Source: Macrostomum hystrix
Lineage: Eukaryota > Animalia > Platyhelminthes
Length of the DNA stretch: 64,000 nucleotides
Reading direction: 5' to 3'
NCBI GenBank assembly: GCA_950097015.1
Contig: CATNEN010000003.1
Location: 2,852,001 to 2,916,000 of the forward strand
Shown: positions 1 through 64,000 of the stretch, one piece after another
Numbering within the stretch: position 1 is the stretch's first letter
Layout of the letters: each line of letters starts with the position of its first letter
The notes under the pieces: model-generated
Databases searched by the model: none
The model's input: only the letters and a program-made list of their open reading frames with translations
Told to the model about the DNA's origin: nothing
Made by a program: the position numbers and the translations under genes

Positions 1-3000
1 GTGCGCATCATAGTACGCAGGGGTCGCAACTCGTACAGAGGAAGCGTTCGCTACGGAGTCAGCACTCGCAACTATGGACGCTGGGGTCTGAGCTACACCT
101 TCGCTGGCCTTGGTGGAGGCGGCTCAGGCAGACCGCGTCCAAGACCGCAGCCGAGACCGCAGCCGAGACCACGTCCGAGTCATGGAGGTGAGTGCTGATG
201 CTGCTGGCCTTGCGCTTCTAAACTGTGATTCCCGTGCAGTGTGTCAAATATTAGTTAACGACTAAACTGGCCTGTAAATGCGAGCCGCAGTGAAAAGCTT
301 TTTCAGTTATAATATTCGAGAAAATTCGCGTTTCTAAAGCGTCATCTTTTTATTTTGATTCGCAATTCGATAGCTTGCCAGCGCGTCTCGTCGGTGAATG
401 CCTACCTGAGGGCGTCGAACGTCGGCAAGTGCTACGAGTTCCGAGTCACTGGAGTTCAAGGCGGCGTGGTGTGGGGCACTGACGTGTACACTTCGGACTC
501 GAACTTTGGCTCGGCAGCAGTGCACACGGGTCTAATCAGAGCCGGAGAGACTCGCTACGTGCGCATCATAGTACGCAGGGGTCGCAACTCGTACAGAGGA
601 AGCGTTCGCTACGGAGTCAGCACTCGCAACTATGGACGCTGGGGTCTGAGCTACACCTTCGCTGGCCTTGGTGGAGGCGGCTCAGGCAGACCGCGTCCAA
701 GACCGCAGCCGAGACCGCAGCCGAGACCACGTCCGAGTCATGGAGGTGAGTGCTGATGCTGCTGGCCTTGCGCTTCTAAACTGTGATTCCCGTGCAGTGT
801 GTCAAATATTAGTTAACGACTAAACTGGCCTGTAAAGGCGAGCCGCAGTGAAAAGCATTCTTCAGTTATAAGTATTCGAGAAAATTCGCGTTTCTAAAGC
901 GTCATCTTTTTATTTTGATTCGCAATTCGATAGCTTGCCAGCGCGTCTCGTCGGTGAATGCCTACCTGAGGGCGTCGAACGTCGGCAAGTGCTACGAGTT
1001 CCGAGTCACTGGAGTTCAAGGCGGCGTGGTGTGGGGCACTGACGTGTACACTTCGGACTCGAACTTTGGCTCGGCAGCAGTGCACACGGGTCTAATCAGA
1101 GCCGGAGAGACTCGCTACGTGCGCATCATAGTACGCAGGGGTCGCAACTCGTACAGAGGAAGCGTTCGCTACGGAGTCAGCACTCGCAACTATGGACGCT
1201 GGGGTCTGAGCTACACCTTCGCTGGCCTTGGTGGAGGCGGCTCAGGCAGACCGCGTCCAAGACCGCAGCCGAGACCGCAGCCGAGACCACGTCCGAGTCA
1301 TGGAGGTGAGTGCTGATGCTGCTGGCCTTGCGCTTCTAAACTGTGATTCCCGTGCAGTGTGTCAAATATTAGTTAACGACTAAACTGGCCTGTAAAGGCG
1401 AGCCGCAGTGAAAAGCTTTTTCAGTTATAATATTCGAGAAAATTCGCGTTTCTAAAGCGTCATCTTTTTATTTTGATTCGCAATTCGATAGCTTGCCAGC
1501 GCGTCTCGTCGGTGAATGCCTACCTGAGGGCGTCGAACGTCGGCAAGTGCTACGAGTTCCGAGTCACTGGAGTTCAAGGCGGCGTGGTGTGGGGCACTGA
1601 CGTGTACACTTCGGACTCGAACTTTGGCTCGGCAGCAGTGCACACGGGTCTAATCAGAGCCGGAGAGACTCGCTACGTGCGCATCATAGTACGCAGGGGT
1701 CGCAACTCGTACAGAGGAAGCGTTCGCTACGGAGTCAGCACTCGCAACTATGGACGCTGGGGTCTGAGCTACACCTTCGCTGGCCTTGGTGGAGGCGGCT
1801 CAGGCAGACCGCGTCCAAGACCGCAGCCGAGACCGCAGCCGAGACCACGTCCGAGTCATGGAGGTGAGTGCTGATGCTGCTGGCCTTGCGCTTCTAAACT
1901 GTGATTCCCGTGCAGTGTGTCAAATATTAGTTAACGACTAAACTGGCCTGTAAAGGCGAGCCGCAGTGAAAAGCTTTTTCAGTTATAATATTCGAGAAAA
2001 TTCGCGTTTCTAAAGCGTCATCTTTTTATTTTGATTCGCAATTCGATAGCTTGCCAGCGCGTCTCGTCGGTGAATGCCTACCTGAGGGCGTCGAACGTCG
2101 GCAAGTGCTACGAGTTCCGAGTCACTGGAGTTCAAGGCGGCGTGGTGTGGGGCACTGACGTGTACACTTCGGACTCGAACTTTGGCTCGGCAGCAGTGCA
2201 CACGGGTCTAATCAGAGCCGGAGAGACTCGCTACGTGCGCATCATAGTACGCAGGGGTCGCAACTCGTACAGAGGAAGCGTTCGCTACGGAGTCAGCACT
2301 CGCAACTATGGACGCTGGGGTCTGAGCTACACCTTCGCTGGCCTTGGTGGAGGCGGCTCAGGCAGACCGCGTCCAAGACCGCAGCCGAGACCGCAGCCGA
2401 GACCACGTCCGAGTCATGGAGGTGAGTGCTGATGCTGCTGGCCTTGCGCTTCTAAACTGTGATTCCCGTGCAGTGTGTCAAATATTAGTTAACGACTAAA
2501 CTGGCCTGTAAATGCGAGCCGCAGTGAAAAGCTTTTTCAGTTATAATATTCGAGAAAATTCGCGTTTCTAAAGCGTCATCTTTTTATTTTGATTCGCAAT
2601 TCGATAGCTTGCCAGCGCGTCTCGTCGGTGAATGCCTACCTGAGGGCGTCGAACGTCGGCAAGTGCTACGAGTTCCGAGTCACTGGAGTTCAAGGCGGCG
2701 TGGTGTGGGGCACTGACGTGTACACTTCGGACTCGAACTTTGGCTCGGCAGCAGTGCACACGGGTCTAATCAGAGCCGGAGAGACTCGCTACGTGCGCAT
2801 CATAGTACGCAGGGGTCGCAACTCGTACAGAGGAAGCGTTCGCTACGGAGTCAGCACTCGCAACTATGGACGCTGGGGTCTGAGCTACACCTTCGCTGGC
2901 CTTGGTGGAGGCGGCTCAGGCAGACCGCGTCCAAGACCGCAGCCGAGACCGCAGCCGAGACCACGTCCGAGTCATGGAGGTGAGTGCTGATGCTGCTGGC

Positions 3001-6000
3001 CTTGCGCTTCTAAACTGTGATTCCCGTGCAGTGTGTCAAATATTAGTTAACGACTAAACTGGCCTGTAAAGGCGAGCCGCAGTGAAAAGCTTTTTCAGTT
3101 ATAATATTCGAGAAAATTCGCGTTTCTAAAGCGTCATCTTTTTATTTTGATTCGCAATTCGATAGCTTGCCAGCGCGTCTCGTCGGTGAATGCCTACCTG
3201 AGGGCGTCGAACGTCGGCAAGTGCTACGAGTTCCGAGTCACTGGAGTTCAAGGCGGCGTGGTGTGGGGCACTGACGTGTACACTTCGGACTCGAACTTTG
3301 GCTCGGCAGCAGTGCACACGGGTCTAATCAGAGCCGGAGAGACTCGCTACGTGCGCATCATAGTACGCAGGGGTCGCAACTCGTACAGAGGAAGCGTTCG
3401 CTACGGAGTCAGCACTCGCAACTATGGACGCTGGGGTCTGAGCTACACCTTCGCTGGCCTTGGTGGAGGCGGCTCAGGCAGACCGCGTCCAAGACCGCAG
3501 CCGAGACCGCAGCCGAGACCACGTCCGAGTCATGGAGGTGAGTGCTGATGCTGCTGGCCTTGCGCTTCTAAACTGTGATTCCCGTGCAGTGTGTCAAATA
3601 TTAGTTAACGACTAAACTGGCCTGTAAAGGCGAGCCGCAGTGAAAAGCTTTTTCAGTTATAATATTCGAGAAAATTCGCGTTTCTAAAGCGTCATCTTTT
3701 TATTTTGATTCGCAATTCGATAGCTTGCCAGCGCGTCTCGTCGGTGAATGCCTACCTGAGGGCGTCGAACGTCGGCAAGTGCTACGAGTTCCGAGTCACT
3801 GGAGTTCAAGGCGGCGTGGTGTGGGGCACTGACGTGTACACTTCGGACTCGAACTTTGGCTCGGCAGCAGTGCACACGGGTCTAATCAGAGCCGGAGAGA
3901 CTCGCTACGTGCGCATCATAGTACGCAGGGGTCGCAACTCGTACAGAGGAAGCGTTCGCTACGGAGTCAGCACTCGCAACTATGGACGCTGGGGTCTGAG
4001 CTACACCTTCGCTGGCCTTGGTGGAGGCGGCTCAGGCAGACCGCGTCCAAGACCGCAGCCGAGACCGCAGCCGAGACCACGTCCGAGTCATGGAGGTGAG
4101 TGCTGATGCTGCTGGCCTTGCGCTTCTAAACTGTGATTCCCGTGCAGTGTGTCAAATATTAGTTAACGACTAAACTGGCCTGTAAAGGCGAGCCGCAGTG
4201 AAAAGCTTTTTCAGTTATAATATTCGAGAAAATTCGCGTTTCTAAAGCGTCATCTTTTTATTTTGATTCGCAATTCGATAGCTTGCCAGCGCGTCTCGTC
4301 GGTGAATGCCTACCTGAGGGCGTCGAACGTCGGCAAGTGCTACGAGTTCCGAGTCACTGGAGTTCAAGGCGGCGTGGTGTGGGGCACTGACGTGTACACT
4401 TCGGACTCGAACTTTGGCTCGGCAGCAGTGCACACGGGTCTAATCAGAGCCGGAGAGACTCGCTACGTGCGCATCATAGTACGCAGGGGTCGCAACTCGT
4501 ACAGAGGAAGCGTTCGCTACGGAGTCAGCACTCGCAACTATGGACGCTGGGGTCTGAGCTACACCTTCGCTGGCCTTGGTGGAGGCGGCTCAGGCAGACC
4601 GCGTCCAAGACCGCAGCCGAGACCGCAGCCGAGACCACGTCCGAGTCATGGAGGTGAGTGCTGATGCTGCTGGCCTTGCGCTTCTAAACTGTGATTCCCG
4701 TGCAGTGTGTCAAATATTAGTTAACGACTAAACTGGCCTGTAAAGGCGAGCCGCAGTGAAAAGCTTTTTCAGTTATAATATTCGAGAAAATTCGCGTTTC
4801 TAAAGCGTCATCTTTTTATTTTGATTCGCAATTCGATAGCTTGCCAGCGCGTCTCGTCGGTGAATGCCTACCTGAGGGCGTCGAACGTCGGCAAGTGCTA
4901 CGAGTTCCGAGTCACTGGAGTTCAAGGCGGCGTGGTGTGGGGCACTGACGTGTACACTTCGGACTCGAACTTTGGCTCGGCAGCAGTGCACACGGGTCTA
5001 ATCAGAGCCGGAGAGACTCGCTACGTGCGCATCATAGTACGCAGGGGTCGCAACTCGTACAGAGGAAGCGTTCGCTACGGAGTCAGCACTCGCAACTATG
5101 GACGCTGGGGTCTGAGCTACACCTTCGCTGGCCTTGGTGGAGGCGGCTCAGGCAGACCGCGTCCAAGACCGCAGCCGAGACCGCAGCCGAGACCACGTCC
5201 GAGTCATGGAGGTGAGTGCTGATGCTGCTGGCCTTGCGCTTCTAAACTGTGATTCCCGTGCAGTGTGTCAAATATAAGTTAACGACTAAACTGGCCTGTA
5301 AAGGCGAGCCGCAGTGAAAAGCTTTTTCAGTTATAATATTCGAGAAAATTCGCGTTTCCTAAAGCGTCATCTTTTTATTTTGATTCGCAATTCGATAGCT
5401 TGCCAGCGCGTCTCGTCGGTGAATGCCTACCTGAGGGCGTCGAACGTCGGCAAGTGCTACGAGTTCCGAGTCACTGGAGTTCAAGGCGGCGTGGTGTGGG
5501 GCACTGACGTGTACACTTCGGACTCGAACTTTGGCTCGGCAGCAGTGCACACGGGTCTAATCAGAGCCGGAGAGACTCGCTACGTGCGCATCATAGTACG
5601 CAGGGGTCGCAACTCGTACAGAGGAAGCGTTCGCTACGGAGTCAGCACTCGCAACTATGGACGCTGGGGTCTGAGCTACACCTTCGCTGGCCTTGGTGGA
5701 GGCGGCTCAGGCAGACCGCGTCCAAGACCGCAGCCGAGACCGCAGCCGAGACCACGTCCGAGTCATGGAGGTGAGTGCTGATACTGCTGGCCTTGCGCTT
5801 CTAAACTGTGATTCCCGTGCAGTGTGTCAAATATAAGTTAACGACTAAACTGGCCTGTAAAGGCGAGCCGCAGTGAAAAGCTTTTTCAGTTATAATATTC
5901 GAGAAAATTCGCGTTTCTAAAGCGTCATCTTTTTATTTTGATTCGCAATTCGATAGCTTGCCAGCGCGTCTCGTCGGTGAATGCCTACCTGAGGGCGTCG

Positions 6001-9000
6001 AACGTCGGCAAGTGCTACGAGTTCCGAGTCACTGGAGTTCAAGGCGGCGTGGTGTGGGGCACTGACGTGTACACTTCGGACTCGAACTTTGGCTCGGCAG
6101 CAGTGCACACGGGTCTAATCAGAGCCGGAGAGACTCGCTACGTGCGCATCATAGTACGCAGGGGTCGCAACTCGTACAGAGGAAGCGTTCGCTACGGAGT
6201 CAGCACTCGCAACTATGGACGCTGGGGTCTGAGCTACACCTTCGCTGGCCTTGGTGGAGGCGGCTCAGGCAGACCGCGTCCAAGACCGCAGCCGAGACCG
6301 CAGCCGAGACCACGTCCGAGTCATGGAGGTGAGTGCTGATGCTGCTGGCCTTGCGCTTCTAAACTGTGATTCCCGTGCAGTGTGTCAAATATAAGTTAAC
6401 GACTAAACTGGCCTGTAAAGGCGAGCCGCAGTGAAAAGCTTTTTCAGTTATAATATTCGAGAAAATTCGCGTTTCTAAAGCGTCATCTTTTTATTTTGAT
6501 TCGCAATTCGATAGCTTGCCAGCGCGTCTCGTCGGTGAATGCCTACCTGAGGGCGTCGAACGTCGGCAAGTGCTACGAGTTCCGAGTCACTGGAGTTCAA
6601 GGCGGCGTGGTGTGGGGCACTGACGTGTACACTTCGGACTCGAACTTTGGCTCGGCAGCAGTGCACACGGGTCTAATCAGAGCCGGAGAGACTCGCTACG
6701 TGCGCATCATAGTACGCAGGGGTCGCAACTCGTACAGAGGAAGCGTTCGCTACGGAGTCAGCACTCGCAACTATGGACGCTGGGGTCTGAGCTACACCTT
6801 CGCTGGCCTTGGTGGAGGCGGCTCAGGCAGACCGCGTCCAAGACCGCAGCCGAGACCGCAGCCGAGACCACGTCCGAGTCATGGAGGTGAGTGCTGATGC
6901 TGCTGGCCTTGCGCTTCTAAACTGTGATTCCCGTGCAGTGTGTCAAATATAAGTTAACGACTAAACTGGCATGTAAAGGCGAGCCGCAGTGAAAAGCTTT
7001 TTCAGTTATAATATTCGAGAAAATTCGCGTTTCTAAAGCGTCATCTTTTTATTTTGATTCGCAATTCGATAGCTTGCCAGCGCGTCTCGTCGGTGAATGC
7101 CTACCTGAGGGCGTCGAACGTCGGCAAGTGCTACGAGTTCCGAGTCACTGGAGTTCAAGGCGGCGTGGTGTGGGGCACTGACGTGTACACTTCGGACTCG
7201 AACTTTGGCTCGGCAGCAGTGCACACGGGTCTAATCAGAGCCGGAGAGACTCGCTACGTGCGCATCATAGTACGCAGGGGTCGCAACTCGTACAGAGGAA
7301 GCGTTCGCTACGGAGTCAGCACTCGCAACTATGGACGCTGGGGTCTGAGCTACACCTTCGCTGGCCTTGGTGGAGGCGGCTCAGGCAGACCGCGTCCAAG
7401 ACCGCAGCCGAGACCGCAGCCGAGACCACGTCCGAGTCATGGAGGTGAGTGCTGATACTGCTGGCCTTGCGCTTCTAAACTGTGATTCCCGTGCAGTGTG
7501 TCAAATATAAGTTAACGACTAAACTGGCCTGTAAAGGCGAGCCGCAGTGAAAAGCTTTTTCAGTTATAATATTCGAGAAAATTCGCGTTTCTAAAGCGTC
7601 ATCTTTTTATTTTGATTCGCAATTCGATAGCTTGCCAGCGCGTCTCGTCGGTGAATGCCTACCTGAGGGCGTCGAACGTCGGCAAGTGCTACGAGTTCCG
7701 AGTCACTGGAGTTCAAGGCGGCGTGGTGTGGGGCACTGACGTGTACACTTCGGACTCGAACTTTGGCTCGGCAGCAGTGCACACGGGTCTAATCAGAGCC
7801 GGAGAGACTCGCTACGTGCGCATCATAGTACGCAGGGGTCGCAACTCGTACAGAGGAAGCGTTCGCTACGGAGTCAGCACTCGCAACTATGGACGCTGGG
7901 GTCTGAGCTACACCTTCGCTGGCCTCGGTGGAGGCGGCTCAGGCAGACCGCGTCCAAGACCGCAGCCGAGACCGCAGCCGAGACCACGTCCGAGTCATGG
8001 AGGTGAGTGCTGATACTGCTGGCCTTGCGCTTCTAAACTGTGATTCCCGTGCAGTGTGTCAAATATTAGTTAACGACTAAAGTGGCATGTGAAAGCGAGC
8101 CGCAGTGAAAAGCTTTTCAGTTATAAGTATTCGAGAAAATTCGCGTTTCTAAAGCGTCATCTTTTTATTTTGATTCGCAATTCGATAGCTTGCCAGCGCG
8201 TCTCGTCGGTGAATGCCTACCTGAGGGCGTCGAACGTCGGCAAGTGCTACGAGTTCCGAGTCACTGGAGTTCAAGGCGGCGTGGTGTGGGGCACTGACGT
8301 GTACACTTCGGACTCGAACTTTGGCTCGGCAGCAGTGCACACGGGTCTAATCAGAGCCGGAGAGACTCGCTACGTGCGCATCATAGTACGCAGGGGTCGC
8401 AACTCGTACAGAGGAAGCGTTCGCTACGGAGTCAGCACTCGCAACTATGGACGCTGGGGTCTGAGCTACACCTTCGCTGGCCTCGGTGGAGGCGGCTCAG
8501 GCAGACCGCGTCCAAGACCGCAGCCGAGACCGCAGCCGAGACCACGTCCGAGTCATGGAGGTGAGTGCTGATGCTGCTGGCCTTGCGCTTCTAAACTGTG
8601 ATTCCCGTGCAGTGTGTCAAATATTAGTTAACGACTAAAGTGGCATGTGAAAGGCGAGCCGCAGTGAAAAGCTTTTTCAGTTATAATATTCGAGAAAATT
8701 CGCGTTTCCAAAGCGTCATCTTTTTATTTTGATTCGCAATTCGATAGCTTGCCAGCGCGTCTCGTCGGTGAATGCCTACCTGAGGGCGTCGAACGTCGGC
8801 AAGTGCTACGAGTTCCGAGTCACTGGAGTTCAAGGCGGCGTGGTGTGGGGCACTGACGTGTACACTTCGGACTCGAACTTTGGCTCGGCAGCAGTGCACA
8901 CGGGTCTAATCAGAGCCGGAGAGACTCGCTACGTGCGCATCATAGTACGCAGGGGTCGCAACTCGTACAGAGGAAGCGTTCGCTACGGAGTCAGCACTCG

Positions 9001-12000
9001 CAACTATGGACGCTGGGGTCTGAGCTACACCTTCGCTGGCCTTGGTGGAGGCGGCTCAGGCAGACCGCGTCCAAGACCGCAGCCGAGACCGCAGCCGAGA
9101 CCACGTCCGAGTCATGGAGGTGAGTGCTGATGCTGCTGGCCTTGCGCTTCTAAACTGTGATTCCCGTGCAGTGTGTCAAATATAAGTTAACGACTAAACT
9201 GGCCTGTAAAGGCGAGCCGCAGTGAAAAGCTTTTTCAGTTATAATATTCGAGAAAATTCGCGTTTCTAAAGCGTCATCTTTTTATTTTGATTCGCAATTC
9301 GATAGCTTGCCAGCGCGTCTCGTCGGTGAATGCCTACCTGAGGGCGTCGAACGTCGGCAAGTGCTACGAGTTCCGAGTCACTGGAGTTCAAGGCGGCGTG
9401 GTGTGGGGCACTGACGTGTACACTTCGGACTCGAACTTTGGCTCGGCAGCAGTGCACACGGGTCTAATCAGAGCCGGAGAGACTCGCTACGTGCGCATCA
9501 TAGTACGCAGGGGTCGCAACTCGTACAGAGGAAGCGTTCGCTACGGAGTCAGCACTCGCAACTATGGACGCTGGGGTCTGAGCTACACCTTCGCTGGCCT
9601 CGGTGGAGGCGGCTCAGGCAGACCGCGTCCAAGACCGCAGCCGAGACCGCAGCCGAGACCACGTCCGAGTCATGGAGGTGAGTGCTGATGCTGCTGGCCT
9701 TGCGCTTCTAAACTGTGATTCCCGTGCAGTGTGTCAAATATTAGTTAACGACTAAAGTGGCATGTGAAAGCGAGCCGCAGTGAAAAGCATTCTTCAGTTA
9801 TAAGTATTCGAGAAAATTCGCGTTTCTAAAGCGTCATCTTTTTATTTTGATTCGCAATTCGATAGCTTGCCAGCGCGTCTCGTCGGTGAATGCCTACCTG
9901 AGGGCGTCGAACGTCGGCAAGTGCTACGAGTTCCGAGTCACTGGAGTTCAAGGCGGCGTGGTGTGGGGCACTGACGTGTACACTTCGGACTCGAACTTTG
10001 GCTCGGCAGCAGTGCACACGGGTCTAATCAGAGCCGGAGAGACTCGCTACGTGCGCATCATAGTACGCAGGGGTCGCAACTCGTACAGAGGAAGCGTTCG
10101 CTACGGAGTCAGCACTCGCAACTATGGACGCTGGGGTCTGAGCTACACCTTCGCTGGCCTCGGTGGAGGCGGCTCAGGCAGACCGCGTCCAAGACCGCAG
10201 CCGAGACCGCAGCCGAGACCACGTCCGAGTCATGGAGGTGAGTGCTGATGCTGCTGGCCTTGCGCTTCTAAACTGTGATTCCCGTGCAGTGTGTCAAATA
10301 TTAGTTAACGACTAAAGTGGCATGTGAAAGCGAGCCGCAGTGAAAAGCTTTTTCAGTTATAATATTCGAGAAAATTCGCGTTTCCAAAGCGTCATCTTTT
10401 TATTTTGATTCGCAATTCGATAGCTTGCCAGCGCGTCTCGTCGGTGAATGCCTACCTGAGGGCGTCGAACGTCGGCAAGTGCTACGAGTTCCGAGTCACT
10501 GGAGTTCAAGGCGGCGTGGTGTGGGGCACTGACGTGTACACTTCGGACTCGAACTTTGGCTCGGCAGCAGTGCACACGGGTCTAATCAGAGCCGGAGAGA
10601 CTCGCTACGTGCGCATCATAGTACGCAGGGGTCGCAACTCGTACAGAGGAAGCGTTCGCTACGGAGTCAGCACTCGCAACTATGGACGCTGGGGTCTGAG
10701 CTACACCTTCGCTGGCCTTGGTGGAGGCGGCTCAGGCAGACCGCGTCCAAGACCGCAGCCGAGACCGCAGCCGAGACCACGTCCGAGTCATGGAGGTGAG
10801 TGCTGATGCTGCTGGCCTTGCGCTTCTAAACTGTGATTCCCGTGCAGTGTGTCAAATATTAGTTAACGACTAAACTGGCCTGTAAAGGCGAGCCGCAGTG
10901 AAAAGCTTTTTCAGTTATAATATTCGAGAAAATTCGCGTTTCTAAAGCGTCATCTTTTTATTTTGATTCGCAATTCGATAGCTTGCCAGCGCGTCTCGTC
11001 GGTGAATGCCTACCTGAGGGCGTCGAACGTCGGCAAGTGCTACGAGTTCCGAGTCACTGGAGTTCAAGGCGGCGTGGTGTGGGGCACTGACGTGTACACT
11101 TCGGACTCGAACTTTGGCTCGGCAGCAGTGCACACGGGTCTAATCAGAGCCGGAGAGACTCGCTACGTGCGCATCATAGTACGCAGGGGTCGCAACTCGT
11201 ACAGAGGAAGCGTTCGCTACGGAGTCAGCACTCGCAACTATGGACGCTGGGGTCTGAGCTACACCTTCGCTGGCCTCGGTGGAGGCGGCTCAGGCAGACC
11301 GCGTCCAAGACCGCAGCCGAGACCGCAGCCGAGACCAAGTCCGAGTCATGGAGGTGAGTGCTGATGCTGCTGGCCTTGCGCTTCTAAACTGTGATTCCCG
11401 TGCAGTGTGTCAAATATTAGTTAACGACTAAAGTGGCATGTGAAAGCGAGCCGCAGTGAAAAGCATTCTTCGTTAAAGTATTCGAGAAAATTCGCGTTTC
11501 TAAAGCGTCATCTTTTTATTTTGATTCGCAATTCGATAGCTTGCCAGCGCGTCTCGTCGGTGAATGCCTACCTGAGGGCGTCGAACGTCGGCAAGTGCTA
11601 CGAGTTCCGAGTCACTGGAGTTCAAGGCGGCGTGGTGTGGGGCACTGACGTGTACACTTCGGACTCGAACTTTGGCTCGGCAGCAGTGCACACGGGTCTA
11701 ATCAGAGCCGGAGAGACTCGCTACGTGCGCATCATAGTACGCAGGGGTCGCAACTCGTACAGAGGAAGCGTTCGCTACGGAGTCAGCACTCGCAACTATG
11801 GACGCTGGGGTCTGAGCTACACCTTCGCTGGCCTTGGTGGAGGCGGCTCAGGCAGACCGCGTCCAAGACCGCAGCCGAGACCGCAGCCGAGACCACGTCC
11901 GAGTCATGGAGGTGAGTGCTGATGCTGCTGGCCTTGCGCTTCTAAACTGTGATTCCCGTGCAGTGTGTCAAATATTAGTTAACGACTAAAGTGGCATGTG

Positions 12001-15000
12001 AAAGCGAGCCGCAGTGAAAAGCATTCTTCGTTAAAGTATTCGAGAAAATTCGCGTTTCTAAAGCGTCATCTTTTTATTTTGATTCGCAATTCGATAGCTT
12101 GCCAGCGCGTCTCGTCGGTGAATGCCTACCTGAGGGCGTCGAACGTCGGCAAGTGCTACGAGTTCCGAGTCACTGGAGTTCAAGGCGGCGTGGTGTGGGG
12201 CACTGACGTGTACACTTCGGACTCGAACTTTGGCTCGGCAGCAGTGCACACGGGTCTAATCAGAGCCGGAGAGACTCGCTACGTGCGCATCATAGTACGC
12301 AGGGGTCGCAACTCGTACAGAGGAAGCGTTCGCTACGGAGTCAGCACTCGCAACTATGGACGCTGGGGTCTGAGCTACACCTTCGCTGGCCTCGGTGGAG
12401 GCGGCTCAGGCAGACCGCGTCCAAGACCGCAGCCGAGACCGCAGCCGAGACCACGTCCGAGTCATGGAGGTGAGTGCTGATGCTGCTGGCCTTGCGCTTC
12501 TAAACTGTGATTCCCGTGCAGTGTGTCAAATATTAGTTAATGACTAAAGTGGCATGTGAAAGCGAGCCGCAGTGAAAAGCTTTTTCAGTTATAATATTCG
12601 AGAAAATTCGCGTTTCCAAAGCGTCATCTTTTTATTTTGATTCGCAATTCGATAGCTTGCCAGCGCGTCTCGTCGGTGAATGCCTACCTGAGGGCGTCGA
12701 ACGTCGGCAAGTGCTACGAGTTCCGAGTCACTGGAGTTCAAGGCGGCGTGGTGTGGGGCACTGACGTGTACACTTCGGACTCGAACTTTGGCTCGGCAGC
12801 AGTGCACACGGGTCTAATCAGAGCCGGAGAGACTCGCTACGTGCGCATCATAGTACGCAGGGGTCGCAACTCGTACAGAGGAAGCGTTCGCTACGGAGTC
12901 AGCACTCGCAACTATGGACGCTGGGGTCTGAGCTACACCTTCGCTGGCCTTGGTGGAGGCGGCTCAGGCAGACCGCGTCCAAGACCGCAGCCGAGACCGC
13001 AGCCGAGACCACGTCCGAGTCATGGAGGTGAGTGCTGATGCTGCTGGCCTTGCGCTTCTAAACTGTGATTCCCGTGCAGTGTGTCAAATATTAGTTAACG
13101 ACTAAACTGGCCTGTAAAGGCGAGCCGCAGTGAAAAGCTTTTTCAGTTATAATATTCGAGAAAATTCGCGTTTCTAAAGCGTCATCTTTTTATTTTGATT
13201 CGCAATTCGATAGCTTGCCAGCGCGTCTCGTCGGTGAATGCCTACCTGAGGGCGTCGAACGTCGGCAAGTGCTACGAGTTCCGAGTCACTGGAGTTCAAG
13301 GCGGCGTGGTGTGGGGCACTGACGTGTACACTTCGGACTCGAACTTTGGCTCGGCAGCAGTGCACACGGGTCTAATCAGAGCCGGAGAGACTCGCTACGT
13401 GCGCATCATAGTACGCAGGGGTCGCAACTCGTACAGAGGAAGCGTTCGCTACGGAGTCAGCACTCGCAACTATGGACGCTGGGGTCTGAGCTACACCTTC
13501 GCTGGCCTCGGTGGAGGCGGCTCAGGCAGACCGCGTCCAAGACCGCAGCCGAGACCGCAGCCGAGACCACGTCCGAGTCATGGAGGTGAGTGCTGATGCT
13601 GCTGGCCTTGCGCTTCTAAACTGTGATTCCCGTGCAATGTGTCAAATATTAGTTAACGACTAAACTGGCCTGTAAAGGCGAGCCGCAGTGAAAAGCTTTT
13701 TCAGTTATAATATTCGAGAAAATTTGCGTTTCCAAAGCGTCATCTTTTTATTTTGATTCGCAATTCGATAGCTTGCCAGCGCGTCTCGTCGGTGAATGCC
13801 TACCTGAGGGCGTCGAACGTCGGCAAGTGCTACGAGTTCCGAGTCACTGGAGTTCAAGGCGGCGTGGTGTGGGGCACTGACGTGTACACTTCGGACTCGA
13901 ACTTTGGCTCGGCAGCAGTGCACACGGGTCTAATCAGAGCCGGAGAGACTCGCTACGTGCGCATCATAGTACGCAGGGGTCGCAACTCGTACAGAGGAAG
14001 CGTTCGCTACGGAGTCAGCACTCGCAACTATGGACGCTGGGGTCTGAGCTACACCTTCGCTGGCCTTGGTGGAGGCGGCTCAGGCAGACCGCGTCCAAGA
14101 CCGCAGCCGAGACCGCAGCCGAGACCACGTCCGAGTCATGGAGGTGAGTGCTGATACTGCTGGCCTTGCGCTTCTAAACTGTGATTCCCGTGCAGTGTGT
14201 CAAATATTAGTTAACGACTAAACTGGCCTGTAAAGGCGAGCCGCAGTGAAAAGCTTTTTCAGTTATAATATTCGAGAAAATTCGCGTTTCTAAAGCGTCA
14301 TCTTTTTATTTTGATTCGCAATTCGATAGCTTGCCAGCGCGTCTCGTCGGTGAATGCCTACCTGAGGGCGTCGAACGTCGGCAAGTGCTACGAGTTCCGA
14401 GTCACTGGAGTTCAAGGCGGCGTGGTGTGGGGCACTGACGTGTACACTTCGGACTCGAACTTTGGCTCGGCAGCAGTGCACACGGGTCTAATCAGAGCCG
14501 GAGAGACTCGCTACGTGCGCATCATAGTACGCAGGGGTCGCAACTCGTACAGAGGAAGCGTTCGCTACGGAGTCAGCACTCGCAACTATGGACGCTGGGG
14601 TCTGAGCTACACCTTCGCTGGCCTTGGTGGAGGCGGCTCAGGCAGACCGCGTCCAAGACCGCAGCCGAGACCGCAGCCGAGACCACGTCCGAGTCATGGA
14701 GGTGAGTGCTGATACTGCTGGCCTTGCGCTTCTAAACTGTGATTCCCGTGCAGTGTGTCAAATATTAGTTAACGACTAAACTGGCCTGTAAAGGCGAGCC
14801 GCAGTGAAAAGCTTTTTCAGTTATAATATTCGAGAAAATTCGCGTTTCTAAAGCGTCATCTTTTTATTTTGATTCGCAATTCGATAGCTTGCCAGCGCGT
14901 CTCGTCGGTGAATGCCTACCTGAGGGCGTCGAACGTCGGCAAGTGCTACGAGTTCCGAGTCACTGGAGTTCAAGGCGGCGTGGTGTGGGGCACTGACGTG

Positions 15001-18000
15001 TACACTTCGGACTCGAACTTTGGCTCGGCAGCAGTGCACACGGGTCTAATCAGAGCCGGAGAGACTCGCTACGTGCGCATCATAGTACGCAGGGGTCGCA
15101 ACTCGTACAGAGGAAGCGTTCGCTACGGAGTCAGCACTCGCAACTATGGACGCTGGGGTCTGAGCTACACCTTCGCTGGCCTCGGTGGAGGCGGCTCAGG
15201 CAGACCGCGTCCAAGACCGCAGCCGAGACCGCAGCCGAGACCACGTCCGAGTCATGGAGGTGAGTGCTGATGCTGCTGGCCTTGCGCTTCTAAACTGTGA
15301 TTCCCGTGCAGTGTGTCAAATATAAGTTAACGACTAAAGTGGCATGTGAAAGCGAGCCGCAGTGAAAAGCATTCTTCGTTAAAGTATTCGAGAAAATTCG
15401 CGTTTCTAAAGCGTCATCTTTTTATTTTGATTCGCAATTCGATAGCTTGCCAGCGCGTCTCGTCGGTGAATGCCTACCTGAGGGCGTCGAACGTCGGCAA
15501 GTGCTACGAGTTCCGAGTCACTGGAGTTCAAGGCGGCGTGGTGTGGGGCACTGACGTGTACACTTCGGACTCGAACTTTGGCTCGGCAGCAGTGCACACG
15601 GGTCTAATCAGAGCCGGAGAGACTCGCTACGTGCGCATCATAGTACGCAGGGGTCGCAACTCGTACAGAGGAAGCGTTCGCTACGGAGTCAGCACTCGCA
15701 ACTATGGACGCTGGGGTCTGAGCTACACCTTCGCTGGCCTTGGTGGAGGCGGCTCAGGCAGACCGCGTCCAAGACCGCAGCCGAGACCGCAGCCGAGACC
15801 ACGTCCGAGTCATGGAGGTGAGTGCTGATACTGCTGGCCTTGCGCTTCTAAACTGTGATTCCCGTGCAGTGTGTCAAATATTAGTTAACGACTAAACTGG
15901 CCTGTAAAGGCGAGCCGCAGTGAAAAGCTTTTTCAGTTATAATATTCGAGAAAATTCGCGTTTCTAAAGCGTCATCTTTTTATTTTGATTCGCAATTCGA
16001 TAGCTTGCCAGCGCGTCTCGTCGGTGAATGCCTACCTGAGGGCGTCGAACGTCGGCAAGTGCTACGAGTTCCGAGTCACTGGAGTTCAAGGCGGCGTGGT
16101 GTGGGGCACTGACGTGTACACTTCGGACTCGAACTTTGGCTCGGCAGCAGTGCACACGGGTCTAATCAGAGCCGGAGAGACTCGCTACGTGCGCATCATA
16201 GTACGCAGGGGTCGCAACTCGTACAGAGGAAGCGTTCGCTACGGAGTCAGCACTCGCAACTATGGACGCTGGGGTCTGAGCTACACCTTCGCTGGCCTCG
16301 GTGGAGGCGGCTCAGGCAGACCGCGTCCAAGACCGCAGCCGAGACCGCAGCCGAGACCACGTCCGAGTCATGGAGGTGAGTGCTGATGCTGCTGGCCTTG
16401 CGCTTCTAAACTGTGATTCCCGTGCAGTGTGTCAAATATTAGTTAACGACTAAAGTGGCATGTGAAAGCGAGCCGCAGTGAAAAGCATTCTTCGTTAAAG
16501 TATTCGAGAAAATTCGCGTTTCTAAAGCGTCATCTTTTTATTTTGATTCGCAATTCGATAGCTTGCCAGCGCGTCTCGTCGGTGAATGCCTACCTGAGGG
16601 CGTCGAACGTCGGCAAGTGCTACGAGTTCCGAGTCACTGGAGTTCAAGGCGGCGTGGTGTGGGGCACTGACGTGTACACTTCGGACTCGAACTTTGGCTC
16701 GGCAGCAGTGCACACGGGTCTAATCAGAGCCGGAGAGACTCGCTACGTGCGCATCATAGTACGCAGGGGTCGCAACTCGTACAGAGGAAGCGTTCGCTAC
16801 GGAGTCAGCACTCGCAACTATGGACGCTGGGGTCTGAGCTACACCTTCGCTGGCCTTGGTGGAGGCGGCTCAGGCAGACCGCGTCCAAGACCGCAGCCGA
16901 GACCGCAGCCGAGACCACGTCCGAGTCATGGAGGTGAGTGCTGATGCTGCTGGCCTTGCGCTTCTAAACTGTGATTCCCGTGCAGTGTGTCAAATATTAG
17001 TTAACGACTAAAGTGGCATGTGAAAGCGAGCCGCAGTGAAAAGCATTCTTCGTTAAAGTATTCGAGAAAATTCGCGTTTCTAAAGCGTCATCTTTTTATT
17101 TTGATTCGCAATTCGATAGCTTGCCAGCGCGTCTCGTCGGTGAATGCCTACCTGAGGGCGTCGAACGTCGGCAAGTGCTACGAGTTCCGAGTCACTGGAG
17201 TTCAAGGCGGCGTGGTGTGGGGCACTGACGTGTACACTTCGGACTCGAACTTTGGCTCGGCAGCAGTGCACACGGGTCTAATCAGAGCCGGAGAGACTCG
17301 CTACGTGCGCATCATAGTACGCAGGGGTCGCAACTCGTACAGAGGAAGCGTTCGCTACGGAGTCAGCACTCGCAACTATGGACGCTGGGGTCTGAGCTAC
17401 ACCTTCGCTGGCCTCGGTGGAGGCGGCTCAGGCAGACCGCGTCCAAGACCGCAGCCGAGACCGCAGCCGAGACCACGTCCGAGTCATGGAGGTGAGTGCT
17501 GATGCTGCTGGCCTTGCGCTTCTAAACTGTGATTCCCGTGCAGTGTGTCAAATATTAGTTAACGACTAAAGTGGCATGTGAAAGCGAGCCGCAGTGAAAA
17601 GCTTTTTCAGTTATAATATTCGAGAAAATTCGCGTTTCCAAAGCGTCATCTTTTTATTTTGATTCGCAATTCGATAGCTTGCCAGCGCGTCTCGTCGGTG
17701 AATGCCTACCTGAGGGCGTCGAACGTCGGCAAGTGCTACGAGTTCCGAGTCACTGGAGTTCAAGGCGGCGTGGTGTGGGGCACTGACGTGTACACTTCGG
17801 ACTCGAACTTTGGCTCGGCAGCAGTGCACACGGGTCTAATCAGAGCCGGAGAGACTCGCTACGTGCGCATCATAGTACGCAGGGGTCGCAACTCGTACAG
17901 AGGAAGCGTTCGCTACGGAGTCAGCACTCGCAACTATGGACGCTGGGGTCTGAGCTACACCTTCGCTGGCCTTGGTGGAGGCGGCTCAGGCAGACCGCGT

Positions 18001-21000
18001 CCAAGACCGCAGCCGAGACCGCAGCCGAGACCACGTCCGAGTCATGGAGGTGAGTGCTGATGCTGCTGGCCTTGCGCTTCTAAACTGTGATTCCCGTGCA
18101 GTGTGTCAAATATTAGTTAACGACTAAACTGGCCTGTAAAGGCGAGCCGCAGTGAAAAGCTTTTTCAGTTATAATATTCGAGAAAATTCGCGTTTCTAAA
18201 GCGTCATCTTTTTATTTTGATTCGCAATTCGATAGCTTGCCAGCGCGTCTCGTCGGTGAATGCCTACCTGAGGGCGTCGAACGTCGGCAAGTGCTACGAG
18301 TTCCGAGTCACTGGAGTTCAAGGCGGCGTGGTGTGGGGCACTGACGTGTACACTTCGGACTCGAACTTTGGCTCGGCAGCAGTGCACACGGGTCTAATCA
18401 GAGCCGGAGAGACTCGCTACGTGCGCATCATAGTACGCAGGGGTCGCAACTCGTACAGAGGAAGCGTTCGCTACGGAGTCAGCACTCGCAACTATGGACG
18501 CTGGGGTCTGAGCTACACCTTCGCTGGCCTCGGTGGAGGCGGCTCAGGCAGACCGCGTCCAAGACCGCAGCCGAGACCGCAGCCGAGACCACGTCCGAGT
18601 CATGGAGGTGAGTGCTGATGCTGCTGGCCTTGCGCTTCTAAACTGTGATTCCCGTGCAATGTGTCAAATATAAGTTAACGACTAAACTGGCCTGTAAAGG
18701 CGAGCCGCAGTGAAAAGCTTTTTCAGTTATAATATTCGAGAAAATTCGCGTTTCCAAAGCGTCATCTTTTTATTTTGATTCGCAATTCGATAGCTTGCCA
18801 GCGCGTCTCGTCGGTGAATGCCTACCTGAGGGCGTCGAACGTCGGCAAGTGCTACGAGTTCCGAGTCACTGGAGTTCAAGGCGGCGTGGTGTGGGGCACT
18901 GACGTGTACACTTCGGACTCGAACTTTGGCTCGGCAGCAGTGCACACGGGTCTAATCAGAGCCGGAGAGACTCGCTACGTGCGCATCATAGTACGCAGGG
19001 GTCGCAACTCGTACAGAGGAAGCGTTCGCTACGGAGTCAGCACTCGCAACTATGGACGCTGGGGTCTGAGCTACACCTTCGCTGGCCTTGGTGGAGGCGG
19101 CTCAGGCAGACCGCGTCCAAGACCGCAGCCGAGACCGCAGCCGAGACCACGTCCGAGTCATGGAGGTGAGTGCTGATACTGCTGGCCTTGCGCTTCTAAA
19201 CTGTGATTCCCGTGCAGTGTGTCAAATATTAGTTAACGACTAAACTGGCCTGTAAAGGCGAGCCGCAGTGAAAAGCTTTTTCAGTTATAATATTCGAGAA
19301 AATTCGCGTTTCTAAAGCGTCATCTTTTTATTTTGATTCGCAATTCGATAGCTTGCCAGCGCGTCTCGTCGGTGAATGCCTACCTGAGGGCGTCGAACGT
19401 CGGCAAGTGCTACGAGTTCCGAGTCACTGGAGTTCAAGGCGGCGTGGTGTGGGGCACTGACGTGTACACTTCGGACTCGAACTTTGGCTCGGCAGCAGTG
19501 CACACGGGTCTAATCAGAGCCGGAGAGACTCGCTACGTGCGCATCATAGTACGCAGGGGTCGCAACTCGTACAGAGGAAGCGTTCGCTACGGAGTCAGCA
19601 CTCGCAACTATGGACGCTGGGGTCTGAGCTACACCTTCGCTGGCCTTGGTGGAGGCGGCTCAGGCAGACCGCGTCCAAGACCGCAGCCGAGACCGCAGCC
19701 GAGACCACGTCCGAGTCATGGAGGTGAGTGCTGATACTGCTGGCCTTGCGCTTCTAAACTGTGATTCCCGTGCAGTGTGTCAAATATTAGTTAACGACTA
19801 AACTGGCCTGTAAAGGCGAGCCGCAGTGAAAAGCTTTTTCAGTTATAATATTCGAGAAAATTCGCGTTTCTAAAGCGTCATCTTTTTATTTTGATTCGCA
19901 ATTCGATAGCTTGCCAGCGCGTCTCGTCGGTGAATGCCTACCTGAGGGCGTCGAACGTCGGCAAGTGCTACGAGTTCCGAGTCACTGGAGTTCAAGGCGG
20001 CGTGGTGTGGGGCACTGACGTGTACACTTCGGACTCGAACTTTGGCTCGGCAGCAGTGCACACGGGTCTAATCAGAGCCGGAGAGACTCGCTACGTGCGC
20101 ATCATAGTACGCAGGGGTCGCAACTCGTACAGAGGAAGCGTTCGCTACGGAGTCAGCACTCGCAACTATGGACGCTGGGGTCTGAGCTACACCTTCGCTG
20201 GCCTCGGTGGAGGCGGCTCAGGCAGACCGCGTCCAAGACCGCAGCCGAGACCGCAGCCGAGACCACGTCCGAGTCATGGAGGTGAGTGCTGATGCTGCTG
20301 GCCTTGCGCTTCTAAACTGTGATTCCCGTGCAGTGTGTCAAATATAAGTTAACGACTAAAGTGGCATGTGAAAGCGAGCCGCAGTGAAAAGCATTCTTCG
20401 TTAAAGTATTCGAGAAAATTCGCGTTTCTAAAGCGTCATCTTTTTATTTTGATTCGCAATTCGATAGCTTGCCAGCGCGTCTCGTCGGTGAATGCCTACC
20501 TGAGGGCGTCGAACGTCGGCAAGTGCTACGAGTTCCGAGTCACTGGAGTTCAAGGCGGCGTGGTGTGGGGCACTGACGTGTACACTTCGGACTCGAACTT
20601 TGGCTCGGCAGCAGTGCACACGGGTCTAATCAGAGCCGGAGAGACTCGCTACGTGCGCATCATAGTACGCAGGGGTCGCAACTCGTACAGAGGAAGCGTT
20701 CGCTACGGAGTCAGCACTCGCAACTATGGACGCTGGGGTCTGAGCTACACCTTCGCTGGCCTTGGTGTAGGCGGCTCAGGCAGACCGCGTCCAAGACCGC
20801 AGCCGAGACCGCAGCCGAGACCACGTCCGAGTCATGGAGGTGAGTGCTGATGCTGCTGGCCTTGCGCTTCTAAACTGTGATTCCCGTGCAGTGTGTCAAA
20901 TATAAGTTAACGACTAAACTGGCCTGTAAAGGCGAGCCGCAGTGAAAAGCTTTTTCAGTTATAATATTCGAGAAAATTCGCGTTTCTAAAGCGTCATCTT

Positions 21001-21535
21001 TTTATTTTGATTCGCAATTCGATAGCTTGCCAGCGCGTCTCGTCGGTGAATGCCTACCTGAGGGCGTCGAACGTCGGCAAGTGCTACGAGTTCCGAGTCA
21101 CTGGAGTTCAAGGCGGCGTGGTGTGGGGCACTGACGTGTACACTTCGGACTCGAACTTTGGCTCGGCAGCAGTGCACACGGGTCTAATCAGAGCCGGAGA
21201 GACTCGCTACGTGCGCATCATAGTACGCAGGGGTCGCAACTCGTACAGAGGAAGCGTTCGCTACGGAGTCAGCACTCGCAACTATGGACGCTGGGGTCTG
21301 AGCTACACCTTCGCTGGCCTTGGTGGAGGCGGCTCAGGCAGACCGCGTCCAAGACCGCAGCCGAGACCGCAGCCGAGACCACGTCCGAGTCATGGAGGTG
21401 AGTGCTGATGCTGCTGGCCTTGCGCTTCTAAACTGTGATTCCCGTGCAGTGTGTCAAATATTAGTTAACGACTAAACTGGCCTGTAAAGGCGAGCCGCAG
21501 TGAAAAGCTTTCTGCGTTAAAATATTCGAGAAAAG
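1..21535 (+). repeat. Tandem array of 558-bp (558-560) exon+intron units, at least 39 copies, near-identical
   Basis: ORF ends recur at 198, 756, 1316 ... 21408. Length differences between units fall only in the ~186-nt intron. Confidence 0.98.
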
Positions 21536-22611
21536 TCGTGGATCTGGAATGTCTTGTTTTATGCGGACACACTTTTTTGTACTGGTATTTTGCTTTTGCT
21601 TTAGTTGATGTTCTTCGCGTAATATTTTTTTACAATACTTTTATTCACGTTTCGTGTTGCTGACTTTATAATTATTTTTATATATTTTTGTTTGCTCATT
21701 GTAGGGCTTGGCAGGAAACCTGGCCAGAGACCCGCTAAGGGACCTGGCAAGAGACCCGGCAAGAGACCCGGCAAGAGACCAGGCATAAGACCCGGCAAGC
21801 GACCTGGCAAGAGACCAGGCAAGAAACCCGGCAAGCGACCAGGCAAGAAACCTGGCAAGAGACCAGGCAAGAAACCTGGCAAGAGACCAGGCAAGCGACC
21901 TGGCAAGAGACCAAGTAAGCGACCCGGCAAGAGACCCGGCATGCGACCTGGCAAGAGACCAGGCAAGAAACCTGGCAAGAGACCAGGCAAGAGACCCGGC
22001 AAGAGACCAGGCAAGAGACCAGGCAAGAAGCCTGGCAAGAGACCTGGCAAGAGACCAGGCAAGAAACCCGGCAAGAGACCCGGCAAGAGACCAGGCAAGA
22101 AACCTGGCAAGAGACCAGGCAAGCGACCTGGCAAGAGACCAAGTAAGCGACCCGGCAAGAGACCCGGCATGCGACCTGGCAAGAGACCAGGCAAGAAACC
22201 TGGCAAGAGACCAGGCAAGAGACCCGGCAAGAGACCAGGCAAGAGACCAGGCAAGAAACCTGGCAAGAGACCAGGCAAGAGACCCGGCAAGAGACCAGGC
22301 AGGCGACCCGGCAAGAGACCAGGCAAGCGACCCGGCAAGCGACCCGGCAAGAGACCAGGCAAGAGACCCGGCAAGAGACCAGGCAAGAAATATTTTCTGT
22401 ATTTCGTAGTTTTTTTACGCCAATGGGTATCATTTCCACATTAAATGCTTTTATTTTCAACATTACATTATCAGAAAATAAGTACATTTAAAAGTCCATT
22501 CTTAAGGCAGCGCATAATTTTGCCCCGTTCACCGTTGCAGAGCACAAGGCCAATAAGCTCATTGACGTCACTGAAGTGTCATCGTGTAACGAGGCAGCAA
22601 ACCTGTTTTAA
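1..22611 (+). CDS. Giant multi-LCCL cationic protein, 5' end outside the window. Exons: partial 1-187; 38 complete 372-nt exons (first 374-745, last 21026-21397, ~558-bp spacing); GKRP-repeat exon 21705-22382 (donor uncertain); terminal exon 22541-22611
   Basis: Each unit has a T-rich tract with acceptor ttcgatAG|CT and donor GAG|GTGAGT, both phase 1, so G+CT gives Ala and the frame continues. Motifs VWGTDVYTSDS..AAVHTGLI and YRGSVRYGVSTRNYGRW.SY.F match LCCL. The acceptors at 21704 and 22540 are also phase 1. Stop TAA at 22609-22611, AATAAA at 22656-22661. Confidence 0.88.
21705..22382 (+). CDS. Coding exon of ~55 tetrapeptide repeats GKRP/GKKP (12-bp unit), up to 226 aa
   Basis: Acceptor tttgctcattgtAG|GG in phase 1. 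Codon third positions vary (CCA/CCC/CCT, AGA/CGA) while the peptide is kept. Contains a 228-bp internal duplication (SKRP at 21914 and 22142). Confidence 0.8.
22541..22611 (+). CDS. Terminal exon (E/K)HKANKLIDVTEVSSCNEAANLF*
   Basis: Acceptor ccgttgcAG in phase 1. Frame, length and stop are conserved in the paralogous exon at 27569-27639. Confidence 0.8.
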
Positions 22612-22655
22612 CAGCTTCGTAGTTTTCCTTTGCAACTTTGTTTTTTGCTCGGACC

Positions 22656-22661
22656 AATAAA
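22656..22661 (+). terminator. Polyadenylation signal AATAAA of the LCCL gene
   Basis: 45 nt after the stop; conserved in the paralog at 27674-27679. Confidence 0.7.
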
Positions 22662-23153
22662 TTGGTGATGGGAACAAAGACTGCGGTTACGCAAATAGAA
22701 TACTATTCTCAAGGCGATACTTCGAGCCGCGAGGCTGTATGTAATCTCAAAAATATAAGTGACTTACTAGAAAACAACTCATGATGGAAATATTTTCACA
22801 GCTTCCGCGAGTCGTTCGTTCTTTCGTTGTCACGTGGCTTAGAAGTCTATATTTTAGTGTTATTAATTTTTGCGCCTTCCAAACTATGTGCAATTGAGGG
22901 AATATTTTGATACAGGTTGTCCGACTGAGCTACACGTCGTTATCTCGTAAAATTTATTTTTTAAAACAATTTCCTTTAAAAACTTACTGAAGTTTTACCG
23001 GAGTTACGAAATACTGAATTTACCTACATGCATCTCTTTAAGGTAGAAGTCGAACTAAAATATTTATAAAACTCTGTTTTTTTCAAGTCTTTGCTGCACG
23101 CCGGTCTCGTTTGTATTTTAGAGGCTGGCTGGATTCGCAATGCAGTACAGTCG

Positions 23154-24247
23154 CAGGGACAACTAAAACCCTCGGGACGCGAAACGAGCCAATTCATGGC
23201 AAAAAATCTGAGGGGCTCGCTTAAAAGTATTGTTCTATGGCTTTTTCGAGTCTTCTCTGCTATCAGGCATTAACGGTTAGATAGTAAATAGTAAAGCGAG
23301 GCAATGTCGAGTATTTAATTTAAAGAATAGGAACCAGTGATATAGTTACAATCTATTTACAATAAAGTAACCGCCATATCAACAAAAAAACTCCAACGGC
23401 AAGAAGATAAAGGGTGAAAGCGAAGATGAAACTCCAACGGCAAGAAAAAAGAAGCAAATACGGAACTCCAAGAACAAGACGACACAAACAGTCAGTAGCT
23501 CGTACATAAAGGAAACGCTGGAACTTCATATACTGAGCATCTAACTTCCGAAGCTATCTATCATGGGATGTCGTCGGTATTGGTGGGAGTTCGACGAGCG
23601 TCTTACTAGTCCTTTGAAAAAAACGTTGGCTAGCGGACGGGACACACTGTCCATGCTGAACTGTGTCTTAGTTGGAAATTAAAAGTCCTTAATAACATAA
23701 AACAGCTTCTGCACGCGAGTTGCGCGCGTAGGAGAGTGCAGAATAAAACTTCTGTAGACAGGATAAGTCTAATGCTTTACGCACACGCCCATATTGTCAG
23801 TCACTCTCTAAAATAATAAATTTTGGGTTTCAAGTTGTTTGGACGAGACTGGCATGCAGAATTGAAGCGGAATTATGCAGCAGTAATGACAGCAAATGAT
23901 CTGGTTTCTTACCTGTAGAATATTTGGCAGCGCCTTTCTCCATCGCTCTCGCTCAGCTGTGGATCTCTGGGAAACGCAAATATCCGTGTTCGAACGGCTT
24001 CAGAGTTGTAATTTGACGAGCACGGAAATACGCTGCACTTTCTTGGCATTTCATCAAGTGAATAAAAAATGCTTCTCTTGATATAGTTCAGCTTAGCTTC
24101 ACTGCTGGCCGCAGCTAAAGCAATTTTAATTTGCCTGATAGCAGAGAAGACTCGAAAAAGCCATAGAACAATACTTTTAAGCGAGCCCCTCAGATTTTTT
24201 GCCATGAATTGGCTCGTTTCGCGTCCCGAGGGTTTTAGTTGTCCCTG
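23154..24247 (-). mobile_element. Non-autonomous TIR DNA transposon (1094 bp) with a THAP-domain remnant; P-element-like, hAT not excluded
   Basis: 116-bp TIRs (23154-23269 and 24132-24247) and a perfect 8-bp TSD TACAGTCG (23146-23153 and 24248-24255). Minus strand 24049-23913 reads MPRKCSVFPCSSNY...RIFAFPRDPQL, then a frameshift, then ERWRKALPN and a CAG|GTAAG donor. Confidence 0.88.
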
Positions 24248-24441
24248 TACAGTCGGTTGGTACATTCTTACATAGGAACCAGTTGCTATGACGTCTGCTC
24301 AAATACTTGTCAAATAGGCTCCGAGCAACACATTCGCTGATCTCTTCTTATTGAAGGACTCTACTTTTTGAGTAGTCGCACTGTTAGCCAAACGAAGTTG
24401 TACTAGGCTATATAAAATTATCTTTAACTAATTGAATACAG

Positions 24442-24945
24442 CAGGGGTCGGCAAACTCCGGCCCGCGGGCCAGATGCGGCCCTCGAAGCTCCCAAATCCG
24501 GCCCGTTGCCCCTTCTGACATCTACAGAGTCCTGTTTCATCTCTCCCGTGTCTAATCTCTCCCGTGTCTAATCTCTCCCGTGTCTAATCTCTCCCGTGTC
24601 TAATCTCTCCCGTGTCTAATCTCTCCCGTGTCTAATTTCTCCCATGTCTTATCTCTACCGTGTCTAATCTCTCCCGTGTCTAATTTCTCCCATGTCTTAT
24701 CTCTACCGTGTCTAATCTCTCCCGTGTCTAATTTCTCCCATGTCTTATCTCTACCGTGTCTAATCTCTCCCGTGTCTAATCTCTACCGTGTCTAATCTCT
24801 CCCGTGTCTAATCTCTCCCGTGTCTAATCTCTCCCGTGTCTAATCTCATCTCTCCCCTATCTCATATTTATACAGTTAATGCGGCCCGCTGTCGTCTTTT
24901 AGGTTCTCTCTTTGGCCCGCCAGCAAATAAGTTTGCCTACCCCTG
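24442..24945. mobile_element. hAT (Charlie-like) MITE carrying an internal 16-bp minisatellite
   Basis: TIRs CAGGGGTCGGCAAACT / AGTTTGCCTACCCCTG and subterminal GGCCCG motifs. Imperfect 8-bp flanks gaaTACAG / cttTACAG. (atctctcccgtgtcta)n at ~24538-24860. Confidence 0.78.
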
Positions 24946-25815
24946 CTTTACAGTTTATTTCTTACCAGCCCCTACTTTTTCTTATTAGGTAAATACCTTT
25001 GTATTCACAGCTAATGTATTTACAGATTTTCGTATCGTTATTTGATATGAGAAAGATTCTTAGTAAAATATATTAATATTGTATTTTAGCTCTGAAACTG
25101 GTGCTACCAAGTCATGAAAACACAAAAATAAAATAGAAACACAAATTACTGGAAAGGCATTCGCTTCCAGTATCTCCAATAAACACGACACTGCGCGCTG
25201 GAAATCGTACAATCGTACAACAACTGTCAATCAACGATAGATTTTTCAGAGACACTCGTACTGCGGACGAGTACATTTTTTGGTGCAAAAAGCATTTATA
25301 TTTTGCTTGGTATATCAAACGACACGTTTAACAATCCATCTACGAGCTCGTACGTGAATGCGGTAGTTTTACTGTGCATTTAAAAGAAACAATATCCGCG
25401 TGTGTTTAAACTATTTTCAATTACAAGCTTATACTTAGACACAGCAACCTGAGCTCGTTTAGCTGCTATATTAGACTGAAAATTAATAGTTAAGCCATAA
25501 ACATTGTGGCTAATGAGCTTAGAAGAACCATTTTCCTATATGTACAAACCGAAATTGCAGAAACAAAATATTAGGCTGAACGTGCCTGGACAATGTGTGC
25601 CTGCAAATAATTGTCGCTTCACATACCAGCTGCGTGACTAAAATTCAACCACTAAGCTTTCTTGTTTTACTGTCCGATTCGTTACTGTTATAAGACGCTA
25701 GCAAGATATACAGGAAATTTCATTCTTGAAATATATTTTTTAAGTAGATGCCATTGTATGAGACGATGACAAACATCGATTATCAGAAGTCGTTCCAAAA
25801 CATAACAATAGTCAG

Positions 25816-25879
25816 TGCCACGTAGCCGACAAGTGACAAGCGGTATATAAAAAAGTTATACGAGTCATCAGGCTTCAGT
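25816..25879 (+). promoter_or_regulatory. Core promoter of the WSC paralog: TATA box 25846-25852, Inr TCAGT 25875-25879, possible CREB3/XBP1-type TGCCACGT at 25816-25823
   Basis: TATAAAA lies ~31 nt before the A of TCAGT, just upstream of a signal-peptide ATG at 25884. Confidence 0.6.
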
Positions 25880-25883
25880 AACT

Positions 25884-27639
25884 ATGCTGCATCTAAGCAG
25901 ATTGCTGCTGCTTGGAGTCTGCTTTGGTTTTCTCCTAGTGACAGTAAACGCGAACTTCAGTAAGTTGTCACACTGCATGGCTCTGCTAACTACCTAGCGG
26001 ATTTTTGCTTCAACAACACAAATCTGCAGCCTCAATAAAACTGTTTTAATTCATTCTGAATAGTCAATTTGTCAAGTGACTACAAAATCTTGCTGCCAAG
26101 GATGCCCTCCGTAAAGAGGCTAACCCTTAAGTCAACTTTGCTTGATAATATTTTGAATGGTATCGCTGGCATCTTTTTTGTTATTAGTTGGCGCTTCGGT
26201 TAGGGATTGTATAGCAATGTATTTATATTAAGGATTTACTTTAATTAGAACGCATATCATTTAATCAGTAGCATGTACTGTGCAGCTTGACTCTGTGCTA
26301 AAACAGAATATTGACAGGCAGATACCGTCGCTCAGTAATGTCTCGTTTCGTTGAACCAGGCAGAACGCTCTTGACTCACATACTGAGCTTTGAAATCAAT
26401 GGTTGCATTGAAATGCGATGTTTTTCTACGATTTTCCGACCCAGAAGTGAGACGAATCGGCTGCTTCGTGGACAAGGGTGACGCCAGAGACCTTCCATTG
26501 ATCCATAAGAGCGACAAGATGACACAGGAGTACTGCATTAACCGTTGTCGCTCAATGGGGTACAAAGTACGCCTCCCTGCAGGCTAGCAACTGGTGCCAC
26601 TGCGGCAACACGTACGGCATTCACGGCAGAGCTTGAGACTCCGAGTGCAACAGGCACTGCATTGGAAACAATTACTGTAGAGCTGTTCAAATTTGTGAAC
26701 TAATGGAGAACATAGTGAGTCTTACGTGAATCGCAACGCCGCCGTCTACAGACGGCCTCAGACTGGGCTGCTTTAGCGACAGCTGGGCAGCTCCAGAGAC
26801 TTGACTGCTGAGTGCCACCTAAGATGATCGCTTCTTTTTGGTAGACCCCTCTGAGTGCAACTCAACCTGTGAACTAAATGCTTTGAGATCTCAATTAGTA
26901 AGAATTTTACGAAAAAAGCTTATACAACACATTTCCTTGTTCCAACAGGCGGCGCCAGCCCTAGTCGTCCTGGAAGGCTACCTGAAAAGAAACCCGGAAA
27001 GCTACCTGAAAGGATACCTCCACGAGAGACCTCGCAATAGACCTGGAAGGCGACCTCACGACCGATCCTTGAAGCCGTATGACAGGCCTGGTGGGTGCAA
27101 GTATTTTTATTTACTTTAGAACACACTTCAGCTACCTTATGAAATCTCTTGCTAAAGCTTTCGACGTTGTGAAGTTTCGACCTTATGAAGTTTCGACCTA
27201 GTGAAGGTAGCTGTTTTTTTAGTTTTCGACGTTGTGAAGTTTCGAGCTTATGAAATTTCGAGCTTATGCAGTCCCTTGCTTGAGTTTTCGACCTTATGAA
27301 GTTTCGATCTAATGAATTTTCGACCTAGTGAAGGTAGCTGCTATTTTAGTTTTCGATGTTGTGAAATTTCGACCTTGTGAACTTTCGACCTTGTGAAGAA
27401 AGGTGCTTTCGACGTTGTGAAATTTTGAGTTTGTGAAACCCCCTACGCTTGTCATGCTCTCTCTCTGCTAACCTGCCAAGCTTCTTTGCTGTTACAATTC
27501 TTAAAGGTACATTAAAAAGTATACTGCAGCTCGTGATAGGTAATTTTACTCCGATTTACCCGTTGCAGAGCATAAGGCCAATAAGATCATTGACGTCACT
27601 GAAGATTCATCATTTAAGGAGGCAGCAAAACTGTTTTAA
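25884..27639 (+). pseudogene. Disrupted secreted WSC-domain protein gene, paralogous in its 3' modules to the LCCL gene
   Basis: Exon 25884-25959: MLHLSRLLLLGVCFGFLLVTVNANF, donor A|GTAAGT, phase 1. Exon from 26445: IGCFVDKGDARDLP..MTQEYCINRCRSMGYK, +1 frameshift near 26565, YASLQASNWCHCGNTYG, TGA at 26634-26636, then DSECNRHCIGN (WSC). Second degraded WSC LGCFSDS..RDL near 26760-26870. Pro/Arg/Gly exon 26949-27090 with a +1 frameshift. Terminal exon 27569-27639 EHKANKIIDVTEDSSFKEAAKLF*. Confidence 0.85.
27150..27440. repeat. Degenerate ~16-bp repeat (tttcgaccttgtgaag) in the last intron of the WSC pseudogene
   Basis: Repeated tttcgac(c/g)tt(a/g)tgaa motif. Confidence 0.75.
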
Positions 27640-27940
27640 GCATCATAGCAAATTATAATTCGACTCGTGGACAAATAAATTGGTGTTGGGATCAAGACTG
27701 CGAATACGCTATTAAAATTAACAAATCACGAGGTTGAAATTGCAAAGGAAAAAGTTTCCAAAAAATATATAAGATTTGGATTATCGATAGAAAGTTTCCT
27801 CAAAGTTATTCAGTTTGTTCCTTCTTTTCATCTATTATAATTTCACAATTAGTTTTCTGTGTTTTATCGTATTGTTCTACGGTTATGTTTAAGCCAAACT
27901 CGTAATTTGACCTTGAAAATGAGCTAAGATCCTGAGAAGA

Positions 27941-28348
27941 CAGTGGCGCAACCAGGGGGGAGGCGGGGGGGCGGCCCTTCGGCCCGCGGGCAATGTACGC
28001 AAAGGGCAAGCCAAGACGCTTCTTAATTTATTACCTTATCTCATTCCCTGTCCCCCAAGTCCAACGTACATAGACCAAAGACCAAGTCCAAGACCATTGG
28101 TCATGCATATATTAATTTTCAAGCTTTCATTATAATCGTGCGTGCGTTCGGATTTTTTAAACCTTTTAAATCGTCTAATCCCTACCCTACTGGCCCTTGA
28201 AATTGGCCCAGGAATGGTGGGCGAAAACCGCGAAACAGAGCGCGCTCCACCTGGCGGTCGCCCCCCCTTCGACCCGCGGGGCAATGTACGCAAAGGGCAA
28301 TGTACGCAAAGACCGCCCCCCCTAAGGCAAAACCTGGTTGCGCCACTG
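27941..28348. mobile_element. hAT-like MITE (~408 bp)
   Basis: 16-bp TIRs CAGTGGCGCAACCAGG / CCTGGTTGCGCCACTG. Flanks cctga(ga)aga / cctgaaga fit a mutated 8-bp TSD. Internal direct repeat gggcaatgtacgcaaag. Confidence 0.78.
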
Positions 28349-29185
28349 CCTGAAGAAACACATAATTAAATATTTACTTTAATCGGCTCATACATATTTG
28401 ACGTTGCAAGACAACCGCGCAATAATATATTTACACGGTTTATAATTGAAGTTCATAAATGCACTTACAGCTACCTATAAATTGTTAGAATGTTAATTAG
28501 TAATATTTAAAAATATTTATAGTGACAATTCAGGCATAAAGTACAATTTTTTTCTGTACATAGTAATGTGGTATATGCATGTAAACGGTCTTGTTGACCG
28601 ATTATTATGCAGCTTTTATCGTGAATTTTTTTTCGGCATATAATAATTCGCACACATAAATGCACTAAATCTGGATGTAGTTGTACATTGAATTGCTACC
28701 CAGGACTGTCTATCATGAGTAAAACAAGCATATTTTGATCAAAGCATGGGGGGAAGCCAAGGTTGCAAACTTTTCGAGGTGCGAATAGTTTTAATTCAAT
28801 TAGCTATTATTAAATTTCTTCTTTACTCAGCATTTATATCTTAGCTGTTTTAGTTTTCGCATTGATTTTCTAGGCACTCATAAAAGTAAATCAGCTGTAT
28901 GATCCGTTGGTCTTTGGTACTTTAGCCATTCTTTATAAATTTAGTGTAGTATATAATATATACAAGTTTGCTAATTTAGCCTATTTATATTTATTTGCGC
29001 GTAAAAAGATATAAAGGTTTGATTTAAACACAGTTTCTAATAGTGATTTTATTAAAAAGACGAAAAACGTAGCTTTATTTAAGTTCACAATTGGTAACGC
29101 TTTTTTCTTACATTGAACTTTGTTTATTTGCATAAACGAAGCACTAGTTTTATATACAAATACTCGCACAATTTTAACTTCATTC

Positions 29186-29199
29186 GTTACCTAGGATAC
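29186..29199 (+). promoter_or_regulatory. RFX X-box GTTACCTAGGATAC; forkhead-like TGTTTAT at 29121
   Basis: Resembles the imperfect-palindrome X-box of ciliary genes and sits 27 nt before the ATG of an axonemal gene. Confidence 0.7.
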
Positions 29200-29225
29200 C
29201 ATCCGAAAAACTTGTAAAGTCGCGA

Positions 29226-32200
29226 ATGGCTATGGCTACAACAATGGAGAGAGATCTTGGCATGACTGCCAAAAGAATGCCAACGAATGATAGTTTCCAG
29301 ACGAGTACTGGTGTAGGGCATCATTGGCGACCTGGATACTACTTTCCTGATTCTACTTTTACAGTAAGAAAAACAGTTTGAATCTCAATGATCCAAGTGG
29401 GGGCAGTGACCAAGGTTACTTATATCGTAATATATACCGTATATACAGGCGGTTTTTTGTCAATAATCTTAGTCACAATAGCAAACTATTTTCGGCCTTA
29501 TAAGTTTCGTAATTTATTACAAAAGTTAAGATCAGATCCTAAGCAAAAAAATATTTTCGTGCAATAAAATTCATGTAAAAATACAAATACATTTATTAAC
29601 TGTTGCCTCCTTAAAATCATGTCAATAAAATTTTGTTTAAAACTGTTTACCACAAAGAATTAATATACACTGAATGTGAATATTTATAGATAGATCATAT
29701 AGTGCCTGAAAAAACTAGATTTACTTATGATATCTCATTGCATTCCATTAGTTTATATTTACTGCATATATTTATATAAGGTCCAGCAACCATGCTTCTA
29801 GTAGGAATATATAATATCGATCTCATGGTCATTGTATTAACTTACATGTTTTGTAAGATTGAAAAGATAGACAGTAAAATAACAGTCTTAAAGACACAAA
29901 ACCAGAAAAAACTCGTAATTTTAATGTATGATTAGAACAAATTTCTATTTTAATGTATTGATTCCTTAAATATTTTTGTGCAATTGCAAAATACACGCAA
30001 GATTTTTTTAGGTCTTATATAAATTAGTATAAACTACCATTGATATCATTTGGCACTCTAAATCCAATTAATTACAAATTAATTTCAATACTTATAATCT
30101 TATATAATCCCATGCATTCTCACCGACTCATTAGGCGGCTTCCGCTCAGCCTCTGCCCGAAGATCTAGCCAGACCGTCGCGCGTGAAGCCGACTGAAATC
30201 TATGCCACCACGACTGGCAGCGTGCACGATCCAAAGTGGCCAACAGCTCCATTGAACCGTGACATCGAGTTCAAAAGAGCTCCAGCGCTATACAATGTGC
30301 ACTATCTGAAGGATCATAAGGAAAAGGTGCGAGGTTTCTATTTTTTTTACTCTGCATTTTGACTCTGCTCAACCAGACGTGACCTATGCTTGATCAAACC
30401 CACCTGTGCTCAACCAAACCCACCTGTGCTCAACCAAACCCACCTGTGCTCAACCAGACGACACCTATGCTCAACCAAACCCACCTGTGCTCAACCAAAC
30501 CCACCTGTGCTCAACCAAACCCACCTGTGCTCAACCAAACCCACCTGTGCTCAACCAGACGTCACCTATGCTCAACCAAACCCACCTGTGCTCAACCAGA
30601 CGTCACCTATGCTCAACCAAACCCAACCTATGCTCAAGCAAACCCAACCTATGCTCAACCATCCGACCCCGTCCTCCGTGACATTCGCAGTTAGGCCACG
30701 GTGGCTGGCGTCGACCCCTCAGTCCGAGCCATCAGCTGACTGAGACTCAGGAGGAGTTTCGAAAACGGCCGCCGCTGACCGAGCCCAACACCTGGGGCAG
30801 CAAGCCGCAGCCGTTTCTGCTCAGGTACTACTCAAAATGGTTATCGATTTAATACCCTACCTTCAATTTGGTCATTAAGCCATTGATTAAAAATAAACTA
30901 ATCACTACGCTCACAGGGATCATCACGGAGACGGATCAACCAAACTAGGAGTGGCCTCCACTCAGAATCCCAAGCTGAAAGGTCGCCCGTTGTTTCCCAA
31001 GGACAAGGAGGTTTTGCGAGGCCTGGACATGTACCTGACTACTAACGATAGAGTGCATCGCCGCTTCGATCCCAAGGAGCTGTCTGGCTATCCAAAGAAG
31101 GACATTGCCACCTACTGGGACTGCGAAGAGTACCCGAAGGCCTGGGGACACGGACCGCATGAGAAGTGAGCTGGGCCTGATGAGACACGGGAGAGATAAT
31201 ATGGGAGAGATGAGACACTGGAGAGATGAGACACTGGAGAAATGAGACACTGGAGAGATGAGACACTGGAGAGATGAGACACTGGAGAGATAAGAAACGT
31301 CAGAGATGAGACACTGGAGAAATGAGACACGGCAGAGAAGCGACACGGCAGAGAAGCGACACTGGAGAGATGAGACACGGGAGAGATAAGAATCGTCAGA
31401 GATGAGACAAATGAAGACAAGTGAGAGATGAGACACGGGAGAGATGAGACACGGGAGAGATGAGATACGGGAGAGATGAGACAGGGGAGAGATGAGACAA
31501 GTGAGAGATGAGACAGGGGAGAGATGAGACAGGGGAGAGATGAGACAGGGGAGAGATGAGACATGGCAGAGATGAGACACGGGAGAGATGAGACATGGAG
31601 CCATCCATATAGCCATCTCAGATGCACCTCAGCTGGAGAGATCAGACAGGGAAGAATATGAGTAATTGAACTACTATGAGTAGCAAACTGTATATCATAT
31701 ATTACTATTTTGTACTTTACCTTCCAAACTCCATCGGCAGCCTTCTGCCGAAGCACGCCGTGCCGCGCGATCGTCTGCCAATGCGTGACGAGCTGCGCTT
31801 CAAATCCGCCACAATGGTCCGCCGGGTGCCGCAGTCCCTGCCTCCGCCAGTTCACACGGGTTTGAAGACGCTGTATTCCGACTCCTACACGAGACCGTCC
31901 GATGTCCGGGTCAAGGATGCCCGCGAGTGCCCGGTGGACACGCCATGGACTCTACCGGGTAAGGATTGCAAGCAGAGGATCTTTTGTTGCTAACTTGCGG
32001 ATTGCTTGTGGAACATTGCTTGTGGAACATTGCTTGTGGAACATTGCTTGTGGAACATTGCTTGTGAAAGATTGCTTGTGAAAGATTGCTTGTGAAAGAT
32101 TGCTTGTGGAACATTGCTTGTGGAACATTGCTTGTGGAACATTGCTTGTGGAACATTGCTTGTGGAATATTTCATGTGGAAGATATCCTGCTTACGAAAC

Positions 32201-32769
32201 ATTGCTTCAGGAACATTGCTTCTGGAATATTGTTTGTGGAACATTGCTTGTAGAACATTGCTTCTGGAATATTGTTTGTGGAATATTGCTTGTGGAACAT
32301 TGCTTGTGGAACATTGCTTGTGGAACATTGCTTGTGGAACATTGCTTGTGGAACATTGCTTGTGGAACATTGCTTGTGGAATATTGCTTGTGGAAGATAT
32401 CTTGCTTACGAAACATTGCTTCAGGAACATTGCTTCTGGAATATTGTTTGTGTAACATTGTTTGTGGAACATTGCTTGTGGAACATTGTGGAACATTGCT
32501 TGTGGAACATTGCTTGTGGAATATTGCTTGTGGAAGATATCCTGCTTACGAAACATTGCTTCTGGAATATTGTTTGTGTAACATTGCTTGTGGAACATTG
32601 CTTGTGGAACATTGCTTGTGGAAGATTTCTAGTGGAGCATTGCTTGTGGCTAATCATTTCTTGCCTCGTGCCTTCCGCAGCTCCTGGAGCCCGCAGCGCG
32701 CTGGCTGCGCCTCAGATGTACAAGACCGAGTACCAGAACGTTGGCAGCAAGAAGACCATCTCTGTTTGA
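29226..32769 (+). CDS. SAXO3: SAXO3-like stabilizer of axonemal microtubules, 339 aa. Exons 29226-29363, 30135-30326, 30691-30824, 30917-31165, 31741-31958, 32681-32769
   Basis: All introns are GT-AG with matching phases (0,0,2,2,1); total 1020 nt with no internal stop. Motifs TSTGVGHH, KDHKEKLGHGGWRRPL, NPKLKGRP, YLTT..ELSGYPKKDIATYW..EEYPKAWGHGP, CPVDTPW and MYKTEYQNVGS are collinear with vertebrate SAXO3 as I recall it (not searched). Confidence 0.82.
30365..30660. repeat. 20-bp minisatellite (ctcaaccaaacccacctgtg), SAXO3 intron 2
   Basis: Direct tandem copies. Confidence 0.9.
31178..31600. repeat. 16-bp minisatellite (gagagatgagacacgg), SAXO3 intron 4
   Basis: Tandem copies; reverse complement resembles the 16-mer inside the MITE at 24538-24860. 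Confidence 0.9.
32000..32650. repeat. 15-bp minisatellite (ttgcttgtggaacat), SAXO3 intron 5
   Basis: Tandem copies; explains the ORFs at 31911-32769 other than the true exons. Confidence 0.9.
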
Positions 32770-34004
32770 AAGGTCTAGGAAAAAAACGCAAAGCAACAAA
32801 GCTGTCAATTAACTGCATGGAATATATTACGTTCTTTTTTGCTCTACATTCCTTAAATATGCTTTGCTGTGAAAAAAGAAAAAATCTGTTTAAGTAACAA
32901 TGTGCCCTTTTTGCACTTTTTCCTTTTGTCAACCTTAAAAAATCCTTTCTGTGTGTAATTCATTTTATATCCCTTTAATTTATATAAAAAATTAAAAAAA
33001 AACGTCACGCGTCTACTCACCAGTAATATTATGCGACTTTTTCAGATCTACGAGTACTTATTTCATGGAAAATAAATCCAGCCTTCAAAACTTTCAAACG
33101 TGAAAATTTTGAAAAAATTATGGTTAATAAAACTGGTAATTATCTATCTATTAAATGGATATATTAGAAGGTTTAGTTTTTCACAACCCGTACTATGCGT
33201 CTTAAGCTTGTAGTTTTTTACGTACATTGTTACCTTTTTTGCTGAGCGTCAAATGTGCGAGGCGGAAGACAGTCAGTGTAGCAAACAAAGTAACCACAGT
33301 CGGTCACTTCGTGTCTTTCGAGTCATTCTCTCGAGTTACCATAATCGAGTTACCTACAGAAAAAAGAAAAAAATTGGGTATTTGAAAAACCTCCATTATC
33401 AATATCTACTGTAGCTTTACAATTATTTATCTAAACAGCTGTACACTGTCTATACTACTTATGCTACTAGTTAGTTCAGTAGTCAGTGACAGATCCAATT
33501 AAAAGCAGGGTTCTACTTTGGCTGCAATCCGATTGGCTGAATACAGTTTGACCAATCTGGAATGTTTTAGAAAATCTTCAAAATACTGAACGACTGGAAC
33601 GAACGAACGACTGATTTTCTTCAATATCGCATCACGGATATCACAGTCTGGCCTTTTCAACGCACTACTGGAGACCACAGGAAGCATTCTGCCTATAGCA
33701 CCAAGACTATTGGTTTGAAGCAGCACTTCATGGTGAGTTTCAACTCTAGTGATTCAGGAAGTGAAGCTTTCACATTTCTGAATGAAGTTTTCACACCTAG
33801 AGGACTTAAAGGGCTTCTCTATTTTTCATCTTTGGTCAAAAAAACTTCCCTTCACGATGGCATTTTCAGAATGGTCTTTTATCAAAACTTATTATTAAAT
33901 TCTCACACTCACTATTCCCTTCATCAACTGAGCGACCCCCTCTACATTCACTGCTCAACTTCTATTCATTACCCATTCATTCATTTCTCTCCGTCTAGAT
34001 CTAT

Positions 34005-34440
34005 CTCTATCCAAATATCTCTCCAAGATTATAATCACTACCCATATCTCTATCCAATACTACAATCTCTATCCAATACTACAATCTCTATCCAATACTA
34101 CAATCTCTATCCAAGACTATGATCTCTATCCAATACTACAATCTCTATCCAATACTACAATCTCTATCCAATACTACAATCTCTATCCAATACTACAATC
34201 TCTATCCAAGACTATGATCTCTATCCAATACTACAATCTCTATCCAATACTACAATCTCTATCCAATACTACAATCTCTATCCAAGACTATGATCTCTAT
34301 CCAATACTACAATCTCTATCCAAGACTATGATCTCAATCCAAGACTACAATATCCAAGACTACAATCTCTATCCAAGACTATGATCTCTATCCAATACTA
34401 TGATCTCTATCCAATACTATGATCTCTATCCACATCTCTA
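34005..34440. repeat. 19-bp minisatellite (tctctatccaatactacaa)
   Basis: Tandem copies. Confidence 0.9.
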
Positions 34441-35091
34441 TCATAACTTTTTTGTTCGTCACCTATTCAACCCTCTGTTTATCGATTCATTCTCACCCTC
34501 TATCACCAGGCTCAATTGCGTTCCCAGATCTATCACTCAGCTCCCTATCAATTTAATCAGTTGTCACATTAGAATTAGTACCGTAGCGGAAGTTGCAACG
34601 AAACCAAATAACAGGCTAGCCTGGCCTTTGAATTGCGATGTTAATTATTGTATAAGCCTTTTCAGTAGCTAAAATACAAGCATACATTGACACGCTTTGT
34701 GACCCACCGTCTGCGTGTGTCTGTCGCCAGGAGAATAAAATAGAATAGGATCAGTCAGCTTAGGGATATTTTTTTTCATTTTTCTGAGATCAAAAGCGGT
34801 ATAGAGGTTTTACACGTTTCATTTGTACTCAAACACGGCACCTGATCAGGGTAAAATGATTGATAGTTTGCATCAGCTGGAAGTAAGCTTGGTATTGCTT
34901 TAGTTAGTTAGAGCACAAAAAGGCCAATATCAGTAATGAGTTGTTGTTCTTACTTTCTGCAGAGGATTCTAATTCTTTTAAAATATCCAGGAAGGCTTCA
35001 CGTGTAAATTTAATTAGGCATTGTTGATATTACTAACCAGCGTCACATGAGACTTACTCAACTGATCTGGCACAATGCCTGTTCTCTCAAA

Positions 35092-35408
35092 ACATCTCAT
35101 CTCTCCCACTCTACCACATCTGATCTATCCCATGCACTCTCCCACATCTGATCCATCCCATGCACTCTCCCACATCTGATCTATCCCATGCACTCTCCCA
35201 CATCTGATCTATCCCATGCACTCTCCCACATCTGATCTATCCCATGCACTCTCCCACATCTCATCTCTCCCACTCTCCCACATCTCATCTCTCCCACTCT
35301 CCCCCACATCTCATCTCTCCCACTCTCCCACATCTCATCTCTCCCACTCTCCCACATCTCCCACATCCCACTCTCCCACATCTCATCTCTCCCACTCTCC
35401 CCACATCT
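35092..35408. repeat. Compound ~24-28-bp minisatellite (ctctcccacatct...)
   Basis: Tandem copies. Confidence 0.85.
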
Positions 35409-36167
35409 TATGTCGATTCCTTAGTGTCGCATCCCGAGTCCTGTGTCAATTGGTACCATATCGAACTGCAGAATCCAATATTAATAGAGAAAAAACGGTA
35501 CATTTTCCGAGTGACATGTTCATGATTAGCCTGATAGAGATCGCGCGGGTTTTGCTAGCCATTTAGCTCGCTCCTCTACGCACAATGTTTGCACACAGGC
35601 ACTCACTCACTCACTCACTATAGACATGCGTCAATCAGCTAACACGCATCTAGCCTTAGGGCTAGCCAGTGTAGACTGCGCCCATATATCTAGTTGCTAG
35701 GCGCCAAAGCTTCTCTGTCTGGCTGAATCTGGGCAGTCACACTAGCGGGGCTTTAGCTTATTATATTACGTAATCCAATACTAATTCACAACCGACGCTT
35801 CTTTTATTACAAACATCAAACTATTCAGACAGAAATAGCCAGACAGGAGAAGACAAAAGAGAGGAAATTAGACACCTTATTTACTGGCAAAACTTCGCTG
35901 GTTTTGTCTGTACTAAGACAAGAGAGCGTAAGAAAACAGATTGCTCCAAAGCTTTGGCTGTTTCAGATGGATAACTGCGAAATTTCTTGTGTCACTCATC
36001 TCTCCCTCTCGCTCTTTTGTTCCCGGCGGCAGCACACGGCTTCCAGTTGGAATGGAATGTGTGAATGCCGATACCCCAAAACCAACTATTGGCAAGCTGC
36101 CTGCAGATTTTGCATCGCAACTGGGCGATCGAGTCTTAGAGAAACTGACTAACAGTCACATCAGTGC

Positions 36168-36977
36168 GCCTGTCCTCTCTCCCCACTGTGCTCTCTCCCC
36201 TCTGTCCTCTCTACCCTCTGTCCTCTCTCCCCACTGTCCTCTCCCCCTCTGTCCTCTCCCCCTCTGTCCTCTCCCCCTCTGTCCTCTCCCCCTCTGTCCT
36301 CTCCCCCTCTGTCCTCTCCCCCTCTGTCCTCTCCCCCACTGTCCTCTCCCCTCTGTCCTCTCTCCCCTCTGTCCTCTCTACCCTCTGTCCTCTCTCCCCA
36401 CTGTCCTCTCCCCCTCTGTCCTCTCCCCCTCTGTCCTCTCCCCCTCTGTCCTCTCCCCCACTGTCCTCTCCCCTCTGTCCTCTCTCCCCACTGTCCTCTC
36501 CCCCTCTGTCCTCTCCCCCTCTGTCCTCTCCCCCTCTGTCCTCTCCCCCTCTGTCCTCTCCCCCTCTGTCCTCTCCCCCTCTGTCCTCTCTCCCCACTGT
36601 CCTCTCTCCCCACTGTCCTCTCCCCCTCTGTCCTCTCCCCTCTGTCCTCTCCCCCTCTGTCCTCTCTCCCCTCTGTCTTCTCTCCCCTCTGTCCTCTCTC
36701 CCCTCTGTCCTCTCTCCCCTCTGTCCTCTCCCCTCTGTCCTCTCCACCTCTGTCCTCTCTCCCCTCTGTCCTCTCTCCCCTCTGTCCTCTCTCCCCTCTG
36801 TCCTCTCTCCCCTCTGTCCTCTCTCTCCTCTGTTCTCTCCTCTCTGTCCTCTCTCCCCTCTGTCCTCTCTCCCCTCTGTCCTCTCTCCCCTCTGTCCTCT
36901 CTCCCCTCTGTCCTCTCTCCCCTCTGTCCTCTCTCTCCTCTGTCCTCTCTCCCCTCTGTCCTCTCTCTCCTCTGTCT
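36168..36977. repeat. CT-rich 15-17-bp minisatellite (ctctgtcctctcccc)
   Basis: Tandem copies. Confidence 0.9.
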
Positions 36978-37933
36978 TATTGATATCCCCTGTATACGAG
37001 CCGTATATTTTCTATCTCTCTAGCTCTCCTCGCTAATATATATCCCAAACGGGTTGTTTAACTGAGCGTTAGAAAACAAGTTTCATAGCGTAAATTGCTG
37101 GAAAAAAACTAGTAAATGAGGCACGGTGAGTCACGGCATAAAAATCCTCAAAAGTTAATTAATTATCAACAGGCCAGCTGTACGACTGTGTCACCAGTTC
37201 TAACAACTCACGAAAGGACCTAACTAGCTGCTCATTTAAACTGCTCATTTAAACTAGCTGCTCATATTAAAACAGCGCTCACTTCAAGGACGTGTGAATT
37301 TGAAAAATGTCCAGGACTGCAGCCGCAAAGTGGAATGCGAGCAGTTAATCATATTTTTGAAGCAGTGTGGTGTGGTGCGGTGTGGGCAATAGGAGGCAAT
37401 GGGAGCAATCAAAAAAGCAAAAATTCATATCGATTTCCATAGTAAATATAAGTTTACGAGCACCATTTTGAGTCCTAGTATTTCCACTCTCTTTCTCTCA
37501 GAAGCAACGAGACATTGAGTAAAACTGCTCAGTCAAAGCTTTTAACTTGCACGTGGAACCGTTTTTTTATATCCCTGGTCTCATAGTGCTCAAGTTCAGA
37601 CTAGAGAGAGAGACCAAAGCACACACACTCACACACGGAACAAGTGAGTCAACAGGGTTGAGTAGGAATAGCAAAGGTTTTAGCTATTTTTATTGCGCTT
37701 TTAACAAAAAATGCAGTTTTAAGTGGTACAGGTCTCATGCTCAGCTTTACTGAGTAAATTGCATGCGATGAGCTGCTCCTGAAACTTAATTGAGCTGGTA
37801 ATTAACATTATTTGGCAATCTATCATTATTGTGTCTGTGGGCATGACAAATCATTTTTGGCAGTCAGCAAGGAAATAATTTTTTCCAAAGTTGGTAGGGA
37901 TCTACAAAACCAGTTAGTACCTCCAAGAATGTT

Positions 37934-38234
37934 GGGGTCAGTGGCAGAACGGTCTAACGCGTTCGCCTCTCGCACCGAGGTCCCTGAGCTCGATTCCGCA
38001 GCGAGGCCACATTCATTTGGAGCGAAGCCGCGGAGAGAAGGCTTGGAGGCTTGTCGTGTAATTTACGCCCTCGAGGGCCAACCTCCAAGGCACAGTGAGA
38101 GTGTACACTGCCTGACGATGCGAAAGTCAGGACAGATGTACACACCTGTGTGAGCGTGTGTGCTCAGGAATCAGCGAAATGGGCAGAACTGGCTCCTCGC
38201 TGGCTGTGGGTCTAGTGTCACCAAATGATGTGCC
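37934..38234 (+). mobile_element. tRNA-derived SINE family A, copy 1 (3' tail missing)
   Basis: A box TGGCAGAACGG and B-box-like GAGCTCGATTCC; homologous to three minus-strand copies in this window. Confidence 0.82.
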
Positions 38235-38261
38235 AGATGTGCAGCCAGATGTGCAGCCGGC

Positions 38262-38626
38262 AGCACAGCCGCAGCTATTGCGCGGCGCATCTGAAGGCTG
38301 CGTACGGCTGTTCAGTCCATGGACTGGGGGGACGCCACACCCACCTTCAATTACCCCAGCAAATGCTGATATCCATTTAACAGCTGGGTGAACTGTAGCA
38401 ATAGGCAAAACAGAGTTAAGTGTCTTGCTAAAGGGGAGTCGGGAATCGAACCCCTGACCTTCAAGCCCTGGAACCCCTGGAGTCGGGTATCAGGGGAGTC
38501 GGGAATCGAACCCCTGACCTTCAAGCCCTGGAACCCCTGGAGTCGGGTATCAGGGGAGTCGGGAATCGAACCCCTGACCTTCAAGCCGTGAGTCCAACGC
38601 TCTAACCACAAGGCTACAACCTCCGC
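38262..38626 (-). mobile_element. tRNA-derived SINE family B with a CORE-like domain and a triplicated B-box segment
   Basis: Minus strand TAGCCTTGTGGTTAGAGC...GGTTCGATTCCC (3 copies, 60-bp period), then GCAAGACACTTAAC...CAGTTCACCCAGCTGTTAAATGG, which resembles the CORE domain. Confidence 0.75.
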
Positions 38627-39329
38627 TGTTATATTAGCTAGAAAAAAAGTATTAGCAGATAATGATAGCACTTAGCTAACTTTCTGCTGCGGAGAATTCA
38701 ACTTTGTTCAGTGCTTTTTGCGGTCAAAAGTTCTTTGATCTTTTAAGGAAGCTGACAAAAAATGCGGCAAAAATTGTTTCTCGGGTTTCGTTTTTTCTTC
38801 TTTGCACAAAATTGCGCACGCTGACGACGCAGAGGAGAGGTTGCACCTGCCGCGGTCTTGGCGCCGACGCTGTCTTTTTACTTTTATCCCAAGGTCCCAG
38901 TTGGGAAGAGATAAATAAGGCCGGCCCAATTATCCCAATGATTAACGATCGAGGGCAGGCAGTTTTTTTAGTTTCCCTGCCTGTAATTCCTAACACAATG
39001 TGTAGTTTTAGTTTGGAAGCCTCAAAAAACGTTTTTACGCTCGTTTGAAAATTTGGATAGGTCGTGAGCCTCAAAAAGCCCTAAAAATCCAAGTACGAGT
39101 ACATAGTGGGCCAGCAGCGTAAATATTCTTTTATTTCTTTGGGGAGAAAACCCTCAATAGACCCTTAGATATACAGAACATTGTTAAGCCCCGAGAAATA
39201 AGTATGAACCTCAACAATCCCTGTTATATTCGTAGAGAGCCACAGATGATTCGATAACAAAGCCATAGATTAATTTAAGTAGGAACCTCAAAAGACCCTA
39301 GATGGATTTAAGTTAAGAGCCACCAAGCT

Positions 39330-39800
39330 TAGATAGTAATGGGTGAAGAGCCTCATCGAACACTAGATAGGGATGGGTGGAGAGCCTCATCAAACACTAG
39401 ATAGTGACGGGTGGAGAGCCTCATCAAACACTAGATTGTGATGGGTGGAGAGCCTCATCAAACACTAGATAGTGAAGGGTGGAGAGCCTCATCAAACACT
39501 AGATAGTGACGAGTGGAGAGCCTCATCAAACACTAGATTGTGATGGGTGGAGAGCCTCATCAAACACTAGATAGTGACGAGTGGAGAGCCTCATCAAACA
39601 CTAGATAGTGAAGGGTGGAGAGCCTCATCAAACACTAGATAGTGACGAGTGGAGAGCCTCATCAAACACTAGATTGTGATGGGTGGAGAGCCTCATCAAA
39701 CACTAGATAGTGACGAGTGGAGAGCCTCATCAAACACTAGATAGTGACGAGTGGAGAGCCTCATCAAACACTAGAGTGTGACGGGTGGAGAGGCTCATCG
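39330..39800. repeat. 34-bp minisatellite (gagcctcatcaaacactagatagtgacgggtgga)
   Basis: About 13 tandem copies. Confidence 0.92.
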
Positions 39801-40396
39801 AATACAAAATAGGCGTATAGTGGGTGTGAAAATCACACATTTAGTCATAGTTGAGCAGTGTCCAGACTAATGGCTGAAAGATTACTCGACGAAATCTCAG
39901 TCTCGTCGATTTTATCCTCTAAAAAGCACCCTGAGCTATTTTTTCCCAAAAGATAGACAAAGCAAATAATCAATTCCAAATCTGGGAAAGGCAGAAAATG
40001 ATATCACACGAAAGCAGACCCCCCTCTCTGTCTTATTAGTAAATGGCCACCTATATTGTTACCATCTTAACCGAATCCTGAAAAAATCTAAATCAATAAA
40101 TCTGCGAAACAAGAATCTTCCCAGCCCACCTATTAAGCGCGAATTTCCACCTTATATGCCTTGAGAACACTTCGTTTAAGAAAAAATAATGGCTTCACAG
40201 TCCAGTTCGCTTTCGTGTTATATCGATCTCTCTTTAGGCTTCTGCAAGGTGTGCCTGAAAAAATGCAGACAGAGAGTGAGAGTGACTGGGTGAAATCCTG
40301 GGATTTTATCAGCAGTATTTAGCTTTGACTCAGATCAATAGAACTGGAATTAAAGGTATCGATGCTGCTGCTGCTGCTGCTGCTGCTGTAGATAAC

Positions 40397-40716
40397 TAAT
40401 AATAATAATAATAATTGCAGGAGGGCTGCAGGCAATGTCACATCATTTGGTGACACTAGACCCACAGCCAGCGAGGAGCCAGTTCTGCCCGTTTCGCTGA
40501 TTCCTGAGCACACGCTCACACAGGTGTGTACATCTGTCCTGACTTTCTCATCGTCAGGCAGTGTACATTCACACTGTGCCTCGGAGGTTGGCCCTCAAGG
40601 GCGTAAATTGCACGACAAGCCCCCAAGCCTTCTCTCCGCGGCTGCGCCCCAAATGAATGTGGCTTTGCCGCGGAATCGAACTTAGGGACCTTGGTGCGAA
40701 AGGCAAACGCGTTACC
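40397..40716 (-). mobile_element. SINE family A, copy 2, with (TTA)n tail
   Basis: Reverse complement of 37950-38230 plus a tail. Confidence 0.82.
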
Positions 40717-40773
40717 TCGTAAATAGTTCAATAATGTCCGTTGACCATTAGCTATATAAATGATATCTTGTGG

Positions 40774-40774
<1 letters not shown>

Positions 40775-40805
<31 letters not shown>

Positions 40806-41148
40806 TGCAGGAGGGCTGCGGGCAGTGGCACATCATTTGGTGACCCGCAACCAGCTAGGAGGCAATTCTGCCCATTTCGCTGACTCCTGAGCACACACGC
40901 ACACAGATACTGTACGCAGGCATACGCTCACACAGGTGTGTACATCTGCCCTGACTTTCTCATCGTCAGGCAGTGTACATTCACACTGAGCCTCGGAGGT
41001 TGGCCCTCAAGGGCGTAAATTGCACGACAAGCCCCTCAAGCCTTCTCTCCGCGGCTGCGCCCCAAATAAATGTGGCCTCGCCGTGGAATCGAACTTAGGG
41101 ACCTTGGTGCGAGAGGCGAACGCGATAACCGCTTTGCCACGACCCCCC
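40775..41148 (-). mobile_element. SINE family A, copy 3, full length with (TTA)n tail
   Basis: tRNA-like head at ~41148-41080, same body as the other copies. Confidence 0.82.
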
Positions 41149-41949
41149 ATATCTTGTGGATTTTTGTGGATTAAATTTCAGTGGCGGGAACAATTTTGCT
41201 TAGTTCAAGGATGATTAATTAAAGATCCCAATTTAATTACTTCGAAGACTCGGCAGACACAGCAGGAGGCGAGAGTCGCCCATTCCGCTAATTCCTGAAG
41301 CTGTCACAGTAGTAGATGATGGTCTGAGAATGTCTGAGAATCTGTTTCTGTACGTGTACAGGGGTCAGTGAATTGGACAGATTGTCTCTTATCCCAGATG
41401 CAATATCTTAGATTCGAAAAACTCTTTTGTGAGCCATTAATTACAGATGTACTTTAAAAACTATTGACAATTTGACAAAAAAACTTTTTGCCTGGAAAAA
41501 CGCATACAGCCAAACTAAAGTATTGTCCTACCAGAAAACTACATAAAGCAGGTTCTAACTTGTTTTTGGAAGTTTTTTTCCCTGTCAAAACCTCATCAAT
41601 AAACATGAAGTGGTGCATTTGCTAGGAAACAAGGTAAAGTTATGAGTGAGTGCATGTAAAATAATGTCTTTTTTTCAAGCATTTTGTGTTGCTTAAGCCC
41701 ATAAAACAGAAAATTAAATTTCAATTTCCTGAAGTTTTATTGTTTTTTCTTCATCAAGCTGCAACGAAATTACAAATAAAATGTTTTAATTTTTTTCCAC
41801 AGATTTTCTAAGTCCGTCTTCCATTGGCTACCAATCAGGCTGTTACAATTGGCAACTGTTAGCAGTCTTCATTGATTCGAATTCAATACAGAGCTGTCAA
41901 CTCGACGCAGGCAGGACTGGTTCGGAGACGACTTTGGAAAAACTCGAAC

Positions 41950-44900
41950 ATGCGGCCAAGGCTGACTTTTCTTACAGCCTGCTTGGTGCTGGCTCTGGGT
42001 GAGTCTGTGGGAGAGGCCGGGTGGGGAGAGCGAGAGGGAGAGAGGGAGAGGGAGAGCGAGAGGGAGAGAGGGAGAGGGAGAGCGAGAAGGAGAGGGAGAG
42101 CGAGAAGGAGAGGGAGAGCGAGAAGGAGAGGGAGAGCGAGAAGGAGAGGGAGAGCGAGAAGGAGAGGGAGAGCGAGAAGGAGAGAGAGAGCGAGAAGGAG
42201 AGGGAGAGCGAGAAGGAGAGGGAGAGCGAGAAGGAGAGGGAGAATGAGAGGGAGAAGGAGAGGGAGAGCGAGAGGGAGAGGGAGAGGGAGAGGGAGAAGG
42301 AGAAGGAGAGGGAGACGGAGAGGGAGAAGGAGAGGGAGAGCGAGAGGGAGAGGGAGAGGGAGAGGGAGAAGGAGAAGGAGAGGGAGACGGAGAGGGAGAA
42401 GGAGAGGGAGACGGAGAGGGAGAAGGAGAGGGAGACGGAGAGGGAGAAGGAGAGGGAGAGGGAGAGGGAGAAGGAGAGAGAGGGAGAAGGAGAGGGAGAG
42501 GGAGAGGGAGAGGGAGAGGGAGAGGGAGAGGGAGAGGGAGAGGGAGAGGGAGAGGGAGAGGGAGAGGGAGAGGGAGAGGGAGAGGGAGAGTGGGTCAGAC
42601 GGGAAGAAACAAGGGGAAGATTAATGGAGGGAGATTAATAAAAGTGAAAGCGTGCAATCACATTTATGATTATTAATTATGAAGAATAAGTAAAAGGTTA
42701 AGAGGGACAACAGTTTTAGCATCGGGGTAGCAACTAAACCAATGAGGCAGATCCTGCAAGGGGAAGCAAACATTGCTTGCTATGCGAAAGAAAAATGGGA
42801 CAAAAGCTATAAAAGCGGCAATCTGATCAGCACAGCAACATTTCTAGAAATCCATGCAGTACAGACAAAGCAAACGCTAACACTGTAAAAGTCCTATCGG
42901 GACAAGTTTCGCGCACAAAATATCCCAAAACTCCTTTTCTCCATGACAACTGATCTTTCTCATATACCTTTCTTCCCATCTGCTTCTTTTTTTCGATGAG
43001 AGCTCTTAAGAGTCAAGACGGAGAGAGTAGAAAAGAAAGATAGAGAGAGAGAGGGTTTTGGACTTGATTTGTTTCACTGCTTGATTTGGCCTTAGATTGG
43101 CCTACAGTTGCCTCCGGGAGCTCTTAAATGGTTGAGCAGGCGGAAGGCTTTGATTGCAAAGGTGGAAAGTTGAGCAGGTCCGAAGGGCTGAGTGGTTGCT
43201 AGCCTAACTTTTATTCTTTACTTTATTTGATCACTGTGGATGCTTTCAATTAGAAAACGATATGTTGCAACCGAAAGCTTGATTTTTCGAATTGGTTCAA
43301 TCGATTCAACACACATTTTCTCTTTTTATACCTCTTTCTCGTTGCTTGGTTGGCAGTTTGGCTATGTCAAACTGAGAGATTCAATAAGAAATGTGGGTGA
43401 GCTTGGTCCATGTTTGAACTGGTTTTGGTGTAATTAGGGTATTACTTATTTTCTTCCTTATTTTTGTGGCTTAAATTTCCTTTTATAGCCTCTCTAATAG
43501 CCTCTCTAACAGTCACTCTAATAGTCTCTCTAATAGTCACTCTAATAGTCACTCTAATAGTCACTCTAATAGCCTCTCTAATAGCCTCTCTAAGAGTCAC
43601 TCTAATAGCCTCTCTAATAGCCTCTCTAACAGTCACTCCAATAGTCTCTCTAATAGTCACTCTAATAGTCACTCTAATAGCCTCTCTAATAGCCTCTCTA
43701 ATAGTATCTATTAGAGACTATCTTTAATAGCCTCTCTAATAGTATCTATTAGAGACTATCTTTAATAGCCTCTCTAATAGCCTCTCTAATAGCCTCTCTA
43801 ATAGCCTCTCTAATAGTCACTCTAATAGTCACTCTAATAGTCACTCTAATAGCCTCTCTAATAGCCTCTCTAAGAGTCACTCTAATAGCCTCTCTAATAG
43901 CCTCTCTAACAGTCACTCTAATAGTCTCTCTAATAGTCACTCTAATAGTCACTCTAATAGCCTCTCTAATAGCCTCTCTAATAGTATCTATTAGAGACTA
44001 TCTTTAATAGCCTCTCTAATAGTATCTATTAGAGACTATCTTTAATAGCCTCTCTAATAGCCTCTCTAATAGCCTCTCTAATAGCCTCTCTAATAGCCTC
44101 TCTAATAGCCTCTCTAATAGCCTCTCTAACAGTCACTCTAATAGTCTCTCTAATAGTCACTCTAATAGCCTCTCTAAAAGCCTCTCTAATAGCCTCTCTA
44201 ATAGCCTCTCTAATAGCCTCTCTAACAGTCACTCTAATAGTCTCTCTAATAGTCACTCTAATAGCCTCTCTAATAGCCTCTCTAATAGCCTCTCTAATAG
44301 CCTCTCTAACAGTCACTCTAATAGTCACTCTAATAGTCACTCTAATAGTCACTCTAATAGCCTCTCTAATAGCCTCTCTAATAGTATCTATTAGAGACTA
44401 TCTTTAATAGCCTCTCTAGTAGCCTCTCTAATAGCCTCTCTAATAGCCTCTCTAACAGTCACTCTAATAGTCACCCTAATAGTCACTCTAATAGCCTCTC
44501 TAATAGCCTCTCTAAGAGTCACTCTAATAGCCTCTCTAATAGCCTCTCTAATAGTCACTCTAATAGCCTCTCTAATAGCCTCTCTAATAGTATCTATTAG
44601 AGACTATCTTTAATAGCCTCTCTAATAGCCTCTCTAATAGCCTCTCTAATAGCCTCTCTAATAGCCTCTCTAATAGCCTCTCTAATAGCCTCTCTAACAG
44701 TCACTCTAATAGTCTCTCTAATAGTCACTCTAATAGCCTCTCTAAAAGCCTCTCTAATAGCCTCTCTAATAGCCTCTCTAATAGCCTCTCTAACAGTCAC
44801 TCTAATAGTCTCTCTAATAGTCACTCTAATAGCCTCTCTAATAGCCTCTCTAATAGTATCTATTAGAGACTATCTTTAATAGCCTCTCTAATAGCCTCTC

Positions 44901-47900
44901 TAATAGCCTCTCTAATAGCCTCTCTAACAGTCACTCTAATAGTCTCTCTAATAGTCTCTCTAAGAGTCACTCTATTAGCCTCTTATCTGCAGGGCGGTCC
45001 GACGGCTCTATTAGCCTCTCTAATAGCCTCTCTAATAGCCTCTCTAACAGTCACTCTAATAGTCTCTCTAATAGTCACTCTAATAGCCTCTCTAATAGCC
45101 TCTCTAATAGTCACTCTAATAGCCTCTCTAATAGCCTCTCTAATAGTCACTCTAATAGTCTCTCTAATAGTCACTCTAATAGTCACTCTAATAGTCACTC
45201 TAATAGTCACTCTAATAGCCTCTCTAATAGCCTCTCTAATAGTATCTATTAGAGACTATCTTTAATAGCCTCTCTAATAGCCTCTCTAACAGTCACTCTA
45301 ACAGTCACTCTAACAGTCACTCTAACAGTCACTCTAATAGTCAACCTAATAGCTTCTCGGATTGTCTCTCTAACAGTCTCTCTAATAGTCTCTCTAATAG
45401 CCTCTCTAATAGCCTCTCTAATAGTCTCTCTAAGAGTCACTCTATTAGCCTCTCTAATAGCCTCTCTAATAGTCACTCTAACAGTCACTCTAACAGTCAC
45501 TCTAACAGTCACTCTAAGAGTCACTCTATTAGCCTCTCTAATAGCCTCTCTAATAGCCTCTCTAATAGCCTCTCTAATAGCCTCTCTAACAGTCACTCTA
45601 ATAGTCTCTCTAATAGTCTCTCTAAGAGTCACTCTATTAGCCTCTCTAATAGCCTCTCTAATAGCCTCTCTAATAGCCTCTCTAATAGCCTCTCTAATAG
45701 TATCTATTAGTGACTATCTTTAATAGTCTCTCTAATAGTCGTTATACTATTCACAAAAAATGTACTTTCTGTTGTATGTAACATATATGCTACATGCTAA
45801 TATCTTAGATATTAGAAAAAGTGAAGTCTTTATAACAAATAGCGACTCTTGGCTATCAATGCAATGCTAGTCTCACACTTGAGTTAATTCTTATTCTCAC
45901 ACAAAGCACTCAACAGCTCTGGAGACAACAGAGCCCACAGGCGCATAGGAATGCTATGTAAGAATCAGTAATAATTAATCTCTTATCAATGATTGCTGCC
46001 CGACTGTACTCAGCATGTGTCCCATGACTCAAACCCATAATGCACCATTCGGCCAGCATGTCTATGGTGGGCATTAACCAATTGTTGATGTCTTCAAGCC
46101 CTAAAAAGAGCTAGATTTTGAAGAATTTGCAGGAATCTCTGTTGCACTGATACACCATTTTGGTGTGTAGCTATACTGTTACATTAGAAAATGATTGATT
46201 AGCTAGTACTGGCCATCTCCAATTACATTTGAGCAAGGATTTGTGCTCAAAATTGGCGACTTCGTAGGCAGCGACAACTATAGGATTACTTTTATCGCAT
46301 CGCATTATCTATTATAGCGACTGTACATCTGTTGTACGTTATGCATGATTGTTATAGTGGGCTAAACTTCTTGCACTTGAAGTTTGTATAGGCAGACTGG
46401 TGGCAGCTTTGGCTAGAGCTTTGGACTTTTAAATGGGAGGTCAGGAGATCGAATCTCAGCCCAAAGGAAGGCGAATTACGCTTTTGAGCAAGACACCTAA
46501 TTCATTAGTTCCTCCAGCTGTAAATTTAGGGTGACTGTGGCTTTTAGGATAAGATTTGGCGCCATTTTAGACTTAGATTTGGCGATATTTTAGACTTAGA
46601 TTTGGCGCAATTAGAAGCTTAGATTTGGCGCCATTTTAAGCTTAGATTTGGCGCCATTTTAAGCTTAGATTTGGCGCCATTTTAGGCTTAGATTTGGTGC
46701 CATTTTAGGCTTAGATTCGGCGCCATTTTAAGCTTAGATTTGGTGCCATTTTAGGCTTAGATTCGGCGCCATTTTAAGCTTAGATTTGGTGCCATTTTAG
46801 GCTTAGATTTGGCGCCATTTTAAGCTTAGATTTGGCGCCATTTTAGACTTTTGTGTGCCATTTTACTGAGACGCTATTTGGACTTCTATAGTTTCAGACT
46901 TCTATAGCCATTTCGATCTATCATTTCTGTTGCTCTTTTTTAAAGCAAAGCCATTATTGGTCGATGTGCTTTGTCTGCCGATAAATGAAAAGGGTGACGA
47001 AACTACACAGAACTTCCATTAAAATCTGGACGCGATTTACACGCAATGCGACAAAAACAAAGAAGAATGCTGGCTTATAAATGCTACATTTTATAGCTAA
47101 CGACCTTAAATAACATTTAGCAGCAAAGTGGTAAATGCTTTCATTCATATTTTCGATTCCGATTAGTTTTTGCACTAAAATCTAACTCAGAACCCGGACG
47201 TGATAAAATCTTTGGTTTGTGCTGGCGTAAAAAGGCGTTTTCTGAGACTCTTTGTTACGAAATATTAAAGCGGGTAAATCAGACTATGTGTTTTCCGGTA
47301 TATCAATTAACAAGGATTCGCTCTACCCCTCACTAACTCTCTAGTCTCCACTCTCCCCTTCTTCAACTCTATCCTTCTCCCTCTCTCCCACTCTCTGTCT
47401 CCCTCTCACCCACTCTCTGTCTCCCTCTCACCCACTCTCTGTCTCCCTCTCTCCCACTCTCTGTCTCACTCTCTCCCACTCTCTGTCTCCCTCTCATCCA
47501 GTCTCTGTCTCCCTCTCTCCCACTCTCTGTCTCCCTCTCACCCACTCTCTGTCTCCCTCTCACCCAGTCTCTGTCTCCCTCTCTCCCACTCTCTGTCTCA
47601 CTCTCTCCCACTCTCTGCCTCACTCTCTCCCACTCTCTGTCTCCCTCTCTCCCACTCTCTGCCTCACTCTCTCCCACTCTCTGTCTCCCTCTCTCCCACT
47701 CTCTGTCTCCCTCTCTCGCACTCTCTGTCTCCCTCTCTCGCACTCTCTGTCTCCCTCTCTCGCACTCTCTGTCTCCCTCTCTCGCACTCTCTGTCTCCCT
47801 CTCTCGCACTCTCTGTCTCCCTCTCTCGCACTCTCTGTCTCCCTCTCTCGCACTCTCTGTCTCCCTCTCTCGCACTCTCTGTCTCCCTCTCTCGCACTCT

Positions 47901-50900
47901 CACCGAATTTATTATCCAATGAAAACATTTAGCAATTTGAGTTGATCGCATTTATCATCTCAAACACTGAGCCCTGTAAATTAAAGTTGTTAAACCATAA
48001 AACTAAGCTCAGCAATGCCCTGAATGCATTCCAGAACTTGCAGTGTCATAAAATTTTCAAATCAATAATTTCTAGCCGAGTTATAAAATGGTCGCTAAAA
48101 CAATTTTCAAAAATGAGCCCCAGTCATCTCTAAATTCTCTCACACGCAACCCCCCACCGGCCGAGATAAGCAGGCAAACTTAACACCCCACCCCACTCCG
48201 CGCCTAACATCAAAGCATCAGTCAGTTTTAGCCGGCTTTCATCTTCTCAGGCACTCAAGCTAGGCTAGCAGTCACGTGACGCATAGCTATTACGCAACCA
48301 CATTTATATCGGCCATTAGCAGTCACCCCAAAGTTGGCTTTTCCCCTATAATTTTTTACCAAATCGTGTTCTCCTATTCGATCTTCTCTGTGGCAGAGGG
48401 ACCTACCAACAAAGGTGATTTTGAATTTCCCTGGTGACAGCGAAGAAAAATGGGCCACAGACAAAGGGGGGATTCTTTTCACAGATAAAAATCTGTCTTC
48501 CAAATCCCTGTCAAAATTGACTTTTGTCCACCAATTGTCAAATTAAGCTTGAATGCTATTAGTGTGGCTTCAAATAACGCAGCTGTTTCCAGGAGTTTAC
48601 ACCTGAACAAAAAGAGAAGTTTTCAAAAGAAATTTGAAGCCATAAAATTTAGCAGGGAATTAGGTTAACAAACTGGGAGTGTAATAACTGCTACTAAAAG
48701 GCTAGGATTTCTGCAATCCCTGCAGAACCAACTGATCATCAATCTTTGTGCCAGGGCTTATAGCTATAATCCATGCATCAATGCTTTCGGTCGGGCAAAA
48801 AAATTAGAGATTTCCCAGTTTGATACCGCCAATGCCTCCCTAAGTGACTGCAACAACTGCTGCAGAACTCTGCGCTTGTGTCACCTGGCCAGTCTAAGAT
48901 CTTCTCTAGCTTCCATCTATCTCTCCTCTGTCTACCTTAGTTCCTCTTATGGCTGTTGATCAATTTTCTGTTGCTTCTTCTAAAAACTTAAGTCAGTGGA
49001 AAGAAGGAAAATGCTTTCCTCCGCTCTTCCTATTCCCCTTTTTTAAATTTACTTTCATCCGCTCTCTCCTTCCTCTCATCCGCTCTCTCCTTCCTCTCAT
49101 CCGCTCTCTCCTTCCTCTCATCCGCTCTCTCCTTCCTCTCATCCGCTCTCTCCTTCCTCTCATCCGCTCTCTCCTTCCTCTCATCCGCTCTCTCCTTCCT
49201 CTCATCCGCTCTCTCCTTCCTCTCATCCGCTCTATCCTTCCTCTCACCCGCTTTCTCCTTCCTCTCATCCGCTCTCTCCTTCCTCTCACCCGCTCTATCC
49301 TTCCTCTCACCCGCCCTATCCTTCCTCTCATCCGCTCTATCCTTCCTCTCATCCGCTCTATCCTTCCTCTCACCCGCTTTCTCCTTCCTCTCATCCGCTC
49401 TCTCCTTCCTCTCATCCGCTCTCTCCTTCTTCTCATCCGCTCTCTCCTTCCTCTCATCCGCTCTCTCCTTCCTCTCATCCGCTCTCTCCTTCCTCTCATC
49501 CGCTCTCTCCTTCCTCTCATCCGCTCTCTCCTTCCTCTCATCCGCTCTCTCCTTCCTCTCATCCGCTCTCTCCTTCCTCTCATCCGCTCTCTCCTTCCTC
49601 TCATCCGCTCTATCCTTCCTCTCACCCGCTTTCTCCTTCCTCTCATCCGCTCTCTCCTTCCTCTCACCCGCTCTATCCTTCCTCTCACCCGCCCTATCCT
49701 TCCTCTCATCCGCTCTATCCTTCCTCTCATCCGCTCTATCCTTCCTCTCACCCGCTTTCTCCTTCCTCTCATCCGCTCTCTCCTTCCTCTCATCCGCTCT
49801 CTCCTTCCTCTCATCCGCTCTCTCCTTCCTCTCATCCGCTCTCTCCTTCCTCTCATCCGCTCTCTCCTTCCTCTCACCCGCTCTATCCTTCCTCTCATCC
49901 GCTCTATCCTTCCTCTCACCCGCCTTATCCTTCCTCTCATCCGCTCTATCCTTCCTCTCACCCGCCTTATCCTTCCTCTCATCCGCTCTATCCTTCCTCT
50001 CACCCGCCTTATCCTTCCTCTCACCCGCTCTATCCTTCCTCTCATCCGCCCTATCCTTCCTCTCATCCGCTCTATCCTTCCTCTCATCCGCTCTATCCTT
50101 CCTCTCATCCGCTCTATCCTTCCTCTCATCCGCCCTATCCTTCCTCTCATCCGCTCTCTCCTTCCTCTCATCCGCTCTCTCCTTCCTCTCATCCGCTCTA
50201 TCCTTCCTCTCATCCGCTCTATCCTTCCTCTCATCCGCTCTCTCCTTCCTCTCATCCGCTCTATCCTTCCTCTCACCCGCTCTATCCTTCCTCTCATCCG
50301 CTCTATCCTTCCTCTCACCCGCCTTATCCTTCCTCTCATCCGCTCTATCCTTCCTCTCATCCGCTCTATCCTTCCTCTCATCCGCTCTCTCCTTCCTCTC
50401 ATCCGCTCTATCCTTCCTCTCATCCGCTCTATCCTTCCTCTCACCCGCTTTCTCCTTCCTCTCACCCGCCTTATCCTTCCTCTCATCCGCTCTATCCTTC
50501 CTCTCACCCGCCTTATCCTTCCTCTCACCCGCCTTATCCTTCCTCTCATCCGCTCTATCCTTCCTCTCACCCGCCTTATCCTTCCTCTCATCCGCTCTCT
50601 CCTTCCTCTCACCCGCTCTCTCCTTCCTCTCATCCGCTCTATCCTTCCTCTCACCCGCTTTCTCCTTCCTCTCATCCGCTCTCTCCTTCCTCTCACCCGC
50701 TCTATCCTTCCTCTCACCCGCCCTATCCTTCCTCTCATCCGCTCTATCCTTCCTCTCATCCGCTCTATCCTTCCTCTCACCCGCTTTCTCCTTCCTCTCA
50801 TCCGCTCTCTCCTTCCTCTCATCCACTCTCTCCTTCCTCTCATCCGCTCTCTCCTTCCTCTCATCCGCTCTCTCCTTCCTCTCATCCGCTCTCTCCTTCC

Positions 50901-53900
50901 TCTCATCCGCTCTCTCCTTCCTCTCATCCGCTCTATCCTTCCTCTCACCCGCTTTCTCCTTCCTCTCATCCGCTCTCTCCTTCCTCTCACCCGCTCTATC
51001 CTTCCTCTCACCCGCCCTATCCTTCCTCTCATCCGCTCTCTCCTTCCTCTCATCCGCTCTATCCTTCCTCTCACCCGCGTTCTCCTTCCTCTCATCCGCT
51101 CTATCCTTCCTCTCACCCGCCTTATCCTTCCTCTCATCCGCTCTATCCTTCCTCTCACCCGCCTTATCCTTCCTCTCATCCGCTCTATCCTTCCTCTCAC
51201 CCGCCTTATCCTTCCTCTCACCCGCTCTATCCTTCCTCTCATCCGCCCTATCCTTCCTCTCATCCGCTCTATCCTTCCTCTCATCCGCTCTATCCTTCCT
51301 CTCATCCGCTCTATCCTTCCTCTCATCCGCCCTATCCTTCCTCTCATCCGCTCTCTCCTTCCTCTCATCCGCTCTCTCCTTCCTCTCATCCGCTCTATCC
51401 TTCCTCTCATCCGCTCTATCCTTCCTCTCATCCGCTCTCTCCTTCCTCTCATCCGCTCTATCCTTCCTCTCACCCGCTCTATCCTTCCTCTCATCCGCTC
51501 TATCCTTCCTCTCACCCGCCTTATCCTTCCTCTCATCCGCTCTATCCTTCCTCTCACCCGCCTTATCCTTCCTCTCATCCGCTCTATCCTTCCTCTCACC
51601 CGCCTTATCCTTCCTCTCACCCGCTCTATCCTTCCTCTCATCCGCCCTATCCTTCCTCTCATCCGCTCTATCCTTCCTCTCATCCGCTCTATCCTTCCTC
51701 TCATCCGCTCTATCCTTCCTCTCATCCGCCCTATCCTTCCTCTCATCCGCTCTCTCCTTCCTCTCATCCGCTCTATCCTTCCTCTCATCCGCTCTATCCT
51801 TCCTCTCACCCGCTCTATCCTTCCTCTCATCCGCTCTCTCCTTCGTCTCATCCGCTCTATCCTTCCTCTCACCCGCTCTATCCTTCCTCTCATCCGCTCT
51901 ATCCTTCCTCTCACCCGCTCTATCCTTCCTCTCATCCGCTCTCTCCTTCCTCTCATCCGCCCTATCCTTCCTCTCACCCGCTTTCTCCTTCCTCTCATCC
52001 GCTCTCTCCTTCCTCTCACCCGCTCTCTCTTTCCTCTAATGCGCTGTCTCCTACCTCCGACCTTACTTATCCTCTCATACCTTTGCAAATTCATAATGTT
52101 TAGAGAATTTTTCGGCTTTATTTGAAACAACTAGAAAAATATCTCTTTCCTAGAAACAAATAGATTTCCTAGAACAGAATCGTAAAAAACTACCTCAACT
52201 GTGACTACGCTTTCCCTTAAGAACTAGCCAACAGTTCTTAAGGCTGATTGCAAAAAGCAATTTACACCTAAGAAGTGTACGGCACACTGTTCTAAAAAGA
52301 AATAGAATTAGAAAAGTGGGATACAAAAAGAAAATGAAGACACCAAAATTGAAAGTGTGTTTTCAGGCTCCGTAAAATTTCTTACAGAAGAAGCAAATTA
52401 TGAAAGACAAGAGTCTTCCGAGGACAAGGCAGGGATGAAGTTTCTCGATCTTGCCCTTAATTATCTGCACTTGTTTTTGCTAGTCTCGCCCAAACAATCT
52501 GGTGGCCATATTTTATAAATCGAGAAAATTCTTGAAGGCCAGAAACCCCAGAGGTGTGGAGATAAATTGTTCCGGCGGGTTGCGAACTTTGTGAAGCCGT
52601 TGCTTTCAGAAGAACTAGAACAAGAACTAGATTTTCTTGGATTTTTAAGTTAAAATTGTAATCTTTACCAAAGATTTTAATTGCTAGTAAACTCTGTGAT
52701 TTTTCGTAACTTTGAGTTGATTGTACTAGTATAAGTTTAGCAAAGCAACATCTATTTAATACACTTTCCACATTGTTGCAGTCACGTTTTTAGTTAAGTG
52801 CTTTAAATAAAACAGAACAGAGACTGGCAGTAAAAAATGATAGAAAATTGAGTGAATTTTTTACCGGTAGCATTTTTAAATTATTTATCTGTGACCAGGC
52901 GATCCTGAAATTTTTTTCTAATTTTCCAAGAAAACCGTTTTTACGCGTTCAATCCAAAATGCGGGTAATAATTTTTCTAAATTTTATTCATTTTAATCCG
53001 AAAATTAGAAAGCCAAAATCTCTTAAACCGAAACTTCCTACACCTAAAACGTCCCCCAACCCGAAACTTCCCCAAACCCGAAACTTCCCCAAACCCAAAA
53101 CTTCCTTAAACCCGAAACTTCCCCAAACCCGAAACTTTCTAAAACCCAAAACTTCCACCAACCCGAAACTTCCCCAAAACCAGAAGCTTCCCCAAACCCG
53201 AAACTTCCTTAAACCCGATACTTCCTTAAACCCTAAACTTCCTTAAACCCGAAACTTCCACCAACCCGAAACTTCCCCAAACCCTAAGCTTCCCCAAACC
53301 CGAAACTTCCTTAAACCCGAAACTTCCTTAAACCCGAAACTTCCACCAACCCGAAACTTCCCCAAAGCCAGAAGCTTCCCCATACCCCAAACCTCCCCCA
53401 ACCCGAAACTTCCCCACACCCGAAACTTCCCCAAACCCTAAGCTTCCCCAAACCCGAAACTTCCCCAAACCCTAAGCTTCCCCAACCCGAAACTTCCTTA
53501 AACCCGAAACTTCCTTAAACCCGAAACTTCCTTAAACCCGAAACTTCCCCAAACCCGAAACATCCCCAAACCCCAAACCCCCCAACCCGAAACTTCCTTA
53601 AACCCGAAACTTCCTTAAACCCGAAACTTCCTTAAACCCGAAACTTCCTTAAACCCGAAACTTCCTTAAACCCGAAACTTCCTTAAACCCGAAACTTCCT
53701 TAAACCAGAAACTTCCTCCAACCCGCAACTTCCCCAAACCCTAAGCTTCCCCAAACCCGAAACTTCCCCAAACCCGAAACTTCCTTAAACCCGAAACTTC
53801 CCCAAATCCGAAACTTCCTTTAAACCCGAAACTTCCTTAAACCCTAAGCTTCCCCAAACCCGAAACTTCCTTAAACCCGAAACTTCCCCAAATCCGAAAC

Positions 53901-56900
53901 TTCCTTTAAACCCCAAACCTCCTCCAAACCAGAAACTTCCCCACACCCGAAACTTCCCCAAACCCGAAACTTACCCAAACCCGAAGCTTCCCCAAACCCG
54001 AAACTTCCCCAAACCCGAAACTTCCTTAAACCCGAAACTTCCCCAAATCCGAAACTTCCTTTAAACCCGAAACTTCCTTAAACCCTAAGCTTCCCCAAAC
54101 CCGAAACTTCCTTAAACCCGAAACTTCCCCAAATCCGAAACTTCCTTTAAACCCCAAACCTCCTCCAAACCAGAAACTTCCCCACACCCGAAACTTCCCC
54201 AAACCCGAAACTTCCCCAAACCCGAAACCTCCCCGAACCCGAAATTCCTCAAACCTGAAACTTCCCCAAACCCTAAGCTTCCCCAAACCCGAAACTTCCC
54301 CAAACCCGAAACTTCCCCAAACCCGAAACTTCCCCAAACCCGAAACTTCCCCAAACCCGAAACTTCCTTAAACCCGAAACTTCCTTAAACCTGAAACTTC
54401 TTCAAACCCTGGCACAGTATAAGAACCCACGAAATAGAATTTAATCAATCAAAATATTCTGCGTTCTCAGCTCGAAACTGTAAGATTTGGATTCAAACCG
54501 AACCAGGTGATCGAAGTTAAAAATCTATGATATATAGAGGCGAAAGAAAAAATCAAGAAAAATCACGGAAGCGTAATCGAAGCGGTTAGGGAAGTAGAGA
54601 TTTGAGAATGGGATAACCTGATGTTGCCTAAATTCTAAAAACAACAGGTGTGAGTCATCGTGTAGGTTTGGCTATAGTGAAGTATGGTCGGTCATTTTTT
54701 AAGAGAAATTTGTAACGCTTCGTTAGCGATTAACCTGGACCTCTTTCTTCAGTGGAACAAAGTGGGTTCTCTCTCTCTCTCTCTCGTTTTCTCATTCTCT
54801 TCTTTTGGCAATGATGAATTTCGCGTTTTATTTTCTTTGCTTTATTTGGTTCGTTTTCCCGATATTGGCTCACCTGAATCCTTTGAATTATTTCTCTTTC
54901 TTCCGATTAACTATTTAAGTTAGAACATTTTCGAAAGAAAAATAATTTAATAACTCTTGCAAAACCGGATTACTTTGACTTGGAAAAGGAAAGGTAAAAT
55001 TAGATCGACAAGATTAGAGGATTCACCGATTTTGAAATCTGGAGGCATAAAGGGGAGGCAAGAAGGCCCTTACTAAAATCCCCCATAAAGCCCCCAAAAA
55101 CAAGTCATAATCGAATAGAAAATGTTTGGCTTCGACTCTGCTTGGAGTTGTCAAAACTAGGGATTTCCCAATTGAGGGATTTCCTAATCAAGGGATTTCC
55201 GCATCAAGGGATTTCCCGATCAATGGATTTCCCAATCAAGGGGTTTCCTACTCAAGGTATTTCCAGATCAAGGTATTTCCCGATCAATGGATTTCCCAAT
55301 CAAGGGGTTTCCTACTCAAGGGATTTCCAGATCAAGGGATTTCCCAATCAAGGGGTTTCCTACTCAAGGGATTTCCAGATCAAGGGATTTCCCAATCAAG
55401 GGGTTTCCTACTCAAGGGATTTCCAGATCAATGGATTTCCCAATCAAGGGGTTTCCTACTCAAGGGATTTCCAGATCAATGGATTTTCCAATCAAGGGGT
55501 TTCCTACTCAAGGGATTTCCAGATCAAGGGATTTCCCAATCAAGGGGTTTCCTACTAAAGAGGTTTCCTAATCAAGGGATTTCTCAATCAAGAGATTTTT
55601 AAATCAAGGGATTTCCAGATCAAGGGATTTCCAGATCAAGGGATTTCCAGATCAAGGGATTTACAGATCAAGGGATTTCCAGATCAAGGGATTTCCCAAT
55701 CGAGGGATTTCCCAATCAAGGGGTTTCCTACTCAAGGGATTTCCAGATCAATGGATTTCCCAATCAAGGGGTTTCCTACTCAAGGGATTTCCAGATCAAG
55801 GGATTTCCCAATCAAGGGGTTTCCTACTAAAGGGGTTTCCTAATCAAGGGATTTCTCAATCAAGAGATTTCCAAATCAAGGGATTTCCAGATTAAGGGAT
55901 TTCCCAATCGAGGGATTTCCCAATCGAGGGGCTTCCTAAGCAAGGGATTTACAGATCAAGGGATTTCCCAATCAAGGGATTTCCAAATCAAGGGGTTTCC
56001 TAATCAAGGGATTTCTCAATCAAGGGATTTCTCAATCAAGGGATTTCCAGATCAAGGGATTTCCCAATCGAGGGATTTCCCAATCGAGGGGCTTCCAAAT
56101 CAAGGGATTTCTCAATCAAGGGATTTCCAAATAAAGGGATTTCCTAATCAAGTGATTTTTGAATCAACGGATTTCTAAATCAAGGGATTTTCCGAAAAGC
56201 ATATCTATTATAAATTTTCTGGATTTCTAATTCTAACATAAGATTTCTTTCTTTTTAAAGAGATTTCCCGAGAAGAATCAAAGATATTTCTTAACTTGCG
56301 AATTTGTTTGAAATAAAATCTTGGAAAAAATTCTTTTCATTTAAAAAGTAGTTTAAGAAACTTTTGTTGGATAGAAAAAACACCTATACTATGCCTAGCA
56401 ACTGAACTTTTTATTGAATAAGAAAAAAAACGAGACACCGGATAAGATGCGGCATGCGGGCGTCAGTTTGATGGACAGCCAGACTATGGCTGCAGGCCAC
56501 AATGTCCAGTAGAATCTGGCATTGAAAGTGTGGATTATCCACCTAACCCCAGCCCGTCCGCCCCATTTGCCACTCGGCAATAAAGGCATTGCCGATAAAT
56601 TATTAATGTCCCTTCGCCATCCGTCTTACCTCTGCCGCTCTCTCTCTCCCATTCTATTTCAGGTCTTAACAAAGCTCTCACACCCAAATTCCGTCTTCTT
56701 CTGCCAGCTTAGCATAGGTGAGACTCCTATAAAAATGGGATTGCGTGCCACAGTCACTAATAGGCGGTTTAGGGGGGAGAGAAATGTGCTTCAGAGTTGG
56801 CAGTAAAATGGGTGGACATTGCCAACCAAGGCATTCTCTCTCTCTACACTTTCCTGGAGCTGTAGGCCAAAAACATTGCCGAGAAAAGTGAAAGGCCGTC

Positions 56901-59900
56901 TTCTCCTCCTTCTTCCTGTTCCTGTTGACGCCAGCCCCACTCCGCCAAAGCCAGCCACCCCTCCTCCGCGGCAGGCGTCACTAATGGCATGTCAGCTGGG
57001 GCATTGCCGGCTCTTTCATCATCGTCATCGCTCACTCCTTCTTTAGCTATTGGAGGCCCTCTTTCCGCTTCTGCTTCACGCCTTTATGGACTGCTGCTGC
57101 TGCTGCTGCTGCTGCTGGGGTGTTCACGTTACTCGTTGTTGGCATGCATTCACCACTTTTTGGATTCTAAAATCTAGCGTTAGCATGTATATACCAGTTC
57201 GCAGGTAAAGGTTGCAATCGTTCATCCTTAGTCTACAGACTAAAAGTGCAATAATTAGGCTATTCTTGATTCAATCAAAAGATTATTTCCAAGAAACGCA
57301 CATGTGAATAGAAGCCAGAGAAAATGTAAAGTTTTGTATGAGTCACATTTAATTTGCGTCAATATTGATGGGTCAATTAAAACATGCTTTTGCCAAAAGT
57401 AATTGCAAACTGCAGCTAGAATCGTATCAAACTGCAGCTAGAATCACATCAAACTGCAGCTAGAATCGTATCAAACTGCAGCTAGAATCGTATCAAACTG
57501 CAGCTAGAATCGCATCAAACTGCAGCTAGAATCACATCAAACTGCAGCTAGAATCGTATCAAACTGCAGCTAGAATCGTATCAAACTGCAGCTAGAATCA
57601 CATCAAACTGCAGCTAGAATCGCATCAAACTGCAGCTAGAATCACATCAAACTGCAGCTAGAATCGTATCAAACTGCAGCTAGAATCGTATCAAACTGCA
57701 GCTAGAATCGCATCAAACTGCAGCTAGAATCACATCAAACTGCAGCTAGAATCGTATCAAACTGCAGCTAGAATCGCATCAAACTGCAGCTAGAATCACA
57801 TCAAACTGCAGCTAGAATCGTATCAAACTGCAGCTAGAATCGTATCAAACTGCAGCTAGAATCGCATCAAACTGCAGCTAGAATCACATCAAACTGCAGC
57901 TAGAATCGTATCAAACTGCAGCTAGAATCGTATCAAACTGCAGCTAGAATCACATCAAACTGCAGCTAGAATCGTATCAAACTGCAGCTAGAATCGTATC
58001 AAACTGCAGCTAGAATCGTATCAAACTGCAGCTAGAATCGTATCAAACTGCAGCTAGAATCGTATCAAACTGCAGCTAGAATCGTATCAAACTGCAGCTA
58101 GAATCGTATCAAACTGCAGCTAGAATCGCATCAAACTGCAGCTAGAATCGTATCAAACTGCAGCTAGAAAAGTAGAAAAGTAATCGACCTACATTAAACT
58201 TGATTTCTGAATTATAACTTTGCTCTTTATAGAACAGCTTAGATAAAGCTTCGATTAAAGAAACATTTGTACTAGGTTCAGATGAGGAAGTAGCTATTTC
58301 AAACAAAGCGAATGCTTTGAATATTTAGTAACTCAATCTGTATCAATGTAACAAAACTTTTTGCTTTGATTTGTGATTGAAATGCATACTGTTGTTTGTT
58401 AGAATTGCCTTTGAAGTGCTTGTTCAAAGCGAATTCAAAATTAATGCAAATACGAGTCTGTAATGTTAAACTTTGGATTAATATACACTAGCGTATTTCG
58501 TCAATCACGACAGAAATCGATAATCAAATAATATTTATAGCTCTTTGTTCTCTATTGGCATTCACTGAAAAAAAAATTCAATGTGCAAGAACGAGGGCGC
58601 GAGTCATTTCAAATTAGTACCAATGTCTTTGAAGGAAATCTACGAGCTCGTATATTTATTTTTAATTTTGATTTTGTTGAAAATACAGACTTCTAGGAAA
58701 AACAGATTGCAAGGAAATCTAGGAAATCTATTATCTAGGTATCAATTTTAGGAAATACTGATTTCTAGGAAATACCGATTTCTAGGAAATACATATTTCT
58801 AGGAAATACAGATTTCTAGAAAAATACAGTTTTCTAGGAAATACAGATTTCTAGGAAATACAGATTTCTAGAAAAATACAGTTTTCTAGGAAATACAGAT
58901 TTCTAGGAAATACAGATTTCTAGGAAATACAGATTTCTAGGAAATACAGATTTCTAGGAAATACCGATTTCTAGGAAATACAGATTTCTAGGAAATATAC
59001 AGATTTCTAGGAAAATATTATTTGTTTCTTTGAAACAACAGCTATTGGCACATGGAAAACGGAGATTTTTTTGACTTTCCAACTTTAATAAGTAATAAGT
59101 TTTTTTGCCTTTTAAATAGATACCATAATTCTAAAGAACAGCACATTTCTAAGTAGCGAATTTAATTGTGGCTAAAAGCTGTCTGTTAAAACCTCTTAAC
59201 AACAGCACCCTTATTTGTTAGTGTTCGCGCTGATCCTCGCTCTGTCCACCTCGATGTACTTTTAGCAATACAACAATTAATAATCCAATGACTGAAAGCA
59301 CAGAGCGCATTTAGATCCAATCAGTTACCAATCAGTTATTCATGTGGTTGGTAATATATTAGTTACTATAACCCCATTGTGGGTGGTCTAGCTGAAATGA
59401 TTGATAGTGAATTTGCCTCTTGTAAAATCCACAATTTTCCGTTACCTCGGCAGCCAAGAAGCTGCAAAAGAGAAAGTTTGAAACAAAAAAACTATAATTA
59501 TTGCATTTTATCCCACACGCAGGATCGCATTGTTGCTCGGCCCAGCTGACACTCACAGCCGAGCCATCTGACATCAGCGCTCGCGAGATGGGCATTGTAA
59601 GACTTGCCTGCCGAACAGAACTACCAACATCCGCTGTCAAAGTCGTGTGGAATCTGGACGGGGTCATTGTGGCTTCTAGCTCGTTAAGATCGCCGGATCC
59701 CAGATTCCGGATTGCAACGTCTGCTCATGACTCTGGATCTCCCGGTTTGTTTTATTTTCTCCCCAATTCTCCTAATTCCTAAATATCCACAAATCTCCGA
59801 AAATATTCAACAAGTCGCCATGAAAATCCGCTCTATCCGATGAAACAGCTTCCAGAACCACAAGACATCGGCATCGTCGAGATATTCAAGGATTCTCGTC

Positions 59901-62900
59901 GGCGTGTCTGGTGGCAAGAACCACCAATAAAGGCTGGTTACAATTTTTAGGTCAACTATTTTATTACTGAACCAATATGAATTCGCCATTGCGGTTTATA
60001 CAGAGCAATGTAAGTTGCCCTTGTCATCAGTCTTTGACAAGAACCGCTGATATCTCGATGATGCTGACGTCGAACGGCTTTGAAAGTTTATCGTTCAAAG
60101 GAGGTAAATTTCTATAAATATTGAGGACTTTCACGAAAATCAGTCATTTGGTTTGGCTGACTCCTGATTCGCTGATTGGCTGATTCGCTGATTGGCTGAT
60201 TCGCTGACTGCTGAGCACACACGCACACAGATACTGTACGCAGGCACACGCTCACACAGGTGTGTACATCTGTTCTGACTTTCTCATTGTCAGGCAGTGT
60301 ACACTCTCACTGTGCCATGGAGGTTGGCCCTCATGGGCATAAATTGCACGACAAGCCACCAAGCCTTCTCTCCGCGGCTGCGCCCCAAATGAATGTGGCC
60401 TCGCTGCGGAATCGAACTTAGGGACCTTTGTGCGAGAGGCAAACGCGTTAACCGCTCTGCCACCGACGCCCTCCTAAAAATTATTCTTAAAAAGCAACAA
60501 TGGGTGAAATATCAAATAAACTTTTTTCAATTAGTCTGCCAAACCAAAAATTTAAGTCACCCACACAAATTCACTTTGAAAAATCACACTCAGACAGATA
60601 GAAAATTCCGAATTCCCACAAAAAAAATTGCAAAGCCACCTGTCGAACTCACGTCACGTTCAAGCATCACCAATGCGAGTGTCAATGGGACTGGCTCAGT
60701 GAGGCTTGTCGACACGAAAATGTAAAATAGTAGAGCCTGAAGAATCAGGGAATATGGGAGGTGACAAAGGGATTGAAAGCTGTTCTCGTTGATTTTTTGG
60801 GGATATTGGGATAAGACGCGCAGCTATAGTGTTTTGTGCAGGGATAAAGGGAAAAGTGGACGTGTTATCCCCCCCAACAACCCCGGGTTATTCTTGCTGC
60901 AATTGTGTAAACACGACAAATCCCACACTGTCGCATCTGCCTCACGTCTGCTGACACCAACCACAACGCTCTTCGGATTTTTGGTGCATGAAGACAGAGG
61001 GGAGAGTAGGCAATTTCAACTGGGATCATCCGGACTAAAGCAGCTGCATTGGTGTTAGCAGCTGGACTTTCCCTGGCCCCATCACCAACTCTATTTGCCA
61101 AGCTGCACTGATAGTTGGGACGCAAAAATACCTCAGAGTTTGCTATGGAAGATTCGTTGGGATATTTTAAGCTATTGAAGCTAAGCTATTCACTCACTCT
61201 CTCCCTCACTCAGCCACTTACTCCCTCACTCACTGACTCACTCACTCACTCACTCTCTCCTTACCTCACTCACTCACACTCTCATTCACTCACTCACTCA
61301 CTCTCTCCCTCCCTCACTCACTCCCTCCCTCACTCACCCACTCACTCACTGACTCTCTCCTTACCTCACTCACTCACACTCTCATTCACTCACTCACTCA
61401 CTCTCTCCTTCCCTCACTCACTCACACTCTCATTCACTTACTCACTCACTCACTCTCTCCCTCCCTCACTCACTCACTCACTCACTCACCCACTCACTCA
61501 CTGACTCTCTCCTTACCTCACTCACTCACACTCTCATTCACTCACTCACTCACTCTCTCCTTCCCTCACTCACTCACACTCTCATTCACTTACTCACTCA
61601 CTCACTCTCTCCCTCCCTCACTCACTCACTCACTCACTCACTCTCTCCCTCCCTCACTCACTCACTCACTCCCTCACTCACTCACTCTCTCCCTCCCTCA
61701 CTCACTCACTCACTCCCTCACTCACTCACTCACTCACTCACTCTCTCCTTCCCTCACTCACTCACTCCCTCACTCACTCTCTCCTTCCCTCACTCACTCA
61801 CACTCTCGTTCACTCACTCACTCACTCACTCTCTCCCTCACTCACTCACACTCTCATTCACTCTCTCACTCACCCACTCACTCACTGACTCACTCACTCA
61901 CTCCCTAACTCACCCACTCACCCATCCACTCACCCACTCACTCACTCTCTCACTCATTCGCGAATCTCTCATAATGTCAGGCGGCTCAAAATTAAATTGC
62001 TCAAACTATGAATACTGTTAAACCATTCTATGCAGTCTGTCTGCAGATAATATTTTTCGTGTCCATTCTAGATTAAAATCAAGCAGAGACCAGTTGAAGC
62101 AGAAAATTAATTTTTGCAGCCAGTGTATATTTACAGACATGATTGTCTCTGACATCTGAATTATAGCCCTCCTTATGGAATAGGAGGGCAAGCTTTCACT
62201 TCGGAAAATTTTCCAGTTTAATAAACGAGCTAATTATAGTCGTTTGTTGACAAGTCGCGCAGTCCAGTTTCTAAGAAAGTAGACCGATTATCTTCAATCT
62301 AAAATCGCCGATTTCAAATCCCCAGTGCTATAGATGAATTATCGATCGTGGCTCATTTATCGATCGATTAGAAAGTTCAACATTTGAGAGCATTGGAGCT
62401 ATAACCATAGTAAAGTGCAGGGCTGTCCCCAATGCACACACGCGCACCAGTCTCTTGAGTCTCTTGGGCAATGAAATCAAAAGCAGCTCAAACATTCGAG
62501 GGTTGGCCATAGTGGAATCTGCTGAAGAGTGCCGGTGATTTAGGGAGGCATCGAATTATCATTTTGCTGGGCCTGGCTGGGTTAGAAGGGACTCCAGCAT
62601 ACTCTCAACTCCCAGCATCAGCGCCTAGTGCTCAAATCGATTTGTTATTATCCCATGTTTTCATTTAGGTCAATCTGTGCGATTTCTGACTAGATTATCG
62701 AATAATTTTTTTTGTAGAAATGATCGGCAAAGAGGAGTTTCAAACAAAATATTAGCGAACATCATGTCTATATTCCCATAGGGATTCTAGCGATCATCGG
62801 GAGACCTTAAGATCCCGTCTGTTGTTATTCCCACTGATTGCCACAGAGATTGCTTAAAGTCGTTCTCATTCGGCTGCAAGTTTTGGCCCCGCGTGACTGC

Positions 62901-63680
62901 TTGAATGTCACAGATTTATAGATTTTAAGCATTTCATTTGCTAACTGTTCTACTGACAGTAGTGTGAAAAGAGACTACATGACAAAAATTAATTCGTGAA
63001 AACCCTCTAAAAATTTTTCACTGACTAGAAAACTTTTCACACACAAACCATCACCCACGTCACCTAATCCTCAAACCAAGGCCTTCACCCACATCAACAA
63101 ATCATCAAACGAAGGCCTTCACCCAGATCAACAAACACTCAAACCAAGGCCTTCACCCAGATCAACAAACACTCAAACCAAGGCCTTCACCCAGATCACC
63201 CACGCCACTCCAAGCAGGTGTCCACGACCTGATCATCAGCCCGCTGCAGATGCAGGACCAAGGCGAATACTACTGCCAAGTGTCGGAGGCAGACAACAGT
63301 CGTCGAACTTGGCCAAAGATTTCTAGGAAAGCAACTCTGCGAGTATTGAGAAATGTCGACACAGTCAGTCTGGTTCGATTGCTCAACGGTTCCGCAGTCA
63401 CGTCGGCAGCTGCGGTATCGGCAGTGCAGGCTCCAGAATCGGGATCGGCAGTTGTTAAACAGAAAAATGTTTTAAAAATTCGCACCGGAGAACAGCTGAC
63501 TCTCGTCTGTTCGTCCAGCGGTTCGAATCCTGCGGCGGGCATCGCCTGGCTCATCGGCGACGACGAGGATCGAGTCGACACGCCAACGACGGAGGGCGAG
63601 GCTGGCAGACGCTTCATCAGCCGACCGTTTAGCGGCTCAGTTCGACTCGAAAGAAAAATTGAATCCCCAAACAATAAACT
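41950..63680 (+). CDS. Ig-superfamily cell-surface protein (nephrin/Kirre-like), 3' end outside the window. Coding exons 41950-41998, 59523-59744, 63218-63680
   Basis: Phase-1 joins give signal peptide MRPRLTFLTACLVLALGSHCCSA. Ig1 reads VRLAC..VVWNLDG..RFRI..HDLIISPLQMQDQGEYYCQV. Ig2 reads LTLVCSSSGSNPAAGIAW (C2-type as in nephrin/Kirre). Donor CT|GTGAGC at 63680. The link of exon 1 across 17.5 kb is inferred. Confidence 0.78.
42024..42590. repeat. GA-rich satellite (18-bp agagggagagcgagaagg and 6-bp gagagg)
   Basis: Polypurine tract directly after the donor at 41999. Confidence 0.9.
43485..45740. repeat. 12-bp minisatellite (tctaatagcctc/tctaatagtcac) with recurring inverted-unit inserts
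   Basis: ~2.25 kb of tandem copies punctuated by gtatctattagagactatcttt. Confidence 0.93.
46398..46540 (+). mobile_element. Degenerate CORE-like SINE remnant (family B-related)
   Basis: TGGCAGCTTTGGCTAGAGC..GATCGAATCTC..TTGAGCAAGACACCTAA..CCAGCTGTAAAT. Confidence 0.55.
46550..46850. repeat. 23-bp minisatellite (ttagatttggcgccattttaagc)
   Basis: Tandem copies. Confidence 0.9.
47378..47902. repeat. 22-bp CT-rich minisatellite (ctctctgtctccctctctcgca)
   Basis: Tandem copies. Confidence 0.9.
49055..52037. repeat. 21-bp polypyrimidine minisatellite (ctctcatccgctctctccttc), ~140 copies
   Basis: Tandem copies; source of the >1000-aa ORFs on both strands. Confidence 0.95.
53020..54410. repeat. 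~17-bp minisatellite (aaacccgaaacttcccc)
   Basis: Tandem copies. Confidence 0.92.
55158..56192. repeat. 16-bp minisatellite (aatcaagggatttccc) with a 48-bp higher-order unit
   Basis: Tandem copies. Confidence 0.92.
57406..58168. repeat. 22-bp minisatellite (aaactgcagctagaatcgtatc)
   Basis: About 34 highly similar tandem copies. Confidence 0.94.
58680..59015. repeat. 17-bp minisatellite (tttctaggaaatacaga)
   Basis: Tandem copies. Confidence 0.9.
60157..60471 (-). mobile_element. SINE family A, copy 4 (3' truncated, ending in short gctgatt repeats)
   Basis: Homologous to 40880-41148. Confidence 0.8.
61188..61958. repeat. (CACT)n-based microsatellite
   Basis: Degenerate tetranucleotide tract in an intron of the Ig gene. 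Confidence 0.92.
63070..63200. repeat. 34-bp tandem repeat just upstream of the Ig exon-3 acceptor
   Basis: About 4 copies of aaaccaaggccttcacccagatcaacaaacactc. Confidence 0.8.
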
Positions 63681-64000
63681 GTGAGCTGACTGAGTCGAGA
63701 TTGAATCAACATCTGTAGATCTAAATCAGGAACTATTTGTAGATGGTTGAGTGATTGAGTGTCGGGAAGTAATGGAGGCATCAAGGTCCTGAGCTAGGAT
63801 CTAGGGCACAGTGCGCGCCCTTGAGTACCAACTCACAAGGCACAGTTAGAGTTTTAGAATGAAGATGAAGAAAATCAGGGCAGATTTTTGAACTTAGGCC
63901 ATAGACTATAGACTCGAGACAAAAGACGCTAAATTTAAATAAGAACCGATTGCCAGGCCTTATTAAGCTTAAGAAATTAAAGACTTGAATTGTTAATGGA

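Follow-up and report, generated by a model that had tools for sequence, protein, structure and literature searches.

Our analysis indicates that the 21-kb "satellite" in this stretch of Macrostomum hystrix DNA (the window, 64,000 nucleotides) most likely forms the last two-thirds of a single 34-kb gene, which runs from C3:2,840,987 to ~2,874,680 on the + strand (~34 kb, 60 exons; C3 is the contig). On balance, the array probably makes up the repetitive body of one protein-coding gene, for which we infer splicing, secretion and function. One giant spliced gene had been proposed in a preliminary description of the window, and it appears to be the best reading of the sequence in view of the identical splice sites, the symmetric phase and the unique flanking exons that lie in phase. 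The array is larger than was then stated. Beginning at C3:2841768, 10.2 kb before the window, it holds 57 repeat exons, not only the 39 of the window. This copy number may be inexact, as it was read from a PacBio CLR/canu assembly.

Organization of the repeat array

The window holds one partial and 38 complete phase 1-1 exons of 372 nt, as previously described. Acceptors (AG/CTTGCCAGCG, the slash marking the exon boundary) were found 38 times and donors (CATGGAG/GTGAGT) 39 times, with a spacing of 558-560 bp, and all of the complete exons (38/38) are exactly 372 nt long. The introns, which had been put at ~186 nt, measure 186-188 nt. Since the sole open frame begins at exon offset 2, the exons are phase 1-1, and because this holds for all internal exons the frame is preserved for any number of units. 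Over the whole array, the acceptor contexts are identical in 57/57 units and so are the donor contexts (57/57), a pattern far beyond chance. Within a repeat exon, the LCCL domain is followed by the Gly-rich and (RP/QP)n linker. The positions of these features are collected in Table 1.

The 133-aa ORFs of the units indeed begin and end in introns. For example, the ORF at 355-756 starts with a TTG in the intron and stops at a TGA just after the donor. These ORFs have neither an ATG nor a signal peptide. The repeat intron has no match in Rfam and its folding is no better than that of shuffled sequence (z -0.16), and an intron-hosted RNA array was rejected on these grounds.

The 14th repeat exon (C3:2849023-2849395, window -2978..-2606) is 373 nt long due to an extra A. 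As assembled, this base ends the frame after ~1,830 aa, at a stop located 24 codons beyond it. The 373-nt length reflects a frameshift or, alternatively, an error in the PacBio assembly.

Table 1. Features of the predicted M. hystrix LCCL gene. Positions are counted from the first nucleotide of the window.
Feature	Position	Strand	Description
Exon 1		+	82 nt; encodes predicted signal peptide
Exon 2		+	465 nt; older diverged LCCL domain with Tyr/Thr/His/Arg-rich linker
Repeat exons (n=57)		+	372 nt, near-identical; one LCCL domain plus Gly-rich and Pro/Arg linker each
3' part of repeat exon 19/57	1..187	+	exon start at window -184
Repeat intron	188..373	+	186 nt; GTGAGT...GATAG
38 complete phase 1-1 LCCL exons and 37 introns	374..21397	+	374-745, 934-1305, ... 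21026-21397
Last intron	21398..21704	+	307 nt
Last (tail) exon	21705..22444	+	phase 1; ~53 GKRP repeats
Probable 3' UTR	22445..22680	+	
3' block resembling WSC-gene flank	22515..22700	+	

Identity of the repeated domain

The assignment of the unit to the LCCL family, made in the preliminary description, was confirmed with Pfam PF03815 (46.9 bits for a cut-off of 22.6, E 3.2e-12), and a genome scan placed 58/58 units above the cut-off of this model. A phmmer search with the unit matched cochlin (1JBI), and its AF2 model (pLDDT 86) retrieved the same structure in Foldseek with a probability of 1.0 and a TM of 0.71 (target-normalised); LCCL-like Rxt3 chains were also among the Foldseek matches. 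No domain other than LCCL was found in the repeat unit, except that a weaker match to Rxt3, a related family, overlaps it.

The core motif (W/Y)G(T/S)xxY(T/S)xDSxxxxAA(V/I)HAG is present in the unit, which carries WGTDVYTSDSNFGSAAVHTG, and D41, S42, A47, A48, V49 and H50 are invariant in the LCCL alignment. Instead of the canonical four cysteines (two disulfides), each unit has 2 Cys, at positions 1 and 19. The Cys that precedes AAVHAG is a Gly in the unit, and positions 1-33 of the Pfam model are unaligned to it. The unit is a Cys-poor LCCL form, as in the rotifer and bacterial matches. The nearest protein matches (40-52% identity) are mixed across PVC bacteria, amoebae, rotifers and amphibians and therefore give no clear donor signal; horizontal transfer of a bacterial-type LCCL was not retained.

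Protein collections searched with the repeat exon returned no spliced product, only an unspliced ORF of a related organism, and nothing was found with exon 2. The supplementary tables of the genome paper give no coordinates and no LCCL annotation.

Sequence constraint on the exons

Variable positions are much rarer in the exons (5/372 sites) than in the introns (24/190 columns; Fisher p 1.3e-6), and nucleotide diversity is 0.0016 in exons versus 0.028 in introns, about 18-fold lower. The exon variants are 3 synonymous and 2 non-synonymous, too few for significance alone, and both variants common to several units are synonymous. As exon synonymous sites are also less variable than introns, part of this contrast may not be due to protein-level selection. 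Comparison of exon 2 with the repeat exon gave a dN/dS of 0.23 at a dS of 0.89. In the GKRP repeats, variation falls at the third codon position of Pro or exchanges AGA with CGA and AGA with AAA, and is mostly silent or Arg/Lys. The related organism shows the same exon/intron contrast: its copies differ at 1/122 exon residues versus 9/36 intron-derived residues, indels in the linker comprise complete codons, and the codons at the donor are retained.

Ends of the predicted gene and probable origin of the array

Upstream of the array, the signal-peptide exon anticipated in the preliminary description is present. It is an ATG exon that reads MKPHLSSVLFAIFVALNIAKSGNANWS; its GT donor is in phase 1, and 66 nt upstream lies a TGA in the same frame. 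The signal peptide, an N-terminal hydrophobic leader, was judged by eye. Exon 2 is in phase with the array. No convincing DNA homology emerged when the LCCL gene was compared with its WSC neighbour at the 5' end.

At the other end, the frame continues in phase into the GKRP exon, as had been described; the separate terminal coding exon proposed behind it is not needed, since the GKRP exon ends in its own stop codon. The tail exon begins after ...CATTGTAG and comprises 245 codons, with 53 tetrapeptide repeats (GKRP/GKKP) followed by KYFLYFVVFLRQWVSFPH and a TAA at 22442-22444. Its 245 aa include 48 R and 62 K, for a net charge of +110. The probable 3' UTR is accompanied by ATTAAA at 22440 and AATAAA at 22656-22661. 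The candidate coding exon at ~22541 was rejected as unnecessary; the sole donor available to it is weak (TGG/GTATCA), and in the WSC paralogue the corresponding splice would yield a different reading. The 22515..22700 block, which includes TGACGTCA and AATAAA, is 75-83% identical to 27541-27717, behind the neighbouring WSC gene, and is probably a shared 3' UTR or flank, not a coding terminal exon. This adjacent paralogous-style WSC gene is itself clearly decayed. Searched against the whole genome, the GKRP tail matched no gene family; all that came up was minisatellite noise (AKYP, GAEP, PLAL and similar). The genome is rich in minisatellites, so that a 12-nt repeat behind a gene is not unusual by itself.

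The repeat intron is composite, its 5' part matching the last intron and its 3' part matching intron 2. In the last intron, the first ~140 nt match the repeat intron while the remainder is unique, which locates the 3' edge of the duplicated unit there. The symmetric phase, the conserved splice sites and the hybrid junction intron are those of a tandem exon duplication. The repeat intron combines the downstream with the upstream intron of the ancestral gene, and the array probably grew by unequal crossing-over within introns, as indicated by the phase 1-1 of all internal exons. The gene is a very clean case of exon-plus-intron tandem amplification, of a type that standard gene finders and short-read transcriptomes would overlook or collapse.

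Predicted product and alternative explanations

With all exons spliced in, the product would reach ~7,496 aa and ~0.8 MDa and carry a net charge of about +1,000, size and charge being sums over exons. It would form a beads-on-a-string polycation of 58 LCCL domains, one unit having a pI of 11.5 and a net charge of +16. The function that we prefer, tentatively, is that of a gland secretion, either adhesive-organ material or epidermal mucus/rhabdite material. The LCCL beads, the cationic linkers and the GKRP tail could together cross-link or bind polyanionic glycans or surfaces. This proposed polyanion binding is modelled on the KR/GRK-rich regions of flatworm ap1, whose role is also a proposed one. 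An adhesive or gland secretion is plausible in view of what has been published on flatworm adhesion. More speculatively, the product could be an unrecognised major material of Macrostomum gland secretions, a ~0.8-MDa chain of 58 lectin-like LCCL beads that would bind anionic glycans multivalently. It would then serve either as an LCCL-based third component of the temporary adhesive or as a scaffold of epidermal mucus or rhabdites, and changes in the number of exon copies would tune its length.

The same anatomical evidence would also suit a real gene with another role, an antimicrobial or microbe-trapping mucus component that would use its multivalent LCCL beads and its Pro/Arg linkers to clump bacteria, either on the epidermis or inside the gut. 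The pI and charge of the unit are in line with such a role, cochlin and CRISPLD2, both LCCL proteins, have been connected with the binding of bacteria or LPS, and motifs of the PRPRP type are found in Pro/Arg-rich antimicrobial peptides. However, we found no processing sites for peptide release, and the sole expression datum for a flatworm LCCL protein comes from adhesive organs. The sequence does not separate this role, which we consider unlikely, from an adhesive or mucus function.

Should the insertion in the 14th exon be real, the gene would be recently inactivated or truncated, yielding ~1,830 aa (15 LCCL domains) or nothing, with the 43 downstream units and the GKRP tail decaying. The 373-nt exon with its stop 24 codons past the insertion, together with the decay of the neighbouring WSC gene, agrees with this scenario, but the 43 units past the frameshift contain no further indels or stops, the variants common to several units are all synonymous, and skipping of a phase 1-1 exon would preserve the frame. 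Moreover, a CLR assembly in which short-read polishing cannot place reads in near-identical units can be expected to contain one stray base in 21 kb. We therefore regard inactivation as distinctly improbable. Still harder to accept is a non-coding satellite, or a series of independent small genes with one 133-aa ORF per unit, despite the satellite look of the 558-bp period and the ORF in each unit. These ORFs, devoid of ATG and signal peptide, are bounded by intron-like sequence, and consensus splice sites occur at phase-preserving positions in 57/57 units. The exon/intron diversity contrast, the dN/dS of 0.23 and the in-phase unique flanking exons all point to coding sequence, and the intron has neither an Rfam match nor a fold beyond shuffles (z -0.16).

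If the single protein-coding gene is expressed as modelled, its product would be by far the largest known LCCL-domain protein, with 58 domains against ~12 in the biggest one predicted among 1.8 billion representative proteins, and would rank among the most highly charged natural polycations. Expression would also provide a tractable system for the poorly understood LCCL domain, whose binding function would be multiplied 58-fold, and one more candidate to join the few known flatworm proteins of bioadhesion and mucus, which are of interest for reversible glues.

Comparison with known systems

A limit of one or two domains per protein, which the preliminary description gave for Factor C, cochlin and CRISPLD proteins, does not hold for LCCL proteins in general, as animal proteins with 8-12 are predicted. 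We found 12 LCCL stretches in Lingula anatina (XP_013405792), 11 in Lissotriton helveticus (XP_078499425), 9 in Styela clava (XP_039262352) and in Rotaria socialis (CAM2730288), and 8 in Rhinatrema (XP_029474005), while PVC-group bacteria have 3-4. As in M. hystrix, these are LCCL chains with short Pro-rich linkers, 33-47% identical to the unit. The rotifer and bacterial proteins share its Cys-poor domain, whereas the amphibian domains keep four cysteines. The predicted proteins have at most ~12 diverged domains versus 58 near-identical ones here, about five times the largest count found elsewhere. The multi-LCCL sequences that we read are all uncharacterised predictions and lack a polycationic GKRP tail.

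Within the same genus, the Macrostomum adhesive protein ap2 contains 21 x 255-aa and 25 x 221-aa tandem repeats, and two-thirds of ap1 is a Gly/Arg/Lys-rich polycation that is proposed to bind polyanions (PMC6410801; PMC8621496). Both are giant secreted proteins, as the product of the LCCL gene would be. The LCCL gene has a similar build, with ~7,496 aa predicted, an N-terminal leader, 57 repeats and a Gly/Arg/Lys-rich polycationic tail. The domains reported are CTL, vWD, C8, TIL and EGF for ap1, and TIL, vWD, C8, LDL and TSP-1 for ap2, with LCCL in neither, and short-read transcriptomes collapse both (PMC6410801; PMC8621496). The exons of the LCCL gene encode only the signal peptide, LCCL and GKRP. 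As the core domains of ap1 and ap2 are absent, it is not an orthologue of either.

In the proseriate Minona ileanae, the LCCL transcript Mile-ao1 is specific to adhesive organs (Pjeta et al., 2019; PMC6745481). It has one LCCL domain, as read from a short-read transcript, and its RNAi gave no adhesion phenotype; a separate GRK-rich adhesive protein, Mile-ap3, belongs to the same organ (PMC6745481). Mile-ao1 and the M. hystrix gene are both flatworm LCCL genes, likened here by description. By this analogy, the RNAi result would count against an adhesive reading of the LCCL gene.

Cochlin, Limulus factor C and CRISPLD1/2 share the fold (1JBI, TM 0.71) and the core DS..AAVHAG. They differ from the M. 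hystrix gene in having 1-2 four-Cys LCCL domains alongside vWA, CAP or protease modules, and no tandem amplification.

The LPA kringle IV-2 array is a gene region expanded by tandem exon-intron duplication. Like such arrays, the LCCL array consists of a phase-symmetric, homogenised exon-plus-intron unit with a probably variable copy number, but its unit is a one-exon segment of 558 bp, present in 57 copies and encoding a different domain.

Anatomy of the LCCL array

We analyzed a canu assembly of PacBio CLR reads, polished with Arrow and Pilon (Macrostomum hystrix Machtx_v2; Wiberg et al. 2023, PMC10468722). The window, C3:2852001-2916000, contains 38 acceptors (AG/CTTGCCAGCG; slash, splice site) and 39 donors (CATGGAG/GTGAGT), spaced by 558-560 bp. 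Each of the 38 complete exons measures exactly 372 nt, and intron length is 186-188 nt. The frame is open solely at exon offset 2, so that every repeat exon is phase 1-1, and the codon split at the repeat exon junction (G/CT) encodes alanine. Acceptors, donors, lengths and frame thus agree with the unit proposed in the preliminary description, a 372-nt phase 1-1 exon and an intron of about 186 nt. As also stated there, the 133-aa ORFs begin and end in introns: they start at an intronic TTG and stop just beyond the donor.

Examination of 100 kb upstream of the window showed that the array extends there, to a total of 57 repeat exons as assembled. The acceptor context TCGCAATTCGATAG/ and the donor context GAG/GTGAGTGCTGAT are identical in all 57. 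Exon 2 has an LCCL domain with 73% identity to the repeat unit and a linker rich in Tyr, Thr, His and Arg. A search for a signal-peptide exon upstream had been suggested, and the 82-nt exon 1 is the candidate; judged by eye, its leader is a putative signal peptide. Its ATG is preceded by an in-frame TGA at a distance of 66 nt and by a CATAAATA box at about 115 nt. Two minisatellites, one with units of ~20 nt (GATTCTATCTGCGGATCTTGC...) and the other of 19-22 nt (CCCAAAGCTACGGTGGCGC...), lie directly upstream of the promoter region.

At the 3' end, the reading frame passes in phase 1 into the GKRP exon, as had been claimed, but this exon has its own TAA and the separate terminal exon with AATAAA is not supported. 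An ATTAAA overlaps the stop, and an AATAAA is found 212 nt downstream of it. Summed exon by exon, with exons searched and folded singly and not as a joined coding sequence, the exons total 22,491 nt, 7,496 codons and ~816 kDa, with a net charge of ~+1,040 (+16 per repeat unit, +110 for the GKRP tail).

The 14th repeat exon, outside the window, carries an extra A that would end translation after ~1,830 aa. An assembly error is the more likely explanation, since short-read polishing of a CLR assembly cannot resolve near-identical units and this is one stray base in 21 kb. Skipping this phase 1-1 exon would keep the frame.

Coordinates of the LCCL gene and surrounding features (C3 and C1, contigs of the assembly; bare numbers, window positions; negative, upstream of the window)
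Feature	Position	Description
Upstream minisatellites	C3:2838560-2840270	L012 (upstream C3 sequence):6560-7020 and 7780-8270
Exon 1	C3:2840987-2841068	82 nt; encodes MKPHLSSVLFAIFVALNIAKSGNANWS; GT donor in phase 1
Exon 2	C3:2841173-2841637	465 nt; phase 1-1; LCCL domain
First repeat exon	from C3:2841768	window -10232
14th repeat exon	C3:2849023-2849395	extra A
Last intron	21398-21704	307 nt; after last repeat exon (end 21397)
Tail exon	from 21705	phase 1; 53 GKRP/GKKP tetrapeptides, KYFLYFVVFLRQWVSFPH, TAA at 22442
Palindrome	22563-22580; 27588-27605	TGACGTCA, perfect, CRE-like
Inverted repeat	23154-23269; 24132-24247	perfect, 116 nt; spacer 862 nt
Neighbouring gene	25884-27120	to 27720 with 3' block; signal-peptide exon MLHLSRLLLLGVCFGFLLVTVNANF, donor phase 1; WSC-type domain
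Minisatellite	36170-36976	16 nt x 52
60-nt repeat	38432-38587	x 2.6, 100% identity
Minisatellite	43485-45700	12 nt x 183
Minisatellite	49055-52057	21 nt x 143
Minisatellite	53028-54409	17 nt x 81
Other LCCL locus	C1:4976328-4977323	L023 (C1 locus):3328-4323; minus strand

LCCL identity and coding constraint

The repeat unit is an LCCL domain. The HMM check suggested earlier gave 46.9 bits against Pfam PF03815 (cut-off 22.6), and in a genome scan 58/58 units exceed the cut-off. A phmmer search with the unit retrieves cochlin 1JBI. One exon was modelled with AlphaFold (pLDDT 86 in the domain, <50 in the linker), and the model matches 1JBI with a TM of 0.71; LCCL-like Rxt3 chains match too. Each unit has two cysteines versus the canonical four, a Cys-poor form common to rotifer and bacterial matches. 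Outside the array, the genome has a single LCCL locus, an intronless 331-aa ORF in which two LCCL-like domains exceed the Pfam cut-off and a third was recognised by eye. It has no obvious signal peptide and is strongly diverged from the array unit.

Our evidence for coding is sequence-based. Among the 57 units, 5/372 exon columns are variable against 24/190 intron columns (Fisher p 1.3e-6), with a nucleotide diversity of 0.0016 for exons versus 0.028 for introns. When shared variants only are counted, the exon, two-thirds of the unit, holds no more than 2 of 20 (binomial p 2e-7). The two exon variants common to several units are both synonymous, and each of the two missense changes, both in the linker, occurs in one unit only; the overall synonymous to non-synonymous count of 3:2 is too small for significance alone. 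Synonymous exon sites are likewise less variable than introns. Window exons are constant in length while intron length varies, and exon 2 compared with the repeat exon gives a dN/dS of 0.23 (dS 0.89). In the GKRP repeats, variability is highest at the third position of the Pro codon, at AGA/CGA (silent) and at AGA/AAA (Arg/Lys), a pattern that fits exactly the frame carried on from the LCCL exons.

A related organism, represented solely by four unspliced ORFs of 158-169 aa on 0.6-1.2 kb contigs from Logan and ENA, has a unit 86-87% identical to that of M. hystrix. Indels in its linker span whole codons, it has the M. hystrix donor codons (G-E-C), and its copies differ at 1/122 exon residues versus 9/36 intron-derived residues (p 6e-6).

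Origin of the array and its 3' neighbour

The repeat intron matches the last ~55 nt of intron 2 at its 3' end and, in its 5' part, the ~140 nt with which the last intron begins. It is thus a hybrid, formed through unequal exchange between the introns on either side of one ancestral exon. An assembler loop as the origin of the array is made less likely by the irregular order of 24 intron haplotypes among 56 introns, and by the exon variant T296C, which tends to alternate between adjacent units in the 3' half. Both patterns argue for a real stepwise amplification, perhaps partly as two-unit blocks.

The block at 22515-22700 shares 75-83% identity with 27541-27717, behind the neighbouring gene. 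A coding terminal exon in this block would need a weak donor (TGG/GTATCA), and the matching splice in the neighbour would read differently; we therefore treat the block as a probable shared 3' UTR or flank. The CRE-like palindrome is kept in both copies. The neighbour's WSC domain is broken by one frameshift and in-frame stops, and its short decayed basic tail ends in KYFYLL before the stop; the LCCL gene tail likewise ends KYF.... The neighbour resembles a tandem paralogue, now dead, built on the same gene chassis.

Just 3' of the LCCL gene, the 116-nt inverted repeat is either a foldback/MITE-like element or a palindrome created by the assembly. Minisatellites (periods 12-34 nt) are very dense across 24539-62000 and generate long spurious ORFs on both strands (e.g. 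48949-52125, 1,058 aa). Within the 60-nt repeat, GGGAATCGAACCCC is similar to a tRNA T-arm; ARAGORN found no tRNA gene in 22600-64000.

Possible function and comparison with known proteins

Gene anatomy, LCCL fold, extreme charge and sequence constraint are established features of the array, which is probably the gene of a giant secreted protein. Splicing of the pre-mRNA would give an mRNA of ~22.5 kb, and the protein would enter the secretory pathway. The multivalent polycationic bead chain may then bind and cross-link anionic glycans or surfaces. Given such a gene, an adhesive or mucus material is a tentative proposal, and a microbe-trapping role is unlikely.

HMMER with one unit retrieved 3,815 matches from 1.84 billion representative proteins. 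The most LCCL-rich (Lingula, Lissotriton, Styela, Rotaria, Rhinatrema) have 8-12 stretches, and many proteins with 3-4 domains come from PVC-group bacteria and amoebae. The earlier view that LCCL proteins carry only one or two domains is not supported, as predicted proteins reach 12. Poly-LCCL proteins already exist, all uncharacterised; none of the 3,815 matches approaches 58 domains. Full-text literature searches returned no description of such a poly-LCCL protein or of any Macrostomum LCCL gene.

In Minona ileanae, the LCCL transcript Mile-ao1 is adhesive-organ specific, with no phenotype upon RNAi, and Mile-ap3 is a GRK-rich adhesive component (Pjeta et al. 2019, PMC6745481). Among Macrostomum adhesive proteins, Mlig-ap2 carries tandem repeats of 21 x 255 aa and 25 x 221 aa, and two-thirds of Mlig-ap1 is a Gly/Arg/Lys polycation interacting with polyanions; attachment is blocked by heparin, and short-read transcriptomes collapse both proteins (PMC6410801; PMC8621496). 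The LCCL gene lacks the CTL, vWD, C8, TIL, EGF and TSP-1 domains of ap1/ap2 and is therefore not an orthologue of either, but it has a construction principle in common with them.

Follow-up and report, generated by a model that had tools for sequence, protein, structure and literature searches.

Organization of the locus

The window (the whole stretch of DNA analyzed here, 64,000 nucleotides) contains most of the array and the 3′ end of a giant LCCL gene and, 3 kb downstream and on the same strand, a WSC pseudogene. The following features belong to the LCCL gene (a slash in a sequence marks a splice junction here and below):

1..21397, + strand: window part of the LCCL array, with 38 full 558-bp units, delimited by unit spacing, exon lengths and splice sites
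21705..22382, + strand: (PGKR)n polycationic exon with a phase-1 acceptor, delimited by its ORF, tandem repeats and a donor scan
22383..22540, + strand: last intron, alignable with that of the pseudogene over the 60 nt at its 3′ end and at its 5′ start (GCAAG..TATTTT)
22541..22611, + strand: terminal exon, phase 1, encoding (E)HKANKLIDVTEVSSCNEAANLF, stop TAA
22612..22714, + strand: 3′UTR, in which AATAAA at 22656-22661 is followed by a conserved island (TTGGTG.TGGGA.CAAGACTGCG..TACGC)

The gene starts with a signal exon 11 kb before the window. This is followed by one diverged LCCL exon at L005:9173-9637 and then by 57 near-identical LCCL exons, that is, 58 LCCL exons in total, and the first of the 57 array units lies 10.2 kb before the window. 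Each unit is composed of a 372-nt phase 1-1 exon and an intron of 186-188 nt, with ..GATAG/CT as the acceptor and GGAG/GTGAGT as the donor; the last LCCL exon occupies 21026-21397. Of these 57 exons, 56 are exactly 372 nt long and nearly identical, with mostly synonymous differences. This near identity within the gene, together with an identity of only 87% to the LCCL unit of a related species, indicates that the 57 exons have been homogenized by concerted evolution. A 1-nt insertion is present in one LCCL exon (L008:7023-7395) and would break the big gene if it were real and the exon were not skipped; such a single-base insertion could be an assembly error.

In profile and database searches, for which the exons were taken one by one rather than as a joined spliced protein, the repeat unit was assigned to Pfam PF03815 with 46.9 bits (cut-off 22.6, E 3e-12) and the first, diverged exon reached 56.1 bits with the same LCCL profile. 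A representative library contains 3,815 LCCL relatives, and the ESM Atlas gave no information beyond "LCCL". Altogether, the predicted product has about 7,500 residues and a net charge of about +1,000. Inspection of the 5′ end and of all exons revealed no WSC exon upstream in the LCCL gene. Thus, the bodies of the two genes do differ by domain type, as the first-pass annotation had stated, and its alternative, that the pseudogene is a deletion derivative of the LCCL gene, is ruled out.

The pseudogene comprises seven features:

25884..25959, + strand: signal exon, MLHLSRLLLLGVCFGFLLVTVNANF, with the phase-1 donor A/GTAAGT, identified by sequence reading
26445..26714, + strand: broken WSC exon 1, with a frameshift near 26567, an in-frame TGA at 26634-26636 and loss of the terminal CGG motif
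26750..26907, + strand: WSC exon 2 remnant, 158 nt versus about 290, containing stops and a frameshift, in which RLGCFSD and DPSECNSTC are the only recognizable motifs
26949..27090, + strand: degenerate cationic exon, 142 nt, frameshifted, with TAG in the acceptor frame
27091..27568, + strand: last intron, expanded by a tandem repeat (16/65/127 bp) at 27134-27398
27569..27639, + strand: intact terminal exon, encoding (E)HKANKIIDVTEDSSFKEAAKLF, stop TAA
27640..27733, + strand: 3′UTR with AATAAA at 27674-27679 and the downstream island common to the LCCL gene

A TATA-like box is located about 35 nt upstream of the signal exon. The first half of WSC exon 1 scored 24.0 bits with Pfam PF01822 (E 4e-5), under the cut-off of 27.8, and an intact WSC domain from elsewhere in the genome (locus C38) scored 67.8 bits. 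Compared by tblastn with the intact C38 domains, the exon aligned in two frames, interrupted by one stop, with E values from 1e-16 to 2e-19. Thus, the exon is derived from a WSC domain but does not encode an intact one. Because of the frameshifts, the in-frame TGA, the truncation of WSC exon 2 and the cationic exon of 142 nt, we agree with the first-pass annotation that this gene is a pseudogene, and the lesions, spread over three exons with the introns kept, identify it as an unprocessed one.

A homologous 3′ module in two otherwise different genes

The segments 22482-22714 and 27507-27733 align with 72% identity over 242 nt (local blastn, E 2e-33). The identity is 65% in the last 60 nt of the intron, 89% in the tail exon, about 50% in the UTR adjoining the stop, which is not alignable, 82% in AATAAA plus 45 nt, and again about 50% further downstream, beyond this poly(A) island. 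Hence both the tail exon (Fisher p 1e-5) and the island (82% versus 50-65%, p 0.006) are conserved above their flanks. The acceptors before 22541 and 27569 are conserved (..CCGTTGCAG/AG), both are in phase 1, and both exons stop at TAA. The encoded peptides, EHKANKLIDVTEVSSCNEAANLF and EHKANKIIDVTEDSSFKEAAKLF when the first base of the split codon is included, share 18 of 23 residues. The value of about 0.55 obtained for dN/dS of the tail exon is based on 8 differences only, too few to be informative. The net charge of the tail peptide is −2, which is negligible beside the roughly +1,000 of the predicted LCCL product. The cationic exons are also homologous, more weakly: 26966-27056 matches the PGKR units with about 70% identity (blastn, E 3e-10). 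Taken together, these results bear out the first-pass description of the 3′ ends in its main points, that is, equal length, phase and stop of the terminal exons, the peptides as it had written them apart from the added first base of the split codon, homology reaching about 60 nt into the preceding intron, and the string AATAAA..TTGGTG..AAGACTGCG in both copies. The homology of tail exon, terminal peptide and poly(A) region between the two genes is thus real.

Sharing can be demonstrated only for this 3′ flank. The two signal exons are of like design, with 25-27 codons, a phase-1 donor and a NAN[WF] ending in both, and homology was considered for these endings; however, DNA similarity was not significant (best E 0.92) and 815 of 5000 shuffles (16%) reached the similarity score of the signal peptides, so that a common signal exon type was rejected. 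The proposal that every junction is in phase 1 was upheld by reading both signal-exon donors, all LCCL exons, the PGKR acceptor, both WSC-remnant acceptors and both last-exon acceptors. Phase 1 is a general rule for animal extracellular modules. Indeed, it is not special to the pair studied here: phase 1-1 was also read for each of three intact WSC exons at C38, which, like the LCCL exons, are flanked by phase-1 introns on both sides and have lengths that are multiples of 3.

The first-pass annotation further held that both tail exons follow a phase 1-1 cationic exon. A cationic exon does precede both, but the phase assignment needs two qualifications: the 142 nt of the pseudogene exon are not a multiple of 3, and a donor scan found no phase-1 GT donor at the 3′ end of the PGKR exon; the pseudogene has the phase-1 donor G/GTGGGT. 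In the LCCL gene, the tail exon would have to be reached through a GC-AG intron or from donors inside the PGKR exon, with candidates at 22383, 21915 and 22143. If the GC donor CAG/GCAAGA at 22383 is used, the PGKR exon has 226 codons, and its net charge is +108. The phase-1 GT donors CAA/GTAAGC at 21915 and 22143 would cut it to 70 or 146 codons. A protein search with the PGKR exon plus read-through (245 aa) retrieved low-complexity look-alikes only and no orthologue. The best non-self PGKR match, at C33:3251331, turned out to be a satellite and not a gene of such a kind.

Origin of the shared 3′ end

The most probable history of the locus, in which we place considerable though not full confidence, is an old local duplication of a 3′ module that now closes two genes with different class 1-1 bodies, of which the LCCL gene is alive and the WSC gene has decayed. 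Such a duplication would have copied the 3′ end of one gene, comprising the terminal exon of 23 codons with its poly(A) site and, before it, the last intron and a Pro/Gly/Lys/Arg exon, and the copied module would now terminate two same-strand neighbors with bodies made of different class 1-1 extracellular modules. As all module boundaries are in phase 1, LCCL or WSC exons would fit before the same tail with the frame unbroken. The tail exon would then be a non-repetitive cap at the 3′ end, providing the stop codon as well as the 3′-end processing signals. The upstream gene, in which the signal exon and the 58 LCCL exons are followed by an expanded (PGKR)n exon and the tail, would be the working one and would yield the giant cationic product as a secreted protein. 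The downstream gene may have consisted of a signal exon and two WSC exons, with a short cationic exon preceding the tail, before it decayed to a pseudogene, which would have retained a promoter-like TATA, the signal exon, the last exon and the poly(A) site. We infer that purifying selection maintained the tail over much of the period after the duplication, which in turn suggests that the death of the pseudogene was fairly recent. An outgroup would be needed to tell in which direction the duplication went and in what order the domains changed.

An unlikely alternative is that both tail exons are relics, the LCCL gene having lost its GT donor, so that translation continues from the PGKR exon to the stop at 22442-22444 and the protein ends in ...PGKKYFLYFVVFLRQWVSFPH. 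This would account for the missing phase-1 GT at the end of the PGKR exon, where the pseudogene has GTGGGT and where a 6-nt alignment gap falls exactly at the donor of the pseudogene, and for a read-through ORF that stays open for 19 more codons. However, the tail exon of the LCCL gene has kept an open frame, an acceptor, a polypyrimidine tract and the AATAAA island, and it is far more conserved than its flanks. Furthermore, CAG/GCAAGA at the boundary agrees with the consensus of GC-AG donors, the PGKR exon contains two good phase-1 GT donors, and no AATAAA occurs from the read-through stop to 22656.

Beyond this, a role for the peptide is hypothetical. The tail and the poly(A) island might form a selected "terminator cassette" of the polycationic secretory proteins of this lineage, the peptide acting as a gland-granule packaging or sorting signal, and the many in-phase GC and GT donors in the PGKR exon might set the cationic length with the same tag always at the end; we regard this as speculative and distinctly improbable.

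It is very unlikely that the WSC gene is alive and that its lesions reflect errors in the assembly or are avoided by a different choice of splice sites. The intact TATA-like box, signal exon, last exon and poly(A) site would be compatible with a live gene, and one LCCL exon, too, has a single-base insertion that is possibly an assembly error. Yet there are at least five independent lesions across three exons, among them a deletion of about 130 nt in WSC exon 2 and the loss of the conserved CGG motif, and the in-frame TGA is not a homopolymer error.

Copy number of the tail exon

The first-pass annotation had interpreted the two genes as a modular family, a cassette system in which a signal exon, exchangeable glycan-binding repeats and a polycationic tail are combined with a conserved C-terminal tag that might act in sorting, assembly or charge masking. 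The tail common to both genes, the different domain types and the junctions that are all in phase 1 are in line with such a system. However, the tail exon has exactly two copies in the whole 220-Mb assembly, as found by searches with the DNA, with a degenerate pattern (33 nt, up to 2 mismatches) and with the tag peptide, and one of the two is in a pseudogene; a tag behind several further gene bodies was not found in the assembly. In addition, the signal exons lack significant similarity, the tag is absent from the best 150 of the 3,815 LCCL relatives (library of 1.8 billion representatives), and four other WSC loci (C38, C7, C39 and C1) terminate in other exons, without a cationic exon or tag, so that a common ending for WSC genes is not supported. 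A genome-wide cassette system is therefore highly improbable, and the finding gives no sound support to a modular family or a new sorting tag. Since the tag pair is unique in the genome, the LCCL/WSC pair can be regarded as a single local example of exon shuffling, not as a gene family.

The same copy number refutes the possibility, named in the first-pass annotation as fatal to its proposal, that the shared segment stems from a dispersed repeat or a piece of a transposon which happened to insert behind the two genes: mobile-element-like repeats do occur in the intergenic space, but the two copies share strand, position and phase behind homologous Pro/Gly/Lys/Arg exons and have no terminal repeats at the homology edges, so that the probability of this explanation is virtually negligible.

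Comparison with known systems

Exon shuffling of class 1-1 modules, that is, symmetric phase-1 extracellular modules, follows Patthy's rule in animals. The locus conforms to this pattern in that every LCCL exon, like every intact WSC exon, corresponds to a single domain between phase-1 introns and that different modules precede a homologous 3′ end in two genes; unlike class 1-1 shuffling in general, only the 3′ module is demonstrably shared, and only by two genes, one of them dead. It also resembles a partial tandem duplication followed by decay, because the copies are adjacent, on the same strand and have kept introns, and one has frameshifts, stops and deletions. However, the copies share neither body exons nor a recognizable 5′ end. 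Therefore, plain whole-gene duplication is insufficient, and module exchange or capture of a 3′ end is needed in addition.

Repetitive structural proteins can have a short, conserved, non-repetitive C-terminus, for example, the C-terminal domains of spidroins. Similarly, the LCCL gene has a long homogenized repeat core followed by a short, unique and conserved end; in contrast to spidroins, its tail has only 23 residues, without known fold or function and without a homologue outside the locus.

Flatworm adhesion proteins offer a further comparison. In Macrostomum lignano, the large adhesion protein Mlig-ap1 of the adhesive glands has a core of C-type lectin, vWD/C8/TIL and EGF domains with KR-rich regions on either side (PMC6410801). 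In another flatworm, Minona ileanae, the GRK-rich Mile-ap3 and the LCCL-domain protein Mile-ao1, which is expressed in the adhesive organs, have been described (PMC6745481). Like these proteins, the LCCL product is very large, predicted to be secreted and extremely cationic due to Lys/Arg repeats. However, its cationic unit is PGKR, unlike in the Lys/Arg-rich adhesion proteins, and a domain search of the gene found the cationic region without the Mlig-ap1 core: C-type lectin, vWD, C8, TIL and EGF domains are all absent, and LCCL is the only globular domain. Thus, the product does not belong to the Mlig-ap1 type.

The locus represents a clean, small case of the assembly of a giant secreted repeat protein in an animal genome, in which phase-1 domain exons can be amplified to 57 near-identical copies and can precede a reusable 3′ end. 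The LCCL gene model is now fixed with respect to the start and the absence of WSC exons, and provides a basis for expression and knock-down work.

Between the two genes, a THAP-like domain had been suspected in the ORF 23909-24265 (− strand), located between inverted repeats, and was discarded after Pfam gave no match; a search of 21400-28000 against Rfam likewise gave no match. The intergenic space harbors repeats that resemble mobile elements.

The two genes share a homologous 3′ module

The last exons of the LCCL gene and of its broken neighbour on the same strand, the WSC pseudogene (22541-22611 and 27569-27639), had been described in the first-pass annotation as alike in length, phase, and stop codon, which direct reading of 21500-28000 and translation confirmed. 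With the first base of the split codon included, they read as follows:

22540-22611, plus strand: last exon of the LCCL gene, translated as EHKANKLIDVTEVSSCNEAANLF and a stop codon
27568-27639, plus strand: last exon of the pseudogene, translated as EHKANKIIDVTEDSSFKEAAKLF and a stop codon

Conserved acceptors (CCGTTGCAG|AG) are located directly 5′ of positions 22541 and 27569, so that both exons start in phase 1. The homology indeed extends, as annotated, over about 60 nt of the preceding intron and over the poly(A) region: pairwise alignment and sensitive local blastn matched 22482-22714 to 27507-27733 with 72% identity over 242 nt (E = 2e-33). Conservation exceeded that of the flanks for the terminal exon (p = 1e-5) and for the poly(A) island (p = 0.006, Fisher test).

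Identity between the two copies of the 3′ module
Final 60 nt of the intron: 65%
Terminal exon: 89%
Stop-adjacent UTR: about 50%
AATAAA plus 45 nt: 82%
Region further downstream: about 50%

The likeness of the two 23-residue tails is real and far above chance. Their NG86 omega is about 0.55, based on 2.5 synonymous and 5.5 non-synonymous changes, too few for a test. The 5′ regions and signal exons of the two genes yielded no significant DNA match (best blastn E = 0.92), and the likeness of the signal peptides (HLS.., NAN[WF]) was equalled in 815 of 5,000 shuffles, so that a suggested resemblance of the signal exons was not borne out. The demonstrable homology between the two genes is the 3′ module only.

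The module is present in only two copies

The 220-Mb assembly of 42 contigs (the window being 2852001-2916000 of contig C3) was searched with the tail DNA, with HKANKxIDVTE back-translated into degenerate DNA (up to two mismatches), and with the 23-residue peptide. All three queries returned the same two tail copies, both in the window. That only two genomic copies exist rules out, for this assembly, both a dispersed repeat as the source of the shared segment, such as the transposon fragment that the annotation had considered, and a multi-member family with a common tag, that is, the proposed cassette system. What stands of that interpretation is a homologous 3′ module attached to differing bodies. 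Neither the tail nor a run like that of the PGKR exon, the Pro/Gly/Lys/Arg-rich exon of the LCCL gene, occurred in the best 150 of 3,815 LCCL proteins from 1.84 billion representatives, and the best non-self PGKR match in the genome was a satellite. Exons were used as queries one at a time.

The LCCL gene is a large tandem array

The 5′ part of this gene precedes the window, in stretch L005:

L005:8987-9068: signal exon, 102 nt before the diverged LCCL exon; MKPHLSSVLFAIFVALNIAKSGNANWS; phase-1 donor
L005:9173-9637: diverged LCCL exon (Pfam E = 4.5e-15)

The array starts 10.2 kb 5′ of the window and comprises 57 repeats of a 558-bp unit, 38 of them within the window, each consisting of a 372-nt exon and a 186-188-nt intron. 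The exon encodes an LCCL domain (Pfam E = 3e-12), and its acceptor (GATAG|CT) and donor (GGAG|GTGAGT) make it phase 1-1. The length of 372 nt is kept in 56 of the 57 exons; six positions vary among these, and four of the six are synonymous. The odd exon, of 373 nt (L008:7023-7395, window −2977 to −2605), carries a 1-nt insertion (CTGAGGGC to CTGAAGGGC) that results in a frameshift and a TGA; either the assembly is in error here, or the lesion is real and tolerable only if the symmetric exon is skipped. Upstream of the array, the gene contains no WSC exon. Thus, the bodies of the two genes differ, as annotated, and the pseudogene is not a deletion derivative of the LCCL gene.

The predicted exons add up to a product of about 7,500 residues, whose net charge would be about +1,030; the tail contributes −2. 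In a related species, the LCCL unit is found at 87% protein identity, with a Pro/His/Arg linker that differs from that of the LCCL gene; these polycationic units (proteins P0021 and P0151-P0153) come from 0.5-1.2 kb contigs of Logan and ENA. As the gene calls there run into both introns, the exon-intron design is the same. The internal identity of the array (>99.9%) is far higher than that between species, which points to concerted evolution.

The junction between the PGKR exon and the tail

A phase 1-1 cationic exon had been annotated before both tails. The homology holds (pseudogene 26966-27056 versus PGKR units, about 70% identity, local blastn E = 3e-10), as does the phase-1 start of the PGKR exon at 21705. 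The symmetry is less certain: a donor scan found no phase-1 GT donor at the 3′ end of the PGKR exon, and the pseudogene exon measures 142 nt. The candidate donors, amounting to 19 in-phase CAG|GCAAG and two in-phase CAA|GTAAGC in 21705-22382, are:

22383: GC donor CAG|GCAAGA, homologous in position to the pseudogene donor G|GTGGGT
Eighteen further sites within the PGKR repeat: CAG|GCAAG, in phase
21915 and 22143: GT donors CAA|GTAAGC, in phase

There is about an even chance that the terminal GC donor at 22383 is used. It agrees with the GC-AG donor consensus, and, compared with the pseudogene, the LCCL gene has six bases missing here, followed by a common intron start (GCAAG..TATTTT). Splicing from the internal GT donors is a somewhat less probable route. 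Read-through without a splice to the tail exon, in which the PGKR frame continues to ...KKYFLYFVVFLRQWVSFPH and a stop at 22442-22444, is unlikely. All candidate donors keep the frame, giving cationic tails of 70, 146, or 226 codons; judging from the sequence, alternative donors could in principle vary the length of the cationic tail while retaining the same C-terminal tag.

The WSC gene is an unprocessed pseudogene

Upstream of its last exon, the WSC gene consists of:

25884-25959, plus strand: signal exon, phase-1 donor A|GTAAGT, TATA-like box upstream
26445-26714, plus strand: WSC exon 1, phase-1 acceptor, broken
26750-26907, plus strand: WSC exon 2 remnant, 158 nt versus about 290 expected, only RLGCFSD and DPSECNSTC kept
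26949-27090, plus strand: cationic exon, 142 nt, TAG in the acceptor frame

Against the intact WSC domains on contig C38, the match of exon 1 is split between two frames, which change near 26567; the exon also contains an in-frame TGA at 26634-26636 and has lost the CGG motif. The last exon is still intact, as is the poly(A) site. A 16/65/127-bp tandem repeat at 27134-27398 (TTTCGACCTTGTGAAG-like) has lengthened the last intron to three times the size of its counterpart. The tail exons differ by 11%, whereas the neutral flanks are nearly unalignable, which suggests that the WSC copy remained under constraint over a large part of its history and that its death was fairly recent.

WSC exons had at least 150 matches genome-wide, with large tandem exon arrays at the following loci:

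Contig C7, 5915503-5933669 (strict 1,724-bp period, at least 11 units)
Contig C39, 10682051-10711556
Contig C1, 8450636-8502466
Contig C38, 4080866-4081380

All three intact C38 exons are phase 1-1; thus, phase 1 is general for such modules and no mark of the LCCL/WSC pair. The 3′ sides of the four loci hold either VWA-like exons and more WSC exons or other genes; neither a cationic exon nor the tag was found there. A trypsin-like ORF of contig C38 gave matches of only 36-45%, spread over various animals.

Origin of the shared 3′ end

In the best-supported account, an old local duplication would have copied a 3′ gene end, which would now terminate both neighbours. Their bodies are made of different 1-1 modules; the LCCL gene would be alive and greatly amplified, and the WSC gene in decay. 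The two tails would then represent one local instance of a process already known, combining module shuffling, partial duplication, and pseudogene decay. The tail exon, whose junction is predicted, certainly supplies the stop codon and adjoins a conserved 3′-end processing region; a role for the tail peptide itself is conjecture. Lys/Arg-rich adhesion proteins are known in flatworms (PMC6410801, PMC6745481). The polycationic LCCL protein resembles them in charge and size only, whereas their domain core is absent from it.

Other repeats in the window

The spacer between the two genes harbors a perfect 116-nt inverted repeat (arms 23154-23269 and 24132-24247, 862 nt apart) that resembles either a mobile element of very recent origin or the outcome of a palindromic rearrangement; Pfam returned no match for the 118-aa ORF inside it (23909-24265, minus strand). 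A MITE-like element occupies 24436-24960; its terminal inverted repeats are imperfect (TACAGCAGGGGTCGGCAAACT, with the complement near 24930-24950) and enclose 19 copies of a 16-bp satellite (24539-24847). Comparable ends bearing GGCCCGCGGGCC are seen again near 27960-28000. From 30000 to 64000, short-period satellites (periods of 12-34 bp) with strong strand skew are densely packed, in arrays of up to 3 kb, for example, at 49055-52057 and 43485-45700.
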